From NCBI GenBank assembly GCA_965218785.1, contig OZ244650.1, forward strand, positions 1,088,001 through 1,152,000: 64,000 bases of DNA. The letters are read 5' to 3'. A program made the position numbers and the translations under genes. This DNA comes from Nitrosopumilus sp. GTDB taxonomy: Archaea; Thermoproteota; Nitrososphaeria; Nitrososphaerales; Nitrosopumilaceae. The notes beneath the pieces were generated by a model, which was given only the letters and a program-made list of their open reading frames with translations, was not told the DNA's origin and searched no databases. Of this stretch, positions 1-64,000 are shown piece after piece; position 1 is the first letter of the stretch, and each line of letters starts with the position of its first letter.

Positions 1-106
1 TGTTCCAGGATGCATCGATGTGGAGTCTGGAGATTACGTACTGACTGCCGAGTGCAGGCCGATATCAAAGTCCATATCATATGTAGTAGTAGAGGTCAGA
101 TCATAA
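1..106 (+). CDS. rps17: 30S ribosomal protein S17 (uS17), 3' end only
   Basis: Frame 2 reads [41 protein letters not shown] is the uS17 C-terminal motif, and its TAA overlaps the L14 ATG (TAATG). Confidence 0.9.
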
Positions 107-528
107 TGGCAAAACAGGCAGGAAAGGGAGTCGGGGAGTTCCGTCCATATGTAACCAAGGTGATTCCGGTGGGCGCACAGATTGTATGTGCCGATAACTC
201 CGGCGCCAAGATACTCGAGGTAATCAACGTTCCAAGACACAAAACCCGCGCATCAAGGCTGCCATCGGCATCAGTGGGGGACTTCTGCAACGTGGTGGTA
301 AAAAAGGGACCTGCAGAACTAAGAAAGCAGGTGCACGGCGCGGTTATAATCAGACAAAAGTATGCAGTTCGCAGGTTAAACGGTGTAAGGGTCTGCTTTG
401 AGGATAACGCGGCGGTTCTGATTACTCCAGAGGGGGAGACGCGCGGGACTGACATTAAAGGACCAGTTGCAGCAGAGGCTTCAGAGAAATGGCCAAGGGT
501 AGCCAACCTGGCATCGATGGTGGTATGA
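106..528 (+). CDS. rpl14: 50S ribosomal protein L14 (uL14)
   Basis: CADNSGAK and FEDNAAV...GTDIKGPVA motifs. The true start is the ATG at 106, not 10. Confidence 0.97.
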   Translation: MAKQAGKGVGEFRPYVTKVIPVGAQIVCADNSGAKILEVINVPRHKTRASRLPSASVGDFCNVVVKKGPAELRKQVHGAVIIRQKYAVRRLNGVRVCFEDNAAVLITPEGETRGTDIKGPVAAEASEKWPRVANLASMVV

Positions 529-532
529 AAAG

Positions 533-1120
533 ATGAAACCAAGCAAGATGCGCAACCGGATGATTCACGCTGCAACATACCAGGTAAAAAGCAAGCAGCT
601 GGGAAGCGCGTTATCAAAGGATTTACATAGAAAATACGGAAAGCGGAGTGTCAGGGTGGTGTCAGGGGACGGCATAACCATTCTCAGGGGCGAGTTCAAG
701 GGGGTTGATGGCAAGGTCTCAAAGGTATCCATACAAAAAAGCAGCGTGGCAATAGAGGGTGTAAAGAAGGAAAAGACAAAGGGGGACAAGTTTGATGTGT
801 ATATTCATACCTCAAACATACTAGTTACATCGCTGAACTCCGAGGACCGGTGGAGGATTCTAAAGCTGGAGGGCAGTGATCCAAAAAAACAGTCCAAAAA
901 ACCAAAGACCGCAGAGAAAAAGGCAGAAGAGACGCCTAAAGATGCAAAGGTAGAGGGAACACCAAAACAGGAGGCTCCAAAGCAGACGCCTAAAGAAACA
1001 AAGGTAGAGGGAACACCAAAGCAGGCACCAAAAGAAACAAAGACAGAAGAGGCTCCAAAGCAGGCTCCTAAAGAAACAAAAGAGGAGAAAAAAGCAGAAA
1101 AAAGAGAGGTTGAAGACTAG
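533..1120 (+). CDS. rpl24: 50S ribosomal protein L24 (uL24/eL26) with K/E/P-rich C-terminal extension
   Basis: LSKDLHRKYGKRS...RGEFKG...IHTSN, in the expected position after L14. Confidence 0.95.
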   Translation: MKPSKMRNRMIHAATYQVKSKQLGSALSKDLHRKYGKRSVRVVSGDGITILRGEFKGVDGKVSKVSIQKSSVAIEGVKKEKTKGDKFDVYIHTSNILVTSLNSEDRWRILKLEGSDPKKQSKKPKTAEKKAEETPKDAKVEGTPKQEAPKQTPKETKVEGTPKQAPKETKTEEAPKQAPKETKEEKKAEKREVED

Positions 1121-1836
1121 TGGTAAGCATATCTGGAAGTAAAAAACTAAAGCGGCAGATGGCCCCGCAGTTTTGGGGAATCAGCAGAAAGAACAAGAGG
1201 TTTGTAATTACAGTAAGACCTGGTCCGCACAAGAAAAACCACGCAATACCCACTGCGGTATTTCTAAGGGACATGCTCAAGATTGTCACAACCCTAAGAG
1301 AGGCAAAAACCTCGATATACTCTGGAAAGATAAAAATCGACGGCGTTGTACGAAAATCACTTCATCATGCAATCGGCCTGATGGATGTGGTAGAACTTGA
1401 AAACGTTTCAGAGATTTACCGCCTGGTTCCATCAGAGGACAAGCTGCTAAAACCAATCAAGATCAACGAATCAGAAAAGACAAAAAAACTCGTCAGGGTA
1501 ATCAGCAAGACTACAATCAGCAACGGAAAGATGCAGATTGGATTTCATGACGGACGCTCTACAATTTCAGATGTCAAGGTAAACGTCGGAGATACCTGTC
1601 TGATGCAGGTACCGGAACAAAAAATTATTGAAACACTAAAGCTAGAGGCAGGATGCCAGTGTCTGGTGACACGTGGCGTCAATGCAGGACAGACAGGCAA
1701 GGTAGAAAGTATCGAGGCTGGAACATTCATTCTTCCAAAAAGGGTGGTTCTGATACTAGGTGAGAAAAAGATCGAGATACCATCAGATATCATAATGCCA
1801 ATAGGAAAAAAGGAGCCTGTAATTCAATTAAAGTGA
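1120..1836 (+). CDS. rps4e: 30S ribosomal protein S4e
   Basis: LKRQMAPQFW...PGPH...IGLMDVV...HDGR, in operon position. Confidence 0.97.
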   Translation: MVSISGSKKLKRQMAPQFWGISRKNKRFVITVRPGPHKKNHAIPTAVFLRDMLKIVTTLREAKTSIYSGKIKIDGVVRKSLHHAIGLMDVVELENVSEIYRLVPSEDKLLKPIKINESEKTKKLVRVISKTTISNGKMQIGFHDGRSTISDVKVNVGDTCLMQVPEQKIIETLKLEAGCQCLVTRGVNAGQTGKVESIEAGTFILPKRVVLILGEKKIEIPSDIIMPIGKKEPVIQLK

Positions 1837-1840
1837 TAGC

Positions 1841-2362
1841 ATGTCCCAGACAACAGAATCTCCAATGAGGAAAATCATCCTAGAAAAAGTGGTCTTGAAC
1901 ATGGGTGTTGGCAAGTCCGGGGATGCAATAGATATTGCAAAAAAGGCGCTGGATCAAATCTCTGGAAGAAAATCATGTTCGCGTAATGCAAGGGAGACAC
2001 AAAGGGACTGGGGAATCAGAAAGGGCGAACCAATAGGCGTATCAGTAACAATCCGCGGCGAGGATGGCAAAGCGCTGCTAAAGCGGCTGCTTGAGGCAAA
2101 GGGGAACACAGTCAACGAAAAGTCATTTGATAATTTTGGAAACTATTCGTTTGGAATCAAGGAGCACATTGACATTCCGGATGTAAAATATGATCCACAC
2201 ATTGGAATTCTGGGACTGGGAGTTTCAGTCGCACTGGCCAGACCCGGATACGGCATCAGAAAAAGAAGCAAGCACAAGGCAAGCGTTGGCAAGTCGCACG
2301 TCATTAAAAACCAGGAAGCAAAGGATTATCTAGCAAAAGAATTCGGAGTGACTGTATCATAA
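1841..2362 (+). CDS. rpl5: 50S ribosomal protein L5 (uL5)
   Basis: KVVLNMGVG...WGIRKGEPIG...GNYSFGIKEHIDIP. Confidence 0.97.
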   Translation: MSQTTESPMRKIILEKVVLNMGVGKSGDAIDIAKKALDQISGRKSCSRNARETQRDWGIRKGEPIGVSVTIRGEDGKALLKRLLEAKGNTVNEKSFDNFGNYSFGIKEHIDIPDVKYDPHIGILGLGVSVALARPGYGIRKRSKHKASVGKSHVIKNQEAKDYLAKEFGVTVS

Positions 2363-2541
2363 TGGTAAAAGATAGATCATACGAATTTACTGGAAGAAAA
2401 AAGCACGACTTTGGCAGGGGTTCTAGATGGTGTAAAAGATGCGGGGATTACACGGCAGTAATACAGAAATACGATCTAATGATATGCAGAAGATGCTTCA
2501 GGGAAGTAGCCACGTCGCTGGGATTCAGGAAAAACAAGTGA
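2362..2541 (+). CDS. rps14: 30S ribosomal protein S14 (uS14, zinc-binding type), 59 aa
   Basis: Below the ORF-track cutoff, translated by hand: MVKDRSYEFTGRKKHDFGRGSRWCKRCGDYTAVIQKYDLMICRRCFREVATSLGFRKNK. TAATG overlap with L5. Confidence 0.95.
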   Translation: MVKDRSYEFTGRKKHDFGRGSRWCKRCGDYTAVIQKYDLMICRRCFREVATSLGFRKNK

Positions 2542-2545
2542 TATA

Positions 2546-2938
2546 ATGCCTGCAACTAACATCCTAGCAAACCTGTTTGTAACGCTATACAACAACGAGG
2601 CTAGAAGAAAAAACAAGTGTACGATACTGCCAACCTCAAAACTTGGGATCGAGGTGCTAAAGACGCTGCAAAAAGACGGGTACATCGGCGAGTTTGAGCA
2701 CATCGACGACAAGAGAGGCGGAAAGTTCAAGATAAACCTGCTGGCCAAGATAACAAAATGCGGGACCATATCCCCGAGATTCAAGGTAAAAAACGACGAG
2801 TTCAACAGCTGGGAGCAGCAGTATCTGCCCGCATACGACAGGGGGATGCTGCTAGTTACTACAAACCAGGGTGTGATGTCCCATCACGAGGCAGTAAAGA
2901 AGGGAATAGGAGGATTTTTGATAGGGTATGTTTACTGA
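2546..2938 (+). CDS. rps8: 30S ribosomal protein S8 (uS8)
   Basis: GYIGEFEHIDDKRGGK...CGTISPRF...TTNQGVMSH. Confidence 0.97.
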   Translation: MPATNILANLFVTLYNNEARRKNKCTILPTSKLGIEVLKTLQKDGYIGEFEHIDDKRGGKFKINLLAKITKCGTISPRFKVKNDEFNSWEQQYLPAYDRGMLLVTTNQGVMSHHEAVKKGIGGFLIGYVY

Positions 2939-3491
2939 TCAGATTGAAAAATTCCAGGAGGAGATAACTGTTCCAGAGGGAGTCAAGGTCACGCAAAAAA
3001 AACACATGTTAAAGTTCGAGGGACCGCTAGGCAAGACCTACAAAAGCTTTCGTGATATTCCGTTAAAGGTGGAGATAAAGGATGACAAGATACTGCTAAA
3101 GACAATGGGTTTTAGAAAAAGGGATTATTCCATACTGCACACTGCAAGATCAATCGTCAGGAACATCTGTGAGGGGCTGGTGGAGGGATATACCATAAAG
3201 ATGAAGGTCGTCTTTGCACACTTTCCAATTACAGTCAAGGTGGCAGGGAATATAATTCTCATTGAGAATTTTCAAGGTGAGCGCGCGCCAAGAAAGACGC
3301 ACGTTGTCGGCAATACAAAGGTGATTCCAAAGGGTGATGACGTGCTGCTTACAGGCCAGGTTTGGACGGACATTACACAGACTGCGGCAAACATTGAATT
3401 AAAAACCAAGGTAAAGGGAAAGGATCACAGGGTCTTCCTTGACGGCATCTACGTCTATGAAAAGAAAAAGGGCATAGAAAAACAGGCCTAG
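2928..3491 (+). CDS. rpl6: 50S ribosomal protein L6 (uL6)
   Basis: GPLG...AHFPITV...NFQGER...QTAANIE...DHRVFLDGIYV. Confidence 0.97.
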   Translation: MFTDQIEKFQEEITVPEGVKVTQKKHMLKFEGPLGKTYKSFRDIPLKVEIKDDKILLKTMGFRKRDYSILHTARSIVRNICEGLVEGYTIKMKVVFAHFPITVKVAGNIILIENFQGERAPRKTHVVGNTKVIPKGDDVLLTGQVWTDITQTAANIELKTKVKGKDHRVFLDGIYVYEKKKGIEKQA

Positions 3492-3497
3492 TATTAC

Positions 3498-3785
3498 ATG
3501 ACTCTTGATCCCGAGTTTGCAAGACAGACGACAGATTTGATCATAAAGACGCTGGAGTTATACCAGAAATCCGGGGCGTCCCCCAGGGTCGGCAAGATAT
3601 GGAGCTGCTCGAGTATCGGTGATTTTTTGTGCGGGTTTTTCGTAGGGGAGATGGTGGGATCGGCGTTGAGCGCGTTTCAGATTGTCCACAAGAGGGAGCC
3701 TACCTCAGAGGAGCATCTGGAGATTATCGAGTTGGTAGAGGAGCACTCAGCAGAGATCAAGGAATTTTTTTCAAGGTTCAATTAA
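3498..3785 (+). CDS. Conserved hypothetical protein
   Basis: Clean 95-aa ORF starting 6 bp after rpl6, with similar base composition. Confidence 0.8.
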   Translation: MTLDPEFARQTTDLIIKTLELYQKSGASPRVGKIWSCSSIGDFLCGFFVGEMVGSALSAFQIVHKREPTSEEHLEIIELVEEHSAEIKEFFSRFN

Positions 3786-3814
3786 CTGCCGAATTCGATC
3801 TTTTTGTTTAGTCG

Positions 3815-3827
3815 CAAGGATTAAATC
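3815..3827 (+). promoter_or_regulatory. Putative BRE/TATA box of tRNA-Asn
   Basis: AAGGATTAAAT about 25-30 bp upstream of the tRNA 5' end. Confidence 0.45.
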
Positions 3828-3851
3828 ACTTTTACCAACGTACAAAGTGTT

Positions 3852-3925
3852 GCCGCCCTAGCTCAGCGTGGTAGAGCATCCGACTGTTAATCGGACGGTC
3901 GTCAGTTCAAGTCTGATGGGCGGCG
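3852..3925 (+). tRNA. tRNA-Asn (GTT)
   Basis: Acceptor stem GCCGCCC/GGGCGGC, D-arm GCTC...GAGC, anticodon arm TCCGA-CTGTTAA-TCGGA, T-arm GTCAG-TTCAAGT-CTGAT. No encoded CCA. Confidence 0.97.
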
Positions 3926-4088
3926 CCTCCTTATATCACAGTTGATGCCCGGGTGATCCTGCCTGTTTTCACGATTTTTGCCTGTTTTGGCATAATGTCC
4001 AATCCTGTATCCTCCGAGAATTCCGCCGGATCTGCCTTTCTATGGATGCCTGTTAATACCGGATTCAGACGCCAACCTAAAACTTATA

Positions 4089-5396
4089 ATGTATTACTTT
4101 TCAAGTAAAAAGATGAATGGGTACAAATTCGCACCATTACTTGCAGTTCTTCTTCTTGTTCCTATAATGTCCGCATCAGCCGCATCGTATGATTCCCCCT
4201 TAAAACAGTCAGCAAGCATGTCAGCAGAGATGGTTCAGTGTAATTACGGACTAGAGTTGATCATAAAAAGCTCCAACGGATCTCCTGTATGTGTAAAGCC
4301 TGACACAAAAGCAGTGTTAATTGAACGTGGATGGGCCACAGCGGGACCAGAACGTGATATGATGATGATGGATGATAAAATGATGATGGATGATGATAAA
4401 ATGATGATGGATGATGATAAAATGATGATGGATGATGATAAAATGATGATGGATGATGATAAAATGATGATGGATGATGATAAAATGATGATGGATGATG
4501 ATAAAATGATGATGGATGATGAAATGATGATGAACGACAACGAAGGTGACAGCATGGACGCAGATACCAGCATGATAGACGACTTTGATACAGATGTTGA
4601 TCCCGGTGAAATAGACGATTCCCAAGACGGGGCAGCAATGAATGGTGAGTCCATGTCAACTTCTATGGGAAGTGGTGATACCGAAATGACAGCAGTAGAG
4701 TTTGCCCTGACAGAAGAAGAAATGACATGGCTTGATGAGAACCAGATAAGGGTGGTATATGATAAAACATGGGAGCCAATAGAGTACCAAAACGATGATG
4801 GTGAAATTGCAGGTCTTTCAGCTGCATACATTGCAAAGTTTACAGAACTTTTGGGATCATCAGAATTTGAAATTATTCACGTTGAGAACTGGACTGCAGT
4901 ACTGGCAGACATCCAAGATAATGAAGCAGATATCGTCATGATGGTTGCAAGTACCGCTGACCGTGAAGAATACATGAGTTTTACGACACCACATACGATA
5001 ATTCCAGTACACATGATTACTGCAACAGATAAGAAAATCAGTCCAGACGAACTTGTAGGACTTGAGGTAATCACAATCGAAGGTTATGCCACAGAGGCAT
5101 GGCTTGATGAGAACCACTCTAATGTCACATACAGATCAGTGCCCGATATTACCAAGGCAATTGACGAGATCGCATCCGGAGGCAACAAAGTGTTTATCGA
5201 AGCATTTCCAATTGCATCATATCACGCAGGAAAGGCAGGCACCACAGTATACAACGCAGGTGAACTAGGATACGAGTACGACCTCTCAGTAGGTTATAGC
5301 AATGAAACACCAATTATCGGCGCCATCCTAGAAAAGGCACTAGCATCAATTTCAGAGCAGCAAAAAGAAATGATGCTTTCAGAAATCCTCCAGTAA
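4089..5396 (+). CDS. Exported protein: signal peptide, small Cys module, Met/Asp repeat and family-3 (PBP2) solute-binding domain
   Basis: Hydrophobic signal (likely start 4113); SPLKQ...C...NGSPVCVKP...LIERGW; LTEEEMTWL...WEPIEY...TADREEYMSFT is typical of HisK-associated PBP2 domains. Confidence 0.8.
   Translation: MYYFSSKKMNGYKFAPLLAVLLLVPIMSASAASYDSPLKQSASMSAEMVQCNYGLELIIKSSNGSPVCVKPDTKAVLIERGWATAGPERDMMMMDDKMMMDDDKMMMDDDKMMMDDDKMMMDDDKMMMDDDKMMMDDDKMMMDDEMMMNDNEGDSMDADTSMIDDFDTDVDPGEIDDSQDGAAMNGESMSTSMGSGDTEMTAVEFALTEEEMTWLDENQIRVVYDKTWEPIEYQNDDGEIAGLSAAYIAKFTELLGSSEFEIIHVENWTAVLADIQDNEADIVMMVASTADREEYMSFTTPHTIIPVHMITATDKKISPDELVGLEVITIEGYATEAWLDENHSNVTYRSVPDITKAIDEIASGGNKVFIEAFPIASYHAGKAGTTVYNAGELGYEYDLSVGYSNETPIIGAILEKALASISEQQKEMMLSEILQ
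4359..4532 (+). repeat. Coding tandem repeat, 21-bp unit ATGATGATGGATGATGATAAA (MMMDDDK)
   Basis: Six perfect units at 4380-4505 plus degenerate flanking units. Confidence 0.95.
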
Positions 5397-5483
5397 TATA
5401 GCCACACCAATAGAATCAGCATCATATAGTTTACTATACAGTTTTACACACATGATTTGGCAGTTTAAAAGAGCAGACCAATA

Positions 5484-6317
5484 TTAGATGGTAAAGTCGC
5501 ACACACGTATCCATCCGCTTCTCTCAGTTGGAAAGACGGTATTTTTGGACGTCCTGCGTTTCTCCATCTCCATCATTCCGTAATGCCGAATCATCCTCCC
5601 GCCAAGATTCCCGACGTGTGATTCGATGCCGCCTGCATCATACCGCGCTATCCCGTCTAGCTCAGAGTCAGCTTCAATCAAGTCAAAGGGGTATTCTGCC
5701 ACAGATACGCGCTCATCCTGAATATCCTTGTTTGGAACCAGATATTCCAGGATTACCCGGTTTTGCTTGGATGTAGAACCAAACCCGTTGATTACCGACC
5801 AGAGGGTGTTCTCTGAAAGATAGTATGATATTCCCTCAAAGATGGCAAGTGACGGGGCATCAACGTCCCATCCATGCTTGACTAGAGCAGCCATCACGTC
5901 TGCTGATCCCGATATGTCCTGCTCGATGCACCTGATACGATCTCCCAGCAGCGAGTCGACAGACCCGATGATCCGGTTTTTCTCATCCATGTTTGCCACA
6001 TCCACCTCAAAGAACCGGCAGTCCCCAAAACGGGATGCCGCCTCCAGTGATAACGCGTCAAATCCGGCGCCAAACACTGCCACCTGTGTTATTCCGTCTC
6101 TGATGGCATCATCAGTCATTTCAAGGATGCAGGTCTTTCTGTTTTTAATTACATCCGGATAATGAGGCCAGAACCCCATGCATTTTGCATACATCTCCCG
6201 TCCGGATTCCAGATTCAGTGTATCAAGATATCTTTTTGCGGCTTTGCTGGTGTGCACTTTGTCTGTGGCCATCAGCAATACCAGGGCGGAGGTAGATGAG
6301 ATGTTTTGTATCCTCAA
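5484..6317 (-). CDS. Class I SAM-dependent methyltransferase (LCM/Ppm1-like)
   Basis: QVAVFGAGFDA, FFEVD and AIFEGISYYL motifs. Confidence 0.85.
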   Translation of the reverse strand: MRIQNISSTSALVLLMATDKVHTSKAAKRYLDTLNLESGREMYAKCMGFWPHYPDVIKNRKTCILEMTDDAIRDGITQVAVFGAGFDALSLEAASRFGDCRFFEVDVANMDEKNRIIGSVDSLLGDRIRCIEQDISGSADVMAALVKHGWDVDAPSLAIFEGISYYLSENTLWSVINGFGSTSKQNRVILEYLVPNKDIQDERVSVAEYPFDLIEADSELDGIARYDAGGIESHVGNLGGRMIRHYGMMEMEKRRTSKNTVFPTERSGWIRVCDFTI

Positions 6318-6628
6318 TGAAACGGCATTACATCCTTTACACTTAAACCTTGCAAGTGCAAATTTGTCCCGGATTTGATGCCAGCCATATCAAATACGAT
6401 ACGAATACTTGAGTTTCGGGGATTTGACGAGGAAGAAGAGATGTTTTTCCAGATATGTTCAAGAATTAAAATATGCATGATGAGACTGTTGATATCCCAA
6501 TCAAAAGTCGTTAATTTTAGCGCGTCACAAATGCAGATACTTTTCTTGCAGGTTTTACAGACGGACAAATCAACAGTAACTGCCAAACCACAGGTAAATA
6601 TTAAATAATAATCAAACCGTTTTTTAAT

Positions 6629-7108
6629 ATGAAGGCATTGGGAATAATCGCCATAATTTTAGTTTCCCTTGTCTTGTTAATAGCGGGAGGTTTTTTTTAT
6701 GTAGCGTATGAAGGATACAGTTATGCCTACTGGGGAGGATACCAGCAGTATGCCGAAGATTTTAAAAAGTTACCCGAGGTTCAACTGTTTTATGAGAAAC
6801 ATCCCACCGCAAAATCCAGGCTAAGTACGTCTGAAACCCTGTCTTATTTTGCCACCAACGACAAGTATTGTGGCAGCCCTCAAGGACTTCACGCTGGAAT
6901 GTCTAAAATCCGGCCTTGTTTTGGCACCAACGACGAAGATTGGGGCACATACATAGAATTTGAAATATTTCACGACCAACATGAAGTCAAAAGATTCAAT
7001 ATTCGTTGCGATCCCGTTTATAGAACTGGAACTGGTACTTACTTTATAACAGAAAATATCCTGGACTATTTACAAAACTACGACTGCCTTGAAGACAAGT
7101 ATCCGTAG
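6629..7108 (+). CDS. Membrane-anchored hypothetical protein
   Basis: N-terminal TM helix; LPEVQLFYEKHP segment; TATA-like element upstream. Confidence 0.75.
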   Translation: MKALGIIAIILVSLVLLIAGGFFYVAYEGYSYAYWGGYQQYAEDFKKLPEVQLFYEKHPTAKSRLSTSETLSYFATNDKYCGSPQGLHAGMSKIRPCFGTNDEDWGTYIEFEIFHDQHEVKRFNIRCDPVYRTGTGTYFITENILDYLQNYDCLEDKYP

Positions 7109-7451
7109 CGGAATTCTTCCTGACCATCTAAGGAAAAGGCACCAGTCCAGAAAAGTTGTAGTTCGGAGATAAATCGGCAACATGTTATATTGATTAGATA
7201 GATTTAGCCATACTCGAATCCTCTGAATCAACGGTATGGTTCAGGGGCTCATTGGTATGGTCCCCCACTAATATGACTATAGGTCTTTAATCAGATCCCA
7301 ACACAATCAAAGATTAATTTCCATCAAAAATGAATCTGATGGGTTTTCTGCAGGTCCGGCGTGTGTAGGAACCGGCAGTTTTTGAGTAATATCTGCCACA
7401 TCCTCCTTTCAGATAATCTTCATATATGATGAAGACGCTATACTGACAAGA

Positions 7452-8171
7452 ATGAACACCATGCAAAAAACAACAAAGACGGTATTGTTTGCATCTTTGA
7501 TGGCGTCTTTATTGTTTACATCTGCAGGAATACACGCCGCAACGGCTGATAATAACGACATAGAGTCTGATGAGCAGCTGTTAAAGAAAAAGATCGATGA
7601 GATTGTTGGTAAAATTACCTTATTACACATAGAAAATGACAAGCTTGAAAAGCTAAAGCACATTCCAAACATCAAAAAAATTATTGATTACAATGAAAAG
7701 ACAATAAACGAGCTGTTTGCACAGTTAGACATCATATCTCCGCCGATTCCAACAGTCGAAATACCAGAAGAAACCAAAACACAGATGAACTCTGCAATAG
7801 CCGCCCTAATTCAAAGCGGTTTGCCGGTGTATGCACTTGGAATTAATACTGAAACGGGAAATTTGGATATCAATGTGGAATCTCAAACCAACGTTGATGC
7901 GGATATCAGGGCAATTACAGGCAACCTGCCAATCAGTATAAAGTACGGTGTGAACACATTCGAGTTTCAGGGATCCGGTGGTGTGGCAGCACCAGATACG
8001 GCGACAAACTTTGAGAATCCCAACTGCAGGGATATCCACGTTTACGTAGAAAGCCCAAGCGGCAAGTTTGCCTGCATAAAAGAGAGCACGGCTGAAAAAT
8101 TTGGATGGCACATAATTGCAACTAGCAAGTTTACCACAGATGAGATGCCGTTGCATGACTCTGAACACTAA
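7452..8171 (+). CDS. Exported hypothetical protein with C-terminal Cys module
   Basis: Signal peptide KTTKTVLFASLMASLL; C-terminal CRDIHVYVESPSGKFACIKESTAEKFGW. Confidence 0.75.
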   Translation: MNTMQKTTKTVLFASLMASLLFTSAGIHAATADNNDIESDEQLLKKKIDEIVGKITLLHIENDKLEKLKHIPNIKKIIDYNEKTINELFAQLDIISPPIPTVEIPEETKTQMNSAIAALIQSGLPVYALGINTETGNLDINVESQTNVDADIRAITGNLPISIKYGVNTFEFQGSGGVAAPDTATNFENPNCRDIHVYVESPSGKFACIKESTAEKFGWHIIATSKFTTDEMPLHDSEH

Positions 8172-8349
8172 ACATGAAAACACGGCATAATACAAGCCAC
8201 CCAAATCCAGTATAAAGTAATGAACTTTATCTAGAAAAACACGGATTTTTTATAGTATACAATATTACGAAATCGTATATTCAAAGATAGGCACGATATG
8301 ACCATAAAGCAAGAAAAAGTCTTAAATTCTAGATTTAAGTTCTTTTAGT

Positions 8350-10266
8350 ATGGATGATAGTACACGTGTCGATATTACTCCGGACAAGTCACTAATCCAA
8401 AAATTAGGCCTTGTTGGATACAAGACAGAGCAGGCAGTTGCCGAATTATTGGATAATTCTATTGATGCTAGAATCCACAATAAGATGGAGTCAATCATGG
8501 TCTATCTGGATTTTCAAAATAAATGGATCGGAGTAAGAGATGATGGTCATGGCATGGACAGGGATGGTCTGGCAAATGCAATGACTATTGCAATGGGAAC
8601 AAAAGTAGAGGGGGAGTTGGGGCAGTTTGGAATTGGAATGAAGAGTGCGTGTTCTGCCTTGGGGAAAAAATTTACCATCAGTACATCCAAAATTAACTCG
8701 GATAAAGGGTACAGTGCAGAATACGATGAAAAAAGCTGGTTATCTGATGAATCACAAAGTTGGAAAAATTTTATTATCAATGAAAGAACTTTGAAAAAAG
8801 AGAAAAATTGGCATGGAACGAGAATTGTAATTTCTGAATTAAACGTACCGTTATATCCAAACCAGGTTTCAAAATTCAAGGATAGTTTCGGCACACGTTA
8901 TTTCCCTTATCTGAAGACGGGACTGGTTTCAATCCAAATCAATACTGTTTTCTGCAAACCAGAAAAACCAGATACCGTAGAAGGAAGTAAAAAGGACATA
9001 CAGATTGAATTAGGATTGGGGGAGAGAATCATCGGTCATGTTGCACTGTTAAAAAAACGCTCCATAAAGGGACGTTACGGACTAGATCTATTTAAAAACG
9101 GCAGACTGATAAAGGCATATGAAAAATTTGGCTTTGCAGCACATCCGGAAAACGCAAAAATAATCGGGGGGTTGGGTCTGGATCACGTTCCTGTAAATTT
9201 CAACAAGAGTGCATTCATCGAAGAAAGTCCGGAATATCAAAGAGCGGTAAATATGTTTAGACAGTCTCCAGAGTTACGAGAAACTATACAGTCATCAAAA
9301 TCCAAAAGCCAGAGTATCGTATCAATTGAATCCGTATTTGACTATTTTAACAAGGAATCCCCTCCACAGTATCTGGAACGCAGTGTACGCTCCAAGGTTT
9401 CACAGGAATTACTAGATAATACAAAGCCATTCACGATAAAAACAGGTGGTAATACCGCGGAAATAGAGATAAAATCACTCAAAAACGAGCCGTTATACAT
9501 CATAGAAAAACACGATTCCAAGATCAGGGTGACAATCAACAAGGATAATGAGGCATTCGTATTTGTAAAAAATCCATTATATCTAATCGGTGTAATCGCC
9601 TCGGAGATAAGACTGCTTGGTAAGGATCCAAATTTTGAGATGTTATTAAAAAAAAGAAATCAGGATGTCAGGGAGTTTCTAAACACATGGTCCAAAAAAG
9701 AAATCAAAAAGGAGGTTTCCAGGAATAGGGAGGTGGAGATACCACACATCCCAAATTACGGGCTGGCAGATGAGCTAATCGAGGTCCATGATTATCTCAA
9801 GGAAAACTTTGGATACAAATTCCAGTTTACAGCATTATCCACTTTGACACCATACCTGCACAACCTACGTGGAAAGTTAATCTATACACTTTACACGGAA
9901 CCCTCAAGGGGGGAGTATCTCTCAGATGTGCTAGCAGACAGATTTGAGAGTGGGTTTACCATAATACATGCGCCGGACAGAAAGGCACTGGATATGTTTC
10001 TAAAGATGTCTGCGACTGAAAGAATCATTGTCATAAGAGAGTATGCAGTTATCCGAGGGGCAACGATAGCTGCCCCCGAAAAGGCGTTTCTTGATTTGAT
10101 AAATGAGACGCATGGTCATGGCGGCCAGCTGGATCTACAGGAGTTAAAACGGATGTTTGCAGCAATGAAAAGATCCAATCTGATCAATTCTGAAAATTTA
10201 CAAACTTGTGCAAAATTCCTCAAAAAATCGGAATTGTTGGAACAGATTTTGGGGGATGAATCTTGA
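8350..10266 (+). CDS. MORC-like GHKL ATPase (HATPase_c_3 + S5 fold) fused to a putative AbiEi-type antitoxin domain
   Basis: N-box AELLDNSIDA, G1 DDGHGM, G2 GQFGIGMKSA, G3 HGTRI. The C-terminal ATIAAPEKAFLDL resembles AbiEi C-terminal domains. Confidence 0.8.
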   Translation: MDDSTRVDITPDKSLIQKLGLVGYKTEQAVAELLDNSIDARIHNKMESIMVYLDFQNKWIGVRDDGHGMDRDGLANAMTIAMGTKVEGELGQFGIGMKSACSALGKKFTISTSKINSDKGYSAEYDEKSWLSDESQSWKNFIINERTLKKEKNWHGTRIVISELNVPLYPNQVSKFKDSFGTRYFPYLKTGLVSIQINTVFCKPEKPDTVEGSKKDIQIELGLGERIIGHVALLKKRSIKGRYGLDLFKNGRLIKAYEKFGFAAHPENAKIIGGLGLDHVPVNFNKSAFIEESPEYQRAVNMFRQSPELRETIQSSKSKSQSIVSIESVFDYFNKESPPQYLERSVRSKVSQELLDNTKPFTIKTGGNTAEIEIKSLKNEPLYIIEKHDSKIRVTINKDNEAFVFVKNPLYLIGVIASEIRLLGKDPNFEMLLKKRNQDVREFLNTWSKKEIKKEVSRNREVEIPHIPNYGLADELIEVHDYLKENFGYKFQFTALSTLTPYLHNLRGKLIYTLYTEPSRGEYLSDVLADRFESGFTIIHAPDRKALDMFLKMSATERIIVIREYAVIRGATIAAPEKAFLDLINETHGHGGQLDLQELKRMFAAMKRSNLINSENLQTCAKFLKKSELLEQILGDES

Positions 10267-11408
10267 TGGCAGAATTACATTTTCAGGGAATTTTGAACAG
10301 GGAAAGCCTTGATGCAATTAAAACGTCTCATGGATTCCGGGATTCGTTGCCACTAGAAAAATTCATCATGGATTTTGAAGTATTGACCCACATCCAAAGA
10401 GTACTGCCTGACTGTGTAGTTAAAGGAGGAATGGCGGTTCCTTTTCATCTGCATGACAAAACCCTGCATCGATTAAGTGTGGATATTGATATTGTGACTG
10501 GAAGTTCTAGGAAAGAAGTAATAGATGCAATGAAAAATGTTTCAAAAAAACTCAAAGGTACTGTAGAAATCGGTAATCCGCACGTCCCAAAAAGAGCAGG
10601 CATCAAAAAATTGCCACTGTTAACATATTATTGTGAATATCGATCATCTGTAGATAAAAATCCTGAAATGAAAATTGAGATTTTTCACGGAAACAGCATG
10701 AAAATACAATCAAAGAAGATAGATACTAAAACTGAAATTATAGAAGTTCTTATAGATTTCCCCCTGTCGGTTTATGATCATGGTTCTTTGATGGGAGACA
10801 AATTAACGACTCTTCCATTTAACACCATAGGAATCAGATTTGACAAACCTGATGTTCCAAAACAAATTTACGATATCGCATCCTTGTTAAAATCAATCAC
10901 AGATAGATTTCCTCTGGAAATGATAGTCGATGCCTTTGAAAAAACATCTAGGGATGAAATGTCTTATTTTAAGGAAAGACCTCCCCCAACATTTGAGGAG
11001 ATTTTATCTGATCTGGATAATTTTTCAGATAAACTATTAGTTACAAAGAATCAAATCAAATTGAATTCTTCGTATCAAGGTAGGTTTAATAAATTCACAA
11101 CAGAACTGTTGGGAGAAAGACGTTATCCAGAATACACCCATGTATCTGATATTCTACTGATCAAAGTAATCATAAAATTAATTTTGAAAAAATTTAACAG
11201 TGCAGAATCAGAAACAATTGCCAAAAAGGCAAAGCAAATCCTAGATGAATTATCGGACTTGTCTCAATTAGGGGATAAAGCCAAAAATACTGCCCGTGGT
11301 AAACTAGTAGCAAAATATGGAAAAACCAGTACTCATGGAAAAATAATGAAAGATCTATTTCCAGAACAGGCTTATCTGTATGATCAATTAATTGAGGAAG
11401 AGGCATAA
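10263..11408 (+). CDS. AbiEii/AbiGii-family nucleotidyltransferase toxin
   Basis: VVKGGMA, RLSVDIDIV, KIEI, GDKL and KQIYDI motifs; overlaps the upstream stop. Confidence 0.85.
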   Translation: MMAELHFQGILNRESLDAIKTSHGFRDSLPLEKFIMDFEVLTHIQRVLPDCVVKGGMAVPFHLHDKTLHRLSVDIDIVTGSSRKEVIDAMKNVSKKLKGTVEIGNPHVPKRAGIKKLPLLTYYCEYRSSVDKNPEMKIEIFHGNSMKIQSKKIDTKTEIIEVLIDFPLSVYDHGSLMGDKLTTLPFNTIGIRFDKPDVPKQIYDIASLLKSITDRFPLEMIVDAFEKTSRDEMSYFKERPPPTFEEILSDLDNFSDKLLVTKNQIKLNSSYQGRFNKFTTELLGERRYPEYTHVSDILLIKVIIKLILKKFNSAESETIAKKAKQILDELSDLSQLGDKAKNTARGKLVAKYGKTSTHGKIMKDLFPEQAYLYDQLIEEEA

Positions 11409-11782
11409 TACATGTTGATGATAATGGCATGATTCATCCAAAATTCATCGGGTATATCCCACAAATCATGAAATCTCTCAGGCTCAATCTTTAATTTGAT
11501 GTCTGTCTTGGCATGTATGTCGTATATGGATCTTCAGGATTGAAAAATTCCAAAGTTCTGTGGAAAAGTGATTTGTCATTAGGATGCACCGAAACCCAAA
11601 GTACATACATCTTCACACCCGTCATGGAAAATCATCTCTGGACCATTCTATTTAGCATGATGCTTATGACATTTTCACCAGAATCCCGAAATATTGATCG
11701 GATGATAGTATTTGGTTTACACTATTAGACAATATGGATCTAATACCTGATCGCATATCTAGAATAATGCAGGAGGTTTACA

Positions 11783-12031
11783 TTGGTCAGGACTAGAAGA
11801 GCCAACAGATACTGTGTTGACTGTGGTGCAAGACTGGTGTATTATCCCAGATTATCAAATCCAAAGGCGCCAAACGAGCACAGGGTACTGGTGTATGCCT
11901 GTCCGGACTGCACTGACGACTTTGAAAAGCCCAAAATGTTCTCAATAAAACGTAATCAAGTGGAGGATCCGCTGGAGACAGTGGAGATAGAGATCACACA
12001 GATACATAAAAAAGCGGCAGTCCCAAGATAG
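11783..12031 (+). CDS. Small zinc-ribbon protein
   Basis: CVDCG...CPDC; TTG start. Confidence 0.7.
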   Translation: MVRTRRANRYCVDCGARLVYYPRLSNPKAPNEHRVLVYACPDCTDDFEKPKMFSIKRNQVEDPLETVEIEITQIHKKAAVPR

Positions 12032-12040
12032 TGTAAGGGA

Positions 12041-12268
12041 ATGTCATATACAGAAAAAACCAGAAGTAACGCGTGGTTCCTGCTGCCGGTGCTCTTTGGA
12101 ATAATCGGCGGTGTAGCTGCGTATTTTATCCTACGTCAGGACGATCCGCAAAAGGCAAAAAACTGTCTGTATATGGGAGTCATCTTCATGGTGTTGGGGA
12201 TAGCCGTCAACGCGATCATACTTGATCAGGTGCCGGAGATCAGTTCTGGTATTGATATAGGTGTATGA
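12041..12268 (+). CDS. Small two-TM membrane protein
   Basis: Two hydrophobic helices flanking DDPQKAKNCL. Confidence 0.75.
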   Translation: MSYTEKTRSNAWFLLPVLFGIIGGVAAYFILRQDDPQKAKNCLYMGVIFMVLGIAVNAIILDQVPEISSGIDIGV

Positions 12269-12503
12269 TTCGAGACAGACAGTTATTAACCGGTGTGAGG
12301 ATGTTGTTTTATGACAGATAGATTTGCAATTTATATGATATTCTAAAAGCAAAAGAGAGGTACTGCCAAATTATCGTGTGTTAGACACGAGACATGAAAT
12401 ACGAATCTTCTCCGGATTGAAAAATTCTGACGAATTTAGTCAGATGTCTATAACTTTACAGAATCCAAAATGTTTATTTTTTTACTAGTCAAAAAACAAA
12501 TGA

Positions 12504-13202
12504 TCATATGGTAAGAAGTATCTTTGCTGCAATATTTTTAGTCTTACGATCATAATCACCCAATACAAGATATGCCCCCTTTATCTTTCTGGTAGGATCC
12601 GTATACTGTATCATACATCCAAACCAAGACCGCATAGCAGGGTCATTTTTACTCTTTTCAAAATGGTTCAGAATACCTTGTTTTATATTCAGACGGTTTA
12701 TGATGTTTTTCACTTTTTCATCATCCAATACGATGGAATCCACTTTTTCGATATCGCATATGTCCATGGACAGTCCAAATTCCTCACTTGGTGACAAGGC
12801 AAATGCATTATGATCCATGTCCATGTCGAATTTGAGCTGTCTGTCGTGTGTTACCTTGAGGGTAAACATCTCTATACTCATTGCCGGTACCGCACCGTGA
12901 TTGCGAATCGTTATTTCCAACATTTCAGAGGTTTTTAGATCGTCGTGATTTTGGGGCGTGGTTTTATTGCCGGATCTTCCAATCCACGGTCTAACTCGTA
13001 TCTGATTGTCGATATGATACTCGTGCATCTGCTTGAGGATCAGTGCCATCATTACTATGTTTACCATGATTGATGTTACGAACAATTCTGCATTCTGCCA
13101 GCCTTTTTCATCAGGCGAGGAAAATGCAAAGGATGCAATTGCCATGGTTCCAATGCTGCACAATACTATCACAGCCAAGAAAGCGATTAATTTTAGTTGC
13201 AT
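12504..13202 (-). CDS. Hypothetical membrane protein (2 N-terminal TM helices plus a soluble beta-rich domain)
   Basis: Two hydrophobic segments then RPWIG...IRNHGAVPA; starts 4 bp after the upstream ORF stop. Confidence 0.7.
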   Translation of the reverse strand: MQLKLIAFLAVIVLCSIGTMAIASFAFSSPDEKGWQNAELFVTSIMVNIVMMALILKQMHEYHIDNQIRVRPWIGRSGNKTTPQNHDDLKTSEMLEITIRNHGAVPAMSIEMFTLKVTHDRQLKFDMDMDHNAFALSPSEEFGLSMDICDIEKVDSIVLDDEKVKNIINRLNIKQGILNHFEKSKNDPAMRSWFGCMIQYTDPTRKIKGAYLVLGDYDRKTKNIAAKILLTI

Positions 13203-13206
13203 GGCA

Positions 13207-14451
13207 CTATATTCTTACAGTTTGCTGTCTCACAGATTCAGATTCATTGTTAACCTTACTCTTGGCGGGATTATTGCGTTTTAGTCTTAAAAGATAATAC
13301 ATGATCTTTTTGCCAGGATACATCCACGGTTTATCAGTTACCAATTCCAGATTGGTTTTGCTGAGTAACTCGTTGAATCCTTCGAGAGTAAATCTAGACG
13401 AATATCCCAGAACGCATGCTGGTTTACCTACAGGTTCGTAGAGCAAAACGATTGTTTTTGAACCTACAGAAGAGTTTACTAGTATTTTTCGTTTTGATTT
13501 TTGTGGCAGATCATTCTCTTGTATGAATTGATCTAATTCATCGTTGGTAGTTATTTTTGCATGTACATCATCTAGATCTAATTCAAGTTTTTCATATTTT
13601 TTGATATTTTCACAGATGTTGTCACCTAATTTTTCCCTTATTTCTTGAGGATGTTCTGCAGCCTTTAGTATTAAATTCATAGGACTGGATATAAACTGCT
13701 TTGATGCCGGATCTTCATATGATGCAATCATGGCTTCATCTTCATCTACTCCGTCAACATCAATCAAAAGAAGTGTATCTTCTTGCATAAGATTCTCCAA
13801 GGTTTCAAATATTTTTGGAATCGCCGCGTTGGAGATTATTCCAAGTGCAGTAATGAGCCGATATTTATTGTTTCCAAAGTCATCAAATTCTGCATTTTCA
13901 AAATTCATCATACGGGGTTGGATTTTCAGATCATCATTGGATAACTGAGTTTTAAAAAGATCATACATTTCATTAGTCGCATCCATAAGCAGCATACTTG
14001 AAAGATCCACAGGAGTAAATTTTATTGGTTCCATTTTGGTTTGGTATTTATTGTCTTTATACACAGTCAAAAATTCCTCTAAAAGTTTCATTTCTTTTTT
14101 TGCTGTTCCGGTTCCAAGAGAGATAAAATCTATGTCATAGTTCTTTTTTCCATGCTTTTTAGCAGATTCGTTGAACAACTCCAGTATCTTGACTATGATG
14201 TCATTTGCAGATTTGCCTATTACCAGCTTTGCATCATTGAATGATTTGTATGTATCATCTGAAAGATTTAATTTTTTGTATGATTCAGAACCATGTGTTG
14301 TAGCGTACCAATATTTTTCATCGATGACTTGATAACTTGATAAATCCTTTAATAGACCCTTTGGAATCAGAATATTTTTTGTAACCAGATAATCTATAAT
14401 GCTGGTTCTGTCTATATGTATCACCACATGACGCATTTTTTCATCTTGCAT
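13207..14451 (-). CDS. EgtD-like (histidine-specific family) SAM-dependent methyltransferase
   Basis: IDEKYWY, FISLGTGTAKKE, PVDLS, GIISN and LLIDVD match the EgtD motif order. Confidence 0.65.
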   Translation of the reverse strand: MQDEKMRHVVIHIDRTSIIDYLVTKNILIPKGLLKDLSSYQVIDEKYWYATTHGSESYKKLNLSDDTYKSFNDAKLVIGKSANDIIVKILELFNESAKKHGKKNYDIDFISLGTGTAKKEMKLLEEFLTVYKDNKYQTKMEPIKFTPVDLSSMLLMDATNEMYDLFKTQLSNDDLKIQPRMMNFENAEFDDFGNNKYRLITALGIISNAAIPKIFETLENLMQEDTLLLIDVDGVDEDEAMIASYEDPASKQFISSPMNLILKAAEHPQEIREKLGDNICENIKKYEKLELDLDDVHAKITTNDELDQFIQENDLPQKSKRKILVNSSVGSKTIVLLYEPVGKPACVLGYSSRFTLEGFNELLSKTNLELVTDKPWMYPGKKIMYYLLRLKRNNPAKSKVNNESESVRQQTVRI

Positions 14452-14577
14452 GTTGTGGGAATACAGGGCGATATTTATAAAGTGATCCGGCTTTGAGGCG
14501 CATTGTTTGACAAGAAATCACAAGACATGGTATGACCCCACTAATTGGAATACAACTGTAAAAAACCTGCCAAAACA

Positions 14578-15510
14578 TCACAGGTCTGCCATACTGTAAA
14601 GCCTGTCTGCCATAGATGTAATCATTTCAAGATCAGTAAGTGAGGACAGCCATGAATCCGGAATGCCGTCAACCCCGTAGTACGCCCCTGCCATCTGCCC
14701 GAATATGGCAGCAGTGGTATCAGTATCCTCCCCCAGACCCACCACCATCCTGCATCCGTCTTTAAACGAATCAGTATTATGAAACGCCCAGAGGGCTGCC
14801 TCCAGCGATTTGGGGGCATGACCGCTGCCGGTTATATCCGCATCATCCCGATACCGGTATGTGCCAAGACGTATCATCTCAATCTCGTCTACAAGCATGT
14901 AATCAGTCCAGTATCCCGGCTCCGGCTCAAATGCATCTGCCAGAACCTCGGTCTTCTCCATCCCCCGCAGTATCCCCGCAATAATCGAGCCCAGATACCT
15001 GCACGCATCTATCGGGACCATACTCCCGTGGGTTATCATCGAGCTTGCCCCGGACATCTCCGTGGCATACCCCATATCCTTTGCATAAAACATTGGAACT
15101 GGCGCCAGGCGCATAATCGAGCCGTTGCCCTCGCCACGCATATCAGAAGGTCTGCCGGAAATCTCGCAGGTCTTGATAAAGTGTTCTAGTGCCAGACTAG
15201 TGGTGTTGCCGACGCCAAAGCACCTGCCGGTACTGCTCATATGACCGTGTACGTACCAGTTCATGTATCGCAGCATCTGATCTGTCTGATCAAAGCCGTT
15301 CTTTTCTATCAGGCTTTCTGCAAGACATAACGCCATGGACGTATCATCAGTCCACTGTCCTGGCTGCAGGTTATGCGGTCCCCCGCCTGTCATGCCGTCT
15401 GCTGGTATAACGCCGCGACTGGATGATTCGTAGGGTGCGCCATACGCGTCTCCTGCGGCAAGTCCCAGCAGGCATCCCCTGTACCTCTTGGCAGTATTCA
15501 TCAGATTCAA
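14578..15510 (-). CDS. ADP-ribosylglycohydrolase (DraG/ARH family)
   Basis: GDAYG, WTDDTSMA, GNGSIMRLAP, ITH and GEDTDTTAAIFG. Confidence 0.95.
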   Translation of the reverse strand: MNLMNTAKRYRGCLLGLAAGDAYGAPYESSSRGVIPADGMTGGGPHNLQPGQWTDDTSMALCLAESLIEKNGFDQTDQMLRYMNWYVHGHMSSTGRCFGVGNTTSLALEHFIKTCEISGRPSDMRGEGNGSIMRLAPVPMFYAKDMGYATEMSGASSMITHGSMVPIDACRYLGSIIAGILRGMEKTEVLADAFEPEPGYWTDYMLVDEIEMIRLGTYRYRDDADITGSGHAPKSLEAALWAFHNTDSFKDGCRMVVGLGEDTDTTAAIFGQMAGAYYGVDGIPDSWLSSLTDLEMITSMADRLYSMADL

Positions 15511-15548
15511 AGTAGTGGCATTGTATTTAATTTGTATCGTCCGTATAG

Positions 15549-16574
15549 TCAGTTCGGGATTTTTTTCATTGTTATATCAATGTCAGCCAGTGTCATATCC
15601 GGTTTTTCTGGCAAAAGATCAAAAAACGATTCCGTCTTTTTTGGCAGGGAATCACCGTCATCCAGGTATACCTTAATGAAGAAAAACCGTACTAGCATGT
15701 TCTCCCTTATCAAACACTGAAACAGCGCCTTAAAGTCATCTCTCTTTTCCAGATATGCCGTGTTGGATTTTTTTAATTCTTGTAGTTCGGACCAGTATGT
15801 TTTCATCCTCTGGATTTTTCCAACAAGCCAGTCCTCCAGATTAGAGTCCGTTGTCTGGGTGAACCGCTGACGATCATACTGGTCGATTATCTGGACGAAC
15901 TCTGCTTCACACGCGTCTTTTAGTTTGCCGTCATTTGTAATCAGGATTGCATCCTCGTATTTTGCATAAAGCAGGCACTTTGCATCTGCCTGGGACAGAT
16001 CGGAGTATCTGTTTTGGATGTCAGTTTTTTGGTCTTCTGTTTTGAGATTGAATTTTATATCCTTGATATTATGTTTGAAAATCCCGTTTAACTCGGAGAT
16101 GATATTGCCGTATGACAACTCTTTTCTAACACGCTTGTGTTTGATCTCGTCTTTTACGAATTTTGGAACGTAGACTGCCAAGTTTTCGGGGGGACACATG
16201 GTCTTGATTCCATTTAACATCTCGTAACTTGACAGTATGTGAAGGACTGCATTGGCATCCAAGAGGATCTTCATGGTTCCTGCCGTCTGGCTTTTTTTCA
16301 GATCCTCTGGTTTTTTTAAGAGTTTGTGGGAATGGTTGTAGATATTGGTTCGTAGTATTCTTGTTTCGTCTTCTAGTCTCTCCTTTCTTTTGAGGTGGTC
16401 TGCCTCAAAACTTGGTGTCTGGTTTAACGTCACGAGTTTTTGATGCTTTTTTTGGAATTTATCCCACAGATATATCAGATTATCCATCGGACCCGGTTTT
16501 TTTGTTTTCTGGCCGGTCTTTGTTTTTTTGCCGCCTTTCTTTATGCTGTGCTGCCAGCCGGTCTTTTTTTTCAC
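15549..16574 (-). CDS. PIN-domain protein with basic N-terminal extension
   Basis: KILLDANAV...VKDEI...LSQADAKCL...LITNDGKL. Confidence 0.75.
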   Translation of the reverse strand: MKKKTGWQHSIKKGGKKTKTGQKTKKPGPMDNLIYLWDKFQKKHQKLVTLNQTPSFEADHLKRKERLEDETRILRTNIYNHSHKLLKKPEDLKKSQTAGTMKILLDANAVLHILSSYEMLNGIKTMCPPENLAVYVPKFVKDEIKHKRVRKELSYGNIISELNGIFKHNIKDIKFNLKTEDQKTDIQNRYSDLSQADAKCLLYAKYEDAILITNDGKLKDACEAEFVQIIDQYDRQRFTQTTDSNLEDWLVGKIQRMKTYWSELQELKKSNTAYLEKRDDFKALFQCLIRENMLVRFFFIKVYLDDGDSLPKKTESFFDLLPEKPDMTLADIDITMKKIPN

Positions 16575-16733
16575 GGGGTCAGCCTCGCGTGATTTTCTGA
16601 TTTGATCTATTGTTAATCATGGAATCATGTTATCTAGGCAATACTAGGATTAATGTCATCCCATCAATTCAGCCGTCTTGGTTTGTGGCAGGCAGTTCTT
16701 CAGACTGGCAGGATCGCATGCCATAACTGATCA

Positions 16734-17711
16734 TCAGGGACTGGCATTAGTAAGATACCTTATGAAAAACTCTGCAGCATCATACCTTGAATCCTTGGGG
16801 GTCTCTGCCGTATTTAGATGACATGTGATGCCGTGGATAACACACTGTTCGCTGAGGTATATGGCATGTAGCGGACTGTGGTTTAGCTGGGATATCGTGG
16901 GATCTGTATTAAACGGGTTGCTTGGTTGTCGTGGTTTATCATAGTTTTGTAATAGAATTGGCGGGTCGCCTGCATCCATAAAACTTGGGAGATCCACGCT
17001 CTGTCTTAACATCGTTATTTCAGGATCAGTAATGGCGTTATTCTCATCCCCGTGGTATAACGCTATTACGATGGGGAAAACCCGTGCATTGATTTCGGGG
17101 GTCACATCAATGTTCAAAATTTGCGGCCATTGCAACATGTCGTATGTCGACTGGGAACGGATATGTCCGATTACGCGGATATGCTGGGATGTATCAGGAT
17201 GTAATCCCATGTATAGTGCGATACCGCCACCTGCAGATGTTCCGTATACGCCGATTTTATCAGGATCAATGCCAAGTGACTGGGCGTTATTTTGCAGATA
17301 CAGCATAATCTGGGACGAGTCAGTCATGATATGATCAATTCTGGCATCCTCTAGAAACCTGTAGTTCATTGATGCAACAGATACGCCTGCGCGTAACAGG
17401 CCGTCTCGTGTTGCTACGTGATCATCTTTGTTTATATCGGATTTGTCACCTGATACGAATCCTCCCCCATGTATGAATATCATGAGCGGGGTGGGTTCTG
17501 CAGAGTTTGGACTGTACAGATCAAAGGTGTTCTGGGGATGGAGACCGTAACTGATGTCAGTTGTTATGTGTGCATTATCAGGTATCTGTGGTTCTGTGAG
17601 ATATCCTATTACAAGTTCCCCCGGGAGGGCGTATGTCACCAGTATCAGTGTGGCTCCGCTGCAGATAACGGCCGCAGATATCAGGTATAGTAATAATTTG
17701 TTTGTCCTCAC
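16734..17711 (-). CDS. Membrane-anchored or exported alpha/beta hydrolase (HSL-like esterase)
   Basis: HGGGF oxyanion motif, GTSAGG nucleophile elbow, N-terminal TM. Confidence 0.9.
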   Translation of the reverse strand: MRTNKLLLYLISAAVICSGATLILVTYALPGELVIGYLTEPQIPDNAHITTDISYGLHPQNTFDLYSPNSAEPTPLMIFIHGGGFVSGDKSDINKDDHVATRDGLLRAGVSVASMNYRFLEDARIDHIMTDSSQIMLYLQNNAQSLGIDPDKIGVYGTSAGGGIALYMGLHPDTSQHIRVIGHIRSQSTYDMLQWPQILNIDVTPEINARVFPIVIALYHGDENNAITDPEITMLRQSVDLPSFMDAGDPPILLQNYDKPRQPSNPFNTDPTISQLNHSPLHAIYLSEQCVIHGITCHLNTAETPKDSRYDAAEFFIRYLTNASP

Positions 17712-17923
17712 AGATACATGAAATGGTTTGAGGTATTTAGCAGATTGGATTTAGCAGATGGTGGAAATTTTGGGATGTGGTGGACTATTGATCAATGAAC
17801 TGTAGACGACATGAATATGAGATCGTAGATCAGACTGATCCAAAATATTTAATCTTATGACTAGGCTAGTTTTTACATCTTGAACCTATTAAAATTTAAA
17901 TTCATAGCAGCTAAATCTATAGT

Positions 17924-18583
17924 ATGGATGGAAGAATAATTGCAATAGGTTTAGCAATAACTTTTGGATTAATTTATACCCGGATATTTGAAAATGAATT
18001 TTTCGAAAATATAATCATAATTGCCATTCCATCTGTTATTGGTTTATTCACAGCAACGTGGGCTTCAAATTCTTGGCAAAGAAGAAAAGAAACAAATGAA
18101 ATCAAAAAGAAAATCATAGATGAATTCATGCAAGGTTTTGAAAATGAATATTCTATGTTAGGTGAATTTACAGGAATGCTTTACAATAAATATTTTGATT
18201 ATTCGGATTATAAGGAAACTACTAAAAATATAATTACATTTGAGCATAATTTTCCAACGGATGAAAATAAAATGCCCAGTATAGTATACAAAAATGAATG
18301 GAATGAATTTTACAAGAAATTTTGGAGTGATGTTTATCTCAAAAATAAATTTTGGAGTGATTTTAGATTATATTATGAAGATGAGAAACTACATAAAGAT
18401 ATTTCAAAGATGGATGACATGTTACTTTTATGTTATCAAAGAATCGCTATGTTTGTTCATTCAAAAAATGAAAAAGAATTTAGACAAACTCATGACGAAA
18501 TAAAATCTGAATTAAATAAAATATTGAGGGATATCATGAGTATTGAACGTAGATTAATTAAAAACGATATTAAAATAAAATAA
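17924..18583 (+). CDS. Hypothetical membrane protein (AT-rich)
   Basis: Two N-terminal hydrophobic helices followed by a helical domain. Confidence 0.7.
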   Translation: MDGRIIAIGLAITFGLIYTRIFENEFFENIIIIAIPSVIGLFTATWASNSWQRRKETNEIKKKIIDEFMQGFENEYSMLGEFTGMLYNKYFDYSDYKETTKNIITFEHNFPTDENKMPSIVYKNEWNEFYKKFWSDVYLKNKFWSDFRLYYEDEKLHKDISKMDDMLLLCYQRIAMFVHSKNEKEFRQTHDEIKSELNKILRDIMSIERRLIKNDIKIK

Positions 18584-19072
18584 AAATTCAAAAATCACAA
18601 GAATTTATAAAAATGAGATTGTTCTAGAAAGAATTTGACCTATTAATCCAATCTAATTAGAGTTATGTGTGTTTAACCCAACACTGAAGAAACTAACACA
18701 TGAACAAGTTTTTCAGATCACATTGATTAGTGTGTTTATTTGAATTGATCAGTATAACTATTGATTCACAGTAAAATAAAATCAGAATGATTTCTAAAAA
18801 ACCAGTTTTCTAACAATCATTTCTTGGATTTTGATTTATTTCCACTTGGAGGGGGATTATAGTTAGGACTGTTTGGATTCCAAGTCGTATCTCTTGTAGG
18901 TTGTGATTGACCTTTTTTATTTTCCATACATATCACAGGTCATCATATTATATAAATTTAAAAAATTGATTGTCTACAGTTATGAGATACGGGAATCTTT
19001 TGCGTATTTTTGCAGATGATTTTCATGAAACAAGAGAGGAATGTTTGAATAAGAGTGCCACCATTTTGATTC

Positions 19073-19423
19073 ATGAATTTCAAGGAGTTTTGGAGGTTGT
19101 TATGTATGGAACTTGCACATAAACAGGAATTCACTACCATAAAACAACACAAGAAATTCTCGGCGGGTCTGGTACATGACAAACGGGGAACACCATATGT
19201 CTATGTAATTCCTGGGAGTGGTAGTCAAAGAAGTGTATGGCGCCGGGAGTTTGAGGGAGTATGGAACAATGCCAAGCAATATGATCGTGATACATGGTTT
19301 CTAAACAAGGGATCGTTACTAGAATCATATGAGAGAGAAGGTGGTGGACTGGGCAGAACAATCAACTTGTCTTATATCGTTGAACTGATTCGATACATAG
19401 TACAGGATCAAGACAGGGAGTAA
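19073..19423 (+). CDS. Hypothetical protein
   Basis: 116-aa ORF with a TATA-like element upstream. Confidence 0.6.
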   Translation: MNFKEFWRLLCMELAHKQEFTTIKQHKKFSAGLVHDKRGTPYVYVIPGSGSQRSVWRREFEGVWNNAKQYDRDTWFLNKGSLLESYEREGGGLGRTINLSYIVELIRYIVQDQDRE

Positions 19424-19535
19424 ACGGGTTTAGTTTCAGACATATCGTACTATCATGATTAACAGTTAAACCAGGTCTAATAACGATCAAAAGCTCATGA
19501 GGGCAGTCAGACCAGATATTTTTCAACATGATAAA

Positions 19536-20987
19536 TCAAATGATTTTGTTTAATTCCTTTAATGAATGGATAATTGTACAGTCATATCTTTTATCCAATC
19601 GCAGTTGTCTGGCCAGACTGGCAAGTGTTTTTTCAGTTACAACAATATCACAGCTCGCAATTCCTCCGGCCAGATAATAAATATCTGTAAAATTCTTTGT
19701 ACTTGATTCTCCTTGATGTCCCCTGCCTCGTTCATCTCTAAAACGAAAGGAAAATTTGTTACAGGACATGTCTTTTAGAAATTTTTCCATTTCTTCCTTG
19801 TCTTGTGGAAGAACCCTTTTTTTTGTTTCTTCATCAGATCCAACCAGTAATGTCGGAAGATAAGGGCAGATTATATCATAAATGTAATGGGCCAGATTCT
19901 GATTGTAACACCTGCTTTTGTCTGATTCTGGTTTTTCAAGTCGATTCTGTTCTACATTTTTAACAGCCTTGTAAAATGACTTTCTATCTTCTTGAAACCA
20001 TTCGGACATTTTATCATCTTTTAAAAATCTGATCATGTTTTCAGGTTTACCTGCTGCATCTTTTATTTTTTGAATTAGTTGATCCGGGACATCGGCCACG
20101 TTTTTACTCCAAACCATCTCCGTCTCATCACCCACAATATGCACCAGTCCCTGAGAGAGAATATTGGATTTTATGTCACAGACAGATGCCTTTCTGGGCA
20201 TGTGCAGGATGGCATTTACAATTTCATATGGAATATCATAATTGTAACGATGTAAAACATACTCTTTTGAAGTCTTCATAATAAAATTAATTAATTTATT
20301 TCTGTTTGGCCCGTGTCGGTTCATCATGGTATACTTCAAGTGTGTAATTGAAGTCTGGAAGATCACTTTACGGTATCTGGATAGTTTGATAATTTTTTGA
20401 TAAATTTTTACTAGTTCAGGATCTGGATTTTTTTCTAGTCCATGGTGTAACCGTGATAGATAAATCCATTCTTTTGTATCAAGATAGATTCGTTTTTGTT
20501 CCGGGTACTTTGTTATCTTTGAAGGCTTGCCTTTAGTTTTATTCCAGATCGGTTTTAATTTTTTAATTAATTCATATTCAACTTTAAACCGATTCCTTGT
20601 TTCAAAAAAGTATAATTGTATTTTCTTTCCAGACTTTATCATTTGAAGAATATTAGAATTAATCCTGCAGTTAGTGGGTTGCCCTCCTTGAAAACAATTT
20701 TTTGGGGAGATGTTTCCATACCCCATACCAAATCTTTTTTGAAAATCGTCACATTCCCCCACATATGGAATATTCCCATTAATGTAAATGACGTATGCCC
20801 CTGATCTTTGTGCATAATATTTGTCAACACTGAATTTACAGAAAGGTCCTTTTCCATACCTGTTTAGAGGAAGATTTTTTTTGTTTTCATATCTTTTTTG
20901 AGGTAGAAATTCCTTAGGATTTCCATCTGAATTAGATTTGAGGGTAATTTCACAAACATATTCAAAATGCCAATTATTGATAATCAT
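19536..20987 (-). CDS. GIY-YIG nuclease fused to a PIN-like domain
   Basis: SGAYVIY...PYVGEC...RF...E...PIWN; C-terminal half RIYLDTKEW...DIYYL...CDIVVTEK. Confidence 0.7.
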   Translation of the reverse strand: MIINNWHFEYVCEITLKSNSDGNPKEFLPQKRYENKKNLPLNRYGKGPFCKFSVDKYYAQRSGAYVIYINGNIPYVGECDDFQKRFGMGYGNISPKNCFQGGQPTNCRINSNILQMIKSGKKIQLYFFETRNRFKVEYELIKKLKPIWNKTKGKPSKITKYPEQKRIYLDTKEWIYLSRLHHGLEKNPDPELVKIYQKIIKLSRYRKVIFQTSITHLKYTMMNRHGPNRNKLINFIMKTSKEYVLHRYNYDIPYEIVNAILHMPRKASVCDIKSNILSQGLVHIVGDETEMVWSKNVADVPDQLIQKIKDAAGKPENMIRFLKDDKMSEWFQEDRKSFYKAVKNVEQNRLEKPESDKSRCYNQNLAHYIYDIICPYLPTLLVGSDEETKKRVLPQDKEEMEKFLKDMSCNKFSFRFRDERGRGHQGESSTKNFTDIYYLAGGIASCDIVVTEKTLASLARQLRLDKRYDCTIIHSLKELNKII

Positions 20988-21229
20988 TTAAAATCACTTT
21001 TCTTTTGATCAATGCCATGTAATTTTTTTTGATGGAATTCACATAAAATCTCAAGATTATCTTCACCATCAGTTCCACCTGCACCAAGTGGAAGAATATG
21101 ATGTAAAGTAAGATTCTCAGTAGTTCCGCATGTTGCACATTTGCCTCCTGCAGCCTTGATTATTGCACGCTTGCTGGGTTTTTTCCTATTTGTCATTAGT
21201 CCCAGTATGAATTCCAAACTTTTATTCAT
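20984..21229 (-). CDS. Small HNH endonuclease
   Basis: CATCG...LTLHHILPLGAGGTDGEDNLEILCEFH; ATGA overlap with the next gene. Confidence 0.85.
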   Translation of the reverse strand: MNKSLEFILGLMTNRKKPSKRAIIKAAGGKCATCGTTENLTLHHILPLGAGGTDGEDNLEILCEFHQKKLHGIDQKKSDFK

Positions 21230-21622
21230 TTTTTTCTGATTTTAATTGGCCATAGGTAAAGAAATAATGTATTTGGAATACATATCATCTTTTCTTTGTA
21301 GTGATACGTAAATATTTGAGAATAATTTTATCAAACCAAAAAATGTAAGATGCCCTTGGGGATTTTTATGAATTTACGAGCAACACACCAGATACAAAAC
21401 ACCAATAAGAAAGAACAGGGTAGAATTTTGCTGGAGATTTACATGTTTTTCATGTTGCAATTAGATAACGGTATGGAGATCCTTGGCTTTTTTGACTGTA
21501 ATAATCTGAGGAGTTGATTAAATTTGAATCAATTATGCCCAGTCTCAATTATATGTGATTATCAGGAGAATCCACAAACATACTTTTCATATAGTACATA
21601 CTGGTAAAAAGAATGAACAGAA

Positions 21623-23866
21623 ATGACGGATACCTATGATCTTCACCATTCATTTGATGCCAAATTGGCAAGAAACATCGGAGAACAGTCAGTTTCATCC
21701 AATATCCAAGCAGTAATAGAATTGATCAAAAATTCTTTTGATGCTGACGCACTAAACTGCAAAGTCCATTTCTATGCAGATTCACAACGTGGTAATCATA
21801 TCAAGATGTCCAAGATCGTCATAGAGGATAATGGATTTGGTATGACGTTTGAGGATTTTGAGGAAAAGTGGATGAGGGTTGCCACATCCCACAAGGAGCG
21901 TGAGACCTATTCGCCTATTTTGCAAAGAAGGGTATCAGGAGAAAAGGGAATGGGTCGTTTTGCATCACAAAGACTGGGCAACGTGGTAAAAATAATTTCA
22001 AATCCCGAAGATTATGGGAATAGAAGAAAAACAGCCTACTCTTACAACACATTGGAACTTACAATAGATTGGAACAAGTATGTTACAGGAAAGGATTTTG
22101 AAAAGATTGACAACAGGCTGAGAATTCTGGATCAGAGGGAAGAGAACAGCGGTGTAAAAATTGAAATAATTGATCTGAAGGATCAATGGGATCTGGACGA
22201 CATAGATGCCATCGTAGTTAATGCAGGCACACTCGTATCCCCAAAAGTTCTGAAGGAGTCAGATGAGAATGCTTTTGATGTGGAAATCATACCCCATGGA
22301 TTCACACCATGGAGAACCAAGATAGAGAGTGTGATTGAAAAATACGCACCATGGCAGATCAATGCCCAGATTATCGGAAGTAAGGTAAACTATCAGATTT
22401 TCCACAGGGAGAAATCAGAGGATGAAAGAAGACCCGTAGTCAACATCAGCAAGAGAGCCAAGGGCAGAAATGATCTTCCTGTGGGAAGCAAGACATGCGG
22501 CAATGCAAAAATCGAATTGCTGGTTTATGAAGATCGTCCGGGCGCATGGGCACCAAGGTCGGTTCAAAAGTTCAAGGAATTGCAGGATCAGTTGACAGAA
22601 AATTGTGGAATAAAGATCTTCAACGACGGGATCAGAATTATGCCATATGGAAAGAAAGGAAATGACTGGGCGGGTTTGGATAAGAGGTACATAACCAAAG
22701 CTTCGGGACCGGAGGGAACCAAGGTGAGGAATCGAAACATCATCGGTTATGTGTTTTTTACCAGAAAAAACAATCCCGAGATCAAGGAGACAACAACGAG
22801 GGAGGGATTGGTGGAAAATTTTGAATTCAAGTTTCTTAAGGAACGGCTGCTGATTGACATTCTCAAGGAGTTTGAAATCTACAGAAAAGAGTGGGAAAAT
22901 GCAGAAAAGGCCAAAAAACCAAAGAGCATACATGCCGCACAGGCAGAGTCCACCATCACGCAGCTGACTGATTTTGTAGAAAATCTAGACATACCAAGAT
23001 CAGAAAAGAATGAAATTGGAAAACTTGCAAAAGAAACCACAAAACACGTAGAAAGACAGGAAGAGGAGAAAAAGAAGGTGGTTGCAAAGGTCACTTCAAA
23101 TCTGGAGATGTACAGAAACCTCGCATCTCTGGGAATCTCGGCACTGGCATTCCACCATGAAATCAGGCAGGCCATAGGTAGAATCAGCCAGAGACAAAAC
23201 AAGCTTATTGAGAAATGGGATGTGTGGGAGGATGAAAAGAAGCGGGACTACATTTCAAAAACAATTTCCGATATTGATACTGTGATTGATTTTAATTCAT
23301 ACATCAGGGAATTTGCAACCTTGTTCAGGGGGTTAAAGGGGACCAAGAAATCGAGGGAGGAAATCCGTTTTACAGACTCCATCGATAGATTTGTGGAAGG
23401 ATTCCAGGATATATTGGAGGAATACGGGATAGAGATTGAGATTATCACCGGATCGGGAAGATTAACCAATCTTTACATGAACAGGGCATCATGGGAATCA
23501 ATCATGATTAATCTGATAGGTAATTCCATCAAGGCCCTTGGAAATGTACAGAGGAGGAAAAAATTCATCAGGGTACTTTTTGAAAAGACCGCAGACAGTT
23601 TGAAGATAGAGGTCAGGGACAACGGTTCCGGCATACAGGAATCCAACTTTGAAAGGGTGTTTGATCCGTTATGGACCACATACAGAACGGCCGGTGATTC
23701 AGGAACGGGAATGGGAACCACGATTGTCAGGGAAATCGTCGAGGATGATTATGGCGGGGCCGTCAGGATAAAATCAAGCAAGTATGAAAAGGAGCATCCC
23801 GGAAATGGGGAGACTGCCATACAGATAGTAATTCCATTGGAAAAATTAAGGGGGGAACAGACATGA
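21623..23866 (+). CDS. MORC-like GHKL ATPase fused to a histidine kinase
   Basis: N-terminal ELIKNSFDADA, DNGFGM, GEKGMGRFA; mid FNDGIRIMPYG...NDWAGLD...ETTTREG; C-terminal H-box AFHHEI, NLIGNS, DNGSGI, GTGMG. Confidence 0.88.
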   Translation: MTDTYDLHHSFDAKLARNIGEQSVSSNIQAVIELIKNSFDADALNCKVHFYADSQRGNHIKMSKIVIEDNGFGMTFEDFEEKWMRVATSHKERETYSPILQRRVSGEKGMGRFASQRLGNVVKIISNPEDYGNRRKTAYSYNTLELTIDWNKYVTGKDFEKIDNRLRILDQREENSGVKIEIIDLKDQWDLDDIDAIVVNAGTLVSPKVLKESDENAFDVEIIPHGFTPWRTKIESVIEKYAPWQINAQIIGSKVNYQIFHREKSEDERRPVVNISKRAKGRNDLPVGSKTCGNAKIELLVYEDRPGAWAPRSVQKFKELQDQLTENCGIKIFNDGIRIMPYGKKGNDWAGLDKRYITKASGPEGTKVRNRNIIGYVFFTRKNNPEIKETTTREGLVENFEFKFLKERLLIDILKEFEIYRKEWENAEKAKKPKSIHAAQAESTITQLTDFVENLDIPRSEKNEIGKLAKETTKHVERQEEEKKKVVAKVTSNLEMYRNLASLGISALAFHHEIRQAIGRISQRQNKLIEKWDVWEDEKKRDYISKTISDIDTVIDFNSYIREFATLFRGLKGTKKSREEIRFTDSIDRFVEGFQDILEEYGIEIEIITGSGRLTNLYMNRASWESIMINLIGNSIKALGNVQRRKKFIRVLFEKTADSLKIEVRDNGSGIQESNFERVFDPLWTTYRTAGDSGTGMGTTIVREIVEDDYGGAVRIKSSKYEKEHPGNGETAIQIVIPLEKLRGEQT

Positions 23867-24483
23867 CGGAAAAGCCAAAACTCCTACTGTTTGATGATGA
23901 TGAAAAGACTGCAGACTTGATTATTGACTCGTTAGAGGATGATTTTGAAGTTACATGGATTCACAAACAGGATGAGCTAGAAGAGACAATCAGCGACAGG
24001 TTTGATGTGATTGTCACGGATGTTTCCATCAAGGATTCTGATAAAACAGGGTACGAACTAATCGATGGTTTTAGAAGGAACATCAGAATCATCAGGATAC
24101 CAATCGTGGTCTATTCTGCCAAAGTAAACATTTTAGATATTGCAAAGGAACAAGGCAAGTCGTTCTTTGCCTATGTTGACAAGGGAGAGAGGGGGATGGG
24201 AGACGAGCTTCTTGACAAATGTCGCGAGGCGGTAAAGCAGAAGAGGAACATGGTAAGCTGGAACGGTTTCCGCGGATATTTTGATAAAATCGGAAAGACG
24301 GATGCAAATCTGGATCCGGACGATGTTGGAAAGCTCGGATTTCACGGAATTTTTGATGTCAACACGGTCAGAGATCTTCTTGAGCAGCTGAAAAAGGAGG
24401 ATCTTGATCAGGATTTATGGTCAATTCTTGACGGGTTGATTTGGGATTTGTATGATAAATTTTCCAACAAAGCACAAGATTAG
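23863..24483 (+). CDS. Response regulator receiver-domain protein
   Basis: LLFDDD, DVIVTD (phospho-Asp), VYSA, YVDK; ATGA coupling to the kinase. Confidence 0.85.
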   Translation: MTEKPKLLLFDDDEKTADLIIDSLEDDFEVTWIHKQDELEETISDRFDVIVTDVSIKDSDKTGYELIDGFRRNIRIIRIPIVVYSAKVNILDIAKEQGKSFFAYVDKGERGMGDELLDKCREAVKQKRNMVSWNGFRGYFDKIGKTDANLDPDDVGKLGFHGIFDVNTVRDLLEQLKKEDLDQDLWSILDGLIWDLYDKFSNKAQD

Positions 24484-25058
24484 AAGGTGATCACATGTAA
24501 ATAAAAAATGAAATTCAGAGGGTACAGGAAATACCACATCTGGAAAAAAGACGGGTTCCAAGAAAAAACAAACAAAATCATCAGAGCAAAAAAGGTGAAA
24601 TCTAGGACATATGTGAGAATCGACAAGACATGTAATTTCTCCAGACATGGTAACGATCAAAAATTCATTGGGTCAGCATCTGAACCCCATTCAGATGTTT
24701 TTCAACATTCAGACAGAATTGCACCGTTCGAAAATATTTGTAAATCATATGTCATGTCAGACATGGATGTATGATGTTTATAGACCAGCAACGCCTGCTT
24801 TGTCAGATATCTGCATTTCTCCACTTCTTTCAAGTAAGAGGACAGTTCTCATATTGTTTTAGGACAGGGATATATTCGCAGTTTCTGGTTTGATAAAATT
24901 GATCTCAAAACATTTACGTGTCACCATATGATTGCAGATTCTGGAATTACATTACGTTCTTGTCTGCAGCTACAAGACGACGTAGGTTCTCCGTATACTC
25001 TTGCAGATGATTTTCATGGATCTGAATATTGACAATGCTTATATCATTATTTTGTTAG

Positions 25059-25502
25059 ATGGATGTCATGTGCATGTTAGGTAGTGAAATATTTGAGATT
25101 GGCAGGTGTTATTTGTCAAAAGATGTACGAAAAATATCTTTTGTTCATTTGTATCATGGAATAAGCTGGGACAAATATGAAACAGTGGTTTTGATTGCTA
25201 CATCTAATTCAAAATATCCAAACAGTTATGATCCTAAATCAAACCAATATTGTTACTATGGGGCAATATCAATCAAAAAGAATAAGGATGTACGTATGAA
25301 TTATGTCATCCGTGATTCCAAGAATGAAGGTTACAAAATGTATCTTTTTTGGCAGTTTGCAAAAGGCAGATATGAGTTTATCGGACAGGTAAAACTGCAT
25401 AGTTGTTCAAATGATCAAATGGATCACAATGATGATAAATACGATGTCTACAAATTCATATTAGAACCTGTACTAGACTGCAAACCAAAATTTTGTGATT
25501 AG
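25059..25502 (+). CDS. Stand-alone SRA/YDG-like modified-base reader domain
   Basis: YPNSY...YCYYG...N...DSKNEG...YLF...YEFIGQVKL...VYKFILEP resembles the SRA-like N-domain of McrA-type HNH enzymes. Confidence 0.55.
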   Translation: MDVMCMLGSEIFEIGRCYLSKDVRKISFVHLYHGISWDKYETVVLIATSNSKYPNSYDPKSNQYCYYGAISIKKNKDVRMNYVIRDSKNEGYKMYLFWQFAKGRYEFIGQVKLHSCSNDQMDHNDDKYDVYKFILEPVLDCKPKFCD

Positions 25503-25617
25503 CACAAAAATGAACAGTTAGATATTCTCATATCCATATTATCTATCAGGTAATTAAGTGGACCGAAAACCAAAAAAGATCAGGGGTTAATGGTGAATGA
25601 TGGATAATCAACGAATT

Positions 25618-26859
25618 TTATTTCAAGAACACAGATCCGGGTCTGCTGACATGACTTGCCAAACGAGATTGAATATCAATCAGAGTTTCATATGTTAGAC
25701 AGAAAATAGGCTCGGTTAATTCATCATCAATGTTATGCGATGTGACACTTCCCAAATCAAAAACTATGTGTGACATCTCATCATCAAAGTTTACATACGG
25801 AATTGCGTACAAATCATCTTTCTTTATGCACATATCGTCAATTGAAATTTTACCTGAAAGTACGACCCCAGGAACAATTCTCAAGGTTCGCCATTTCTTT
25901 TGGGCATAATCGCACATTGCGTTAACTATCAAATAAATCATTTTATGATCAGGCAGATTTTTCTTATAGTCGCCCTTCAGGCATTGGTCAACAAATTTTT
26001 GATAATTAAAACTGGAATTAGGAATATCTTTGTAAATATTTCCAGGTAAAGGATTCACGGATGTCTTGGTTGTGAACAAAAGTTGAGTGTTTATTTTTGC
26101 TTTTGTCTCATTATCTTTAATTTGTCCTCCAGTTCGAATTATCCCTGAAGTTTTTCCTCCAAAATTCATATCTCTTACTCCGTTGTACACTTTTGTTAAA
26201 AATGTGGCAGTTACCATAGCTAAGGCGTTATCAATTACAGCTTTCCCATCAATGGAAGAAAGTTGTTTGCCGGTTCTTGCTTCTGCAAGTGCTTTGAAAA
26301 GTTCTGCCATGTTTTTATTCCAATCACCATTACAGGGGATTAGATTTGTAAGTTCGAAGCTTGTTTCAATAGAAGCATCATGCAATATATTTTCCCAATC
26401 CCCTAACAAGTTAACCATCTCCACATTTTGAAGGGATGATTTAACACGGTTCATAATTGATTGAATATCATACGAACCATTTATTTTGAAATCTGTTTTC
26501 TCCAACATGATTACTTGTGCATCAAAGTCGGTTTCAATGAGTCTTTTTGTATCATCAAATAATTTTGATTCTGCAGTCCATACAACTACAACAAAGGGTC
26601 TATTTTTAGTATCAACTATTTTCTCCAGAGTTACTTTTGCATTTCCAGGGTGATTTTTCACATCCAGTCCGGGAACTAATTCTAAATCTAAAAACACTAG
26701 TCGCACTCCCTTAATTGGAGTATCTGGCAATTCAGCATCATCAAAACTTTGAAAGATGTGAACCGAACTCTCTAAAATTGACAAAGACTGTGCAAGGGGA
26801 ACAATGTCATCAGATTCATCATCAATAATGACTATTTTACCATTTTTTGGAAGATTCAT
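25618..26859 (-). CDS. Receiver-domain protein with a large C-terminal domain (CDYAQ motif)
   Basis: IVIIDDE, VFLDLEL, VVWT, LEK; C-terminal NAMCDYAQKK...SHVSRPG; ATGA overlap with the kinase. Confidence 0.75.
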   Translation of the reverse strand: MNLPKNGKIVIIDDESDDIVPLAQSLSILESSVHIFQSFDDAELPDTPIKGVRLVFLDLELVPGLDVKNHPGNAKVTLEKIVDTKNRPFVVVVWTAESKLFDDTKRLIETDFDAQVIMLEKTDFKINGSYDIQSIMNRVKSSLQNVEMVNLLGDWENILHDASIETSFELTNLIPCNGDWNKNMAELFKALAEARTGKQLSSIDGKAVIDNALAMVTATFLTKVYNGVRDMNFGGKTSGIIRTGGQIKDNETKAKINTQLLFTTKTSVNPLPGNIYKDIPNSSFNYQKFVDQCLKGDYKKNLPDHKMIYLIVNAMCDYAQKKWRTLRIVPGVVLSGKISIDDMCIKKDDLYAIPYVNFDDEMSHIVFDLGSVTSHNIDDELTEPIFCLTYETLIDIQSRLASHVSRPGSVFLK

Positions 26860-28961
26860 TTCTTTTTCTTTTTCCTAAAACATAAGGCAACTATCGCACC
26901 GTCTTGGAATTCTTTAGGAAGTGAAAAGTCCCCCCAATCTGGGAATCGGATCTCACCTTTTTGCAACTCCATAACCTCTTTGGCCAAATGTAACCCCAAA
27001 CCAGTTCCAAAAGGTTTTGTACCGATATAAGGAGAAACCATCTGTTGACTGGTTATATTTGAAAAACCGGTCCCGTTATCAGCTATGACAATTGAAAGAT
27101 ATCCCTCCATCTCATCAGATATGGAGACAAAAATTTTCTTGTCTGATCCGCCTTTTTGATCTAGCCAGTATACTGAATTATCCAGAATGTTGATTATTGT
27201 AGTAACAGTGTGCCCATCATAGGAATCTACTTTATCTTCAACAGGAAAATCCCGATATTTCTTTACAGGTGTTATTTCATGTTTGTTCAATCTATTTTCC
27301 AGGATGTCAAAAGCATTATTGATCAAGTTTTTCAATGAATTGTTTTTGATCGATGATTTTTTCACTAGGAAAATATATCCTCGAATTGTTTTTTCAAGAT
27401 TATCAACCAGTTTTAATAGTTTTTTGTCAACCGGGTTAATTTCCACTGTTGCTTTCAATTCTTTAACAATTTTTTCTACCTGATGAACGACCGTATTGAA
27501 TACAAGACCGGTATTGGAGCTTTTGAGAAGAAGGTCATTAACCTGCATGTATTCAGTCTTAATTTTCATCAGTTTTTTCAACAATTTTTTTTGCAATTCT
27601 GTTTCGACTACACCGATTGTAATGGTGTCAGATAAATCATCAATAGAATAAATTACAGGCTCAGTTCTTCTGGAAGGTCCATAAACTGATCGTAATCTAT
27701 CTTTATCAGGCGCTCTAAGTTTTTCAATGATTTCCATCACATATGAGATTACAGCCTTAAATTGCCCATATGCCTCATTTTCTATGAATCCTTCTCTGTT
27801 TGTTTTTTCCGCAAGACTTTGACTTTTGTCAGCATCCACAGAAACAGATCCAAGAATTATGTTATTGCTTATTTTTTGCCCTGGAAAATTGATGCGTTTT
27901 TCATCCAAACCAAGCCAGTCATTTCCTTTTTCCCCATAATCAAACACTCGCACACCATCACGGTAAACTCTGATTCCGCCATTTTCATTGAGGTATTTTT
28001 TAAATCCTGATTTATCTTCCAAACCCAAGGAAAGAATTTTTGAATCTCTATCAAAAATCAATGCACGTATTCTCACCGGACCTATGTCAAAATTAGATAA
28101 ATCTACAGGATGTAATACTCCCAAGTTGTCTTGCGATTTCAATTTTAGCAGGGTTTTAAGATGTGGATCATCAATGGTAATTGTCCTACATTCAATCCCC
28201 TTCATAGATTCCCAAGGAGTAAATCTGTATGTGAATTTTTGAATTTCATTTCCTTCAAACAAACATTCCACATCAAACAGGGCAGCATTCTTCAATTTGT
28301 CTAAGGTAAGTAAGCCTTCTAACCAATCATCTCTATCTATATTGTATTCAATGTCAAATTTTTCTGGAGCGTCAAAGGGGGAAAGCAACGAAGTCCAAGA
28401 TCTGTATGCAACTCGAAATTGGGATTTAATCCAAGGTTTTCGAAAATTTGAAATTATGATTTGGGTTCCAGTTTCATCTCCTACGAATACTTCGGGATCC
28501 TTTACATCAACAGATATCGGAAAATCTTCAAGATATCGTGTTTGTTTCAATCGAGTCCAATCAATATTAAGATGAATTTCTTGGCTGTCTTTTTTTCTTG
28601 TGATTAATTCAATATTGTTACCCATTTTATGAGCTGCAAATCTACCAATTCCTTTTTGACCTAAAACCCTCCTGCCAAGATGGGGGGAAAACTTGTTTTC
28701 TTCAAGAGTTTTATAGTCCGTTCCAGGTTCAAGCCAAACATTTTCAACAATATCAAGATCCATTCCGTTTCCGTAATCTTTTACAATTATTTTGCCTTCT
28801 TCTTTACTGTCTAATTTGAATAGTGAGATTTCCACTTTCTTTGCATCTGCATCATAAGAATTCTTAATCAATTCTAAAAGAGCTATCCCTTCATTTTTGA
28901 TTAGTTGTTCCCCTAGTTGAACAAGCAGTCTAGCTTTGGGTTTGAACGTATGGGTTTTCAA
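26856..28961 (-). CDS. MORC-like GHKL ATPase fused to a histidine kinase
   Basis: ELIKNSYDADA, DYGNGM, GQKGIGRFA, YRDGVRVFDYG...NDWLGLD, EKTNREG; H-box VVHQVEK, NILDNS, DNGTGF, GTGLGL. Confidence 0.88.
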   Translation of the reverse strand: MKTHTFKPKARLLVQLGEQLIKNEGIALLELIKNSYDADAKKVEISLFKLDSKEEGKIIVKDYGNGMDLDIVENVWLEPGTDYKTLEENKFSPHLGRRVLGQKGIGRFAAHKMGNNIELITRKKDSQEIHLNIDWTRLKQTRYLEDFPISVDVKDPEVFVGDETGTQIIISNFRKPWIKSQFRVAYRSWTSLLSPFDAPEKFDIEYNIDRDDWLEGLLTLDKLKNAALFDVECLFEGNEIQKFTYRFTPWESMKGIECRTITIDDPHLKTLLKLKSQDNLGVLHPVDLSNFDIGPVRIRALIFDRDSKILSLGLEDKSGFKKYLNENGGIRVYRDGVRVFDYGEKGNDWLGLDEKRINFPGQKISNNIILGSVSVDADKSQSLAEKTNREGFIENEAYGQFKAVISYVMEIIEKLRAPDKDRLRSVYGPSRRTEPVIYSIDDLSDTITIGVVETELQKKLLKKLMKIKTEYMQVNDLLLKSSNTGLVFNTVVHQVEKIVKELKATVEINPVDKKLLKLVDNLEKTIRGYIFLVKKSSIKNNSLKNLINNAFDILENRLNKHEITPVKKYRDFPVEDKVDSYDGHTVTTIINILDNSVYWLDQKGGSDKKIFVSISDEMEGYLSIVIADNGTGFSNITSQQMVSPYIGTKPFGTGLGLHLAKEVMELQKGEIRFPDWGDFSLPKEFQDGAIVALCFRKKKKK

Positions 28962-30024
28962 TACAGGATATTTCTGTATGTACCAATAAAACTTTCCCTA
29001 TCAAAACTTATCAACATGATATAATCCGTAAACAATGAACATGAATTGTCAGACAAATTTCCAAAAACAGGCTCAATTAGAAGTGTTCAAAAGATTAAGT
29101 TCAAGAAATCCATAAATTTTTCATAATATGAAAATCAATCAGATTCATGAAAAAAGACAGACACAGTGGAATCTGGTATGAAGCTAAAAAAGAAGGAAAT
29201 AAGACAGATTCATGATTCCCCCAAGTATGGCAAAGTACAAAGATCTGGACTAGTCTTTGTGAGGTTATTGGATGGAACAAGCAAGGAAAAAATTTGAAAC
29301 TTTTTGAATAGCTAGTTCAATTCATGATACGGCTTTGCATCAAATGCGTTAAGAGCATAAGAATTCTTTGCGTTGTCCGTGATTATAATTCAGCCTCTTC
29401 CAAAAAATGATGTGTGTGATAAAGATGTACTGTCATGACATCATCCTGTGGTTTATCTTTAGATCGTACGTATTGTAATGAAATTTTAATTTGAATGCAG
29501 TACCAGTGTCTGGAAAAAAGATCGGCCGATCTTTTGCATGTATCAATAATGATGTCAAGATTCAAGTTTTATTAGCAGTCTAGTATATTCATTTAATCAT
29601 ATTATCTTGTTTTTTGAATCATTACAATATTATTTTGTGGTAGCGTCGATTGTCTCACCATGGCTTTTACAACATCCAAATAAGAGGAACAACACCAAGA
29701 TGAAAAAGATACCTTCAGATACCCATTACAAACAAGAAAGACATCCCAAGAAGTATGACAATCCAGACTTTGTGTATAGGAGTAAAAAATTTTAATCTAC
29801 AGTGATAGAATTTCTGGCACGTATGCACATACGATGAGAAAAAGATTCATGTGAAAAATTCGAGTGAGGTGATTGAAAATAACATGGGATGAGATAAAAA
29901 ATACAGGAAAACGGAGATGTGAAATGTGGTCAGTGTTAAGAATTCAAGAGCAGAATATTGAAAAGAATTCAAAAAAACACATAAGAAAAATTAAATACAG
30001 AAAAAGATGAGTTGTTATTTGTAA

Positions 30025-31317
30025 TTATCCAAGAGGTCTGGTAATTCTTTTTCTAGGGGCAGATGCTCTCCCAGCTGTCGGTCCGGCAACAGGTCTGGTA
30101 ATTCTTTTTCTAGGGGCAGATGCTCTCCCAGCTGTCGGTCCGGCAACAGGTCTGGTAATTCTTTTTCTAGGGGCAGATGCTCTCCCAGCTGTCGGTCCGG
30201 CAACAGGTCTGGTAATTCTTCTATAGACAGATGCTCTCCCAGCTGTCGGTCCGGCAACAGGTCTGGTAATTCTTCTATAGACAGATGATCTCCCAGCTGT
30301 CGGTCCGGCAACAGGTCTGGTAATTCTTCTATAGGCAGGTGTTCTCCCAGCTGTCGGTCCAGTCAAGTGTCTTGACAGTTTCTTTGCCACGACCTTTACC
30401 AGCGGCACGACCACGGAGTTTCCAAACTGCCTGTATGCCTGGTTGTCAGATACAGGAATCTTAAAGCCTTCCGGGAACCCCATGAGTCGGGCACATTCCC
30501 TCGGGGTAAGTTTTCTGGGATTTTTGTTCTTCTGTCCTATGAGTATCTCCCCGCCGTCCTTGTAGTATCTGGCAGTCATGGTCTTGGCAGGCTCGTTGAG
30601 GTCGGCGATGTTGTATCCGAATCCGTTGCCTGCCTTCCTGTGATGCTCTGCATGGCGCCTCATTGCACGCCACGTACCGTCCGGAAGGGTGTATTTTTTA
30701 TCAACCCTCTTCTCCAGTATGCTTTTCAGTGCGATACCATTTTCAGAAATGCTGGGAAATTCAAAGTATTCCTCCTCCTGCACAGTGTCAGATCTCATGC
30801 CCACCAGAAACACCCTTTCCCTTGCCTGTGGAACCAGACCCTTTGCATTCATTACCCTGTAGTTTACCACATATCCAAGGTTTGAAAGACTGTCCGTGAT
30901 TATTCTAAACGTGTTGCCGCCATCGTGGCTCTTCAGGTTCTTTACATTCTCAAGCAGAAACGCGGATGGTTGTTTGACCTTTAAAATTCGGCAGATATCA
31001 AAAAACAGCGTGCCCTGTGTCTTGTCCTCGAATCCGTGCGGCCTGCCAAGAAACTTCTTGCAGCTGACGCCGGCTATGGAGAACGGCTGGCACGGAAAAC
31101 CCGCAACCAGTATGTCATGATCCGGAATACCTGCAGCATCCACCTTGGTAATGTCCCCGTCCGGCACATCCCCGAAATTCGCCTCGTATGTCTGCTGGGA
31201 GAACTTGTTCCATTCGGAGGAATACACGCATCTTCCGCCGGCGGATTCAAATCCAATCCTCATTCCGCCGATTCCCGCAAATAGATCTATGAATCTGAAC
31301 TTCTCAATACCCCCCAA
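30025..31317 (-). CDS. dcm: DNA (cytosine-5)-methyltransferase, Dcm/M.EcoRII-like, with repeat-encoded C-terminal tail
   Basis: DLFAGIGG, GFPCQPFS, ENVKNL, QARERVF, GNGFGY, ARYYKDG and YRQFGNSV. Confidence 0.93.
   Translation of the reverse strand: MGGIEKFRFIDLFAGIGGMRIGFESAGGRCVYSSEWNKFSQQTYEANFGDVPDGDITKVDAAGIPDHDILVAGFPCQPFSIAGVSCKKFLGRPHGFEDKTQGTLFFDICRILKVKQPSAFLLENVKNLKSHDGGNTFRIITDSLSNLGYVVNYRVMNAKGLVPQARERVFLVGMRSDTVQEEEYFEFPSISENGIALKSILEKRVDKKYTLPDGTWRAMRRHAEHHRKAGNGFGYNIADLNEPAKTMTARYYKDGGEILIGQKNKNPRKLTPRECARLMGFPEGFKIPVSDNQAYRQFGNSVVVPLVKVVAKKLSRHLTGPTAGRTPAYRRITRPVAGPTAGRSSVYRRITRPVAGPTAGRASVYRRITRPVAGPTAGRASAPRKRITRPVAGPTAGRASAPRKRITRPVAGPTAGRASAPRKRITRPLG
30034..30360. repeat. 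Tandem repeat: three 57-bp units and three 54-bp units (last one partial)
   Basis: Unit AGGTCTGGTAATTCTTTTTCTAGGGGCAGATGCTCTCCCAGCTGTCGGTCCGGCAAC at 30034, 30091 and 30148; 54-bp variants at 30205, 30259 and 30313. Confidence 0.95.
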
Positions 31318-31338
31318 TATGGTACTTTTGTATAATGA

Positions 31339-32277
31339 TCATTTAAAAATTGTTCCCAGATCGCCGAATGCCTCGTATGGCGCGGATATGGTTCCACCAC
31401 CGCCTCCTCCCTGCCGCTCTGCAAGCCAGGATGCGTGACTGCAAAAGTCATCCAGACTGATCGCCTTCCATCCTACAAAATCCCTGTCTGTAATGTCGGC
31501 AACCTCGCGAATCACGTATGCACAGTCCAGACCCGTGGCGTGTCTTAGATACATGTACCAGCTGAATCTTCTGGAATCCCACCCAAACGACATTGGATCC
31601 GTCATGGGTGTCTTTTCCTTCGTCTCTACGACCGCGTAGGAGCCGTCGATCTTCAATATATGATCAAAGTCGATCATCCCCTTTTTACGCCCTATCAGCG
31701 TCACGTCCAGAAAGAACCGGTTGCAGTAAATCTTGGCAATCTCCCCCATTTCATACTCATTAAGATATCTGAAAAACTCCGAGTCCTTTCTCTGGCATGC
31801 CCGTATCTTGCTAAAGTCAAACAGATCCTTTATCAGATCCAGACTGATCCCCCTCCATGCCCCTCCGTCATATTCAAACGGCAGAAAGGACGGCTTTGAG
31901 ACGGTCGTCATGACCCTTTTGATCCCGTCTTTTATTGGAATCTGCGTCTCAGTCCACCGGTCCATGTCCTCGGTCTGGATGAAGAACATTCTTTCAACTT
32001 CTGGCATCCTGCCGATAATATCATAAAACCCGCCGTATTTTTCAGGTCCGTCTGTAGATACTGTGACGTATGCTATTTTGTTCTTTTGTCCCGTGACGCC
32101 CTTTTTTGAAAAGAGGAACTGGCCGGCATCAAGTGATTCACGGTCCTTCACCGCCCTTTCAAATTCCAGCTCGTTTCTAAAGCCCAGCGCCCGGGCCTTG
32201 TAAAATCTTGGAAGCGCTATCTGGGACGTCAGTACGCTGTGCAGGTCAGTTATCAGCCGTGTTGCATCCAATAACAT
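31339..32277 (-). CDS. Putative type II restriction endonuclease (PD-(D/E)XK)
   Basis: IDFD...VETKEK catalytic-like motif; lies between vsr and dcm. Confidence 0.65.
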   Translation of the reverse strand: MLLDATRLITDLHSVLTSQIALPRFYKARALGFRNELEFERAVKDRESLDAGQFLFSKKGVTGQKNKIAYVTVSTDGPEKYGGFYDIIGRMPEVERMFFIQTEDMDRWTETQIPIKDGIKRVMTTVSKPSFLPFEYDGGAWRGISLDLIKDLFDFSKIRACQRKDSEFFRYLNEYEMGEIAKIYCNRFFLDVTLIGRKKGMIDFDHILKIDGSYAVVETKEKTPMTDPMSFGWDSRRFSWYMYLRHATGLDCAYVIREVADITDRDFVGWKAISLDDFCSHASWLAERQGGGGGGTISAPYEAFGDLGTIFK

Positions 32278-32351
32278 ACGTGATTGAATCCAACTTAATC
32301 ATCATGTGTGAGAAAAAACTAACTGTTTTGTCGACATGCGTGCCGCACCGC

Positions 32352-32747
32352 CTACCGCATGAAACGGATTATTCTTGCAAGGCACACATCCGGCCTCTTT
32401 TCAATGTCATGCTCCCACAGACGTATGACGGAGTATCCCTCACGTCTGAGCCGTCTTGATACGCCCCGGTCACGCCTGATGTTTCCCTCTATCTTGTCCC
32501 TCCAGAACCTCTTTGCCGGCTTTTTTTTCTTGTCATAGTTGTACCCGTGCCAAAAGTCCCCGTCGCAGAAGACGAGTGTTTCCGCACCCACCAGAAAGTC
32601 CGGATGTCCGTAGATGTCCGGATGCTGCCGGAACGGTATCCCGTTTGCCCTCAGCATCCCCCGCATTCTTTTCTCGATGCCCGTGTTTTTTCCGCGTATT
32701 CTTGACATCACCCAGCTTCTTTTTTCAGGGGTAAATACGTCGGTCAT
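32352..32747 (-). CDS. vsr: Very-short-patch repair endonuclease
   Basis: MTDVFTPEKRSWVMSRIRGKNT, GHPD, FCDGDFWHG, FWRDKIEGNIRRD and WEH. Confidence 0.95.
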   Translation of the reverse strand: MTDVFTPEKRSWVMSRIRGKNTGIEKRMRGMLRANGIPFRQHPDIYGHPDFLVGAETLVFCDGDFWHGYNYDKKKKPAKRFWRDKIEGNIRRDRGVSRRLRREGYSVIRLWEHDIEKRPDVCLARIIRFMR

Positions 32748-32845
32748 ATTCGTGTTCTTTGAGTTTTGATTTCCAGATATTTAGATTTTCCGACCAGGTT
32801 CACTGGAATTTCATATTTAAAAAAAAATCCATCTGGTACGGGTTT

Positions 32846-33295
32846 TCAGAATGTCTTCATCAGAAACCGCGATGTCTTTTCATACATTTCGGATACTCTA
32901 TCAATTGCATCAAAGACTGTCTGCTGGTTGATGTTTTCTTTGTCATCTAGTACAACATAGACACCCACTTTCTGCTTTCCGTCTTCCGTGATGATCTTGC
33001 TTATTGCCTGAATTGAGATACAGTATTCCTTTACTTTACTCTCAAAGCTTTTCTTTTCATCATCGTTGAATCCAAGATACCTTGCAATCTGGTTGTTTTT
33101 CATAATCGCCTTGGCACCCAGCACCAGGATTCCAGGCTGTGCCTTTGGCTCGAATATCTCCACTGGAATTCCGTACTGGCCCGCATGTCTTACCAGAATT
33201 TGAAAGGAGTTTTCCGGATTTTTCACGTCTTCAAATGACAGACCCTCGTGAGTCATCCACCGTTCGACGTTGTCTCGCATTCCTGATGTACCCAT
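32846..33295 (-). CDS. DUF2299-like conserved archaeal protein
   Basis: Resembles conserved thaumarchaeal proteins (VERWMTHEG...INQQTVFDAI); recognised from memory only. Confidence 0.6.
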   Translation of the reverse strand: MGTSGMRDNVERWMTHEGLSFEDVKNPENSFQILVRHAGQYGIPVEIFEPKAQPGILVLGAKAIMKNNQIARYLGFNDDEKKSFESKVKEYCISIQAISKIITEDGKQKVGVYVVLDDKENINQQTVFDAIDRVSEMYEKTSRFLMKTF

Positions 33296-33506
33296 GTAAT
33301 ACTTTGCAAAATGGCTCTATATGATTCTAAATTAAACCTCGGTATGAAGAATTGAATTTATCAGATTATCTAACATAACTTGTTAATAATCATGAAGAAT
33401 TTCATCATTTATTGTAGGAATTTAATATTGTGTAAACAGTGAACCATGGTTCGGATGAGGTATGCCATATGAGATTTGAAATGAGGATCGTGTTCCGCCT
33501 TTCGTC

Positions 33507-33785
33507 CTAGACTGTCTTGTTTTGGACTGGAGTGTTGTCTGATTTGTGATTTAACGTCTTTTTCTGTCTAGGGGGGATCGAGTTCTGTGATGGAGGGCTG
33601 TGTGCGTTCTCATAGTATTTCATACGAATTTGTATCTCCTTGTTTACAAGTTGTAATTCTGTGATTGTGAGTTTTTGTTCCTCAATTATTTGCAGTAAAT
33701 CTTTTTGTATGGACACTTTTCTTGTTCTCCGCGATTAGTTGGGCAATCTCGTCTCGTAAAATATTGATTTCTGGGTGTGGTAATG
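33507..33785 (-). pseudogene. IS66-family transposase N-terminal fragment
   Basis: Coiled coil then YYENAHSPPSQNS; frameshifted near 33716 and truncated. Confidence 0.65.
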
Positions 33786-34003
33786 GTCAGAATTCGTGCT
33801 CGATTATATTTAGATCAGTTCGATCTAAAATATTTGATGTTATGACTAGAGGTAACCCCTTATGAACCACCAATCGGATAGCTTATATAGGATATGTAGG
33901 ATATCTAGTTCAATAAAGTCCAAATCGGTAAAATCATATCATCGGTATAATCGTCACGTCGATAAAGAATTACACCCTAGGAATATCGTATAGATTCACT
34001 TAT

Positions 34004-34549
34004 ATGGTGTTAATGTGTAAATCTGGCATGGTGTTAATGTGTAAATCGGGCATGCCCCCCAACAAACAAGCAATTGATTTTGAGACGAAATCGGTAGCAG
34101 CCACAACAAACCCTATGCACATACTGGCTGCAGATGCTGACAACCACAGGGTACAGGTATTTGGTACCGATGGCAATTATGCCATCCAGTCGGGTAGTTT
34201 AGGTACTGGCAACGGTCAGTTTCAGGCTCCCAATGAAATCACAAGCGATAACACGGTACAATTGTTTGAGAATGATGATCATAATTTAGACACCATGATC
34301 TTCATCAACAAATCAATCATGAAAACATATAAAAAAATTAAGGAGGTAGATAAATTTGACGAGAACAAAAATAAAAGATACAATCGAACGATACTTACTA
34401 ACGACAATGACTATAATTATCGAAATAGTATTGAATTTAAGTTAGTATTGTTAGAAGACAAAGTGGCAGAGGCAAAAATTGCGGAGGAGACATGGAATCT
34501 CCATATGCAGCCCCTCTTTAATAAGAGGGGCACGTCTCTTCACCAATAA
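34004..34549 (+). pseudogene. Degenerate NHL-repeat protein fragment
   Basis: ILAADADNHRVQVF...GSLGTGNGQFQAP is a single NHL repeat; 24-bp tandem duplication at 34004-34051. Confidence 0.55.
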
Positions 34550-34669
34550 TAATTAACCATAATTCCCGAGTGTAGCCATCCATGTAAATCTCTGGCGGCA
34601 TTAGACACATCCTGATCCTTTCAGCCTTACATTCTATCAGATTCCTATCTTCTTAAGCTTTTGTACGTA

Positions 34670-34842
34670 TCCAGAAGTTCCGATTGTGTGCCTATTCTGA
34701 ATAAAATTATACCATAAATTCGAGTTTTCCCAACATTATGATCTAAAAGCAAGGAGTGTCTCAACCATATCTATGAATCATCAAAAACACAACGTAGTAT
34801 TCCCTTGAATACTACAGCGCTGCAGGATTTAATTCATTAGAC
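34670..34842 (+). mobile_element. IS left-end remnant, diverged inverted copy of 35270-35438
   Basis: CCAGAAGTTCCGATTGTGTG...CGAGTTTTCCCAACA...ATGAATCATCAAAAACAC aligns with the reverse complement of 35270-35438. Confidence 0.6.
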
Positions 34843-34974
34843 TCTTGCGTAATTGTAAATAATATCTCGTCTTTTTGTATATTTGATTTTTGATTTTATG
34901 GAATTACAACAACCTCTTGCTTCCATCGCATATTGAGATTTACAATTCCACATACAATGTCACAGATTACATCT

Positions 34975-35476
34975 TGTCAATTACAACGGTTGAATTTTTT
35001 GAAATCATGCCATTGTGCCTTGCTTCATGGACAGTGCCACGGATCATAGTGCTGACCGAGTATTACATCATATTCCACTCTATTAATCTTTGATAAGAAC
35101 CAGTCCACACCGGATTCATTTACACCGTCGCTGCACCTGTTGATACTGCCTGTTCTGCACAAATGCTGTTTTTACACATGTACAAGAAAAATGTGGTTAC
35201 ATCTTTTGCACCATACATGGCATTATGAGGGTCTGAGAACTTTATTGGCATCTTGGAAATCCACCCATACAATAAATTAAATCCTACTGCTCCATAGTCT
35301 TCACGGATTGCTCCGTTGTTTCTTTGATATTGCATGGATATGACTGGACCGCTCCTTGTTTTTAGATCAGTGTTGGGGAAACTCGAATTTATGGCATAGT
35401 TTTATTCAGAATAGGAAAACACAATCGGAATTTCTGGACAGGTTATCTTTTCAGGTCTCAACAAATTTACAGAACC
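34975..35476 (-). mobile_element. Degraded IS4/ISH3-like element (left end plus transposase 5' fragments)
   Basis: ORF 35120-35335 plus out-of-frame MIRGTVHEARHNGMISKNSTVVIDK. The end GGTTCTGTAAATTTG recurs at 36868-36904. Confidence 0.5.
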
Positions 35477-35595
35477 TTTCTAACAATGTTTTTTCGAGTC
35501 ATGTTGGCATGTGCGCTGGCCAAACCATGCAGGGATGATTTTTGATCTTGGGTAATAGGGATTGTGATTGTCTAGTCTGACAAGATAAGAATCTT

Positions 35596-36159
35596 TTATT
35601 CTTGTATATCCTCAGACCCTACTATTTCCAGGTTTTCAGGGGCAATCGCTGAGAGCATTTTAATGTCATAGTCGTTTGTTATAAGGACTGTCTTTCCTTT
35701 CTTTGCAGTTGCAACGGCTTCACCATAAATTGTTCTGTCATCTTCAGCGGCATCATAGAGCCACTCTAGGGCTTCCTTATACTTGTCATCCGGCAGTTCT
35801 TCGGTGTTTTTTATGCCTTTATCTTCCAATGCCTTGTTTTTTACATGAATCCATTCTGCTGCGGCTTTACCTGTCGGGTTATCCCTTATTGAAGCATGGT
35901 ACCGTTCTGCTTCCATGACAGCTTTTCGATTTGCAATGACTTCAATCATGGCGCTTTGATATTTGTCTAGTCTGTCCTTGTATTTTTTCTCGCTACTTGA
36001 ACTCAGTATCTTTTTAATTTCGTTTTGCACTGCGTCTGTTATGATAAGATGATCAATTCTCCTGTCTATGATCTCTTTTAGATGTGATATATTTTCCCTG
36101 TTGTATCCCACCAATACCAACAATGCACTGCTGTCCATTAGTATGGCTTTGCCAGTCAA
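35596..36159 (-). CDS. PIN-domain protein
   Basis: AILMDSSAL, ITDAVQNEI, EDDRTIY and LITNDYD. Confidence 0.75.
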   Translation of the reverse strand: MTGKAILMDSSALLVLVGYNRENISHLKEIIDRRIDHLIITDAVQNEIKKILSSSSEKKYKDRLDKYQSAMIEVIANRKAVMEAERYHASIRDNPTGKAAAEWIHVKNKALEDKGIKNTEELPDDKYKEALEWLYDAAEDDRTIYGEAVATAKKGKTVLITNDYDIKMLSAIAPENLEIVGSEDIQE

Positions 36160-36433
36160 GTCACAAACCGGTTCGCTTGAATCTTCTGGAATTTTAGGTC
36201 ACCATGGCTTTACGGTGTTTTTGTTGGATTTTAAACCTTGTTTTTTTGTCCTCCATCCCACACGTCTAGTGTGTGGATCCATCTAGAATTATAACTCCTA
36301 GATATTACATTTTTTGAGCAAGTTGGGGGATAAAACACCCTGTCTGTTCCACTTGAAATTACAGATGATGTTCGGAGCAGATCATGAAGTATCTCGGATG
36401 TTTTTCAATTATTTGTCAAATAGGCGATTGGAT

Positions 36434-36649
36434 TCACCGGTCAAGATGATCTTTGATTCTTGCTTCTACAAAACTCCAAAAGGAATCATTTTCTGCATCC
36501 CATGACGTACTGTCAACATTTTGCATTATCTCCATGACATCCTTCTTGGATAGTGCGTTATCCGTATCCATCGCCTTGATGTCCTCCCAGGACAACCTCA
36601 CAAGTGATACTGGTTCTGGCATATCCTGCCAATCTGGTATTTCAGTCAT
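36434..36649 (-). CDS. Small acidic hypothetical protein
   Basis: 71-aa ORF with GAGGAGG upstream. Confidence 0.55.
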   Translation of the reverse strand: MTEIPDWQDMPEPVSLVRLSWEDIKAMDTDNALSKKDVMEIMQNVDSTSWDAENDSFWSFVEARIKDHLDR

Positions 36650-37091
36650 TATTTTTCCTCCTCAAAGATTTCACCGGTTATTTGCATGGTATGATCTTTT
36701 CCTGCCCATAAATAAATTTTATTTTTAATTGGAAGTTGTTTGCCTAATTAAATTTAGTTAAATTAAATTATGAAAACACGTTTGAAGACTTTAAAAAATA
36801 TTTCCAATTTCTCCAGTTCCAGTAAGATCAGTTTCAGAAGAGGAGTTCAATAACGTCTATTGTAACTAGGTTATCTTTTCAGGCCTCGACAAATTTACAG
36901 AACCGAGTTTATGCACATTTAATCCAACTTCGAAGAAATTAACATCCAAATATGTTGAAATTTGTCATAGTAAATTTGTCAATATTTGATCATAAGAACA
37001 CTTTAGTTTAACCAATCAATAGTTGTTTAATAAAAATTTGTTAAGATTGAGATGTATTTTTAGTAATCTCGTCCATATCTTGTCATTAAAA

Positions 37092-38645
37092 TTACAAATT
37101 TCTACACTTTATACACCAAGATGAATTCCTAATAATTTCATCGATGTTTTGAAGACCAAATAATTCCTTTATTTTCATCTCAGATATTGCGATTTCTCCA
37201 CAATGTGAGCATTTAGTTGCCGATTCTAATCGATTCTTAATTTCGGCAAATATTTCATCAAAAATAGAATCCCCAGCACCTGTATTTTCCATCATTGTAC
37301 GAGGATTCAATGGATATAATGCAAGTTTAAGATTATTGTGGTATTTTGTTGAATCTGTACTAGATCTAGGAAAAACATATTCGGCTTTATAGTTATTGGA
37401 CCAAATAATACCTCCAAACCCCGTACTCAAATTTGTCATATATGCCAAAATTTTATTTTTTGGAGATTCCTTATTTTCAGCATTTTTGTAATTTTTTGCA
37501 TCTAAAACCCCCAATATCTTCTGATTAGATAAGATAGTAAAATCAGGTGTGTGTGAATGAGCCCATGCAAATTCAGTTTTTTCTGAAAAGGGTTTTTCAT
37601 AAAATAATTCTACTTTTTGATAATTTAGAGTAAATTGGATAGATTGACATTCTGAATCGAGTGCAAGTGTTACATCCACATATTTTTGAAAACAATGCAA
37701 AAGCTCAAAAAATATCCATATTTCATACATTTCATCTATATTCTTGACTGCGTCTAGTAAAAATTTTATAGTTCTATCTTTCTTTTTAATATTTGTAAAA
37801 TTAAATGTCTTCATTTTGCTAAACCAGATTAATAATTTTCCATATGCTGTATTTTCAATGAATCCTTCTTTTAATCTCCTTGTAACTTCTAACTCTAAAA
37901 TTTGAATTTTTTTGTTCCGAACATTCATGTCAAAATCATATCTAACAACTTCAACCACGTTATAAAATGGAAAGTGTTTGAGAATAGATTTACAACGAGT
38001 GGAAATACGTTTTAGGGTTTTGAGTTCTGAAATATCTAATGGATACTCAAAAGTGTTTGCCAATAGACGCTGAATTTGGTGGGACAGCCACATGGTAATC
38101 CAAATTAAAAGAATATTTTCGGGCACAGTGAATCTTTTTTCCCATTTATCTACCTCAAATGATAATGGGAAATCAGTAATTGATTTTGTTAAAGTAGCAT
38201 TCCAATTTATTTTCCCTTCAATTCGAACCGTGGACAAAACATTAGTTTGTTCAAAATTAATGCGAGTCAAAATTTTTTTATAAATCTCAAAATATTCATT
38301 ACTAAATTTAAAAAGTTGTTCCAATTCTGAAGATCTATCAGGCAATTCAGAAATACCTTTTTGGAATTTTGCTTTAAAATATTCATCAGTATTATGTCTA
38401 TAGCGTCTTAACAAGTAATTAATTCTACGAAACATATATTCCATTTCTTCAAAATTTATACAAAATCTGACAAACTGATGCCATTGTTCGCCCTTAATAT
38501 TATTTTCAGCAACTTTCCATTCCTTAAAAAATTTTTTTTTTGATTTAGCACGTTTATTAATTAATTCATATTGGATTTGGGAAATTTCTTTTTTCTCATT
38601 TTTTATTAGAGCGTGTATTTCTCGAATTAATTCTAAACGATTCAT
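37092..38645 (-). CDS. mcrC: McrC-like PD-(D/E)XK nuclease with C-terminal zinc finger
   Basis: EGKINW, TVPEN, MYEIW, TPDF...LDAKNY; ATAA overlap with McrB; C-terminal CSHCG...WCIKCR. Confidence 0.75.
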   Translation of the reverse strand: MNRLELIREIHALIKNEKKEISQIQYELINKRAKSKKKFFKEWKVAENNIKGEQWHQFVRFCINFEEMEYMFRRINYLLRRYRHNTDEYFKAKFQKGISELPDRSSELEQLFKFSNEYFEIYKKILTRINFEQTNVLSTVRIEGKINWNATLTKSITDFPLSFEVDKWEKRFTVPENILLIWITMWLSHQIQRLLANTFEYPLDISELKTLKRISTRCKSILKHFPFYNVVEVVRYDFDMNVRNKKIQILELEVTRRLKEGFIENTAYGKLLIWFSKMKTFNFTNIKKKDRTIKFLLDAVKNIDEMYEIWIFFELLHCFQKYVDVTLALDSECQSIQFTLNYQKVELFYEKPFSEKTEFAWAHSHTPDFTILSNQKILGVLDAKNYKNAENKESPKNKILAYMTNLSTGFGGIIWSNNYKAEYVFPRSSTDSTKYHNNLKLALYPLNPRTMMENTGAGDSIFDEIFAEIKNRLESATKCSHCGEIAISEMKIKELFGLQNIDEIIRNSSWCIKCRNL

Positions 38646-40420
38646 AAGAATTCAAAAGTTTTTTTGAGATCGTCTAAAGCAATTTGAAATAAAGGTAATT
38701 TTCTATTGATGTTATTCTTAGGTTTTTGTATATCCCATGATTTGGAAATTAATGTCCAATCCTCATCAGCAATATTCTTTCTTTGATATTTATCTTGCAA
38801 TTTTTCTACATTTGGAATTTTAATAAATTTTAAAAAATATCCAAAATCATTACTGTATTCTTGTCTAATTTCATCTTCGTTTTTATCATACATACTACGA
38901 AAAAATTTAAGTAAATCATCAAAACAATAATTTTTTAAAACTTCAAGATTTGTCACTGTAACTTTTTCTAATTGAGGAATGATATTGCCAGTTAATGCCA
39001 TATCTAAAACAGAATCCGAATAACCCTTAATCTGAGTTCCTATTAACATTGTTTGATAAATGGATTTGAGAATGGCAGTTCCCAGGTCTTTTGTCATTCT
39101 TACAAATGAAAGAATTTCATATGCACTTCTAACAGCTGAAATTAATTCTAAATTAGATTGGTTTTCAGCCAGTTTTTTTGCATTATTGTCTAATTGAATT
39201 AATGAAGATACGGTAAAAGGTAATTCTTTTATTGCATTTAATAATGCATAATAAATTTCTTGTTCAGCATATTCTCTAGAAGGGGATTTTAACTCAACAT
39301 ATGTAAATCGTCTTTTCAAGGCATCAGATAATTTGAATAAGTAATGTTTGTCGGACGTATTTAAAGTTCCAATAATTCTATAATCTTTGGGGATTTCTTG
39401 TTTTTTCAATTTTGCCTCTTTTTCATCTGGAATTAAAAGTGTTTTTGGTTCTTTTGATTCTAAAGATGTGAATAACGGACCAAATGCTTTGTCTATTTCT
39501 GCACGATTGAACTCATCAATTACCAACCATGTTCCAGAATATTTTGTGTCATCATTATTGCTATTAGTTTTATCATCCCAACTTTTTAGTACAGTTTCTG
39601 TAACACAACCATACTGTATTTCATATGATGGGCGATTATCCTTCATCCTAGGCACTATGCCTCCTATGACATCATGAACATTCCATTCAGACGTTGCAGT
39701 ATAAGTTTTTGTATCATATCCCTTTGTTTTTCGAGTCCAAAATGATTTGGGGATTAGTTCTGCAAGATGTGTTTTTCCAGTCCCAACTGGACCCGCAAGT
39801 AAAATATTACGACCACTTGTAAGATGAATCACGATTTCTTCGATAATTTCTTCGTCTAGCAGTAGATGATCTCGAATTTTACGAATGCCCTGTTCCAATT
39901 GTTCTTTGGTAGGAATTTCTAATGGTAAATCTTCAACGATTGTGGGATCAGGTGGCTCTGGCTTATCTCCAGTAGTGGATGTTTTATCAGATGTAGGAAA
40001 GATTAGTTGTCCTGAATCAAGAGCAGATTTTAGCATATCAAGATAATCATTCTCAGAAATAGGTCTAATTTTTTTACCTAGTGACCAGTCACTTCCACCA
40101 AATCGTTTAGGTAACCATTTAGCTTTAATTTTACCATCTATAACGGGATTAATTGGATTAAAATCACTTGTTTGTACATAAGGTGTCTTTTTGTTTTTAT
40201 TCTTTCCAAACGTAACATCTGCATCACCCCAAATAGAAACAAAATTTTGTTTAATATCAAACAAGATTGCTCTATGAATTTGATTTTCACAACTTTTCCA
40301 CTTTCGTTGTTGTCTAGAGAATAATAATAAAGAGTGATTTTCAAATTTGTTTAATTGAATTTCATCATTAGGACTCACATTAATTTTTATAAGAAAATAT
40401 CGTTCAGCCATAATTTTCAT
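38642..40420 (-). CDS. mcrB: McrB-like AAA+ GTPase with EVE/PUA-like N-terminal domain
   Basis: GPVGTGKT, IDEFNRA, GTLNTSD (NxxD) and ALKRRF; N-domain ends in IRPISENDY. Confidence 0.88.
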   Translation of the reverse strand: MKIMAERYFLIKINVSPNDEIQLNKFENHSLLLFSRQQRKWKSCENQIHRAILFDIKQNFVSIWGDADVTFGKNKNKKTPYVQTSDFNPINPVIDGKIKAKWLPKRFGGSDWSLGKKIRPISENDYLDMLKSALDSGQLIFPTSDKTSTTGDKPEPPDPTIVEDLPLEIPTKEQLEQGIRKIRDHLLLDEEIIEEIVIHLTSGRNILLAGPVGTGKTHLAELIPKSFWTRKTKGYDTKTYTATSEWNVHDVIGGIVPRMKDNRPSYEIQYGCVTETVLKSWDDKTNSNNDDTKYSGTWLVIDEFNRAEIDKAFGPLFTSLESKEPKTLLIPDEKEAKLKKQEIPKDYRIIGTLNTSDKHYLFKLSDALKRRFTYVELKSPSREYAEQEIYYALLNAIKELPFTVSSLIQLDNNAKKLAENQSNLELISAVRSAYEILSFVRMTKDLGTAILKSIYQTMLIGTQIKGYSDSVLDMALTGNIIPQLEKVTVTNLEVLKNYCFDDLLKFFRSMYDKNEDEIRQEYSNDFGYFLKFIKIPNVEKLQDKYQRKNIADEDWTLISKSWDIQKPKNNINRKLPLFQIALDDLKKTFEFL

Positions 40421-40514
40421 AATATTTTACAACGTATAAGGATTTACATGAATTATTTGATACAATCTTTTATCAGGACATATGTAGTTTTTATATCATG
40501 TATTTTTTCTCTAG

Positions 40515-41390
40515 ATGTTGTCAAAAAAAAAGTTGGTGCTGATCGGCATCATAATAATTATTTTCATACTGGGTCTTGACGCGTTTGTAATAGAGCCCAA
40601 CATTATCGAGACAAGCAGACTACAGATTCCAGATACGGGTACCGAGATGAGAATCGGCCTTGTCGCCGATTTTCAAAGACAGAATGCCGATCCCGCCTTT
40701 GTATCGCGCGTGGTAGACATGCTAAATAACGAGAAACTAGACACCGTCCTGATTGCAGGTGATTTCATACATCATGACACCGCCGAACTACCATCACTTG
40801 AACCGCTAAAGAAACTGCAGACCACTCACGGGGTCTTCGGAGTCCTGGGAAACCACGATTACAGCGTGTATTCGTTTGACCGCCACGGTGCAAACACACA
40901 GCGTGCAGAAAAGGTAATAGAGTATATTACCAGTGAGGACACCATCAGGATACTCCAAAACGAGAATTTGTCAGTCAACGGCGTCTCAATTATAGGTCTT
41001 GATGAATACTGGGCAGGACAGAGAAACCAGACAAAGGCGTTTGCAGGTGTTGCCGACGGGTTTAAAATCCTACTCTCACATAACCAGGATGGCCTGTTAA
41101 TTGACAAGGATACTGCAGACCTGTATCTGTTTGGGCATACGCACTGCGGACAGGTCAGACTGCCGGTACTGGGTTCGATCCCAAAGATGCTGGGATTCCA
41201 GGGCGAGTATGACTACAAACATTACACCGTTAATGATGCCGAGGTCTACACCACATGCGGTCTGACCCCGGGACCCAGGTTTTTTAATCCGACTGAGGTT
41301 GTCGTGATTGAACTGACACCGATAGGACTAGTTTTATCTGTTACATGTTATAATAATAATCAAAGGTTACATGATGAGATATCACATTAA
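40515..41390 (+). CDS. Membrane-anchored calcineurin-like metallophosphoesterase (YkuE-like)
   Basis: VADFQ, IAGDF, GNHD, LSHN and GHTHCGQ. Confidence 0.9.
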   Translation: MLSKKKLVLIGIIIIIFILGLDAFVIEPNIIETSRLQIPDTGTEMRIGLVADFQRQNADPAFVSRVVDMLNNEKLDTVLIAGDFIHHDTAELPSLEPLKKLQTTHGVFGVLGNHDYSVYSFDRHGANTQRAEKVIEYITSEDTIRILQNENLSVNGVSIIGLDEYWAGQRNQTKAFAGVADGFKILLSHNQDGLLIDKDTADLYLFGHTHCGQVRLPVLGSIPKMLGFQGEYDYKHYTVNDAEVYTTCGLTPGPRFFNPTEVVVIELTPIGLVLSVTCYNNNQRLHDEISH

Positions 41391-41428
41391 TTTCAGAATA
41401 TTAAAGACGCATACGCATAACCAAAAAT

Positions 41429-42082
41429 TCAGTTCAAAACAGATATTAATTCCTTTTTCCTGAAACATCCGACCACGTGATCATCTACCATTCCAACTGT
41501 CTGCATGAACGCATAGATCACAACAGGTCCAACAAAGGTAAATCCGCGTTTTTTCATATCGGCACTCATCAGTTCGGATTCTGGAGATGTTGCAGGAATG
41601 TCATCCCACGTTTTGAACCTGCCATGAATCGTGTCATAATTTACAAACGACCACACATACCTGTCAAATGTTCCAAACTCTTTTTTGATCTCCAGAAACC
41701 TTTTTGCATTGTTTATTGCAGAGTCTATCTTTCTCCTGTTTCGAATTATTCCAGTATCTGCAAGCAGCCGCACCACGTCTGATTTTGAATACCCTGCAAT
41801 TTTTTTGGCATCAAAGTTATCAAATGCCTTTCTAAATGACGCCCTTTTACCAAGTATGATCCTCCAGGAAAGTCCTGACTGCATCGCATCAAGTATGAGA
41901 AATTCAAAGAGTTTTCGGTCAGTATGTAACGGCGTACCCCACTCGGTATCATGGTATTTCGTGTGCGTACTACCAGAAACCCAGTCGCATCTTTTCACAT
42001 AGGATGTTTTAATACATCTTAATTCAGTTTTTCGATGGAATACTGCATCCATCAATGAAAAGACCGGAATAAAAGAATCCAA
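41429..42082 (-). CDS. tag: DNA-3-methyladenine glycosylase I
   Basis: RCDW...YHDTEWG...QSGLSW...IIRNRRKI...GFTFVGP...DDHVVGC. The exact start is uncertain. Confidence 0.93.
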   Translation of the reverse strand: MDSFIPVFSLMDAVFHRKTELRCIKTSYVKRCDWVSGSTHTKYHDTEWGTPLHTDRKLFEFLILDAMQSGLSWRIILGKRASFRKAFDNFDAKKIAGYSKSDVVRLLADTGIIRNRRKIDSAINNAKRFLEIKKEFGTFDRYVWSFVNYDTIHGRFKTWDDIPATSPESELMSADMKKRGFTFVGPVVIYAFMQTVGMVDDHVVGCFRKKELISVLN

Positions 42083-42207
42083 GGCCAGAACAGTATTAAA
42101 ACCAGCCAGAAAATACCAATATAACTAATTTCAGATCCCCAATTACGATTAAGATACCTCAGCAAAACAACCATCAAGTTTTTCTAATAGTATATCCCAG
42201 ATACATC

Positions 42208-42384
42208 ATGAAGGTAAGCTGGGATGAGAATACCTGTATTCATTCAGGAAAATGCGTAAAAAATCTTCCATCAGTGTTTTCAGTGCAAAATGGAAAATTC
42301 GTCATAGTCGAGGATGGCGCCCCTGAAGAGCAGGTTAGAAGGGTGGTGGGCGAATGTCCGTCAAAGGCATTAAAGATAGAGTGA
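42208..42384 (+). CDS. Small divergent 4Fe-4S mono-cluster ferredoxin-like protein (YjdI-like), 58 aa
   Basis: Not in the ORF track; hand translation MKVSWDENTCIHSGKCVKNLPSVF...GECPSKALKIE. Confidence 0.85.
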   Translation: MKVSWDENTCIHSGKCVKNLPSVFSVQNGKFVIVEDGAPEEQVRRVVGECPSKALKIE

Positions 42385-42553
42385 TATCAGATATAACACA
42401 TCAAGATACCATTCATAAATGCGAATTAAACAATCTGACAGATTCCAATTACTACATACCAAAGATGCAGAATATAACAAATCATAGAATATAATTCAGA
42501 CATCAGAATTTTTGTTTGTATCAGTATAAAAAAAGGGGGGGTGGAGGATATAA

Positions 42554-43255
42554 TCAGATATCCGGATTATCAATCGAGACTAATCTCATATAGTGTTCCC
42601 GCATCTGCTGTTTTATCTGATCCACTTTCTGAGAATCACCGTCATCATGCGCAGCCTTTAGCTGTTTCATCAGACCAATAAATTCCGCCTGCAAGGCGTC
42701 ATGTTCTGCATTTCCGGTTGGCCGGAGATCGTCTTCGTTGAATTCCTCAAAGAATTTCATCTCCATGTCGTATGACACATCTGGCATGTTCATCAGGTTC
42801 CACTCTTTGGTTGTCAGCGCAAAGTTTGTCACGTCTCCTGCATCCACTACAAAGATGTCAGGTGAATGACCCACAGTCTCTGATCTTGCAGAATCATACC
42901 CGTGTATCGTCCATACAAGATAGGTATCACCCTGATCATTTCTGATGACCTCAATCTGGGCACCAGTTGCGTGAGTCAGACCGTTCTCCTCTGCAACTGC
43001 CGCAGCATCTGCCAGAGTGACGTTGATCTTCTCCTCGATCATCTGATCTGTACCGGAGTCGAACTGGATCTGTACGGCTCCCTCAAATCCGCTTACCAGC
43101 TGCATATACTGGAGTGGATCATCCAAAGGATGCTCAGAACCGGTACCCGAGGTACTTGCAAACTGTGCCTGCTCTGCCATTGCCGGCACGATGAATGCCA
43201 TGATGGCTATCACTCCTGCAATTGCAGGAATGGCGTATTTTGTTCGCGTGTTCAT
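42554..43255 (-). CDS. Exported protein with PepSY-like segment
   Basis: Signal peptide; VTLADAAAVAE...YLVW...VVDAGD. Confidence 0.6.
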   Translation of the reverse strand: MNTRTKYAIPAIAGVIAIMAFIVPAMAEQAQFASTSGTGSEHPLDDPLQYMQLVSGFEGAVQIQFDSGTDQMIEEKINVTLADAAAVAEENGLTHATGAQIEVIRNDQGDTYLVWTIHGYDSARSETVGHSPDIFVVDAGDVTNFALTTKEWNLMNMPDVSYDMEMKFFEEFNEDDLRPTGNAEHDALQAEFIGLMKQLKAAHDDGDSQKVDQIKQQMREHYMRLVSIDNPDI

Positions 43256-43517
43256 GATGTTGATTGGTGGTTTGAATAAAAGGGGTTGTTAACAAGAGAT
43301 ACGTAACAATGGTACCTCACCTTTATGACCAAGTTATGGCATTATGCGGTGTGGTCTTAGAATTCATGGGTCCGTGCGTCTCTGAGGAATCGCACGGGCA
43401 CCTAATTGAACCGGTTTATCACGCGGATTACATGACTGATTTCAAATCAAAACACCAAAAAGAGGCACAAAACACACTGGAATGATGTTATATGAATCGG
43501 TTTTATGGTAATATGCA

Positions 43518-43811
43518 ATGGGGCGTGAATACCGTGATAGAATATACATTAGGAAGGACGTGCTGTTGAACTTGTTCGAGTACGGCGAGATGAACCAGAG
43601 CAGGCTTATGAGCATCTGCGGCATGAACAACGTAAAACACAAGGAGATTCTAGACGAGATGGTCAAAAAGGGGATCATAGAGAAATCAGTAGAGTCACGG
43701 GGCAGTAAAAACATCATAAAATACAAGATATCACAGAAAGGACTGGAGGTATTACGTGCGGTTTTAGAGCCGTATGAGGCGATGTTTCCAAGGAGGATCA
43801 AAGATGAGTAG
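43518..43811 (+). CDS. Winged-helix transcriptional regulator
   Basis: YRDRIYIRKDVL...MNQSRLMSICGMN...YKISQKG. Confidence 0.85.
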   Translation: MGREYRDRIYIRKDVLLNLFEYGEMNQSRLMSICGMNNVKHKEILDEMVKKGIIEKSVESRGSKNIIKYKISQKGLEVLRAVLEPYEAMFPRRIKDE

Positions 43812-44256
43812 TTCCGGTGAGGGTGACAGACACGGGAATTTCTTTGAGATGGTAGACCAGATGATGTCCGAGATGGGCAGGACAAAAAAGATGTTCATGC
43901 TGATGATTATAACCATGCTGTTGTTTCCATCTGGAACGTTGCTAGTTGCGGCAATCGCGGTTTTCCCGGTGTTTGATGATAACGTGGATGCAAAGTTGCT
44001 GGCCGCATTGGTAAACGGGGATATGACGCAAGAAGAGTATGATGCAGCTAAAAAAGTATTGTCAGGTAACGGGGGGTCCACAGACGAGTTGGTGCTGGGA
44101 ATAAACAGGATTGTGCTTTTGGTATCAGTTGTATGGCTGGTAATCGGAATAAGGCAGTGGGTCATACTTTCACGATGGGGCAAGAGATACAAGGTGTTCA
44201 AAAAGAGCCGGGATGAGGCAGATAAAAAACTGCAAGGTGAGGATGATGAACAGTGA
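43804..44256 (+). CDS. Two-TM membrane protein with SHOCT-like loop
   Basis: Two TM helices; LVNGDMTQEEYDAAKKVL; ATG at 43804 overlaps the wHTH gene. Confidence 0.7.
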   Translation: MSSSGEGDRHGNFFEMVDQMMSEMGRTKKMFMLMIITMLLFPSGTLLVAAIAVFPVFDDNVDAKLLAALVNGDMTQEEYDAAKKVLSGNGGSTDELVLGINRIVLLVSVVWLVIGIRQWVILSRWGKRYKVFKKSRDEADKKLQGEDDEQ

Positions 44257-44277
44257 TTCTCATGATGGTTTAGTACG

Positions 44278-45321
44278 CTAGGATAACCTTGTGTTTCGTA
44301 CTATCTTTTTTGGGAAATTTCTCAGTACGGGATAGCCGTGTGTGCGGGCGTTTTTATAATGCCAGTTTATGTCACGATCATCATAGTTTAGCGCATCAAG
44401 TGATTTTTCTATAATCTTGTTTAGCTTGTGACTCTTGTTCTTCTTGTATGTGTCGTTGCGGCTTAACAGTTTTTCTATGTAGTGTTGTGGCGGAAGATTG
44501 CCCAGTTTCTCACAGTTGCATACTTGACATGATAAAACCAGGTTCCATATCTCGGTATTGCCGATATAGTCAAATGGTATAACGTGGTCTACGTGCGTGT
44601 ATCGGTCATAGTTTAGCCTACTATTACAGTAAAAGCAGTTGTCTGTAAACAGCCTTAATTTATTCATGAATTTTCGCTGATCACGTGCGTCAGGTGTAAC
44701 ACCCTCGATTTTTTGTACCATTCTTGGTGTGCCAAAGTTTCGTATCTCAAGAAATCGGATCCACTCCAGAATTACGGATTTGTACAAGGGTACAAAGTTT
44801 TCCCTGAAGAAACGCATCGCTTTGGGATTGAGCAGTATGCCTCCCTTCGGATCCGTTCTTTTGTTGCCAGATGAATCCTTGTAGTCTATTGCAAAATAGT
44901 CGTAGAATATCTTTTTCTCGATTCTGCCAATTGACTGAAACCTGTGTATGACGTCCTTGCTGCATATACGTGTAATCTCTTTAACACAGTTTGCCACTTT
45001 ATCAGGCTCTTCCTCTTGAATCTTCTCAAATGATTGTGGATATGTATCCTGGTCAAATTCCTTGCGTATTTCAGTTATGACGCTGGGAGTCTGGTTTTTT
45101 GGCCCATGCCGGAGCTTGGACTTGCATTCCTGCAGCCAGTAATATTTGAAAAAGTATTTTGCAATCTCGGAATATTTGACCATCTGCTTGTCACATCTGT
45201 GGCTGTGCTCCAAAAGAAACCTTGCAAGTGCAAATTTGTATGTGTTGTTCTTTGGCCCCTTGGATAGAATTCCTATGAAGGTATTGCGGAATTCTTCATC
45301 AGATGTATTCTTAAACTTCAT
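44278..45321 (-). CDS. HNH endonuclease-domain protein (putative restriction enzyme)
   Basis: NTYKFAL N-domain; CFYC...HVDHVIPF...NLVLSCQVCNCEK. Confidence 0.85.
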   Translation of the reverse strand: MKFKNTSDEEFRNTFIGILSKGPKNNTYKFALARFLLEHSHRCDKQMVKYSEIAKYFFKYYWLQECKSKLRHGPKNQTPSVITEIRKEFDQDTYPQSFEKIQEEEPDKVANCVKEITRICSKDVIHRFQSIGRIEKKIFYDYFAIDYKDSSGNKRTDPKGGILLNPKAMRFFRENFVPLYKSVILEWIRFLEIRNFGTPRMVQKIEGVTPDARDQRKFMNKLRLFTDNCFYCNSRLNYDRYTHVDHVIPFDYIGNTEIWNLVLSCQVCNCEKLGNLPPQHYIEKLLSRNDTYKKNKSHKLNKIIEKSLDALNYDDRDINWHYKNARTHGYPVLRNFPKKIVRNTRLS

Positions 45322-45389
45322 GTGATATGTTATTCGTAGGAATTGATTGTTGATAAATTTTATCCTTTTAGATCAAAAAAAGTATTTAT

Positions 45390-45589
45390 GGTTACATGAG
45401 TTTGCAAGTTATCAGGAGACAGAGGCAGTCATTGCAGATGCACACAGGGATTACAATCATTCTAGGATACTCTGACTGAAATATGTGACTCCTGAAGAAT
45501 TTTTATCAGAATGTGAGATCAGAAATAAATGATGGTAACTATATGTAAAAACATGCAAAAAACGGTCTCATTTATAGGGGTCCACTCCA
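45390..45589 (+). mobile_element. IS3-family remnant: orfB 3' end plus right terminal inverted repeat
   Basis: HEFASYQETEAVIADAHRDYNHSR...YVTPEEF; ends CGGTCTCATTTATAGGGGTCCACTCCA. Confidence 0.8.
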
Positions 45590-45688
45590 TTTTTTGCTCA
45601 GATGCCTTTTTGATCTTTAAGATTTTTGGCAGATTTTGGTTGAATTTACGGACAGCACATAAGAGGTCTATTGAAAATTATTTTTAGA

Positions 45689-46804
45689 CTACAAGTGTGA
45701 TATCAAGTATAGTATAAAGATTGTTATCAATCCACCAATGACTGATATTATTCCCGATCGGATTATTGATAAATATGGTTTCAGTATTTTTTGCCATGTC
45801 CATGTATCAACTACTATTGTTTTGTCTAGTGTCTCTTTCCAAGTGTTCATGAGTGCTAACTGATCATCGTCATTTAGTATATCTACAAATTGTGAAGCAT
45901 TATTATTACATTTTTGTGAATCCCAAGTTAGAATTTCAGATATTACAATGTCCATATTTTTGATGTGTAATTTCAATGTTTTACGAAGAAATTGATCATA
46001 AAGTCGCATTCCCAATATGCAATTTCTTTTTTTGTCCAAAGGTTTTAACTCTTTCGAATTTCGAATTAGATCAAATATCGCTTTGGCGATTTCTAATTTT
46101 CCAACCCCTCCAGCAAATCTTGAATATAATATAGAAAACACCGATGTGATTAGAAAAATGATTGTAGTAGAAATGGAAATACAAAGAACAGGTTTTAATA
46201 TATCACATAACTCTGGATCTGTTAATATTGATTTTGCTATTTCCTTATTGATCAATTTTTTAATTTCATCTTGTTCTAAATAAGATATTTCAGCAATTAC
46301 ACTGTTATAATTTTGTAGTTTTAACTCATATAGTGAAATTAATCCGGATGTACGATTGAAATTAAAATTTTCATAATTTTCTTTTAGATTAGGATGTATT
46401 TTTGATGAATTCATCTTATTGATTTCGATTTTTTGTTCTTCATAGGAACTAAATATTTTCAGAATATTATTTTGATCATATATAATTAGACCAGCTATTA
46501 TTATAACCATTACCGTAGTAATAACGAAAGAAATAATAAATGTTTTAGAAAGCCATTTTGTAGCATCAATTAACCATAATTGTTTTAGAACATCTTCTGG
46601 ATAATTTTTTGATTTTTTTGTTTTATCTGATTTAAAATATCTGTGATAAGTTATCCCTTGTATAATTGCATAACTTATCACTATTATAATAAATATATGT
46701 AGAGGTAATTCTTCGAATATTAACAACATTGCAATTAAGAATATGGTTAAAATTGGAATTACTAAAACAATCATGGTTGCTAATGCTTTTTTTAGTTTTG
46801 TCAA
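45689..46804 (-). CDS. Multi-TM hypothetical membrane protein
   Basis: About 5 hydrophobic segments; TTG start; TATA-like element upstream. Confidence 0.7.
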   Translation of the reverse strand: MTKLKKALATMIVLVIPILTIFLIAMLLIFEELPLHIFIIIVISYAIIQGITYHRYFKSDKTKKSKNYPEDVLKQLWLIDATKWLSKTFIISFVITTVMVIIIAGLIIYDQNNILKIFSSYEEQKIEINKMNSSKIHPNLKENYENFNFNRTSGLISLYELKLQNYNSVIAEISYLEQDEIKKLINKEIAKSILTDPELCDILKPVLCISISTTIIFLITSVFSILYSRFAGGVGKLEIAKAIFDLIRNSKELKPLDKKRNCILGMRLYDQFLRKTLKLHIKNMDIVISEILTWDSQKCNNNASQFVDILNDDDQLALMNTWKETLDKTIVVDTWTWQKILKPYLSIIRSGIISVIGGLITIFILYLISHL

Positions 46805-46849
46805 TCAGAACAGCATAATATCTTTTGAACACTTAAACCTTTAGCAATA

Positions 46850-47301
46850 TGGAGTGGATCCCTCTAAAATGAGACCGCTTTTTGCATGTTTCTACATACA
46901 GATACGCTTATCTTTTGCATAATTATGCTTGCTACAGTCATCTTATCCTTCCCTCCAACGTTTTTTTAAAAGCGTCTATGACTATGGTCTGCTCACCTAT
47001 GATTCTCTTGAGGGTTTCATTCTCCTTTTGTAGCACGCGTTCGGGGCTCTGTTTGCTGGTTCCGATTACGAACATCTTGCCACCGTTGATGAATTTCTCC
47101 CTCCACTGATAGAATGTCGGGGGATGTATGTTGTACTTGCGGCACAGTTCTGCTGTGCTGATCCTGGTGTTTATGGATTCCAGGATGATTCTTGCCTTTT
47201 CCTGTGGGGTGAATTTGCTCTTTACCATGGTGTTTTACCTCCTAACTTGCTCAAAAAGTGTATGTATGCAAGCGGTCTCATTCTAGAGGGGGTCCTCACC
47301 A
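46850..47301 (-). mobile_element. Internally deleted IS3-family element (intact orfA, orfB deleted, both TIRs)
   Basis: TIRs TGGAGTGGATCCCTCTAAAATGAGACCGC and GCGGTCTCATTCTAGAGGGGGTCCTCACCA; TG...CA ends. Confidence 0.88.
46938..47228 (-). CDS. IS3-family transposase OrfA (HTH plus leucine zipper)
   Basis: KFTPQEKARII...AELCRKYNIHPPTFYQW...ENETLKRIIGE; A-run near the 3' end. Confidence 0.9.
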   Translation of the reverse strand: MVKSKFTPQEKARIILESINTRISTAELCRKYNIHPPTFYQWREKFINGGKMFVIGTSKQSPERVLQKENETLKRIIGEQTIVIDAFKKTLEGRIR

Positions 47302-47313
47302 AATCTCGTCAGT

Positions 47314-47556
47314 TTGATGCCGAATGCTGAATACCAAATGCAATTATTGCACCTTTCCTCAATATTACAGGTAAAGTTGAATACACAGCAATTTCCAACA
47401 TTCGATCTGATTTTATCTGTCAAGAATTGTAATCCCACGTCTCCGAATTTACAGAATTTTGAGAAAAAATGGATTGCATCTAAAAATTTAGAGTATAACA
47501 CCACAGCATCCAAATTTAATAAAAATTTGAAACAGATGAAAGCACTCCAAGATTAA
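47314..47556 (+). pseudogene. Probable 3' gene fragment truncated by the IS3 insertion
   Basis: The reading frame begins immediately beyond the IS end. Confidence 0.35.
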
Positions 47557-47607
47557 ACAGTATAAATTTTAGTAAACAATATCAATCAGATAATAAGATA
47601 GTTTGAG

Positions 47608-49827
47608 ATGGATGAAAAAATGATCTTAGAATCTGATTGGGATTATCAGCCTAAAATTGGAAAGGATTCTGGTCACCATATAACTAGAGAATCAGAACAT
47701 CGTATTTTGCTTGATTTTATTTCTAGAAGAAATGAGGGATCTATGTTAGTATGTGGACAAAGAGGGGCAGGTAAAACCAGCGCTGTTTTCAAAGCAACCA
47801 ATGAAACCATCATAAAAAATGAAAAAATCAAACCTATTTTGATAAAAGCGACGTCTATTCATTTAAAATCAAAGGAAGATTCAAAAAGTGAGGGAGATTC
47901 AAAAGATGATATCCTTAGAGGGATTATTCGTTCATTGTACAATCAAATTCAAGAGGATTCAGATATTGTTGGAAAATTAAAAATACAAACTTCCAAATTG
48001 TATAATAAAGCAATTGCATCAGAAGTCAAACAGGTAAATCAAATCCGCAGTAAATCAATTCATGAAAAAACATCTCGTATTCGTATTAATTTAATATGTG
48101 CATTATCGCTCGTTGCTGTTGGAATTCTTTCTTTATCAGATATTATTTTAGAATATAATTGGATTTTGTTCATCATAATAATTACAAATGGATTATATTG
48201 GACATGGAATTATTCCATAATAATAAAAAAATCATCCATTAACACAGCATCAAATTATTATCGTTATGATTATGATTTTTCCATTATGCAATCAGAATTT
48301 GAATTGCTCCTAGAAGAATTTGTGAAGGAGAAATTTAAAATATTGTTTATTATGGATGAGTTAGACAAAGTAGAGGAAGAATCACTATCCATAATTTTAA
48401 ATTTAAAAATGCTGATCAATCAAGGTAATGCGTTATTCATATTCATAGCTTCACCAAAAATATTATCGAATATTGAGGACAAAGCAAACCCAAATAGTAC
48501 TTTATTTTCACAGACATTATATCTAAAACGTCCATTATTTGATGAAATGCGTTATTTTATTACAGAGATTATCCTAAATGGTAGCGAACTAACTCAAAAT
48601 ACAGATTACAAAAACTTTCAGAATTTTTTATGCTATCAATCCAAAACTAGTTTTTTTGCTTTGTATAATGTAATCAGAGACACCATGATTAAAATTCTTC
48701 CAGAAGGACCCGTATTGAATTCCAATTTAAATACAGAACAGATCACCAAAGCCAATCTACAAAAATCAATAGAGTGGGTCTACGAGAGGGAAAAATATGA
48801 TACACCTTCGCTATGGGCAGAAAATGATGACATACTAGAAACCCTGTATAATGTTTGTAATAATCTTGAAAACACGCCCAAACTCAAAGACATTGTGTTT
48901 GATGAACAAGGTTTAAAATTCTCAGAAAACAACAGCACCACACTCACAAAACCTAAATCACGCTCTGCAGTAATTGGCTTGTTCACATTTTTAGTGTCTC
49001 AAGGCTATTTACAAAAAACACAAGAAAACACCTATCGTATCATAGGACACTTGGATACAATCATCGAAGAAAAAGGAGGAGTTTTTGCAGTAGACGAACA
49101 ACGATTCAAAGAAGAGTATGAGAACATGTTGGAATTGGCCATCAACATGGCCAACATCCATAACAAACACATAGAAGATTTGGGCGAGATTTTTTCATCA
49201 GATACGATAAATTCAAAATGGTCTACATTTTCCACATGCCTCAATAATTATTTTAACATTACAGCATTCGAAGAACATCATGAAATTTATATAGATTTGC
49301 TAGGAATTGATTCAGCTGTTTACCCATCAGAAAAATTACAGCCGATGACATCTGAATTACAAAATGCTCATGTTGAGATCAAACATAAATTTGTAGATCT
49401 TCTTGCGGCAGTATTCGTTAAAAAAATTCAGGGTTTAGAAATTCACCAAGCAGCAAAGGATATTAACCAAAGTGTTTTATCCAGTTACAGAGTTCCAAAT
49501 ACTCCTTTTGTCTATAATGAATTGATTTTTGATAAGTATTCTAAAAGTCATAAATTACAATATGTGGTAATCACGGAAAATATTCCCATAGATCATCTTA
49601 AAGAATTATTAGATGAAAATGATCGAAATGTCTTGATTATATCTTTGGGAGATTCTGAAGATAATTTAAAATATCAGGACATATCATCGGCACTCTCAAT
49701 AAGAACACTTCAACAGTGTCTTGATGAATTGTACACGTTAAATAATGATACTAAAAAATATCTATTTATGACAATCACGATCCCATTAAAATCCGATGAC
49801 CTGAAGCAAATATTGAATGTGTTATAA
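47608..49827 (+). CDS. KAP-like P-loop NTPase with two TM helices
   Basis: Walker A GQRGAGKT and Walker B LFIMDELDK, with two TM helices between them. Confidence 0.8.
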   Translation: MDEKMILESDWDYQPKIGKDSGHHITRESEHRILLDFISRRNEGSMLVCGQRGAGKTSAVFKATNETIIKNEKIKPILIKATSIHLKSKEDSKSEGDSKDDILRGIIRSLYNQIQEDSDIVGKLKIQTSKLYNKAIASEVKQVNQIRSKSIHEKTSRIRINLICALSLVAVGILSLSDIILEYNWILFIIIITNGLYWTWNYSIIIKKSSINTASNYYRYDYDFSIMQSEFELLLEEFVKEKFKILFIMDELDKVEEESLSIILNLKMLINQGNALFIFIASPKILSNIEDKANPNSTLFSQTLYLKRPLFDEMRYFITEIILNGSELTQNTDYKNFQNFLCYQSKTSFFALYNVIRDTMIKILPEGPVLNSNLNTEQITKANLQKSIEWVYEREKYDTPSLWAENDDILETLYNVCNNLENTPKLKDIVFDEQGLKFSENNSTTLTKPKSRSAVIGLFTFLVSQGYLQKTQENTYRIIGHLDTIIEEKGGVFAVDEQRFKEEYENMLELAINMANIHNKHIEDLGEIFSSDTINSKWSTFSTCLNNYFNITAFEEHHEIYIDLLGIDSAVYPSEKLQPMTSELQNAHVEIKHKFVDLLAAVFVKKIQGLEIHQAAKDINQSVLSSYRVPNTPFVYNELIFDKYSKSHKLQYVVITENIPIDHLKELLDENDRNVLIISLGDSEDNLKYQDISSALSIRTLQQCLDELYTLNNDTKKYLFMTITIPLKSDDLKQILNVL

Positions 49828-50268
49828 AAAAAGAAATTGTTGTCTAATTAGTCTTGGCTATTACATTCATCTTTTTTAACTAGAACTATTTTGATCACAA
49901 ACGTCCTGTCTTCTCAATAGTCACCAAGAGAAAGGACGGATCCTAAAAATAACATCATCTGGCACACACAAGAAAGGGTTCCTGATTAACAATATAGTTT
50001 TTTTTGACAAAAGAAATCCACTCATTGTAAAAAACACAGCAGATATTAAGAACATTCGCACGGATCTCAAGATGCATTACATCCAATAATCGATAGGTTC
50101 AAACGTATAGTTAAAAGACAAAGTTTGTAAACTAAAAATCATTCAAAAACAAAAGATGGGATGATTTTACTAAGATAAATACAAATAACTAAACATGGAT
50201 ATCTTAAAAATAACTCATAAACTTGTGATTGTCACTATACTTATTTATTAAAATATTATTTTTGTATT

Positions 50269-52437
50269 ATGGCATTTCAAGAACCAATAGATCCCTTCGT
50301 TGAGAAATTACAAGTGCTAATTGATGATTTAAAACAAGATATCAATTATAGGGGATTTGAAGAGATTTTAACAAAAATCGATGAAGAATTTCCATTTGTA
50401 GATTTATCCGAATTTTTAGAAATGTACGTTGATGGTGAATACTCCAAAGTACTAATAGAAAAATTTCATCTTTGCGGATTTATTGATTATTACAAACTTT
50501 TGCAAATTTTAAAATTAAATAAAAAACGAAGATCAGTTAGAAAAGATTCAACATCAAGAAAAACAAATTTTACAGATAGTAAATTGGCAAGACGATATGA
50601 AATATTAAATAACATATTGACAAGATTTCAAAAGTCAATTAAAAATAAAATAAATTATAATGTGTTAAGAGCAGTTATAATTTTACAATTGTATTTAAAC
50701 GAACAAAATTTTACAGATAGTAAAAAAATTCTTGAATCTGTACAAAAAACAATAAAAGATTTTGAACATTTAATTTTAGCCCCACATACACCGCTCTCAA
50801 CAATAAAAGATGATGAAATTAAAAAAATGTTAGATATGATATTACTAGAATTAAAAAATAACTCATTCATAGAAATAGATAATTCAAATAACTTTAGACT
50901 GGAAGTACATCAATTGCTTATTTGTAAATATATTTTTAACAACATACAAAATAGAAAAGATGGGATTACATATCAAGAATTAGTTATTTCTATTAAACAC
51001 AAACTACCAATATTATTACAAATTCCTCCTGCATTAATTATAATCACATTACAGGATTTCATAAATCAAAATATGGTAATTAGAAAGGAAGGGTATTGGA
51101 AATTCAAACCATTTTTTGATCAATATTTTACATTTGAAAACTATGAAAAAATGAATTTTGAAAATACAGATTCATTTAGAAAAAATAGAGAGTTTTTTGG
51201 GAGAAAAATTACTCCTAAAGAATTCATTCAAGAATTATTTGAACTTCAAAGGGGGAATTTTGAGGACCAAGATGATCAAGTAACACGAATTGCAGGCATG
51301 GTTTTGACAAACTCAAACATGATGAGTCATCCTCCAAATGATCTTAAAGAATTTGATTTTGTAGTAGATTTGTCAAGGTATGAATTTACAAAAAAACAGC
51401 AACAGATTATCAGCAATCTCAACCTAGAAATAAAATCCAATATCATTTATGTAAAAGTTATGATAAATGATGAAATTAAAGTTGATGAAATTTCCGATTT
51501 AATTCTCAAATTAAAAAAAAGAGAGCGAAACGAACAAGGCTTCATCATTTCATTTACACGTCCAGAAAAAATAATTTTACAGATATTAGAGAAAAACAAA
51601 ACAATTCAAATAATTTCAGAAAATGAATTAAGAGAGTGGTGTAAAATCACGCCAATCATTCCATCAAGAAGAGGAGCAGTTGCCATAATACGCCAAGGAG
51701 ATAATCGTGAAAGTATTGTGAAAATAAAGTCAGTCAATTATGAATCTGGAAGAGCAGACGTCATATTATTACCAAAAATGAATGAAAGCACTCAATACAT
51801 CGGATCTCTTGAGGAACTTACCATACCTATAAATATAAAAAAATTTATTGATTATTCCAATATTTATTTCCAATTTCTTTCAAAATTACGTCAAATTTCA
51901 AAAACAGATATCTTTAAAAAAATAATTTCAGAAAGCATATCAAAAACATCTACATTTAACAAAATAGTTGAAAAAAGAATTATTTTTGAGAAAGAAATAG
52001 AATATAGATTCGTTGGAAATTCAAAATGTAGGATTGATTTTATAAAATATCTTGACAAGGATTCATTGAAATATAGAACCGATGATTTATTTTCATGTAC
52101 TTGTTTTCAGTGGGATCAGAAAAGTAAAACAAATGGATTATGTGAACATTTAATTTTTATTTTAAATGAGTCAATTAAAGAAATATTTTCATTAGAGAAT
52201 AAAGTATCAGAGAGAGAAATTGCACATTATTTACTATTAATAGAACAAAGGATGGATTTGTTTCTAAAAAGATTACGATTTTCAAATAATGACGGATCTA
52301 TGATTGCAGAATGTCCAAATTGTGGGCAGATTGAACATAATCTTAAAGGAGTAGAAGAAAGATTTGGATATCGCCAAATGAATAAAGATAATAAATTTTC
52401 GCTTAGACGACAATCGAGATGTAAAGAGTGCAGATAA
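50269..52437 (+). CDS. Multidomain protein: helical/wH region, Mrr-like REase fold, SWIM finger, C-terminal zinc finger
   Basis: GNFEDQ...FDFVV...IYVKV...GFIISF; SWIM FSCTC...LCEHL; CPNCG...RCKECR. Confidence 0.65.
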   Translation: MAFQEPIDPFVEKLQVLIDDLKQDINYRGFEEILTKIDEEFPFVDLSEFLEMYVDGEYSKVLIEKFHLCGFIDYYKLLQILKLNKKRRSVRKDSTSRKTNFTDSKLARRYEILNNILTRFQKSIKNKINYNVLRAVIILQLYLNEQNFTDSKKILESVQKTIKDFEHLILAPHTPLSTIKDDEIKKMLDMILLELKNNSFIEIDNSNNFRLEVHQLLICKYIFNNIQNRKDGITYQELVISIKHKLPILLQIPPALIIITLQDFINQNMVIRKEGYWKFKPFFDQYFTFENYEKMNFENTDSFRKNREFFGRKITPKEFIQELFELQRGNFEDQDDQVTRIAGMVLTNSNMMSHPPNDLKEFDFVVDLSRYEFTKKQQQIISNLNLEIKSNIIYVKVMINDEIKVDEISDLILKLKKRERNEQGFIISFTRPEKIILQILEKNKTIQIISENELREWCKITPIIPSRRGAVAIIRQGDNRESIVKIKSVNYESGRADVILLPKMNESTQYIGSLEELTIPINIKKFIDYSNIYFQFLSKLRQISKTDIFKKIISESISKTSTFNKIVEKRIIFEKEIEYRFVGNSKCRIDFIKYLDKDSLKYRTDDLFSCTCFQWDQKSKTNGLCEHLIFILNESIKEIFSLENKVSEREIAHYLLLIEQRMDLFLKRLRFSNNDGSMIAECPNCGQIEHNLKGVEERFGYRQMNKDNKFSLRRQSRCKECR

Positions 52438-52470
52438 ATAATTGACAATAAATGGGATCAAAAATGTTTT

Positions 52471-53673
52471 ATGCCTATAATAATGTGTAAATATATGAGT
52501 AATGAATATTCAGAAGATGCTCGAAAAATTAATGAATATATAGAAAATAATCCTTCTTGTAAGATTCCAAAAACAATTTCCATAATATTACAGGGTAAGA
52601 AAACAGATTTGCAAACATTTCGCCTTCCATTAGATTTGACATATTATAATATCAAAAATGGAAGATTTGCAGCAGAGTATATTGATCTTATAAAAAAGGA
52701 AGGTCATGTGTTAAATCCAAAAAATCCAGATGATTCAAAAAAAATTCAAACGTTATTGTTTGAGCTAGATCTTAAACAAAGTGTGATTTTAGAAAAAGAT
52801 CTACAACAACATGGACAAAAAGATCCAGGAATTATGACTCATGATGGATTTGTAATCAATGGAAACAGAAGACGTTCTGTACTTGAAGAATTAGGATCAC
52901 AAGGACATTCTAAATTCAAATTTATCGAAGTTGCCAGATTGCCACCAAATGTTTCATCACAAGATCTATGGAAATTAGAAGCAGGGATACAATTATCACG
53001 TTATGTTCAATTAGATTATGGTCCCATCAATGAATTATTAAAATTCAAGGAGGGAATAGACTCAGGATTAATGCCTAAAGAAATAGCAAATGCACTCTAC
53101 GGGGGATTTAAAGAAAAGGATATTTTAGAAAAATTAGAACAACTACAATTAATCATGGAATATCTAAATTTTATTGGAGAACCAGGTGTCTTTAATAAAG
53201 TAAAGAGGGTTCATGAGCATTTTATTGATTTACAAAATATTCTAAAAGGATTGAAAAAATATGATGCAGGACTAGATGAAATTATAAGTGTAAAAAGAAT
53301 AGGATTTCAATTAATCCATGATGGCGTTCCTCAGAGAGAAATTAGAAAAATTAAAGAAATTCTTTCAAATGAAAAATCAAAGAAGGAATTTTTGAGAGCA
53401 CGGGAATATAGTAGACCAGAAAAACAAAATAAGAAAAGAGAAAAAAGAATATTAGCAGAATCAAAAGATGAATTTACAGAAACACGAGTTATTTTTAACA
53501 ACTGTTTGGATTCAACAAAAGCATTATCAGAATCCCAACAACCAGAAAAATTACTCAGACGAGCATTGACGAATTTAGAAAGTGTAGATTTTGATTCTAA
53601 TCTATTACAAAAACCAGTGATCATATCATTAATTTCAGATATCGAATCAATAATCAAAAAAATAAAAAAATAA
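52471..53673 (+). CDS. ParB/Srx-like domain protein, paralogue 1
   Basis: YYNIKNGRF, GQKDPGIMTHDGFVINGNRR. Likely start 52495. Confidence 0.8.
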   Translation: MPIIMCKYMSNEYSEDARKINEYIENNPSCKIPKTISIILQGKKTDLQTFRLPLDLTYYNIKNGRFAAEYIDLIKKEGHVLNPKNPDDSKKIQTLLFELDLKQSVILEKDLQQHGQKDPGIMTHDGFVINGNRRRSVLEELGSQGHSKFKFIEVARLPPNVSSQDLWKLEAGIQLSRYVQLDYGPINELLKFKEGIDSGLMPKEIANALYGGFKEKDILEKLEQLQLIMEYLNFIGEPGVFNKVKRVHEHFIDLQNILKGLKKYDAGLDEIISVKRIGFQLIHDGVPQREIRKIKEILSNEKSKKEFLRAREYSRPEKQNKKREKRILAESKDEFTETRVIFNNCLDSTKALSESQQPEKLLRRALTNLESVDFDSNLLQKPVIISLISDIESIIKKIKK

Positions 53674-53727
53674 TCTAATTTGCATGAAATATTAACTATT
53701 TAAATACAGTAAAATTAATTCTTGGGA

Positions 53728-54660
53728 TTAACTTGAGGTTAAAGAAAATTTCAAGCCAGTTTTAAATTTTTGTGTTTTCTTCATTTCTTTTTTGAACGCA
53801 CTAATTCGTTTGTTAGCATATGCTTGATACATAGGATTTTTTTCCATTCCAATGTATTTTCGATTTAATTTTATCGTCGCGATGGCAGTAGTGCCACTTC
53901 CCATAAACGGATCTAAAACAACATCTTCATCTTTGGTAAACAATTTGATAAACCATTCAGGCAAGGCTATTGGAAAAGCAGCACTGTGATTGACATTTTG
54001 ACATTGAGTGGCCATGTGAAGTACATTTGTAGGATAAACCACATCCTTACCCTTCCAATTAGAGACATTTTTACTAAGTCCACTCATCACTTTTGATTCA
54101 CATCTATATTTGTCAGTATCAGACAGATTTTTGAGCCTAGAGTCAGCCCATTTACCCATTGGGATCATTACAGATTTTTGATACATTTTGAATTTTTTCT
54201 GTCTAGTAAAATGAAGACATCTTTCCCATGAATCTCTAAATCGATTTGGCCATTTTCCAGGAAATGAGTTTTTTTTATGCCAGATATATTCTTCAGTCCA
54301 TAACCAACCCTGTTTTTTCATCTCTAATATTAATTCGATTACATAAGTTTCACGTTCACAATTTATAGATCTTTCTTTAATGTTCAAGATAAAAGAACCA
54401 CGAGGCTTTAAAACACGTTTTAGTTGTTTTGAAATTGGTAAAAACCATTCAATATAATTTTTTGCTGAAATACTTTCGTATGAATTTCTTCGCTTACCGG
54501 CATAAGGTGGGGAAGTAATAATAAGATCAACTGAACTAGAATCTAATTTAAATAATTTGGTTAAACAATCACAACGATAGATTACATTATGACGTTGTCT
54601 TGACTCTGGCAATGTACTCATTTTTTTCCAAGATCGTCTCTTATAGGTTTTTTCAATCAA
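53728..54660 (-). CDS. Beta-class amino DNA methyltransferase (probably N4-cytosine)
   Basis: Motif IV TSPPY precedes HSAAFP and motif I LDPFMGSGTT. Confidence 0.92.
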   Translation of the reverse strand: MIEKTYKRRSWKKMSTLPESRQRHNVIYRCDCLTKLFKLDSSSVDLIITSPPYAGKRRNSYESISAKNYIEWFLPISKQLKRVLKPRGSFILNIKERSINCERETYVIELILEMKKQGWLWTEEYIWHKKNSFPGKWPNRFRDSWERCLHFTRQKKFKMYQKSVMIPMGKWADSRLKNLSDTDKYRCESKVMSGLSKNVSNWKGKDVVYPTNVLHMATQCQNVNHSAAFPIALPEWFIKLFTKDEDVVLDPFMGSGTTAIATIKLNRKYIGMEKNPMYQAYANKRISAFKKEMKKTQKFKTGLKFSLTSS

Positions 54661-55646
54661 ACATCACCGAGTTTTTGGACATGATAATTTTCAGCAGTAA
54701 CAGAAAATAATTTTTTTATAAAAATTTTTCTAAAAGGATTTTGAATTTTCTGAATTTCCAAATTATTGTTTTTTGTTTCAATATCAACGTTAGGTACAAA
54801 ATAAATCCAATATTTATCTTTTAATTCCGAAGCAATTTTTTTTTCATTTTCAGACCAATGAAAATCTAAATCTTTACCAGAGGAACCTTTTACTTCAATG
54901 AATCTATCATAATCCCTATTGGCAGATTCACGATCAAATGATATAATATCAAACCCAGCATTGGCATGTTGTATACTAATGCGCTGAACTTTCTTGGATT
55001 CAAAAAAACATTCAAGATTTTTGAGTCTATTTTTCTCATATTTTATAACAATATCTTCTGCGATATCACCAATTTTTTTCATCAGTCTTAATTGTTCATC
55101 AATTTGTTTTTGACTAATTCGTACTTTCAAAGTAATTTTTTTAGATGAGATTTTATCGTTATATTGTGGATTAAGAATTACTTTATCACCAAATAATAGA
55201 AGTAATTCACATTCATACAAAAGAGGCAATAATTCTTTTTTATGAAATAAATCATAAACCTGATCAGAAGGAGCCCATACTTTATCTGGAGTTGTTGCAA
55301 ATCTAGACAAACTATCATTGATGGATTGGGATAAAGAACCATGAAGAAAACATTGTTCTCGAAAAAGTTTTTTTAATTCATAGTTTAAACCAAAACTTTT
55401 TTCATATTCATCGAAAATATGATTACCCAATATGGTGATTTCAATTACATTATTTTCTAATTTTAGTATATTGACATCTTCACAGAATTTTCTAAGTTCA
55501 TCAAAATCAGGATACAGTGCCTGCTCAACAGGAGAATTGTTGAATGTTTTGGCAACATATGCGGTTACGGCTTTACTATTCTTATCATTTTCAAATTTTT
55601 TTATAATTCCTAAAAGTTTTGGAATTTGTTTTAATTTGATTGTCAT
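54657..55646 (-). CDS. DUF3883 (NOV_C) PD-(D/E)XK nuclease-domain protein
   Basis: IGDIAEDIVIKYE...AGFDIISF...RFIEVKGS...WSENE...YWIYFV. Confidence 0.88.
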   Translation of the reverse strand: MTIKLKQIPKLLGIIKKFENDKNSKAVTAYVAKTFNNSPVEQALYPDFDELRKFCEDVNILKLENNVIEITILGNHIFDEYEKSFGLNYELKKLFREQCFLHGSLSQSINDSLSRFATTPDKVWAPSDQVYDLFHKKELLPLLYECELLLLFGDKVILNPQYNDKISSKKITLKVRISQKQIDEQLRLMKKIGDIAEDIVIKYEKNRLKNLECFFESKKVQRISIQHANAGFDIISFDRESANRDYDRFIEVKGSSGKDLDFHWSENEKKIASELKDKYWIYFVPNVDIETKNNNLEIQKIQNPFRKIFIKKLFSVTAENYHVQKLGDV

Positions 55647-55647
55647 A

Positions 55648-57627
55648 TTACAGTCTTTTTAAATCACGCAAATGTTTAACTAATGAATCATAATCTCGGT
55701 TAAATTCATCTTTGGTTTCATTAATTACATCAAAATTAACATTTTGAAGAAATGGATCATCAAGAGCAGTAGTCATGTCTTCCCATTTCTCCCAAAGTCT
55801 TTGATGAATTTGCTCATCAATCGTATCCCTGCCAATTACAAGATGATAATTAACAGTGACATCTTGAGGCATCCCTACCCTATGAATTCTATCAACTGAT
55901 TGCATAAACTGAGCACCGTTAAAATTTCGGTCCAAGTATATTGCATTTCTACAAACAGATTCTTCTTTTGCATTTTTGTGCAATGAAACAGACTCACCAA
56001 GAGATGCTGGTGTGGCAATTAGTACTTTGTAATCAGGATTATTTTTAAATTTGTATACCAAATCATCTCTATTTGGTTGATCATCAGGATCTCTGGATAC
56101 GTCACCATAAATCAAAATAGGATCAAATTCTTTTAAAACATCTTCAGCGTATATGTGCATATTAAGTAAAAAGGAACTCCAGATGAGTACTTTTTCTCCT
56201 TTGTTGACAAGATCACTGGTTAGTGATGCAACCTTTCGTATTTTGCTAGGAATTTCAAGATCAGAGTATTTTGTAATCTTTTCTGAAATTGATAGATTTT
56301 TCAAATCATTATTATCAATAGAATCAACGTCAAACCCAAGCTGGGCACTTACCATTTCTCTTGAAGAATTAAATAATGGGCTGTTAACATTGAATTCGTG
56401 TGACATTTCAAACAACAGAGAAGGATTGGAAGCAGATTGAAGTAATCGAATCATTTTTGCAATTCTGAATCTTTGTAATTTTGCTTGTTCTTCCAAAGAA
56501 TCAATTTCTTCAAGAGTTTTGCTAGCAATTACATCATAGATTTGTCTTTGATGATCTCCAAGATCCACCGTGATTGGAATAAATTTTGGTTCTGGAAGAT
56601 GAAGATCATCTTTCATAACTCGTGTAAATAAAGAACGTAAACGTTCGCGATGAGTATTACTTAATCCACGTTTTTTTACATAATCATTATATTTACTTTG
56701 ATTTCCCAAAGGAAGATCATGCGGCCACAGATAAGTTATCTGATTCCACAAATCCTGAGAATTGTTAGGCATTGGAGTTCCTGAAAGAATGATTCTACGA
56801 GTTGCAAATTGTGCAAGAAATAAAGCAGCGTTTGCCCATGCACCTAGATGAGGATTTTTAATTCTGTGAGATTCATCAACGATGAGAACGGTTTTATATT
56901 TTTTAAGAAAATTCATCAATTCCATTCGTTTTGAATTAGATGTTTGATAATGGAGTAAAAATAAATCATAATTATCACCAATATCTTCTAAAATTTCTGC
57001 AATATCTCCTTTAATTCTTAATGTCCTGGCAGATTTCTCAAAACACCCAACATATTCGTCCTCCCAAGGAACAAATGATGCAATAGGACCAATAACCATA
57101 ATTTTTTCAATAATCCCGTCTTCCAACCATTTTGAGATAGCAGCATAAGTCATAGTTGTTTTACCGCTGCCAGGTACAGAAAAATTTGCACCGTTGTTTA
57201 CTGCCAACAAATGTTCGACAGATTGTTTTTGAAAATCCAATAACTCTCTTTTAAAAGTTGCACCCAAAATTGGATTGTGCTTACCTTTATCTTTGACTGC
57301 AGATCCTTGATCTAAGGCTTTTTGATATAATTTATTTTCTAGTTGTTGTTCTGAAAGATTTTTTTTAATATCATCACTAATTGTAAGGGACCCTAGTTTA
57401 GGGTTATCATTAAAAAAATCTTTCATGTATTGTGCAGTTTTAAAAAATTTTACGGTGTTATTTGTTTTAGGATAAACAAAGGTAATTCTATTTTCATCTT
57501 GTTGAATTTGTTGAAAATCACCACTGATCGCAGTATCCATTAAATCATAATCGGTTTCATAGTCACCTGTATTGTCATACTCTAGAACAAGATTTCCAGT
57601 ATTATGATCAATAGTAAGAGATGTCAT
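55648..57627 (-). CDS. SNF2-family (SWI2/SNF2) helicase/translocase
   Basis: LLDFQ, VPGSGKT, IVDESH, LSGTP, GESVSL and QSVDRIHRVG. Confidence 0.92.
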   Translation of the reverse strand: MTSLTIDHNTGNLVLEYDNTGDYETDYDLMDTAISGDFQQIQQDENRITFVYPKTNNTVKFFKTAQYMKDFFNDNPKLGSLTISDDIKKNLSEQQLENKLYQKALDQGSAVKDKGKHNPILGATFKRELLDFQKQSVEHLLAVNNGANFSVPGSGKTTMTYAAISKWLEDGIIEKIMVIGPIASFVPWEDEYVGCFEKSARTLRIKGDIAEILEDIGDNYDLFLLHYQTSNSKRMELMNFLKKYKTVLIVDESHRIKNPHLGAWANAALFLAQFATRRIILSGTPMPNNSQDLWNQITYLWPHDLPLGNQSKYNDYVKKRGLSNTHRERLRSLFTRVMKDDLHLPEPKFIPITVDLGDHQRQIYDVIASKTLEEIDSLEEQAKLQRFRIAKMIRLLQSASNPSLLFEMSHEFNVNSPLFNSSREMVSAQLGFDVDSIDNNDLKNLSISEKITKYSDLEIPSKIRKVASLTSDLVNKGEKVLIWSSFLLNMHIYAEDVLKEFDPILIYGDVSRDPDDQPNRDDLVYKFKNNPDYKVLIATPASLGESVSLHKNAKEESVCRNAIYLDRNFNGAQFMQSVDRIHRVGMPQDVTVNYHLVIGRDTIDEQIHQRLWEKWEDMTTALDDPFLQNVNFDVINETKDEFNRDYDSLVKHLRDLKRL

Positions 57628-58895
57628 TATGAATCCAATTTTATTTTGAGTTTTTCAAAATGACGAAGAATTTGCCGGATTATCCCAGTACATTGTTTAC
57701 CGGTCAGTTGGTCACTATCATAATCAATTCCGTCTAGATATTCCAAGGCATTGCCCAATAATCTTGGAAGATCATGTTCATTTTTCTTGACATTTAATGC
57801 TTCAACCGCATTAGTCCACATAGTATTAATCTCACTAGTTTTTGATTCATCCTCATCTTTGTCAGGATTAGGATCTTTAAATTCATTATCTATCATATCA
57901 GACACATCATCGCCAAGAGATTTTTTGGGTTTAGGAACTACAAGATCTGGAGATATCGGTTTTGATTTTTCTGCAATTTGTTCAATCCATTCTAATGCCT
58001 TATCAGATTCAAATTTCACCATTTCTCTAATTTTTCGTATTTCTAAATGAGAACGACCATCACGAATAAGTGCCCAAATAGCACGTTTGAGAGATTTCCT
58101 ACGAACCGGATCATCTACTCTATCATAGTAAAAATCAAGAATATTTTGTGCGTTAATAAAATGTTCAACTTTGCCTTTAGCTTCACTGTATTTTTGAGGC
58201 ATTCCATTAAATTTCAGATATTCTTCAATGAGGTCCAATCTTTTGAGTTTTTTTGAAATTTCACTATCATCGCGAAAACCGTATAAAGTTGTAGCAATTT
58301 CGTTTGGAGTTAACCCAGATTCAATTCCTTCCTTTAATTTTAATAATTCGTTGATAGGTCCATACCTTACAATTTCATCTTTTCCTAATTGGATACCAGC
58401 CTCCAATTTCCAAAGATCATTTTTGTCTATAGATGAAGGCAGTCTAGCTACCTTCATTACATTAAATTTAGAATTTTCCTTGGATAAATTTTGTAAAAGT
58501 GATAATCGTCTATTCCCATCAATGACAAATCCATCATGAGTCATAATTCCCGGATTCCACTGACCACGTTGTTTAATGTCAATAGAGGTTCGATCTGTTT
58601 CAATAGGGTCTAAATTAAGAAGAAGATTTTGAATTTTTCTAGAATCATCTTTGTTTGTGGGATCAAATGATCGTCCACCATTCTTTCGAACTAATTCCAA
58701 ATATTCTGCTTTGAATCTACCATTTTTGATATTAAAGTAAAGATAGCCCAAAGGGATATTGTAGACATACAAAAGTTCTTTTGTTCCTTTTAGTAAAACC
58801 GGAACCCGTTCATCAGTCAAACATTCGTCTTTATTTTTATCAATATACTCTTGTAATGCAAGTTTATTCTCAGGATTATCCAACATCATATTCAA
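57627..58895 (-). CDS. ParB/Srx-like domain protein, paralogue 2
   Basis: YFNIKNGRF, GQWNPGIMTHDGFVIDGNRR; TAATG overlap with SNF2. Confidence 0.8.
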   Translation of the reverse strand: MNMMLDNPENKLALQEYIDKNKDECLTDERVPVLLKGTKELLYVYNIPLGYLYFNIKNGRFKAEYLELVRKNGGRSFDPTNKDDSRKIQNLLLNLDPIETDRTSIDIKQRGQWNPGIMTHDGFVIDGNRRLSLLQNLSKENSKFNVMKVARLPSSIDKNDLWKLEAGIQLGKDEIVRYGPINELLKLKEGIESGLTPNEIATTLYGFRDDSEISKKLKRLDLIEEYLKFNGMPQKYSEAKGKVEHFINAQNILDFYYDRVDDPVRRKSLKRAIWALIRDGRSHLEIRKIREMVKFESDKALEWIEQIAEKSKPISPDLVVPKPKKSLGDDVSDMIDNEFKDPNPDKDEDESKTSEINTMWTNAVEALNVKKNEHDLPRLLGNALEYLDGIDYDSDQLTGKQCTGIIRQILRHFEKLKIKLDS

Positions 58896-59557
58896 GAATT
58901 AATGATAATTAAAGATATCATGAATTTCGAGCAAAGAGTTTAGAACTTGATCGAATCAAGTAACTATCGAAATCACCACCAATCATGGAAGATTTTCTAA
59001 AGGGATGGATCTGGAAGTTCAAAGAAATATCAGATTAGAGTAAATATGATAAAATTGATAGAAAACTGAGACTGCAAATGAGGTGGAATTTAAGAAGTAT
59101 TGGATTTTACAAAGAAATGGAAAAAGAGAAAATCATCTACGGCTTATTTCAAATAAAACCAAGATGTACTATGGAGATAAAGGATTTTATGTAAATAATA
59201 CTAATTTGTTTATCACAATATTAGATAAAAAATTAATAGTAATTCTTAATTCAGAATTATAATGTATTTGATAGAATATTTGTATATTAGAATTAAAGAG
59301 GAAAACAAATATGGGAAAATTTTAAAAAATTCCCAATTTTTATTCATAAATCACCATTAATTGAAAAAGATGTTGACAAATATTATTTTTAAATAAAAAA
59401 TTAAAAAATAAAAATTCAAACAAAATAAAAACTAATGATGAGACCATCAATTACAAAAAAATAATGATTAAATTCATAAATTTTATGATCTGATATATGA
59501 AAAAATCAAAATCACTGAATCAACTGTAAGAATATCATGATTGTGTAATTTTATCAT

Positions 59558-61309
59558 TCAATGAGGAATTCCCGTCCAATCTTCATAACCTTCCCATCCT
59601 TTTTCTCGATAAACATAACTTGGATTATGTGGGATGTTTTTTGGTTTGGCAGAATCATTCCATTCCCCATATTCTTTATAATTTTTGAAATTTAGATTTC
59701 TAACATATGCTTTTGCTTCGTCAAAAGGCAAGTATTCTCGCTCATTAATTCCATACCAATCATAAATATCAAAAAAGAATCTACCAGCAGTTGGAAAATA
59801 TTTGAATGGTTTTGCAGGAATGTTTTTTGGTTTTTTACCAGATTTAGCATATTTAGTCCAATCAGATGAAGATTCAAAATTTAAAGTTGATACGAATTTT
59901 TTTTGATCTTCATAAGAAAGATACTCACGATCAAATGCGCCAAACCAGTTATCCCAATCTATCCATTGTTTTTTATAAATCAGATTAGGTTTTGCAGGAA
60001 TATTTTTTGGTTTTTTACCAGATTTACAGTATTCTTTCCATTCTGATTGATAATCAAAAATCAAAATAGAGACAAATTTTTTGGCATCTGTAAATGACAG
60101 ATATGCTCTATGCTGAACACCTAGCCAGTCATCATAATCTTTCCAATCACCGGTGTACACATTTTTTGGATTAGATGGTACGTTTATGGGTAATTTACCA
60201 GATTTACAAAATAATTTCCATTCTTTTTCACTATCTAAGGCCAGATTTAAGACAAATTTTTTGGCATCTGTAAATGACAGGTATTTTCGTTTAGTGATAC
60301 CTAACCAATCATTCCAACCTTTCCATTCAAAGGAATAATCTTTTTTTGGATTTAGTGGAATATTTTCAGGCTTTTTGCCTGAAATACAAAATTTTTTCCA
60401 ATCTTTTTCATTTATCAAATTTAAATTCTGAACAAACATCCTAGATTCTTCAAAAGACAAATATCGAGAAGGTTCAGTAGAAGTATTTTTGAAGGTTTGA
60501 TAAATTTTTTCCAATTCATCAACATCAAATTGTAAAGTTAATTTTTTACTTTCATTAGAAACTAACCTTGTAAAATCATCATTTAGATTAGAATTAGATT
60601 TTTTTGCAACAACGTTTCCAATGATTTCTTTTTCATCATTAGTTAATGGACGTTTTAAAGAAGATGTAAGGGCCATTTCAACAAATAATTGATGAACCTC
60701 AGAAAATTCAATTTTTCCTATGTATAGACCCTCTTTTCCTCTAGATTTGGTTAATTTTTTTATTAGTTTAATTGCCAAATCTAATCTATCAATTTTCATA
60801 TATGCAAAAATTTTAACATGACTAGCATAGATCCCAGTTTGTTTTTCAAGTAAAGGAATCACGTCTGCATACTGTCCCAACATACACATTGCTTTTGCTT
60901 TTTCCAAAGAAAAGAGAGAATCATCCATTCCATCATCTAATTTTTTTTGGTTTATTCTGTCACATAATGAAATAACTTTTTGATAATTACCAGTCTGGAA
61001 ATATGTAATCATTCTATTCAAACAGGTTGTACCATGTAACAACAATTTGTCAGAAATATCATCTGTAGATTCTTCTGATCTAAATTTATTTTCTATATTT
61101 TTTTTAAAAAAAGTATCTGGATAATCAGACATGGAAAATGAGGAATATACGGAGTCTGGCACATCATAATACCAAAATAATTTTCCGTTATCAAATCCAA
61201 TTTCTACAACATTTTGTTTCCAACTATATCTATAACAACGAATTAATCCTGAATTTTTTCTATAGTGATACCCAACAAATCCAGATTCAATTTTATCTTT
61301 AGAAATCAT
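59558..61309 (-). CDS. KTSC domain + TPR-like + five 'integrase-repeat'-type units
   Basis: N-terminal YSW...EIGFDNG...YYDVP...FFKKNI (KTSC); five YLSF.EAK.FV..L...EW...CKSGKKP.NIP..P...Y...W..W.DW.G units. Confidence 0.75.
   Translation of the reverse strand: MISKDKIESGFVGYHYRKNSGLIRCYRYSWKQNVVEIGFDNGKLFWYYDVPDSVYSSFSMSDYPDTFFKKNIENKFRSEESTDDISDKLLLHGTTCLNRMITYFQTGNYQKVISLCDRINQKKLDDGMDDSLFSLEKAKAMCMLGQYADVIPLLEKQTGIYASHVKIFAYMKIDRLDLAIKLIKKLTKSRGKEGLYIGKIEFSEVHQLFVEMALTSSLKRPLTNDEKEIIGNVVAKKSNSNLNDDFTRLVSNESKKLTLQFDVDELEKIYQTFKNTSTEPSRYLSFEESRMFVQNLNLINEKDWKKFCISGKKPENIPLNPKKDYSFEWKGWNDWLGITKRKYLSFTDAKKFVLNLALDSEKEWKLFCKSGKLPINVPSNPKNVYTGDWKDYDDWLGVQHRAYLSFTDAKKFVSILIFDYQSEWKEYCKSGKKPKNIPAKPNLIYKKQWIDWDNWFGAFDREYLSYEDQKKFVSTLNFESSSDWTKYAKSGKKPKNIPAKPFKYFPTAGRFFFDIYDWYGINEREYLPFDEAKAYVRNLNFKNYKEYGEWNDSAKPKNIPHNPSYVYREKGWEGYEDWTGIPH
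59564..60465 (-). repeat. Five diverged ~60-aa coding repeats
   Basis: Near-identical DNA blocks such as GACAAATTTTTTGGCATCTGTAAATGACAG near 60071 and 60251. Confidence 0.85.
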
Positions 61310-61326
61310 AATTATACATCATAAAT

Positions 61327-61470
61327 TGGAGTGGACCCTCTAAATTAGAACGCTTTTTGCATGTTTTTACATACAGTTACCATTATTTATTTCTCATCCC
61401 CCCATTCAGATAAGAATTCCTCAGGAGTCACATACCCCAGTCTAAGTGGAGCCTAGAGAGGTCCACACCA
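61327..61470 (-). mobile_element. 144-bp MITE-like derivative of the same IS3 element
   Basis: TGGAGTGGACCCTCTA...TAGAGAGGTCCACACCA; retains the orfB tail GYVTPEEFLSE. Confidence 0.8.
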
Positions 61471-61600
61471 ACAAAGTGTTACTGGTAATCATGACAAGGT
61501 AGGTAAATTGCAGAGACAGGCAGGTATAATCACAATACACTGTAAATCAGAACAATCAAAAATCATACAACAGGAGTTTTCATATCCAAGTGTGACCTGA

Positions 61601-62779
61601 TTACTTTACATCGTTAGAATCATCGAGTGAATTACCCATCACCTTTAACACACCCTTTATTCCCGCCTGTATCTCCTCTGCAGAATCCCTGATGTTCTTG
61701 GATGCTTTATCTATATTGGTACACTGGGTCTTTACACCCCGCAGTTTACTTGCCAGAGTATCAACATCATGCATTGCATCAGTTATACCAACAATGTCAA
61801 TACCTGCATTGACTGCAGATGCAGCATTTCGAAGTTTCTCTCGGGCAACCTTGTATGCAAAGTGGAGTAACTCACCTTCTGCCAGTATCTCATTTGATGT
61901 ACCAACAGCACATAACAGATACTTGTCATATGCCCGGAACCATCTCACATTGGGTGGCATTGATTCAACGTTCTTCATGACAAATATCCCATAATCTGCA
62001 TTACGGTTCTTTATTGATTTTTCAAGTATGTCCTCGATCATTTTTTGGGACATACCGCCACGATCCTTTACCTCAAAGACTATACGTTTTTTCAGATCGC
62101 CTAACACAATTACAAAGTCCCCGGTCTTGCTTTTTGATATGCTGCCAGGGACGCGGCTGGTATCCTCAAGATCATCTGAGTGTATGTTTGAGATCCATGC
62201 AAGTTTTTCTTCACACCAACCTTCAAAATCATATCCCTTTGCAGGACCCTTTTGATGTTCTGCAGTTATGGTCTCTGTCTGTATTTTTTCGATTAGAACA
62301 GATTTTCCGAGATCTCCGATATGTCGTATGATCTCTTGCTGTACGATGTTTAGTGGACTGCCCTCCTTGTGAGGATCAAAGAGATCCTTAATCATAGTGC
62401 CATCCTCGCCAAAGTGTTGTTTTATTGTGTTTGAGAATTTTCCGTTCTCATCAAATGCAGAATCAAGATCCTGGTTAATTGTAGATTGAAAGTTTTCCAG
62501 TGATTTTTTAAATACGGTATCCAGAGATTCAAACGCCTTGTGGACATAATCCACATCGTTCTTGTTTTTTATGGTTCCAGCAGTCATTATCCCGAGTTGG
62601 AGTATGTTCTCGAGGACCTCCTCGAGTTTGGAGGGTTGTGTAATCTGGGCAAAGTACGATACGATATCAGGGTGCATCGTCTTGAAATTGTTGATGGTCA
62701 GTGAATCAGGAGTTGCAGTTACTGTCGGAGATGGTTCTGTCTGAAGGGTCAATGATGATAATTCAGGGAAATTTTTCAT
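61601..62779 (-). CDS. RmuC/DUF2130-like coiled-coil plus PD-(D/E)XK protein
   Basis: KGYDFEGW...GDFVI...IVFEVKD flanked by coiled coils. Confidence 0.7.
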   Translation of the reverse strand: MKNFPELSSLTLQTEPSPTVTATPDSLTINNFKTMHPDIVSYFAQITQPSKLEEVLENILQLGIMTAGTIKNKNDVDYVHKAFESLDTVFKKSLENFQSTINQDLDSAFDENGKFSNTIKQHFGEDGTMIKDLFDPHKEGSPLNIVQQEIIRHIGDLGKSVLIEKIQTETITAEHQKGPAKGYDFEGWCEEKLAWISNIHSDDLEDTSRVPGSISKSKTGDFVIVLGDLKKRIVFEVKDRGGMSQKMIEDILEKSIKNRNADYGIFVMKNVESMPPNVRWFRAYDKYLLCAVGTSNEILAEGELLHFAYKVAREKLRNAASAVNAGIDIVGITDAMHDVDTLASKLRGVKTQCTNIDKASKNIRDSAEEIQAGIKGVLKVMGNSLDDSNDVK

Positions 62780-63023
62780 AAATACGTGTTGTGGTTACTA
62801 GTTCAAAAGTGGGAGATCTTACGTTTTACATAATCTATTTTAGGTACATTTTGAGCAGCGCAAATAATGAGGAAAAAACTCTAAACATGAAGGGATTGGT
62901 ACAATGTTACATCCAAGAATGGCTATATTCTCACACATGCCCCAGGCAAAATCATGCAAAAGAGGCATAGAATACGTCTGACCACATGCCACACTCTTGA
63001 GAGCATTTACAGATGGGGCTTGC

Positions 63024-64000
63024 CTAATTTAGATAATATTCTGAAATACTATCTTCGTTGATTATCCATTTTATTTTACCTAGTTCCACCAATCTTCCCA
63101 TTATTGCAAGTCTTTTTTGTTTAATATTATTTTTGATTTTTGGATTATCTACTTTTAGTTTAGAAATGTTGAATTTTGCACATTCATCGGGATTATTATT
63201 GATATATTTTTTAATCTCAGAATGAATAATCGTCTCTATTTCTTTTAAATTCTTCTTTGATTCAGTTAAGGATAATTTTGGACCTTGTTTTTTTACAATG
63301 GATAAAATCTTTTTCATAATCTGATTTTCAAGATTTCTATTGGGAATAATTTCCTTTAGTATGAATTCTGATTCTTGTTCTGAGAGTGCACCTTTTGAAA
63401 AGTCATTTTTAGGAAATATGGGATTTTCTATTAAAACAAACTTTTTTCCCAATTCTGAAAGAGAGATAAACACTTTATCATCTTCTTCAAATGCATATAT
63501 CAGTCCTAATGCTGATAATGCACCATCTAAATGATTTCCTCCCAATCTTCTACTGATTCTTGTTTTACCCATTTGAATATCTTTTATTCTTATTTTCATT
63601 TCTATATCTTTGTCTTTATCATCTGAGTTTGTTTTCTTTGGTAATCCGGTAGATAACTTGTGTTGTCTTTTAACATCACCTGCTTTTTCATATTTTCTAA
63701 TCATTTCACCATACTCTTGAAGTAAATCATATGCATTAACCCTGAGAACTTTGAGTTCAATTTTTGAATTATTTTTACTCTCAAGTAAATGTGCGAGCAT
63801 CAACATAGACAATTTTATTGGTAAAAATCTATTATAATTATTGGAGAGCATGGGATATCCATCATATGGAATGATTTTTTCTGGTTTTGATATTTTTAAT
63901 GATTTGATGTATTTCATTATATTTGGATAATTTCCTTGTACTTTCATGTGATCATAATCTGTATGTCCTAGAGCTCTTTGTTCTGTTTCTTCATCTTTCT
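63024..64000 (-). CDS. Hypothetical protein; frame open past the window end
   Basis: YNRFLPIK, STGLP and GALSALGL. The frame stays open upstream of 63947 (KDEETEQRALGHTDYDHM). Confidence 0.7.
   Translation of the reverse strand, partial: KDEETEQRALGHTDYDHMKVQGNYPNIMKYIKSLKISKPEKIIPYDGYPMLSNNYNRFLPIKLSMLMLAHLLESKNNSKIELKVLRVNAYDLLQEYGEMIRKYEKAGDVKRQHKLSTGLPKKTNSDDKDKDIEMKIRIKDIQMGKTRISRRLGGNHLDGALSALGLIYAFEEDDKVFISLSELGKKFVLIENPIFPKNDFSKGALSEQESEFILKEIIPNRNLENQIMKKILSIVKKQGPKLSLTESKKNLKEIETIIHSEIKKYINNNPDECAKFNISKLKVDNPKIKNNIKQKRLAIMGRLVELGKIKWIINEDSISEYYLN

Follow-up and report, generated by a model that had tools for sequence, protein, structure and literature searches.

A widespread cassette of ParB-like, SNF2 and NOV_C genes with a neighbouring DNA methylase: a putative restriction-like defence locus and its second ParB-like arm in Nitrosopumilus

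Introduction

ParB-type switches have so far been linked to the partition of chromosomes and plasmids, to nucleoid occlusion and to the control of transcription. A locus in a Nitrosopumilus genome raises the question of whether such a switch may also serve in defence. In the 64,000-nucleotide stretch analysed here (the window; contig OZ244650.1, positions 1,088,001 to 1,152,000), one ParB-like gene heads an operon with genes for a SNF2-family ATPase, a NOV_C/DUF3883 nuclease and a DNA methylase, and a second ParB-like gene converges on it from the opposite strand. A preliminary description, made from the sequence alone, proposed that these genes form a new restriction-modification (R-M)-like system.

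Results

The six open reading frames were verified, with coordinates identical to those of the preliminary description. Four lie on the minus strand: ParB-like copy A (57627..58895; 422 aa from a TTG start; more likely 420 aa, starting at the ATG at 58889), the SNF2-family ATPase (55648..57627; 659 aa), the NOV_C/DUF3883 nuclease (54657..55646; 329 aa) and a beta-class amino DNA methyltransferase (53728..54660; 310 aa from TTG, with an alternative ATG start at 54621). For copy A, the ATG two codons in is the more likely start because the identical database protein is 420 aa long. The tight coupling ascribed to the four genes was confirmed at two junctions, where the ParB-like and SNF2 genes share a one-base overlap (TAATG) and the SNF2 and NOV_C genes are 1 bp apart. 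The reported overlap between the NOV_C and methylase genes, 4 nt long, holds if the methylase begins at TTG but not if it begins at the ATG 13 codons further in. On the plus strand, a gene for a 722-aa winged-helix/REase/SWIM protein (50269..52437) precedes ParB-like copy B (52471..53673; 400 aa), which ends 54 nt from the methylase stop codon; this pair is indeed tail-to-tail with the operon. The cassette is chromosomal and sits inside a defence island. Other window genes encode a C5 methylase with Vsr, a McrB-like AAA_5 ATPase and an HNH protein, and GC content in the window dips to 24-33%, compared to 40-46% in the flanks.

Copies A and B, the only two members of their family in the genome, are true paralogues by sequence. 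Their alignment extends over the full length, with 164 of 404 aligned residues identical (41%, E 8e-84), and contains the long identical blocks previously pointed out in both proteins. Neither protein had a match in Pfam (E 10), NCBIfam (E 1) or PADLOC, and a profile of the 70-member family searched against PDB sequences found no ParB, matching only designed helical proteins. The label "ParB-like" thus drew no support from sequence libraries, but is borne out by predicted structure. With the AF2 model of copy A (pLDDT 92.2, pTM 0.88), Foldseek returned six matches with E <= 0.001, all of them Noc, ParB or Spo0J at probability 1.00, and VIA-align matched the model to KorB (Z 10.6, rmsd 3.9, 193 residues aligned), Noc (Z 10.1, rmsd 3.9, 197 aligned) and pNOB8 ParB (Z 10.1, rmsd 3.8, 208 aligned). 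The ParB/Noc/KorB fold is therefore confidently predicted.

The modelled architecture starts with a ParB N-terminal domain, continues with a helix-turn-helix region and ends in a helical C-terminal part; together with the alignment, it gives the order that distinguishes the CTPase-type ParB subgroup of the ParB/Srx fold, an N-terminal fold with an arginine-rich box followed by a helix-turn-helix. R60, Q112, G122, N128, R129, R130 and E165 are invariant across 70 family sequences, and copy B retains every invariant residue of the family alignment. The invariant GNRR lies at the start of a helix after two short strands, and we take it to correspond to the GxxR box of ParB. The predicted likeness to the ParB/Spo0J, Noc and KorB clamps covers the N-terminal domain and the DNA-binding region. 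Unlike those clamps, the window proteins have no sequence-level match, no ParA, no partition context and a different C-terminal part, and their predicted partner is a SNF2 ATPase. That the window lacks ParA, as first noted, was confirmed with the CbiA/ParA family (PF01656), whose five genomic matches all lie elsewhere. The ParB-like family itself is large, with 1424 clusters at E <= 0.001 in a search of representatives.

The SNF2 protein has a variable N-terminal domain of about 125 residues and Pfam matches to SNF2-rel_dom (E 1.6e-18) and ResIII (E 6.7e-10), the latter overlapping the stronger SNF2 match. In PADLOC it partially matched ZorD (E 3.9e-30), DpdE, HmaA (E 6e-11) and DrmD. NCBIfam scores were 43.7 for ZorD against a cut-off of 1500, 32.0 for DrmD against 950 and 19.9 for DpdE against 500, and no ZorABC, DrmABC or Dpd genes were found in Pfam and PADLOC scans of the window ORFs. 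The motifs GSGKT, DESH, SGTP and QxxDRIHRxG show at least 90% conservation across 68 sequences. In the nuclease, the N-terminal half is poorly conserved and the C-terminal half is a PD-(D/E)XK domain, with the NOV_C/DUF3883 match at residues 196-290 (Pfam E 3.9e-17); of 63 sequences, 90% or more retain D233 and E250-V-K252. PADLOC matches to this protein were the TmtA C-terminus, PD-T4-1, PDC-S36 and, weakly, HmaA (E 3.6e-4). Judged from these alignments, the catalytic motifs of both motor and nuclease are intact and conserved.

When SNF2 residues 1-455 were modelled with copy A, the predicted complex had an ipSAE of 0.69, compared to 0.00 for the best of three controls; the ipSAE mark used is reached by 116 of 157 solved complexes and by 2 of 215 mismatched pairs. 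Runs agreed in at least 97% of contacts, partner pLDDT was at least 77, and the predicted interface involves SNF2 residues 23-74 and 309-315 with ParB residues 225-317. The model lends support to a ParB-like protein docked on the N-terminus of SNF2, the score being model confidence and not a measurement.

We fetched 79 loci from more than 20 bacterial and archaeal phyla. SNF2 directly follows the ParB-like gene in 70 of them; the other nine are cut by a contig end (five), carry a small inserted ORF (two), are degraded (one) or have no SNF2 gene (one). NOV_C follows SNF2 in 66 of the 70, giving a complete trio in 66/79 loci, and in 56 of these 66 a DNA methylase gene comes directly next, the stop and start codons often overlapping. 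Most gaps between genes fall in the range of -4 to +15 nt. The tabulation of neighbourhoods that had been suggested as a check thus bears out the co-occurrence of ParB-like, SNF2, DUF3883 and methylase genes. Among the ten full loci without an adjacent methylase, four end at a contig end directly after NOV_C; five of the 66 have intact flanks and no recognised methylase within two genes, and three of those five are twin-ParB loci. An extra endonuclease-like gene lies within two genes in only 16/66 full loci.

With a search profile built from a 20-sequence alignment, we found 524 relatives among species-representative genomes. Closer to home, the cassette is present in 9 of 201 Nitrosopumilaceae genomes and in none of 16 other genomes of the same genus. 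Because of this distribution, the mixing of phyla in the SNF2 tree and the GC dip, we conclude that the cassette is accessory, patchy and horizontally spread. The closest relative of the window cassette is L012/L020, at 76-82% identity.

The 722-aa protein of the second arm had no match in Pfam (E 10), NCBIfam (E 1) or PADLOC, and its whole AF2 model (pLDDT 84.1) had no Foldseek match with E <= 0.001. At the level of domains, where VIA-align Z values were middling, the model contains two winged helices (residues 120-213 and 215-293), an REase-like domain, a KOW-like barrel (residues 465-519; Z 9.1, rmsd 1.4, to KOW), a SWIM zinc finger and a C-terminal zinc ribbon. The REase-like domain aligned with AF1548 (residues 329-462; Z 9.9, rmsd 2.7, 108 aligned), the LlaBIII nuclease domain (residues 313-467; Z 8.9) and the R.BspD6I small subunit (residues 316-463; Z 8.4). 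In the SWIM motif, CxC...CxH, residues C610, C612, C625 and H627 are invariant in 35 sequences, and with the predicted REase-like domain this upholds the original reading of a REase-fold/SWIM protein.

Both ParB copies and the 722-aa protein occur together in the window and in six other loci (L021, L022, L023, L121, L122 and L123), in four gene orders, and this recurrence supports the proposal that the second paralogue belongs with the core. Named Nitrososphaerota records account for most of the twin-ParB loci. Copy B and the 722-aa protein might instead be an independent two-gene system that merely adjoins the four-gene cassette, as their convergent position on the opposite strand would allow. 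Such independence would also fit locus L024, where the gene before the B copy encodes an unrelated 467-aa protein (rejected as a relative of the 722-aa protein at an hhalign probability of 0.3), and distant homologues of the 722-aa protein (25-35% identical) that occur without a ParB-like gene, in a different helicase/ABC-ATPase/HNH cluster. We regard it as doubtful, however: close relatives of the 722-aa protein lie beside both ParB copies, SNF2 and NOV_C in seven of seven loci (a near-identical pair included), copy B and the 722-aa protein without the core occur in none of the loci seen, and SWIM domains have been described as a companion of SWI2/SNF2 ATPases. The closest relative, L012/L020, has neither the second ParB copy nor the 722-aa protein, and the second arm is therefore dispensable. 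In the family tree, the B copies fall into a single clade that is sister to the A copies. The sequences thus point to a second arm that is optional and derives from one old ParB duplication in the clade holding this cassette.

The cassette matched no PADLOC 2.0 or NCBIfam system, in agreement with the first impression that the gene set is no recognised named system. The literature, as far as our incomplete coverage of it extends, offered no name beyond "AbiR-like". The claim that the system is new appears overstated: AbiR of Lactococcus lactis pKR223 seems to share its design, going by the architecture and methylase dependence described for it. On published descriptions rather than sequence comparison, AbiR would be the closest studied relative, with Hma next.

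AbiR is described as comprising sigma70-like, ParB-like and SNF2 proteins (AbiRa, AbiRb and AbiRc); it requires the LlaKR2I methylase, is toxic without it, lowers phage DNA replication, gives phage resistance and is classed as an abortive-infection system (PMC13064643). AbiRa is a protein of about 820 aa encoded with AbiRb and AbiRc, and AbiRb/AbiRc-like operons have been remarked on in SAR11. In the window, the order of a ParB-like gene followed by a SNF2 ATPase gene and the predicted fold of copy A fit the review description; a methylase gene lies beside these genes, where AbiR depends on a methylase borrowed from an R-M system. Unlike AbiR, the window has no sigma-like AbiRa (none of the 32 ORFs scanned, which lie between 19.5 and 64 kb, matched a sigma-70 family). 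Its NOV_C nuclease is encoded by a gene of its own, its methylase gene is part of the operon, and its second ParB copy is accompanied by a putative second nuclease. Enterococcus plasmids encode a sigma70_r4 protein followed by ParB-like and SNF2 proteins that match our profiles (E 8e-60 and 5e-90, respectively), and on a Lactococcus lactis plasmid a ParB-like/SNF2 pair lies directly behind a Type III Mod-Res pair. PADLOC 2.0 gave no AbiR match for the window, Enterococcus or Lactococcus plasmid proteins, and a homology search with the Enterococcus ParB-like protein had no AbiR-named protein among the best 120 matches listed.

HmaA is a SNF2 protein fused to NOV_C whose nickase activity protects against T4 (PMC11232893), and Hma (HmaA, HmaB and HmaC) has also been treated as a BREX-related DUF499 system (PMC3710099). 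Hma and the window share a SNF2 motor, a NOV_C/DUF3883 nuclease and a methylase. They differ in that motor and nuclease are one protein in HmaA and two genes here, and in that the third component is replaced here by a ParB-like protein; matches of window proteins to the HmaA PADLOC model are weak and partial, and DUF499 (HmaC) and DUF1156 (HmaB) had no match among the window ORFs scanned. Type III R-M enzymes likewise have a beta-class amino methylase, an SF2 ATPase and a PD-(D/E)XK nuclease, and the proposed working of the cassette would resemble their ATP-driven action on unmodified DNA. The cassette differs from them in its SNF2-type motor separate from the nuclease, its extra ParB-like subunit and its exchangeable methylase, and NCBIfam Type III models had no match in it.

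The window methylase matched N6_N4_Mtase in Pfam (PF01555, E 1.7e-44) and MTase_II in PADLOC (E 2.1e-50). Its motif order, SPPY ... FMGSG, was read directly from the sequence, and the SPPY motif suggests that it is probably of the N4-cytosine type. Four related loci have methylases 66-77% identical to it, and three of the four (L013, L014 and L017; 66-69% identity) also carry an EcoO109I-like endonuclease. Across loci the methylase family varies (N4/N6, Dam-like or C5) and tracks the SNF2 tree: on a quick tree there were 15 label changes, compared to a shuffled mean of 34.6, a value reached in 0/200 shuffles. At the two methylase-family swaps examined, no ParB-like, SNF2 or NOV_C domain was replaced, and trio identities across the swaps (60-73% and 31-50%) were like those between neighbours with the same methylase family; a methylase-matched site-reading domain in the trio is therefore not evident. 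By sequence, the methylase is not a fixed part of the cassette and is exchangeable among three unrelated families. Because several relatives pair it with its own type II endonuclease (EcoO109I-like, HaeIII, NgoPII or BanI/DpnII-like), it may belong to an ordinary R-M pair. Its proposed membership in the cassette thus stands as that of a usual neighbour, but one whose family changes and which is sometimes half of a type II pair.

Discussion

The core cassette is widespread yet unnamed, and the feature specific to the window is the second ParB-like copy with the 722-aa protein. Although common across more than 20 phyla of both prokaryotic domains, the cassette is missed by the defence libraries searched (PADLOC and NCBIfam), and it appears to join a ParB-type switch to a SNF2 motor and a nuclease. 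Understanding the cassette would settle the mechanism of AbiR, show whether ParB-type nucleotide switches act in immunity, and explain how one effector set cooperates with three unrelated methylase families. The twin-ParB form provides a natural experiment on the gain of a second effector arm.

We think it somewhat probable, if by no means secure, that the operon on the minus strand is an ATP-driven, restriction-like defence cassette guarded by its methylase. This is the best explanation because it accounts for the gene linkage, the tracking of the SNF2 tree by the methylase family, the accessory spread, the conserved motifs and the predicted interface, and because AbiR and Hma provide precedent. 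The R-M-like logic first proposed is thus the best supported, though it has precedent and its methylase is not fixed. We propose that the methylase marks host DNA, and that the ParB-like protein, with its N-terminal nucleotide-binding fold and DNA-binding region, would be a DNA-engaging switch whose middle helical region docks on the SNF2 N-terminal domain. The SNF2 motor would then translocate on unmarked DNA and deliver the NOV_C PD-(D/E)XK nuclease, which would nick or cut it. Where the methylase is absent, the trio would be expected to attack the host's own DNA. Copy B probably directs the 722-aa protein as a second nuclease served by the same motor.

A more specific and rather speculative version casts the ParB-like protein as a nucleotide-gated clamp sensor that would load only on DNA without the host's methyl mark, spread, and recruit and activate the SNF2/nuclease pair, while the duplicated clamp in ammonia-oxidising archaea would serve the NOV_C and SWIM nucleases with one motor. 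If true, ParB-type CTP switches would emerge as a recurring element of prokaryotic immunity and the 25-year-old AbiR phenotype would be accounted for, and the duplicated clamp could widen target range or provide a back-up against phage inhibitors.

The toxicity described for AbiR without its methylase, together with its classing as abortive infection, could also mean that the trio is a guard, monitoring the methylation of newly made host DNA or adjacent R-M activity, and killing or arresting the cell when a phage blocks these. In many loci, complete type II or Type III R-M genes do flank the trio on one or both sides, and the change of methylase family without change in trio domains fits a sensor untied to one site. 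However, neither the window nor most loci contain a separate endonuclease to guard, and the same toxicity is equally expected of a plain restriction enzyme; we consider a guard unlikely.

The three methylase families found at one position, the EcoO109I-like endonucleases beside close methylase homologues in L013, L014 and L017, and the five full loci with no methylase nearby could each be explained if the methylase were an orphaned type II enzyme and the trio a methylation-blind effector, joined only by defence-island clustering. That the methylase nevertheless adjoins the trio in most full loci, often with overlapping codons, that its family agrees with the SNF2 tree much more closely than chance would give, and that AbiR, as described, needs its methylase make two unrelated neighbours distinctly improbable. 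Finally, a mobile-element module for partition or for establishing or protecting incoming DNA, akin to the phage and plasmid polyvalent proteins in which ParB, adenine methylase and SWI2/SNF2 domains have been described to co-occur and are thought to protect injected DNA, would suit the 71 matched plasmid records, 63 of them typed mobilisable or conjugative, but is very improbable given the conserved nuclease active site, the lack of ParA in the window, the position among chromosomal restriction genes and the phage resistance described for AbiR.

Two neighbouring genes were considered as further parts and rejected. The AAA protein at 47608-49827 adjoins the cassette in no other locus. The gene upstream of copy A encodes a KTSC/INT_rpt protein, and for the KTSC protein at 59558-61309 the one recurrence is in L012, the closest relative.

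A conserved cassette of ParB-like, SNF2, and NOV_C genes with an adjacent methylase

All six open reading frames (ORFs) in the preliminary description were confirmed at their positions. Four lie in succession on the minus strand, encoding ParB-like copy A (57627-58895), an SNF2 protein (55648-57627; Pfam SNF2-rel_dom, E 1.6e-18), a NOV_C/DUF3883 nuclease (54657-55646; Pfam NOV_C/DUF3883, E 3.9e-17), and a DNA methylase (53728-54660; Pfam N6_N4_Mtase, E 1.7e-44). On the plus strand, the gene for a 722-aa protein (50269-52437) runs towards this operon and is followed by ParB-like copy B (52471-53673), whose end lies 54 nt from the methylase stop. Only these three of the six ORFs received a Pfam name; both ParB-like proteins and the 722-aa protein had no match in Pfam (even at E 10), NCBIfam, or PADLOC. 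The tight junctions claimed for the operon stood at the first two gene pairs, with a TAATG overlap between ParB-like and SNF2 and a 1-bp gap between SNF2 and NOV_C, while the 4-nt overlap of NOV_C and methylase exists only with a TTG start of the methylase, the ATG being 13 codons further in. The methylase motif order read from the sequence, SPPY followed by FMGSG, is that of the beta class, and SPPY is the usual mark of N4-cytosine enzymes.

Scanning a single genome per species yielded 524 relatives, 79 of which were fetched as loci and counted by local profiles. Bacteria and archaea of more than 20 phyla are represented among these loci. SNF2 directly follows the ParB-like gene in 70 of the 79, with the other nine comprising five contig-end truncations, two loci with a small inserted ORF before SNF2-NOV_C, one degraded locus, and one lacking SNF2. 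NOV_C follows SNF2 in 66 of the 70; three of the remaining four are cut by contig ends, and in the last, a Bacteroidota locus, a 346-aa TIR-domain protein (L093:11184-12224) takes the place of NOV_C, which suggests that the effector is exchangeable. In 56 of the 66 full loci the immediate neighbor is a recognizable DNA methylase, and the count rises to 57 at a distance of up to two genes. Four of the nine loci with no methylase at that distance are cut directly after NOV_C. Within Nitrosopumilaceae, seven of eight further loci keep the order ParB-like, SNF2, NOV_C, and the eighth has an unrelated ATPase following the ParB-like gene. Of 68 SNF2 sequences, at least 90% retain the Walker A, DESH, SGTP, and arginine motifs, and at least 90% of 63 nuclease sequences retain D...EVK; conservation is poor in the N-terminal halves of both proteins. 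This recurrence of SNF2, NOV_C/DUF3883, and methylase beside the ParB-like family, with the trio order in 66/79 loci and the methylase adjacent in 56/66, agrees with the proposal that the core genes form one functional unit.

ParB-like proteins and a predicted complex with SNF2

Copies A and B are paralogs as described, with 41% identity over their full length (E 8e-84), and are the only two ParB-like copies in the genome. The noted lack of ParA also held, as a search for the ParA/CbiA family found no gene within the window. An AlphaFold2 model of copy A, built on an alignment of 70 family members, had a pLDDT of 92.2 and a pTM of 0.88. All six Foldseek matches at E <= 0.001 were Noc, ParB, or Spo0J, and VIA-align gave Z scores of 10.6 for KorB (rmsd 3.9 over 193 aligned residues), 10.1 for Noc (rmsd 3.9 over 197), and 10.1 for the pNOB8 ParB N-domain (rmsd 3.8 over 208). 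The VIA-align matches span model residues ~35-300, corresponding to the N-terminal domain and DNA-binding region; minimal ParB/Srx folds such as sulfiredoxin and serine kinase scored lower (Z 5-8). R60 (in NIKNGRF), Q112, G122, N128-R129-R130 (GNRR), and E165 are invariant in 70/70 ParB-like sequences. In the model, GNRR sits at a helix start after two short strands, a place that we take to be the site of the GxxR nucleotide box in ParB. The ParB-like label is borne out by predicted structure, which gives this identity without support from sequence.

We know of no solved ParB-SNF2 complex. When SNF2 residues 1-455 were modeled with copy A, as the preliminary description had proposed for this pair, ipSAE was 0.69 compared to 0.00 for the best control. 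Among solved complexes 116 of 157 attain this mark, as do 2 of 215 mismatched pairs, a calibration that is only rough here since the alignments were self-made. Runs showed at least 97% contact agreement, with a partner pLDDT of at least 77. In the predicted interface, SNF2 contributes its variable N-terminal domain (residues 23-74, with 309-315 in addition) and the ParB-like protein its middle helical region (residues 225-317). The model supports putative binding of copy A to SNF2.

The methylase slot is occupied by three families

The methylase had been viewed as a fixed, dedicated component, a view that comparison of the loci does not support. Typing by Pfam on 113 flanking proteins and by local profiles placed three families in the slot: PF01555 as in the window (27 loci), Dam-like D12 (16), and C5 (14). 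When the methylase family was mapped onto a quick maximum-likelihood tree of 68 SNF2 proteins, it required 15 changes compared to a shuffled mean of 34.6 (matched in 0/200 shuffles), and all C5 loci fell within one SNF2 clade. Because related sequences share labels, this result reflects clustering rather than co-evolution. At two swaps of methylase family (L075 versus L053/L055 and L074 versus L048/L058), the trio domains were all retained, and thus we saw no sign of a site-reading trio domain matched to the methylase.

Sixteen of the 66 full loci have an additional endonuclease-like gene no more than two genes away. In a Bacillota clade, the trio is flanked by a BanI/DpnII-like endonuclease and a C5 methylase, and in three Nitrosopumilaceae loci (L013, L014, L017) close homologs of the window methylase come with an EcoO109I-like endonuclease, which is absent at the window cassette and its closest relative, L012.

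A proposed second arm with a nuclease-like protein and ParB-like copy B

A model of the 722-aa protein from 35 homologs had a pLDDT of 84.1. VIA-align identified winged helices at 120-213 and 215-293, a restriction-endonuclease-like domain at ~313-467, and a KOW-like barrel at 465-519 (Z 9.1). The endonuclease-like domain matched AF1548 (Z 9.9), LlaBIII nuclease (Z 8.9), the R.BspD6I small subunit (Z 8.4), and AspBHI (Z 7.9), all middling values obtained with the whole protein as query. A SWIM motif (C610, C612, C625, H627), invariant in the 35-homolog alignment, is followed by a C-terminal zinc ribbon. Together, the endonuclease-like domain and SWIM motif uphold the earlier REase-fold/SWIM label. 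SWIM domains are described as a known companion of SWI2/SNF2 ATPases in the source consulted.

On a FastTree of 81 ParB-like proteins, SNF2-adjacent A copies and extra B copies formed sister clades within a 15-member clade, mostly of records named Nitrososphaerota, which suggests a single ancient duplication. Three loci with one copy only, among them the closest relative L020/L012, group with the A copies; in these the B arm is either lost or optional. In all seven loci where a close relative of the 722-aa protein was found, it is accompanied by both ParB copies, SNF2, and NOV_C, in four gene orders. The second paralog does recur. The arm is convergent in the window and L121, colinear in L022 and L023, divergent in L122 and L123, and placed after NOV_C on the other strand in L021 (L121-L123 are metagenome loci, of which L122 and L123 are near-identical). 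Linkage kept despite rearrangement argues for a shared function. Two observations count against a fixed partnership: in L024 an unrelated 467-aa protein precedes the B copy, and distant homologs of the 722-aa protein (25-35% identical) occur without a ParB-like gene in another conserved cluster.

That five-gene cluster encodes, in this order, an HNH protein (~290 aa), an SF2 helicase (ResIII/SNF2-like, ~690 aa), an SMC-like AAA_23 ATPase (~710 aa), a 154-aa protein, and the 722-aa-like protein. It was found in the Nitrosopumilaceae loci L111, L114, L115, L116, L117, and L118 (genomes G049, G057, G145, G071, G080, and G195), and the Nitrosopumilaceae genome search gave no ParB-like match in its host genomes. 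It looks like a separate, unnamed defense-like system.

Comparison with known systems

The statement that this gene set is not recognized as a named system held. PADLOC 2.0 returned no full system match, with only partial SNF2 matches to ZorD, DpdE, HmaA, and DrmD and NOV_C matches to the Tiamat C-terminus, PD-T4-1, and PDC-S36. All NCBIfam scores were far under every cut-off, and a full-text literature search did not find the cassette name. In Hma, HmaA is an SNF2 protein fused to NOV_C, with DNA nicking and T4 protection reported (PMC11232893), but its partners are a DUF499 ATPase and a DUF1156 methylase, unlike those of the cassette.

Novelty had been overstated, however, since lactococcal AbiR appears to have the same design, judged by a review's description of its genes. 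As that 2026 review outlines, AbiR of pKR223 has three genes, encoding sigma70-like AbiRa, ParB-like AbiRb, and SNF2-type AbiRc; it requires the LlaKR2I methylase, without which it is toxic, lowers phage DNA replication, and acts by a mechanism given there as unknown (PMC13064643). AbiRb/AbiRc-like operons also occur in SAR11, left without assignment in the literature consulted. Enterococcus faecalis plasmids carry an AbiR-type layout (L119:4309-12379) of sigma70_r4 (864 aa), ParB-like (E 8e-60 against the family profile), and SNF2 (E 5e-90), with transposase genes after SNF2 and neither NOV_C nor methylase recognized in this stretch; 52 of 66-71 plasmid matches are Enterococcus records. A Lactococcus lactis conjugative plasmid (L120:3002-11016) has Type III Mod and Res followed by ParB-like (E 3e-57) and SNF2 (E 2e-93), with overlapping ends and no NOV_C. 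From these layouts, the ParB-like/SNF2 pair is a module plugged into several methylase-bearing systems, its hosts being sigma-like (AbiR type), Type III, type II, and, in the window, NOV_C with a lone methylase.

The most likely reading, which we hold with moderate confidence, is that the cassette encodes a ParB-like/SNF2/nuclease restriction complex guarded by its methylase, with the second ParB/nuclease arm as an option. The main alternative, an abortive system triggered by loss of methylation, seems rather unlikely to us. In its outline the earlier interpretation survives, as one restriction-modification-like, unnamed functional unit; its novelty was overstated, given AbiR, and the comparison of loci does not support a fixed methylase.

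Distribution and genomic setting

Named close homologs come from Nitrosarchaeum, Nitrosopelagicus, and Nitrosopumilus, which identifies the source of the window as an ammonia-oxidizing archaeon. The family is accessory: a search of 201 Nitrosopumilaceae genomes turned it up in nine, and none of the 16 other genomes of the same genus had it. Within the window, GC content dips to 24-33% compared to 40-46% in the flanks. ORF scans of the window placed the cassette in a defense island (21623-23866, 26856-28961, 30025-32747, 37092-40420, 44278-45321, 46938-47228, and 47608-49827) that contains two proteins with a HATPase_c_3 domain and a second HATPase_c domain, a C5 methylase accompanied by Vsr and a 312-aa unknown protein, an McrB-like AAA_5 ATPase and its 517-aa partner, an HNH protein, an IS3-type transposase fragment (HTH_Tnp_1), and a 739-aa AAA protein.

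Adjoining the cassette in the window (59558-61309) and L012 (4454-6208), with 60% identity, is a 583-aa protein that combines a KTSC domain with an integrase repeat unit; it was found in none of the other loci. Four relatives (L012:6347-9103, L014:7023-10166, L017:13391-16144, and L025:83-2851) carry type IIG restriction-methylase genes that are Eco57I/MmeI-like (917-1047 aa) next to the cassette or close by; in L012, L014, and L025 these genes are immediately upstream of the ParB-like gene and divergent from it. The SNF2 of L025, binned as Chloroflexota, is near-identical to that of L029 from a Nitrosopelagicus single-cell genome (branch lengths 0.018), and L028, binned as Gammaproteobacteria, is placed inside a Nitrososphaerota-dominated clade; both placements likely reflect mis-binning or very recent transfer.
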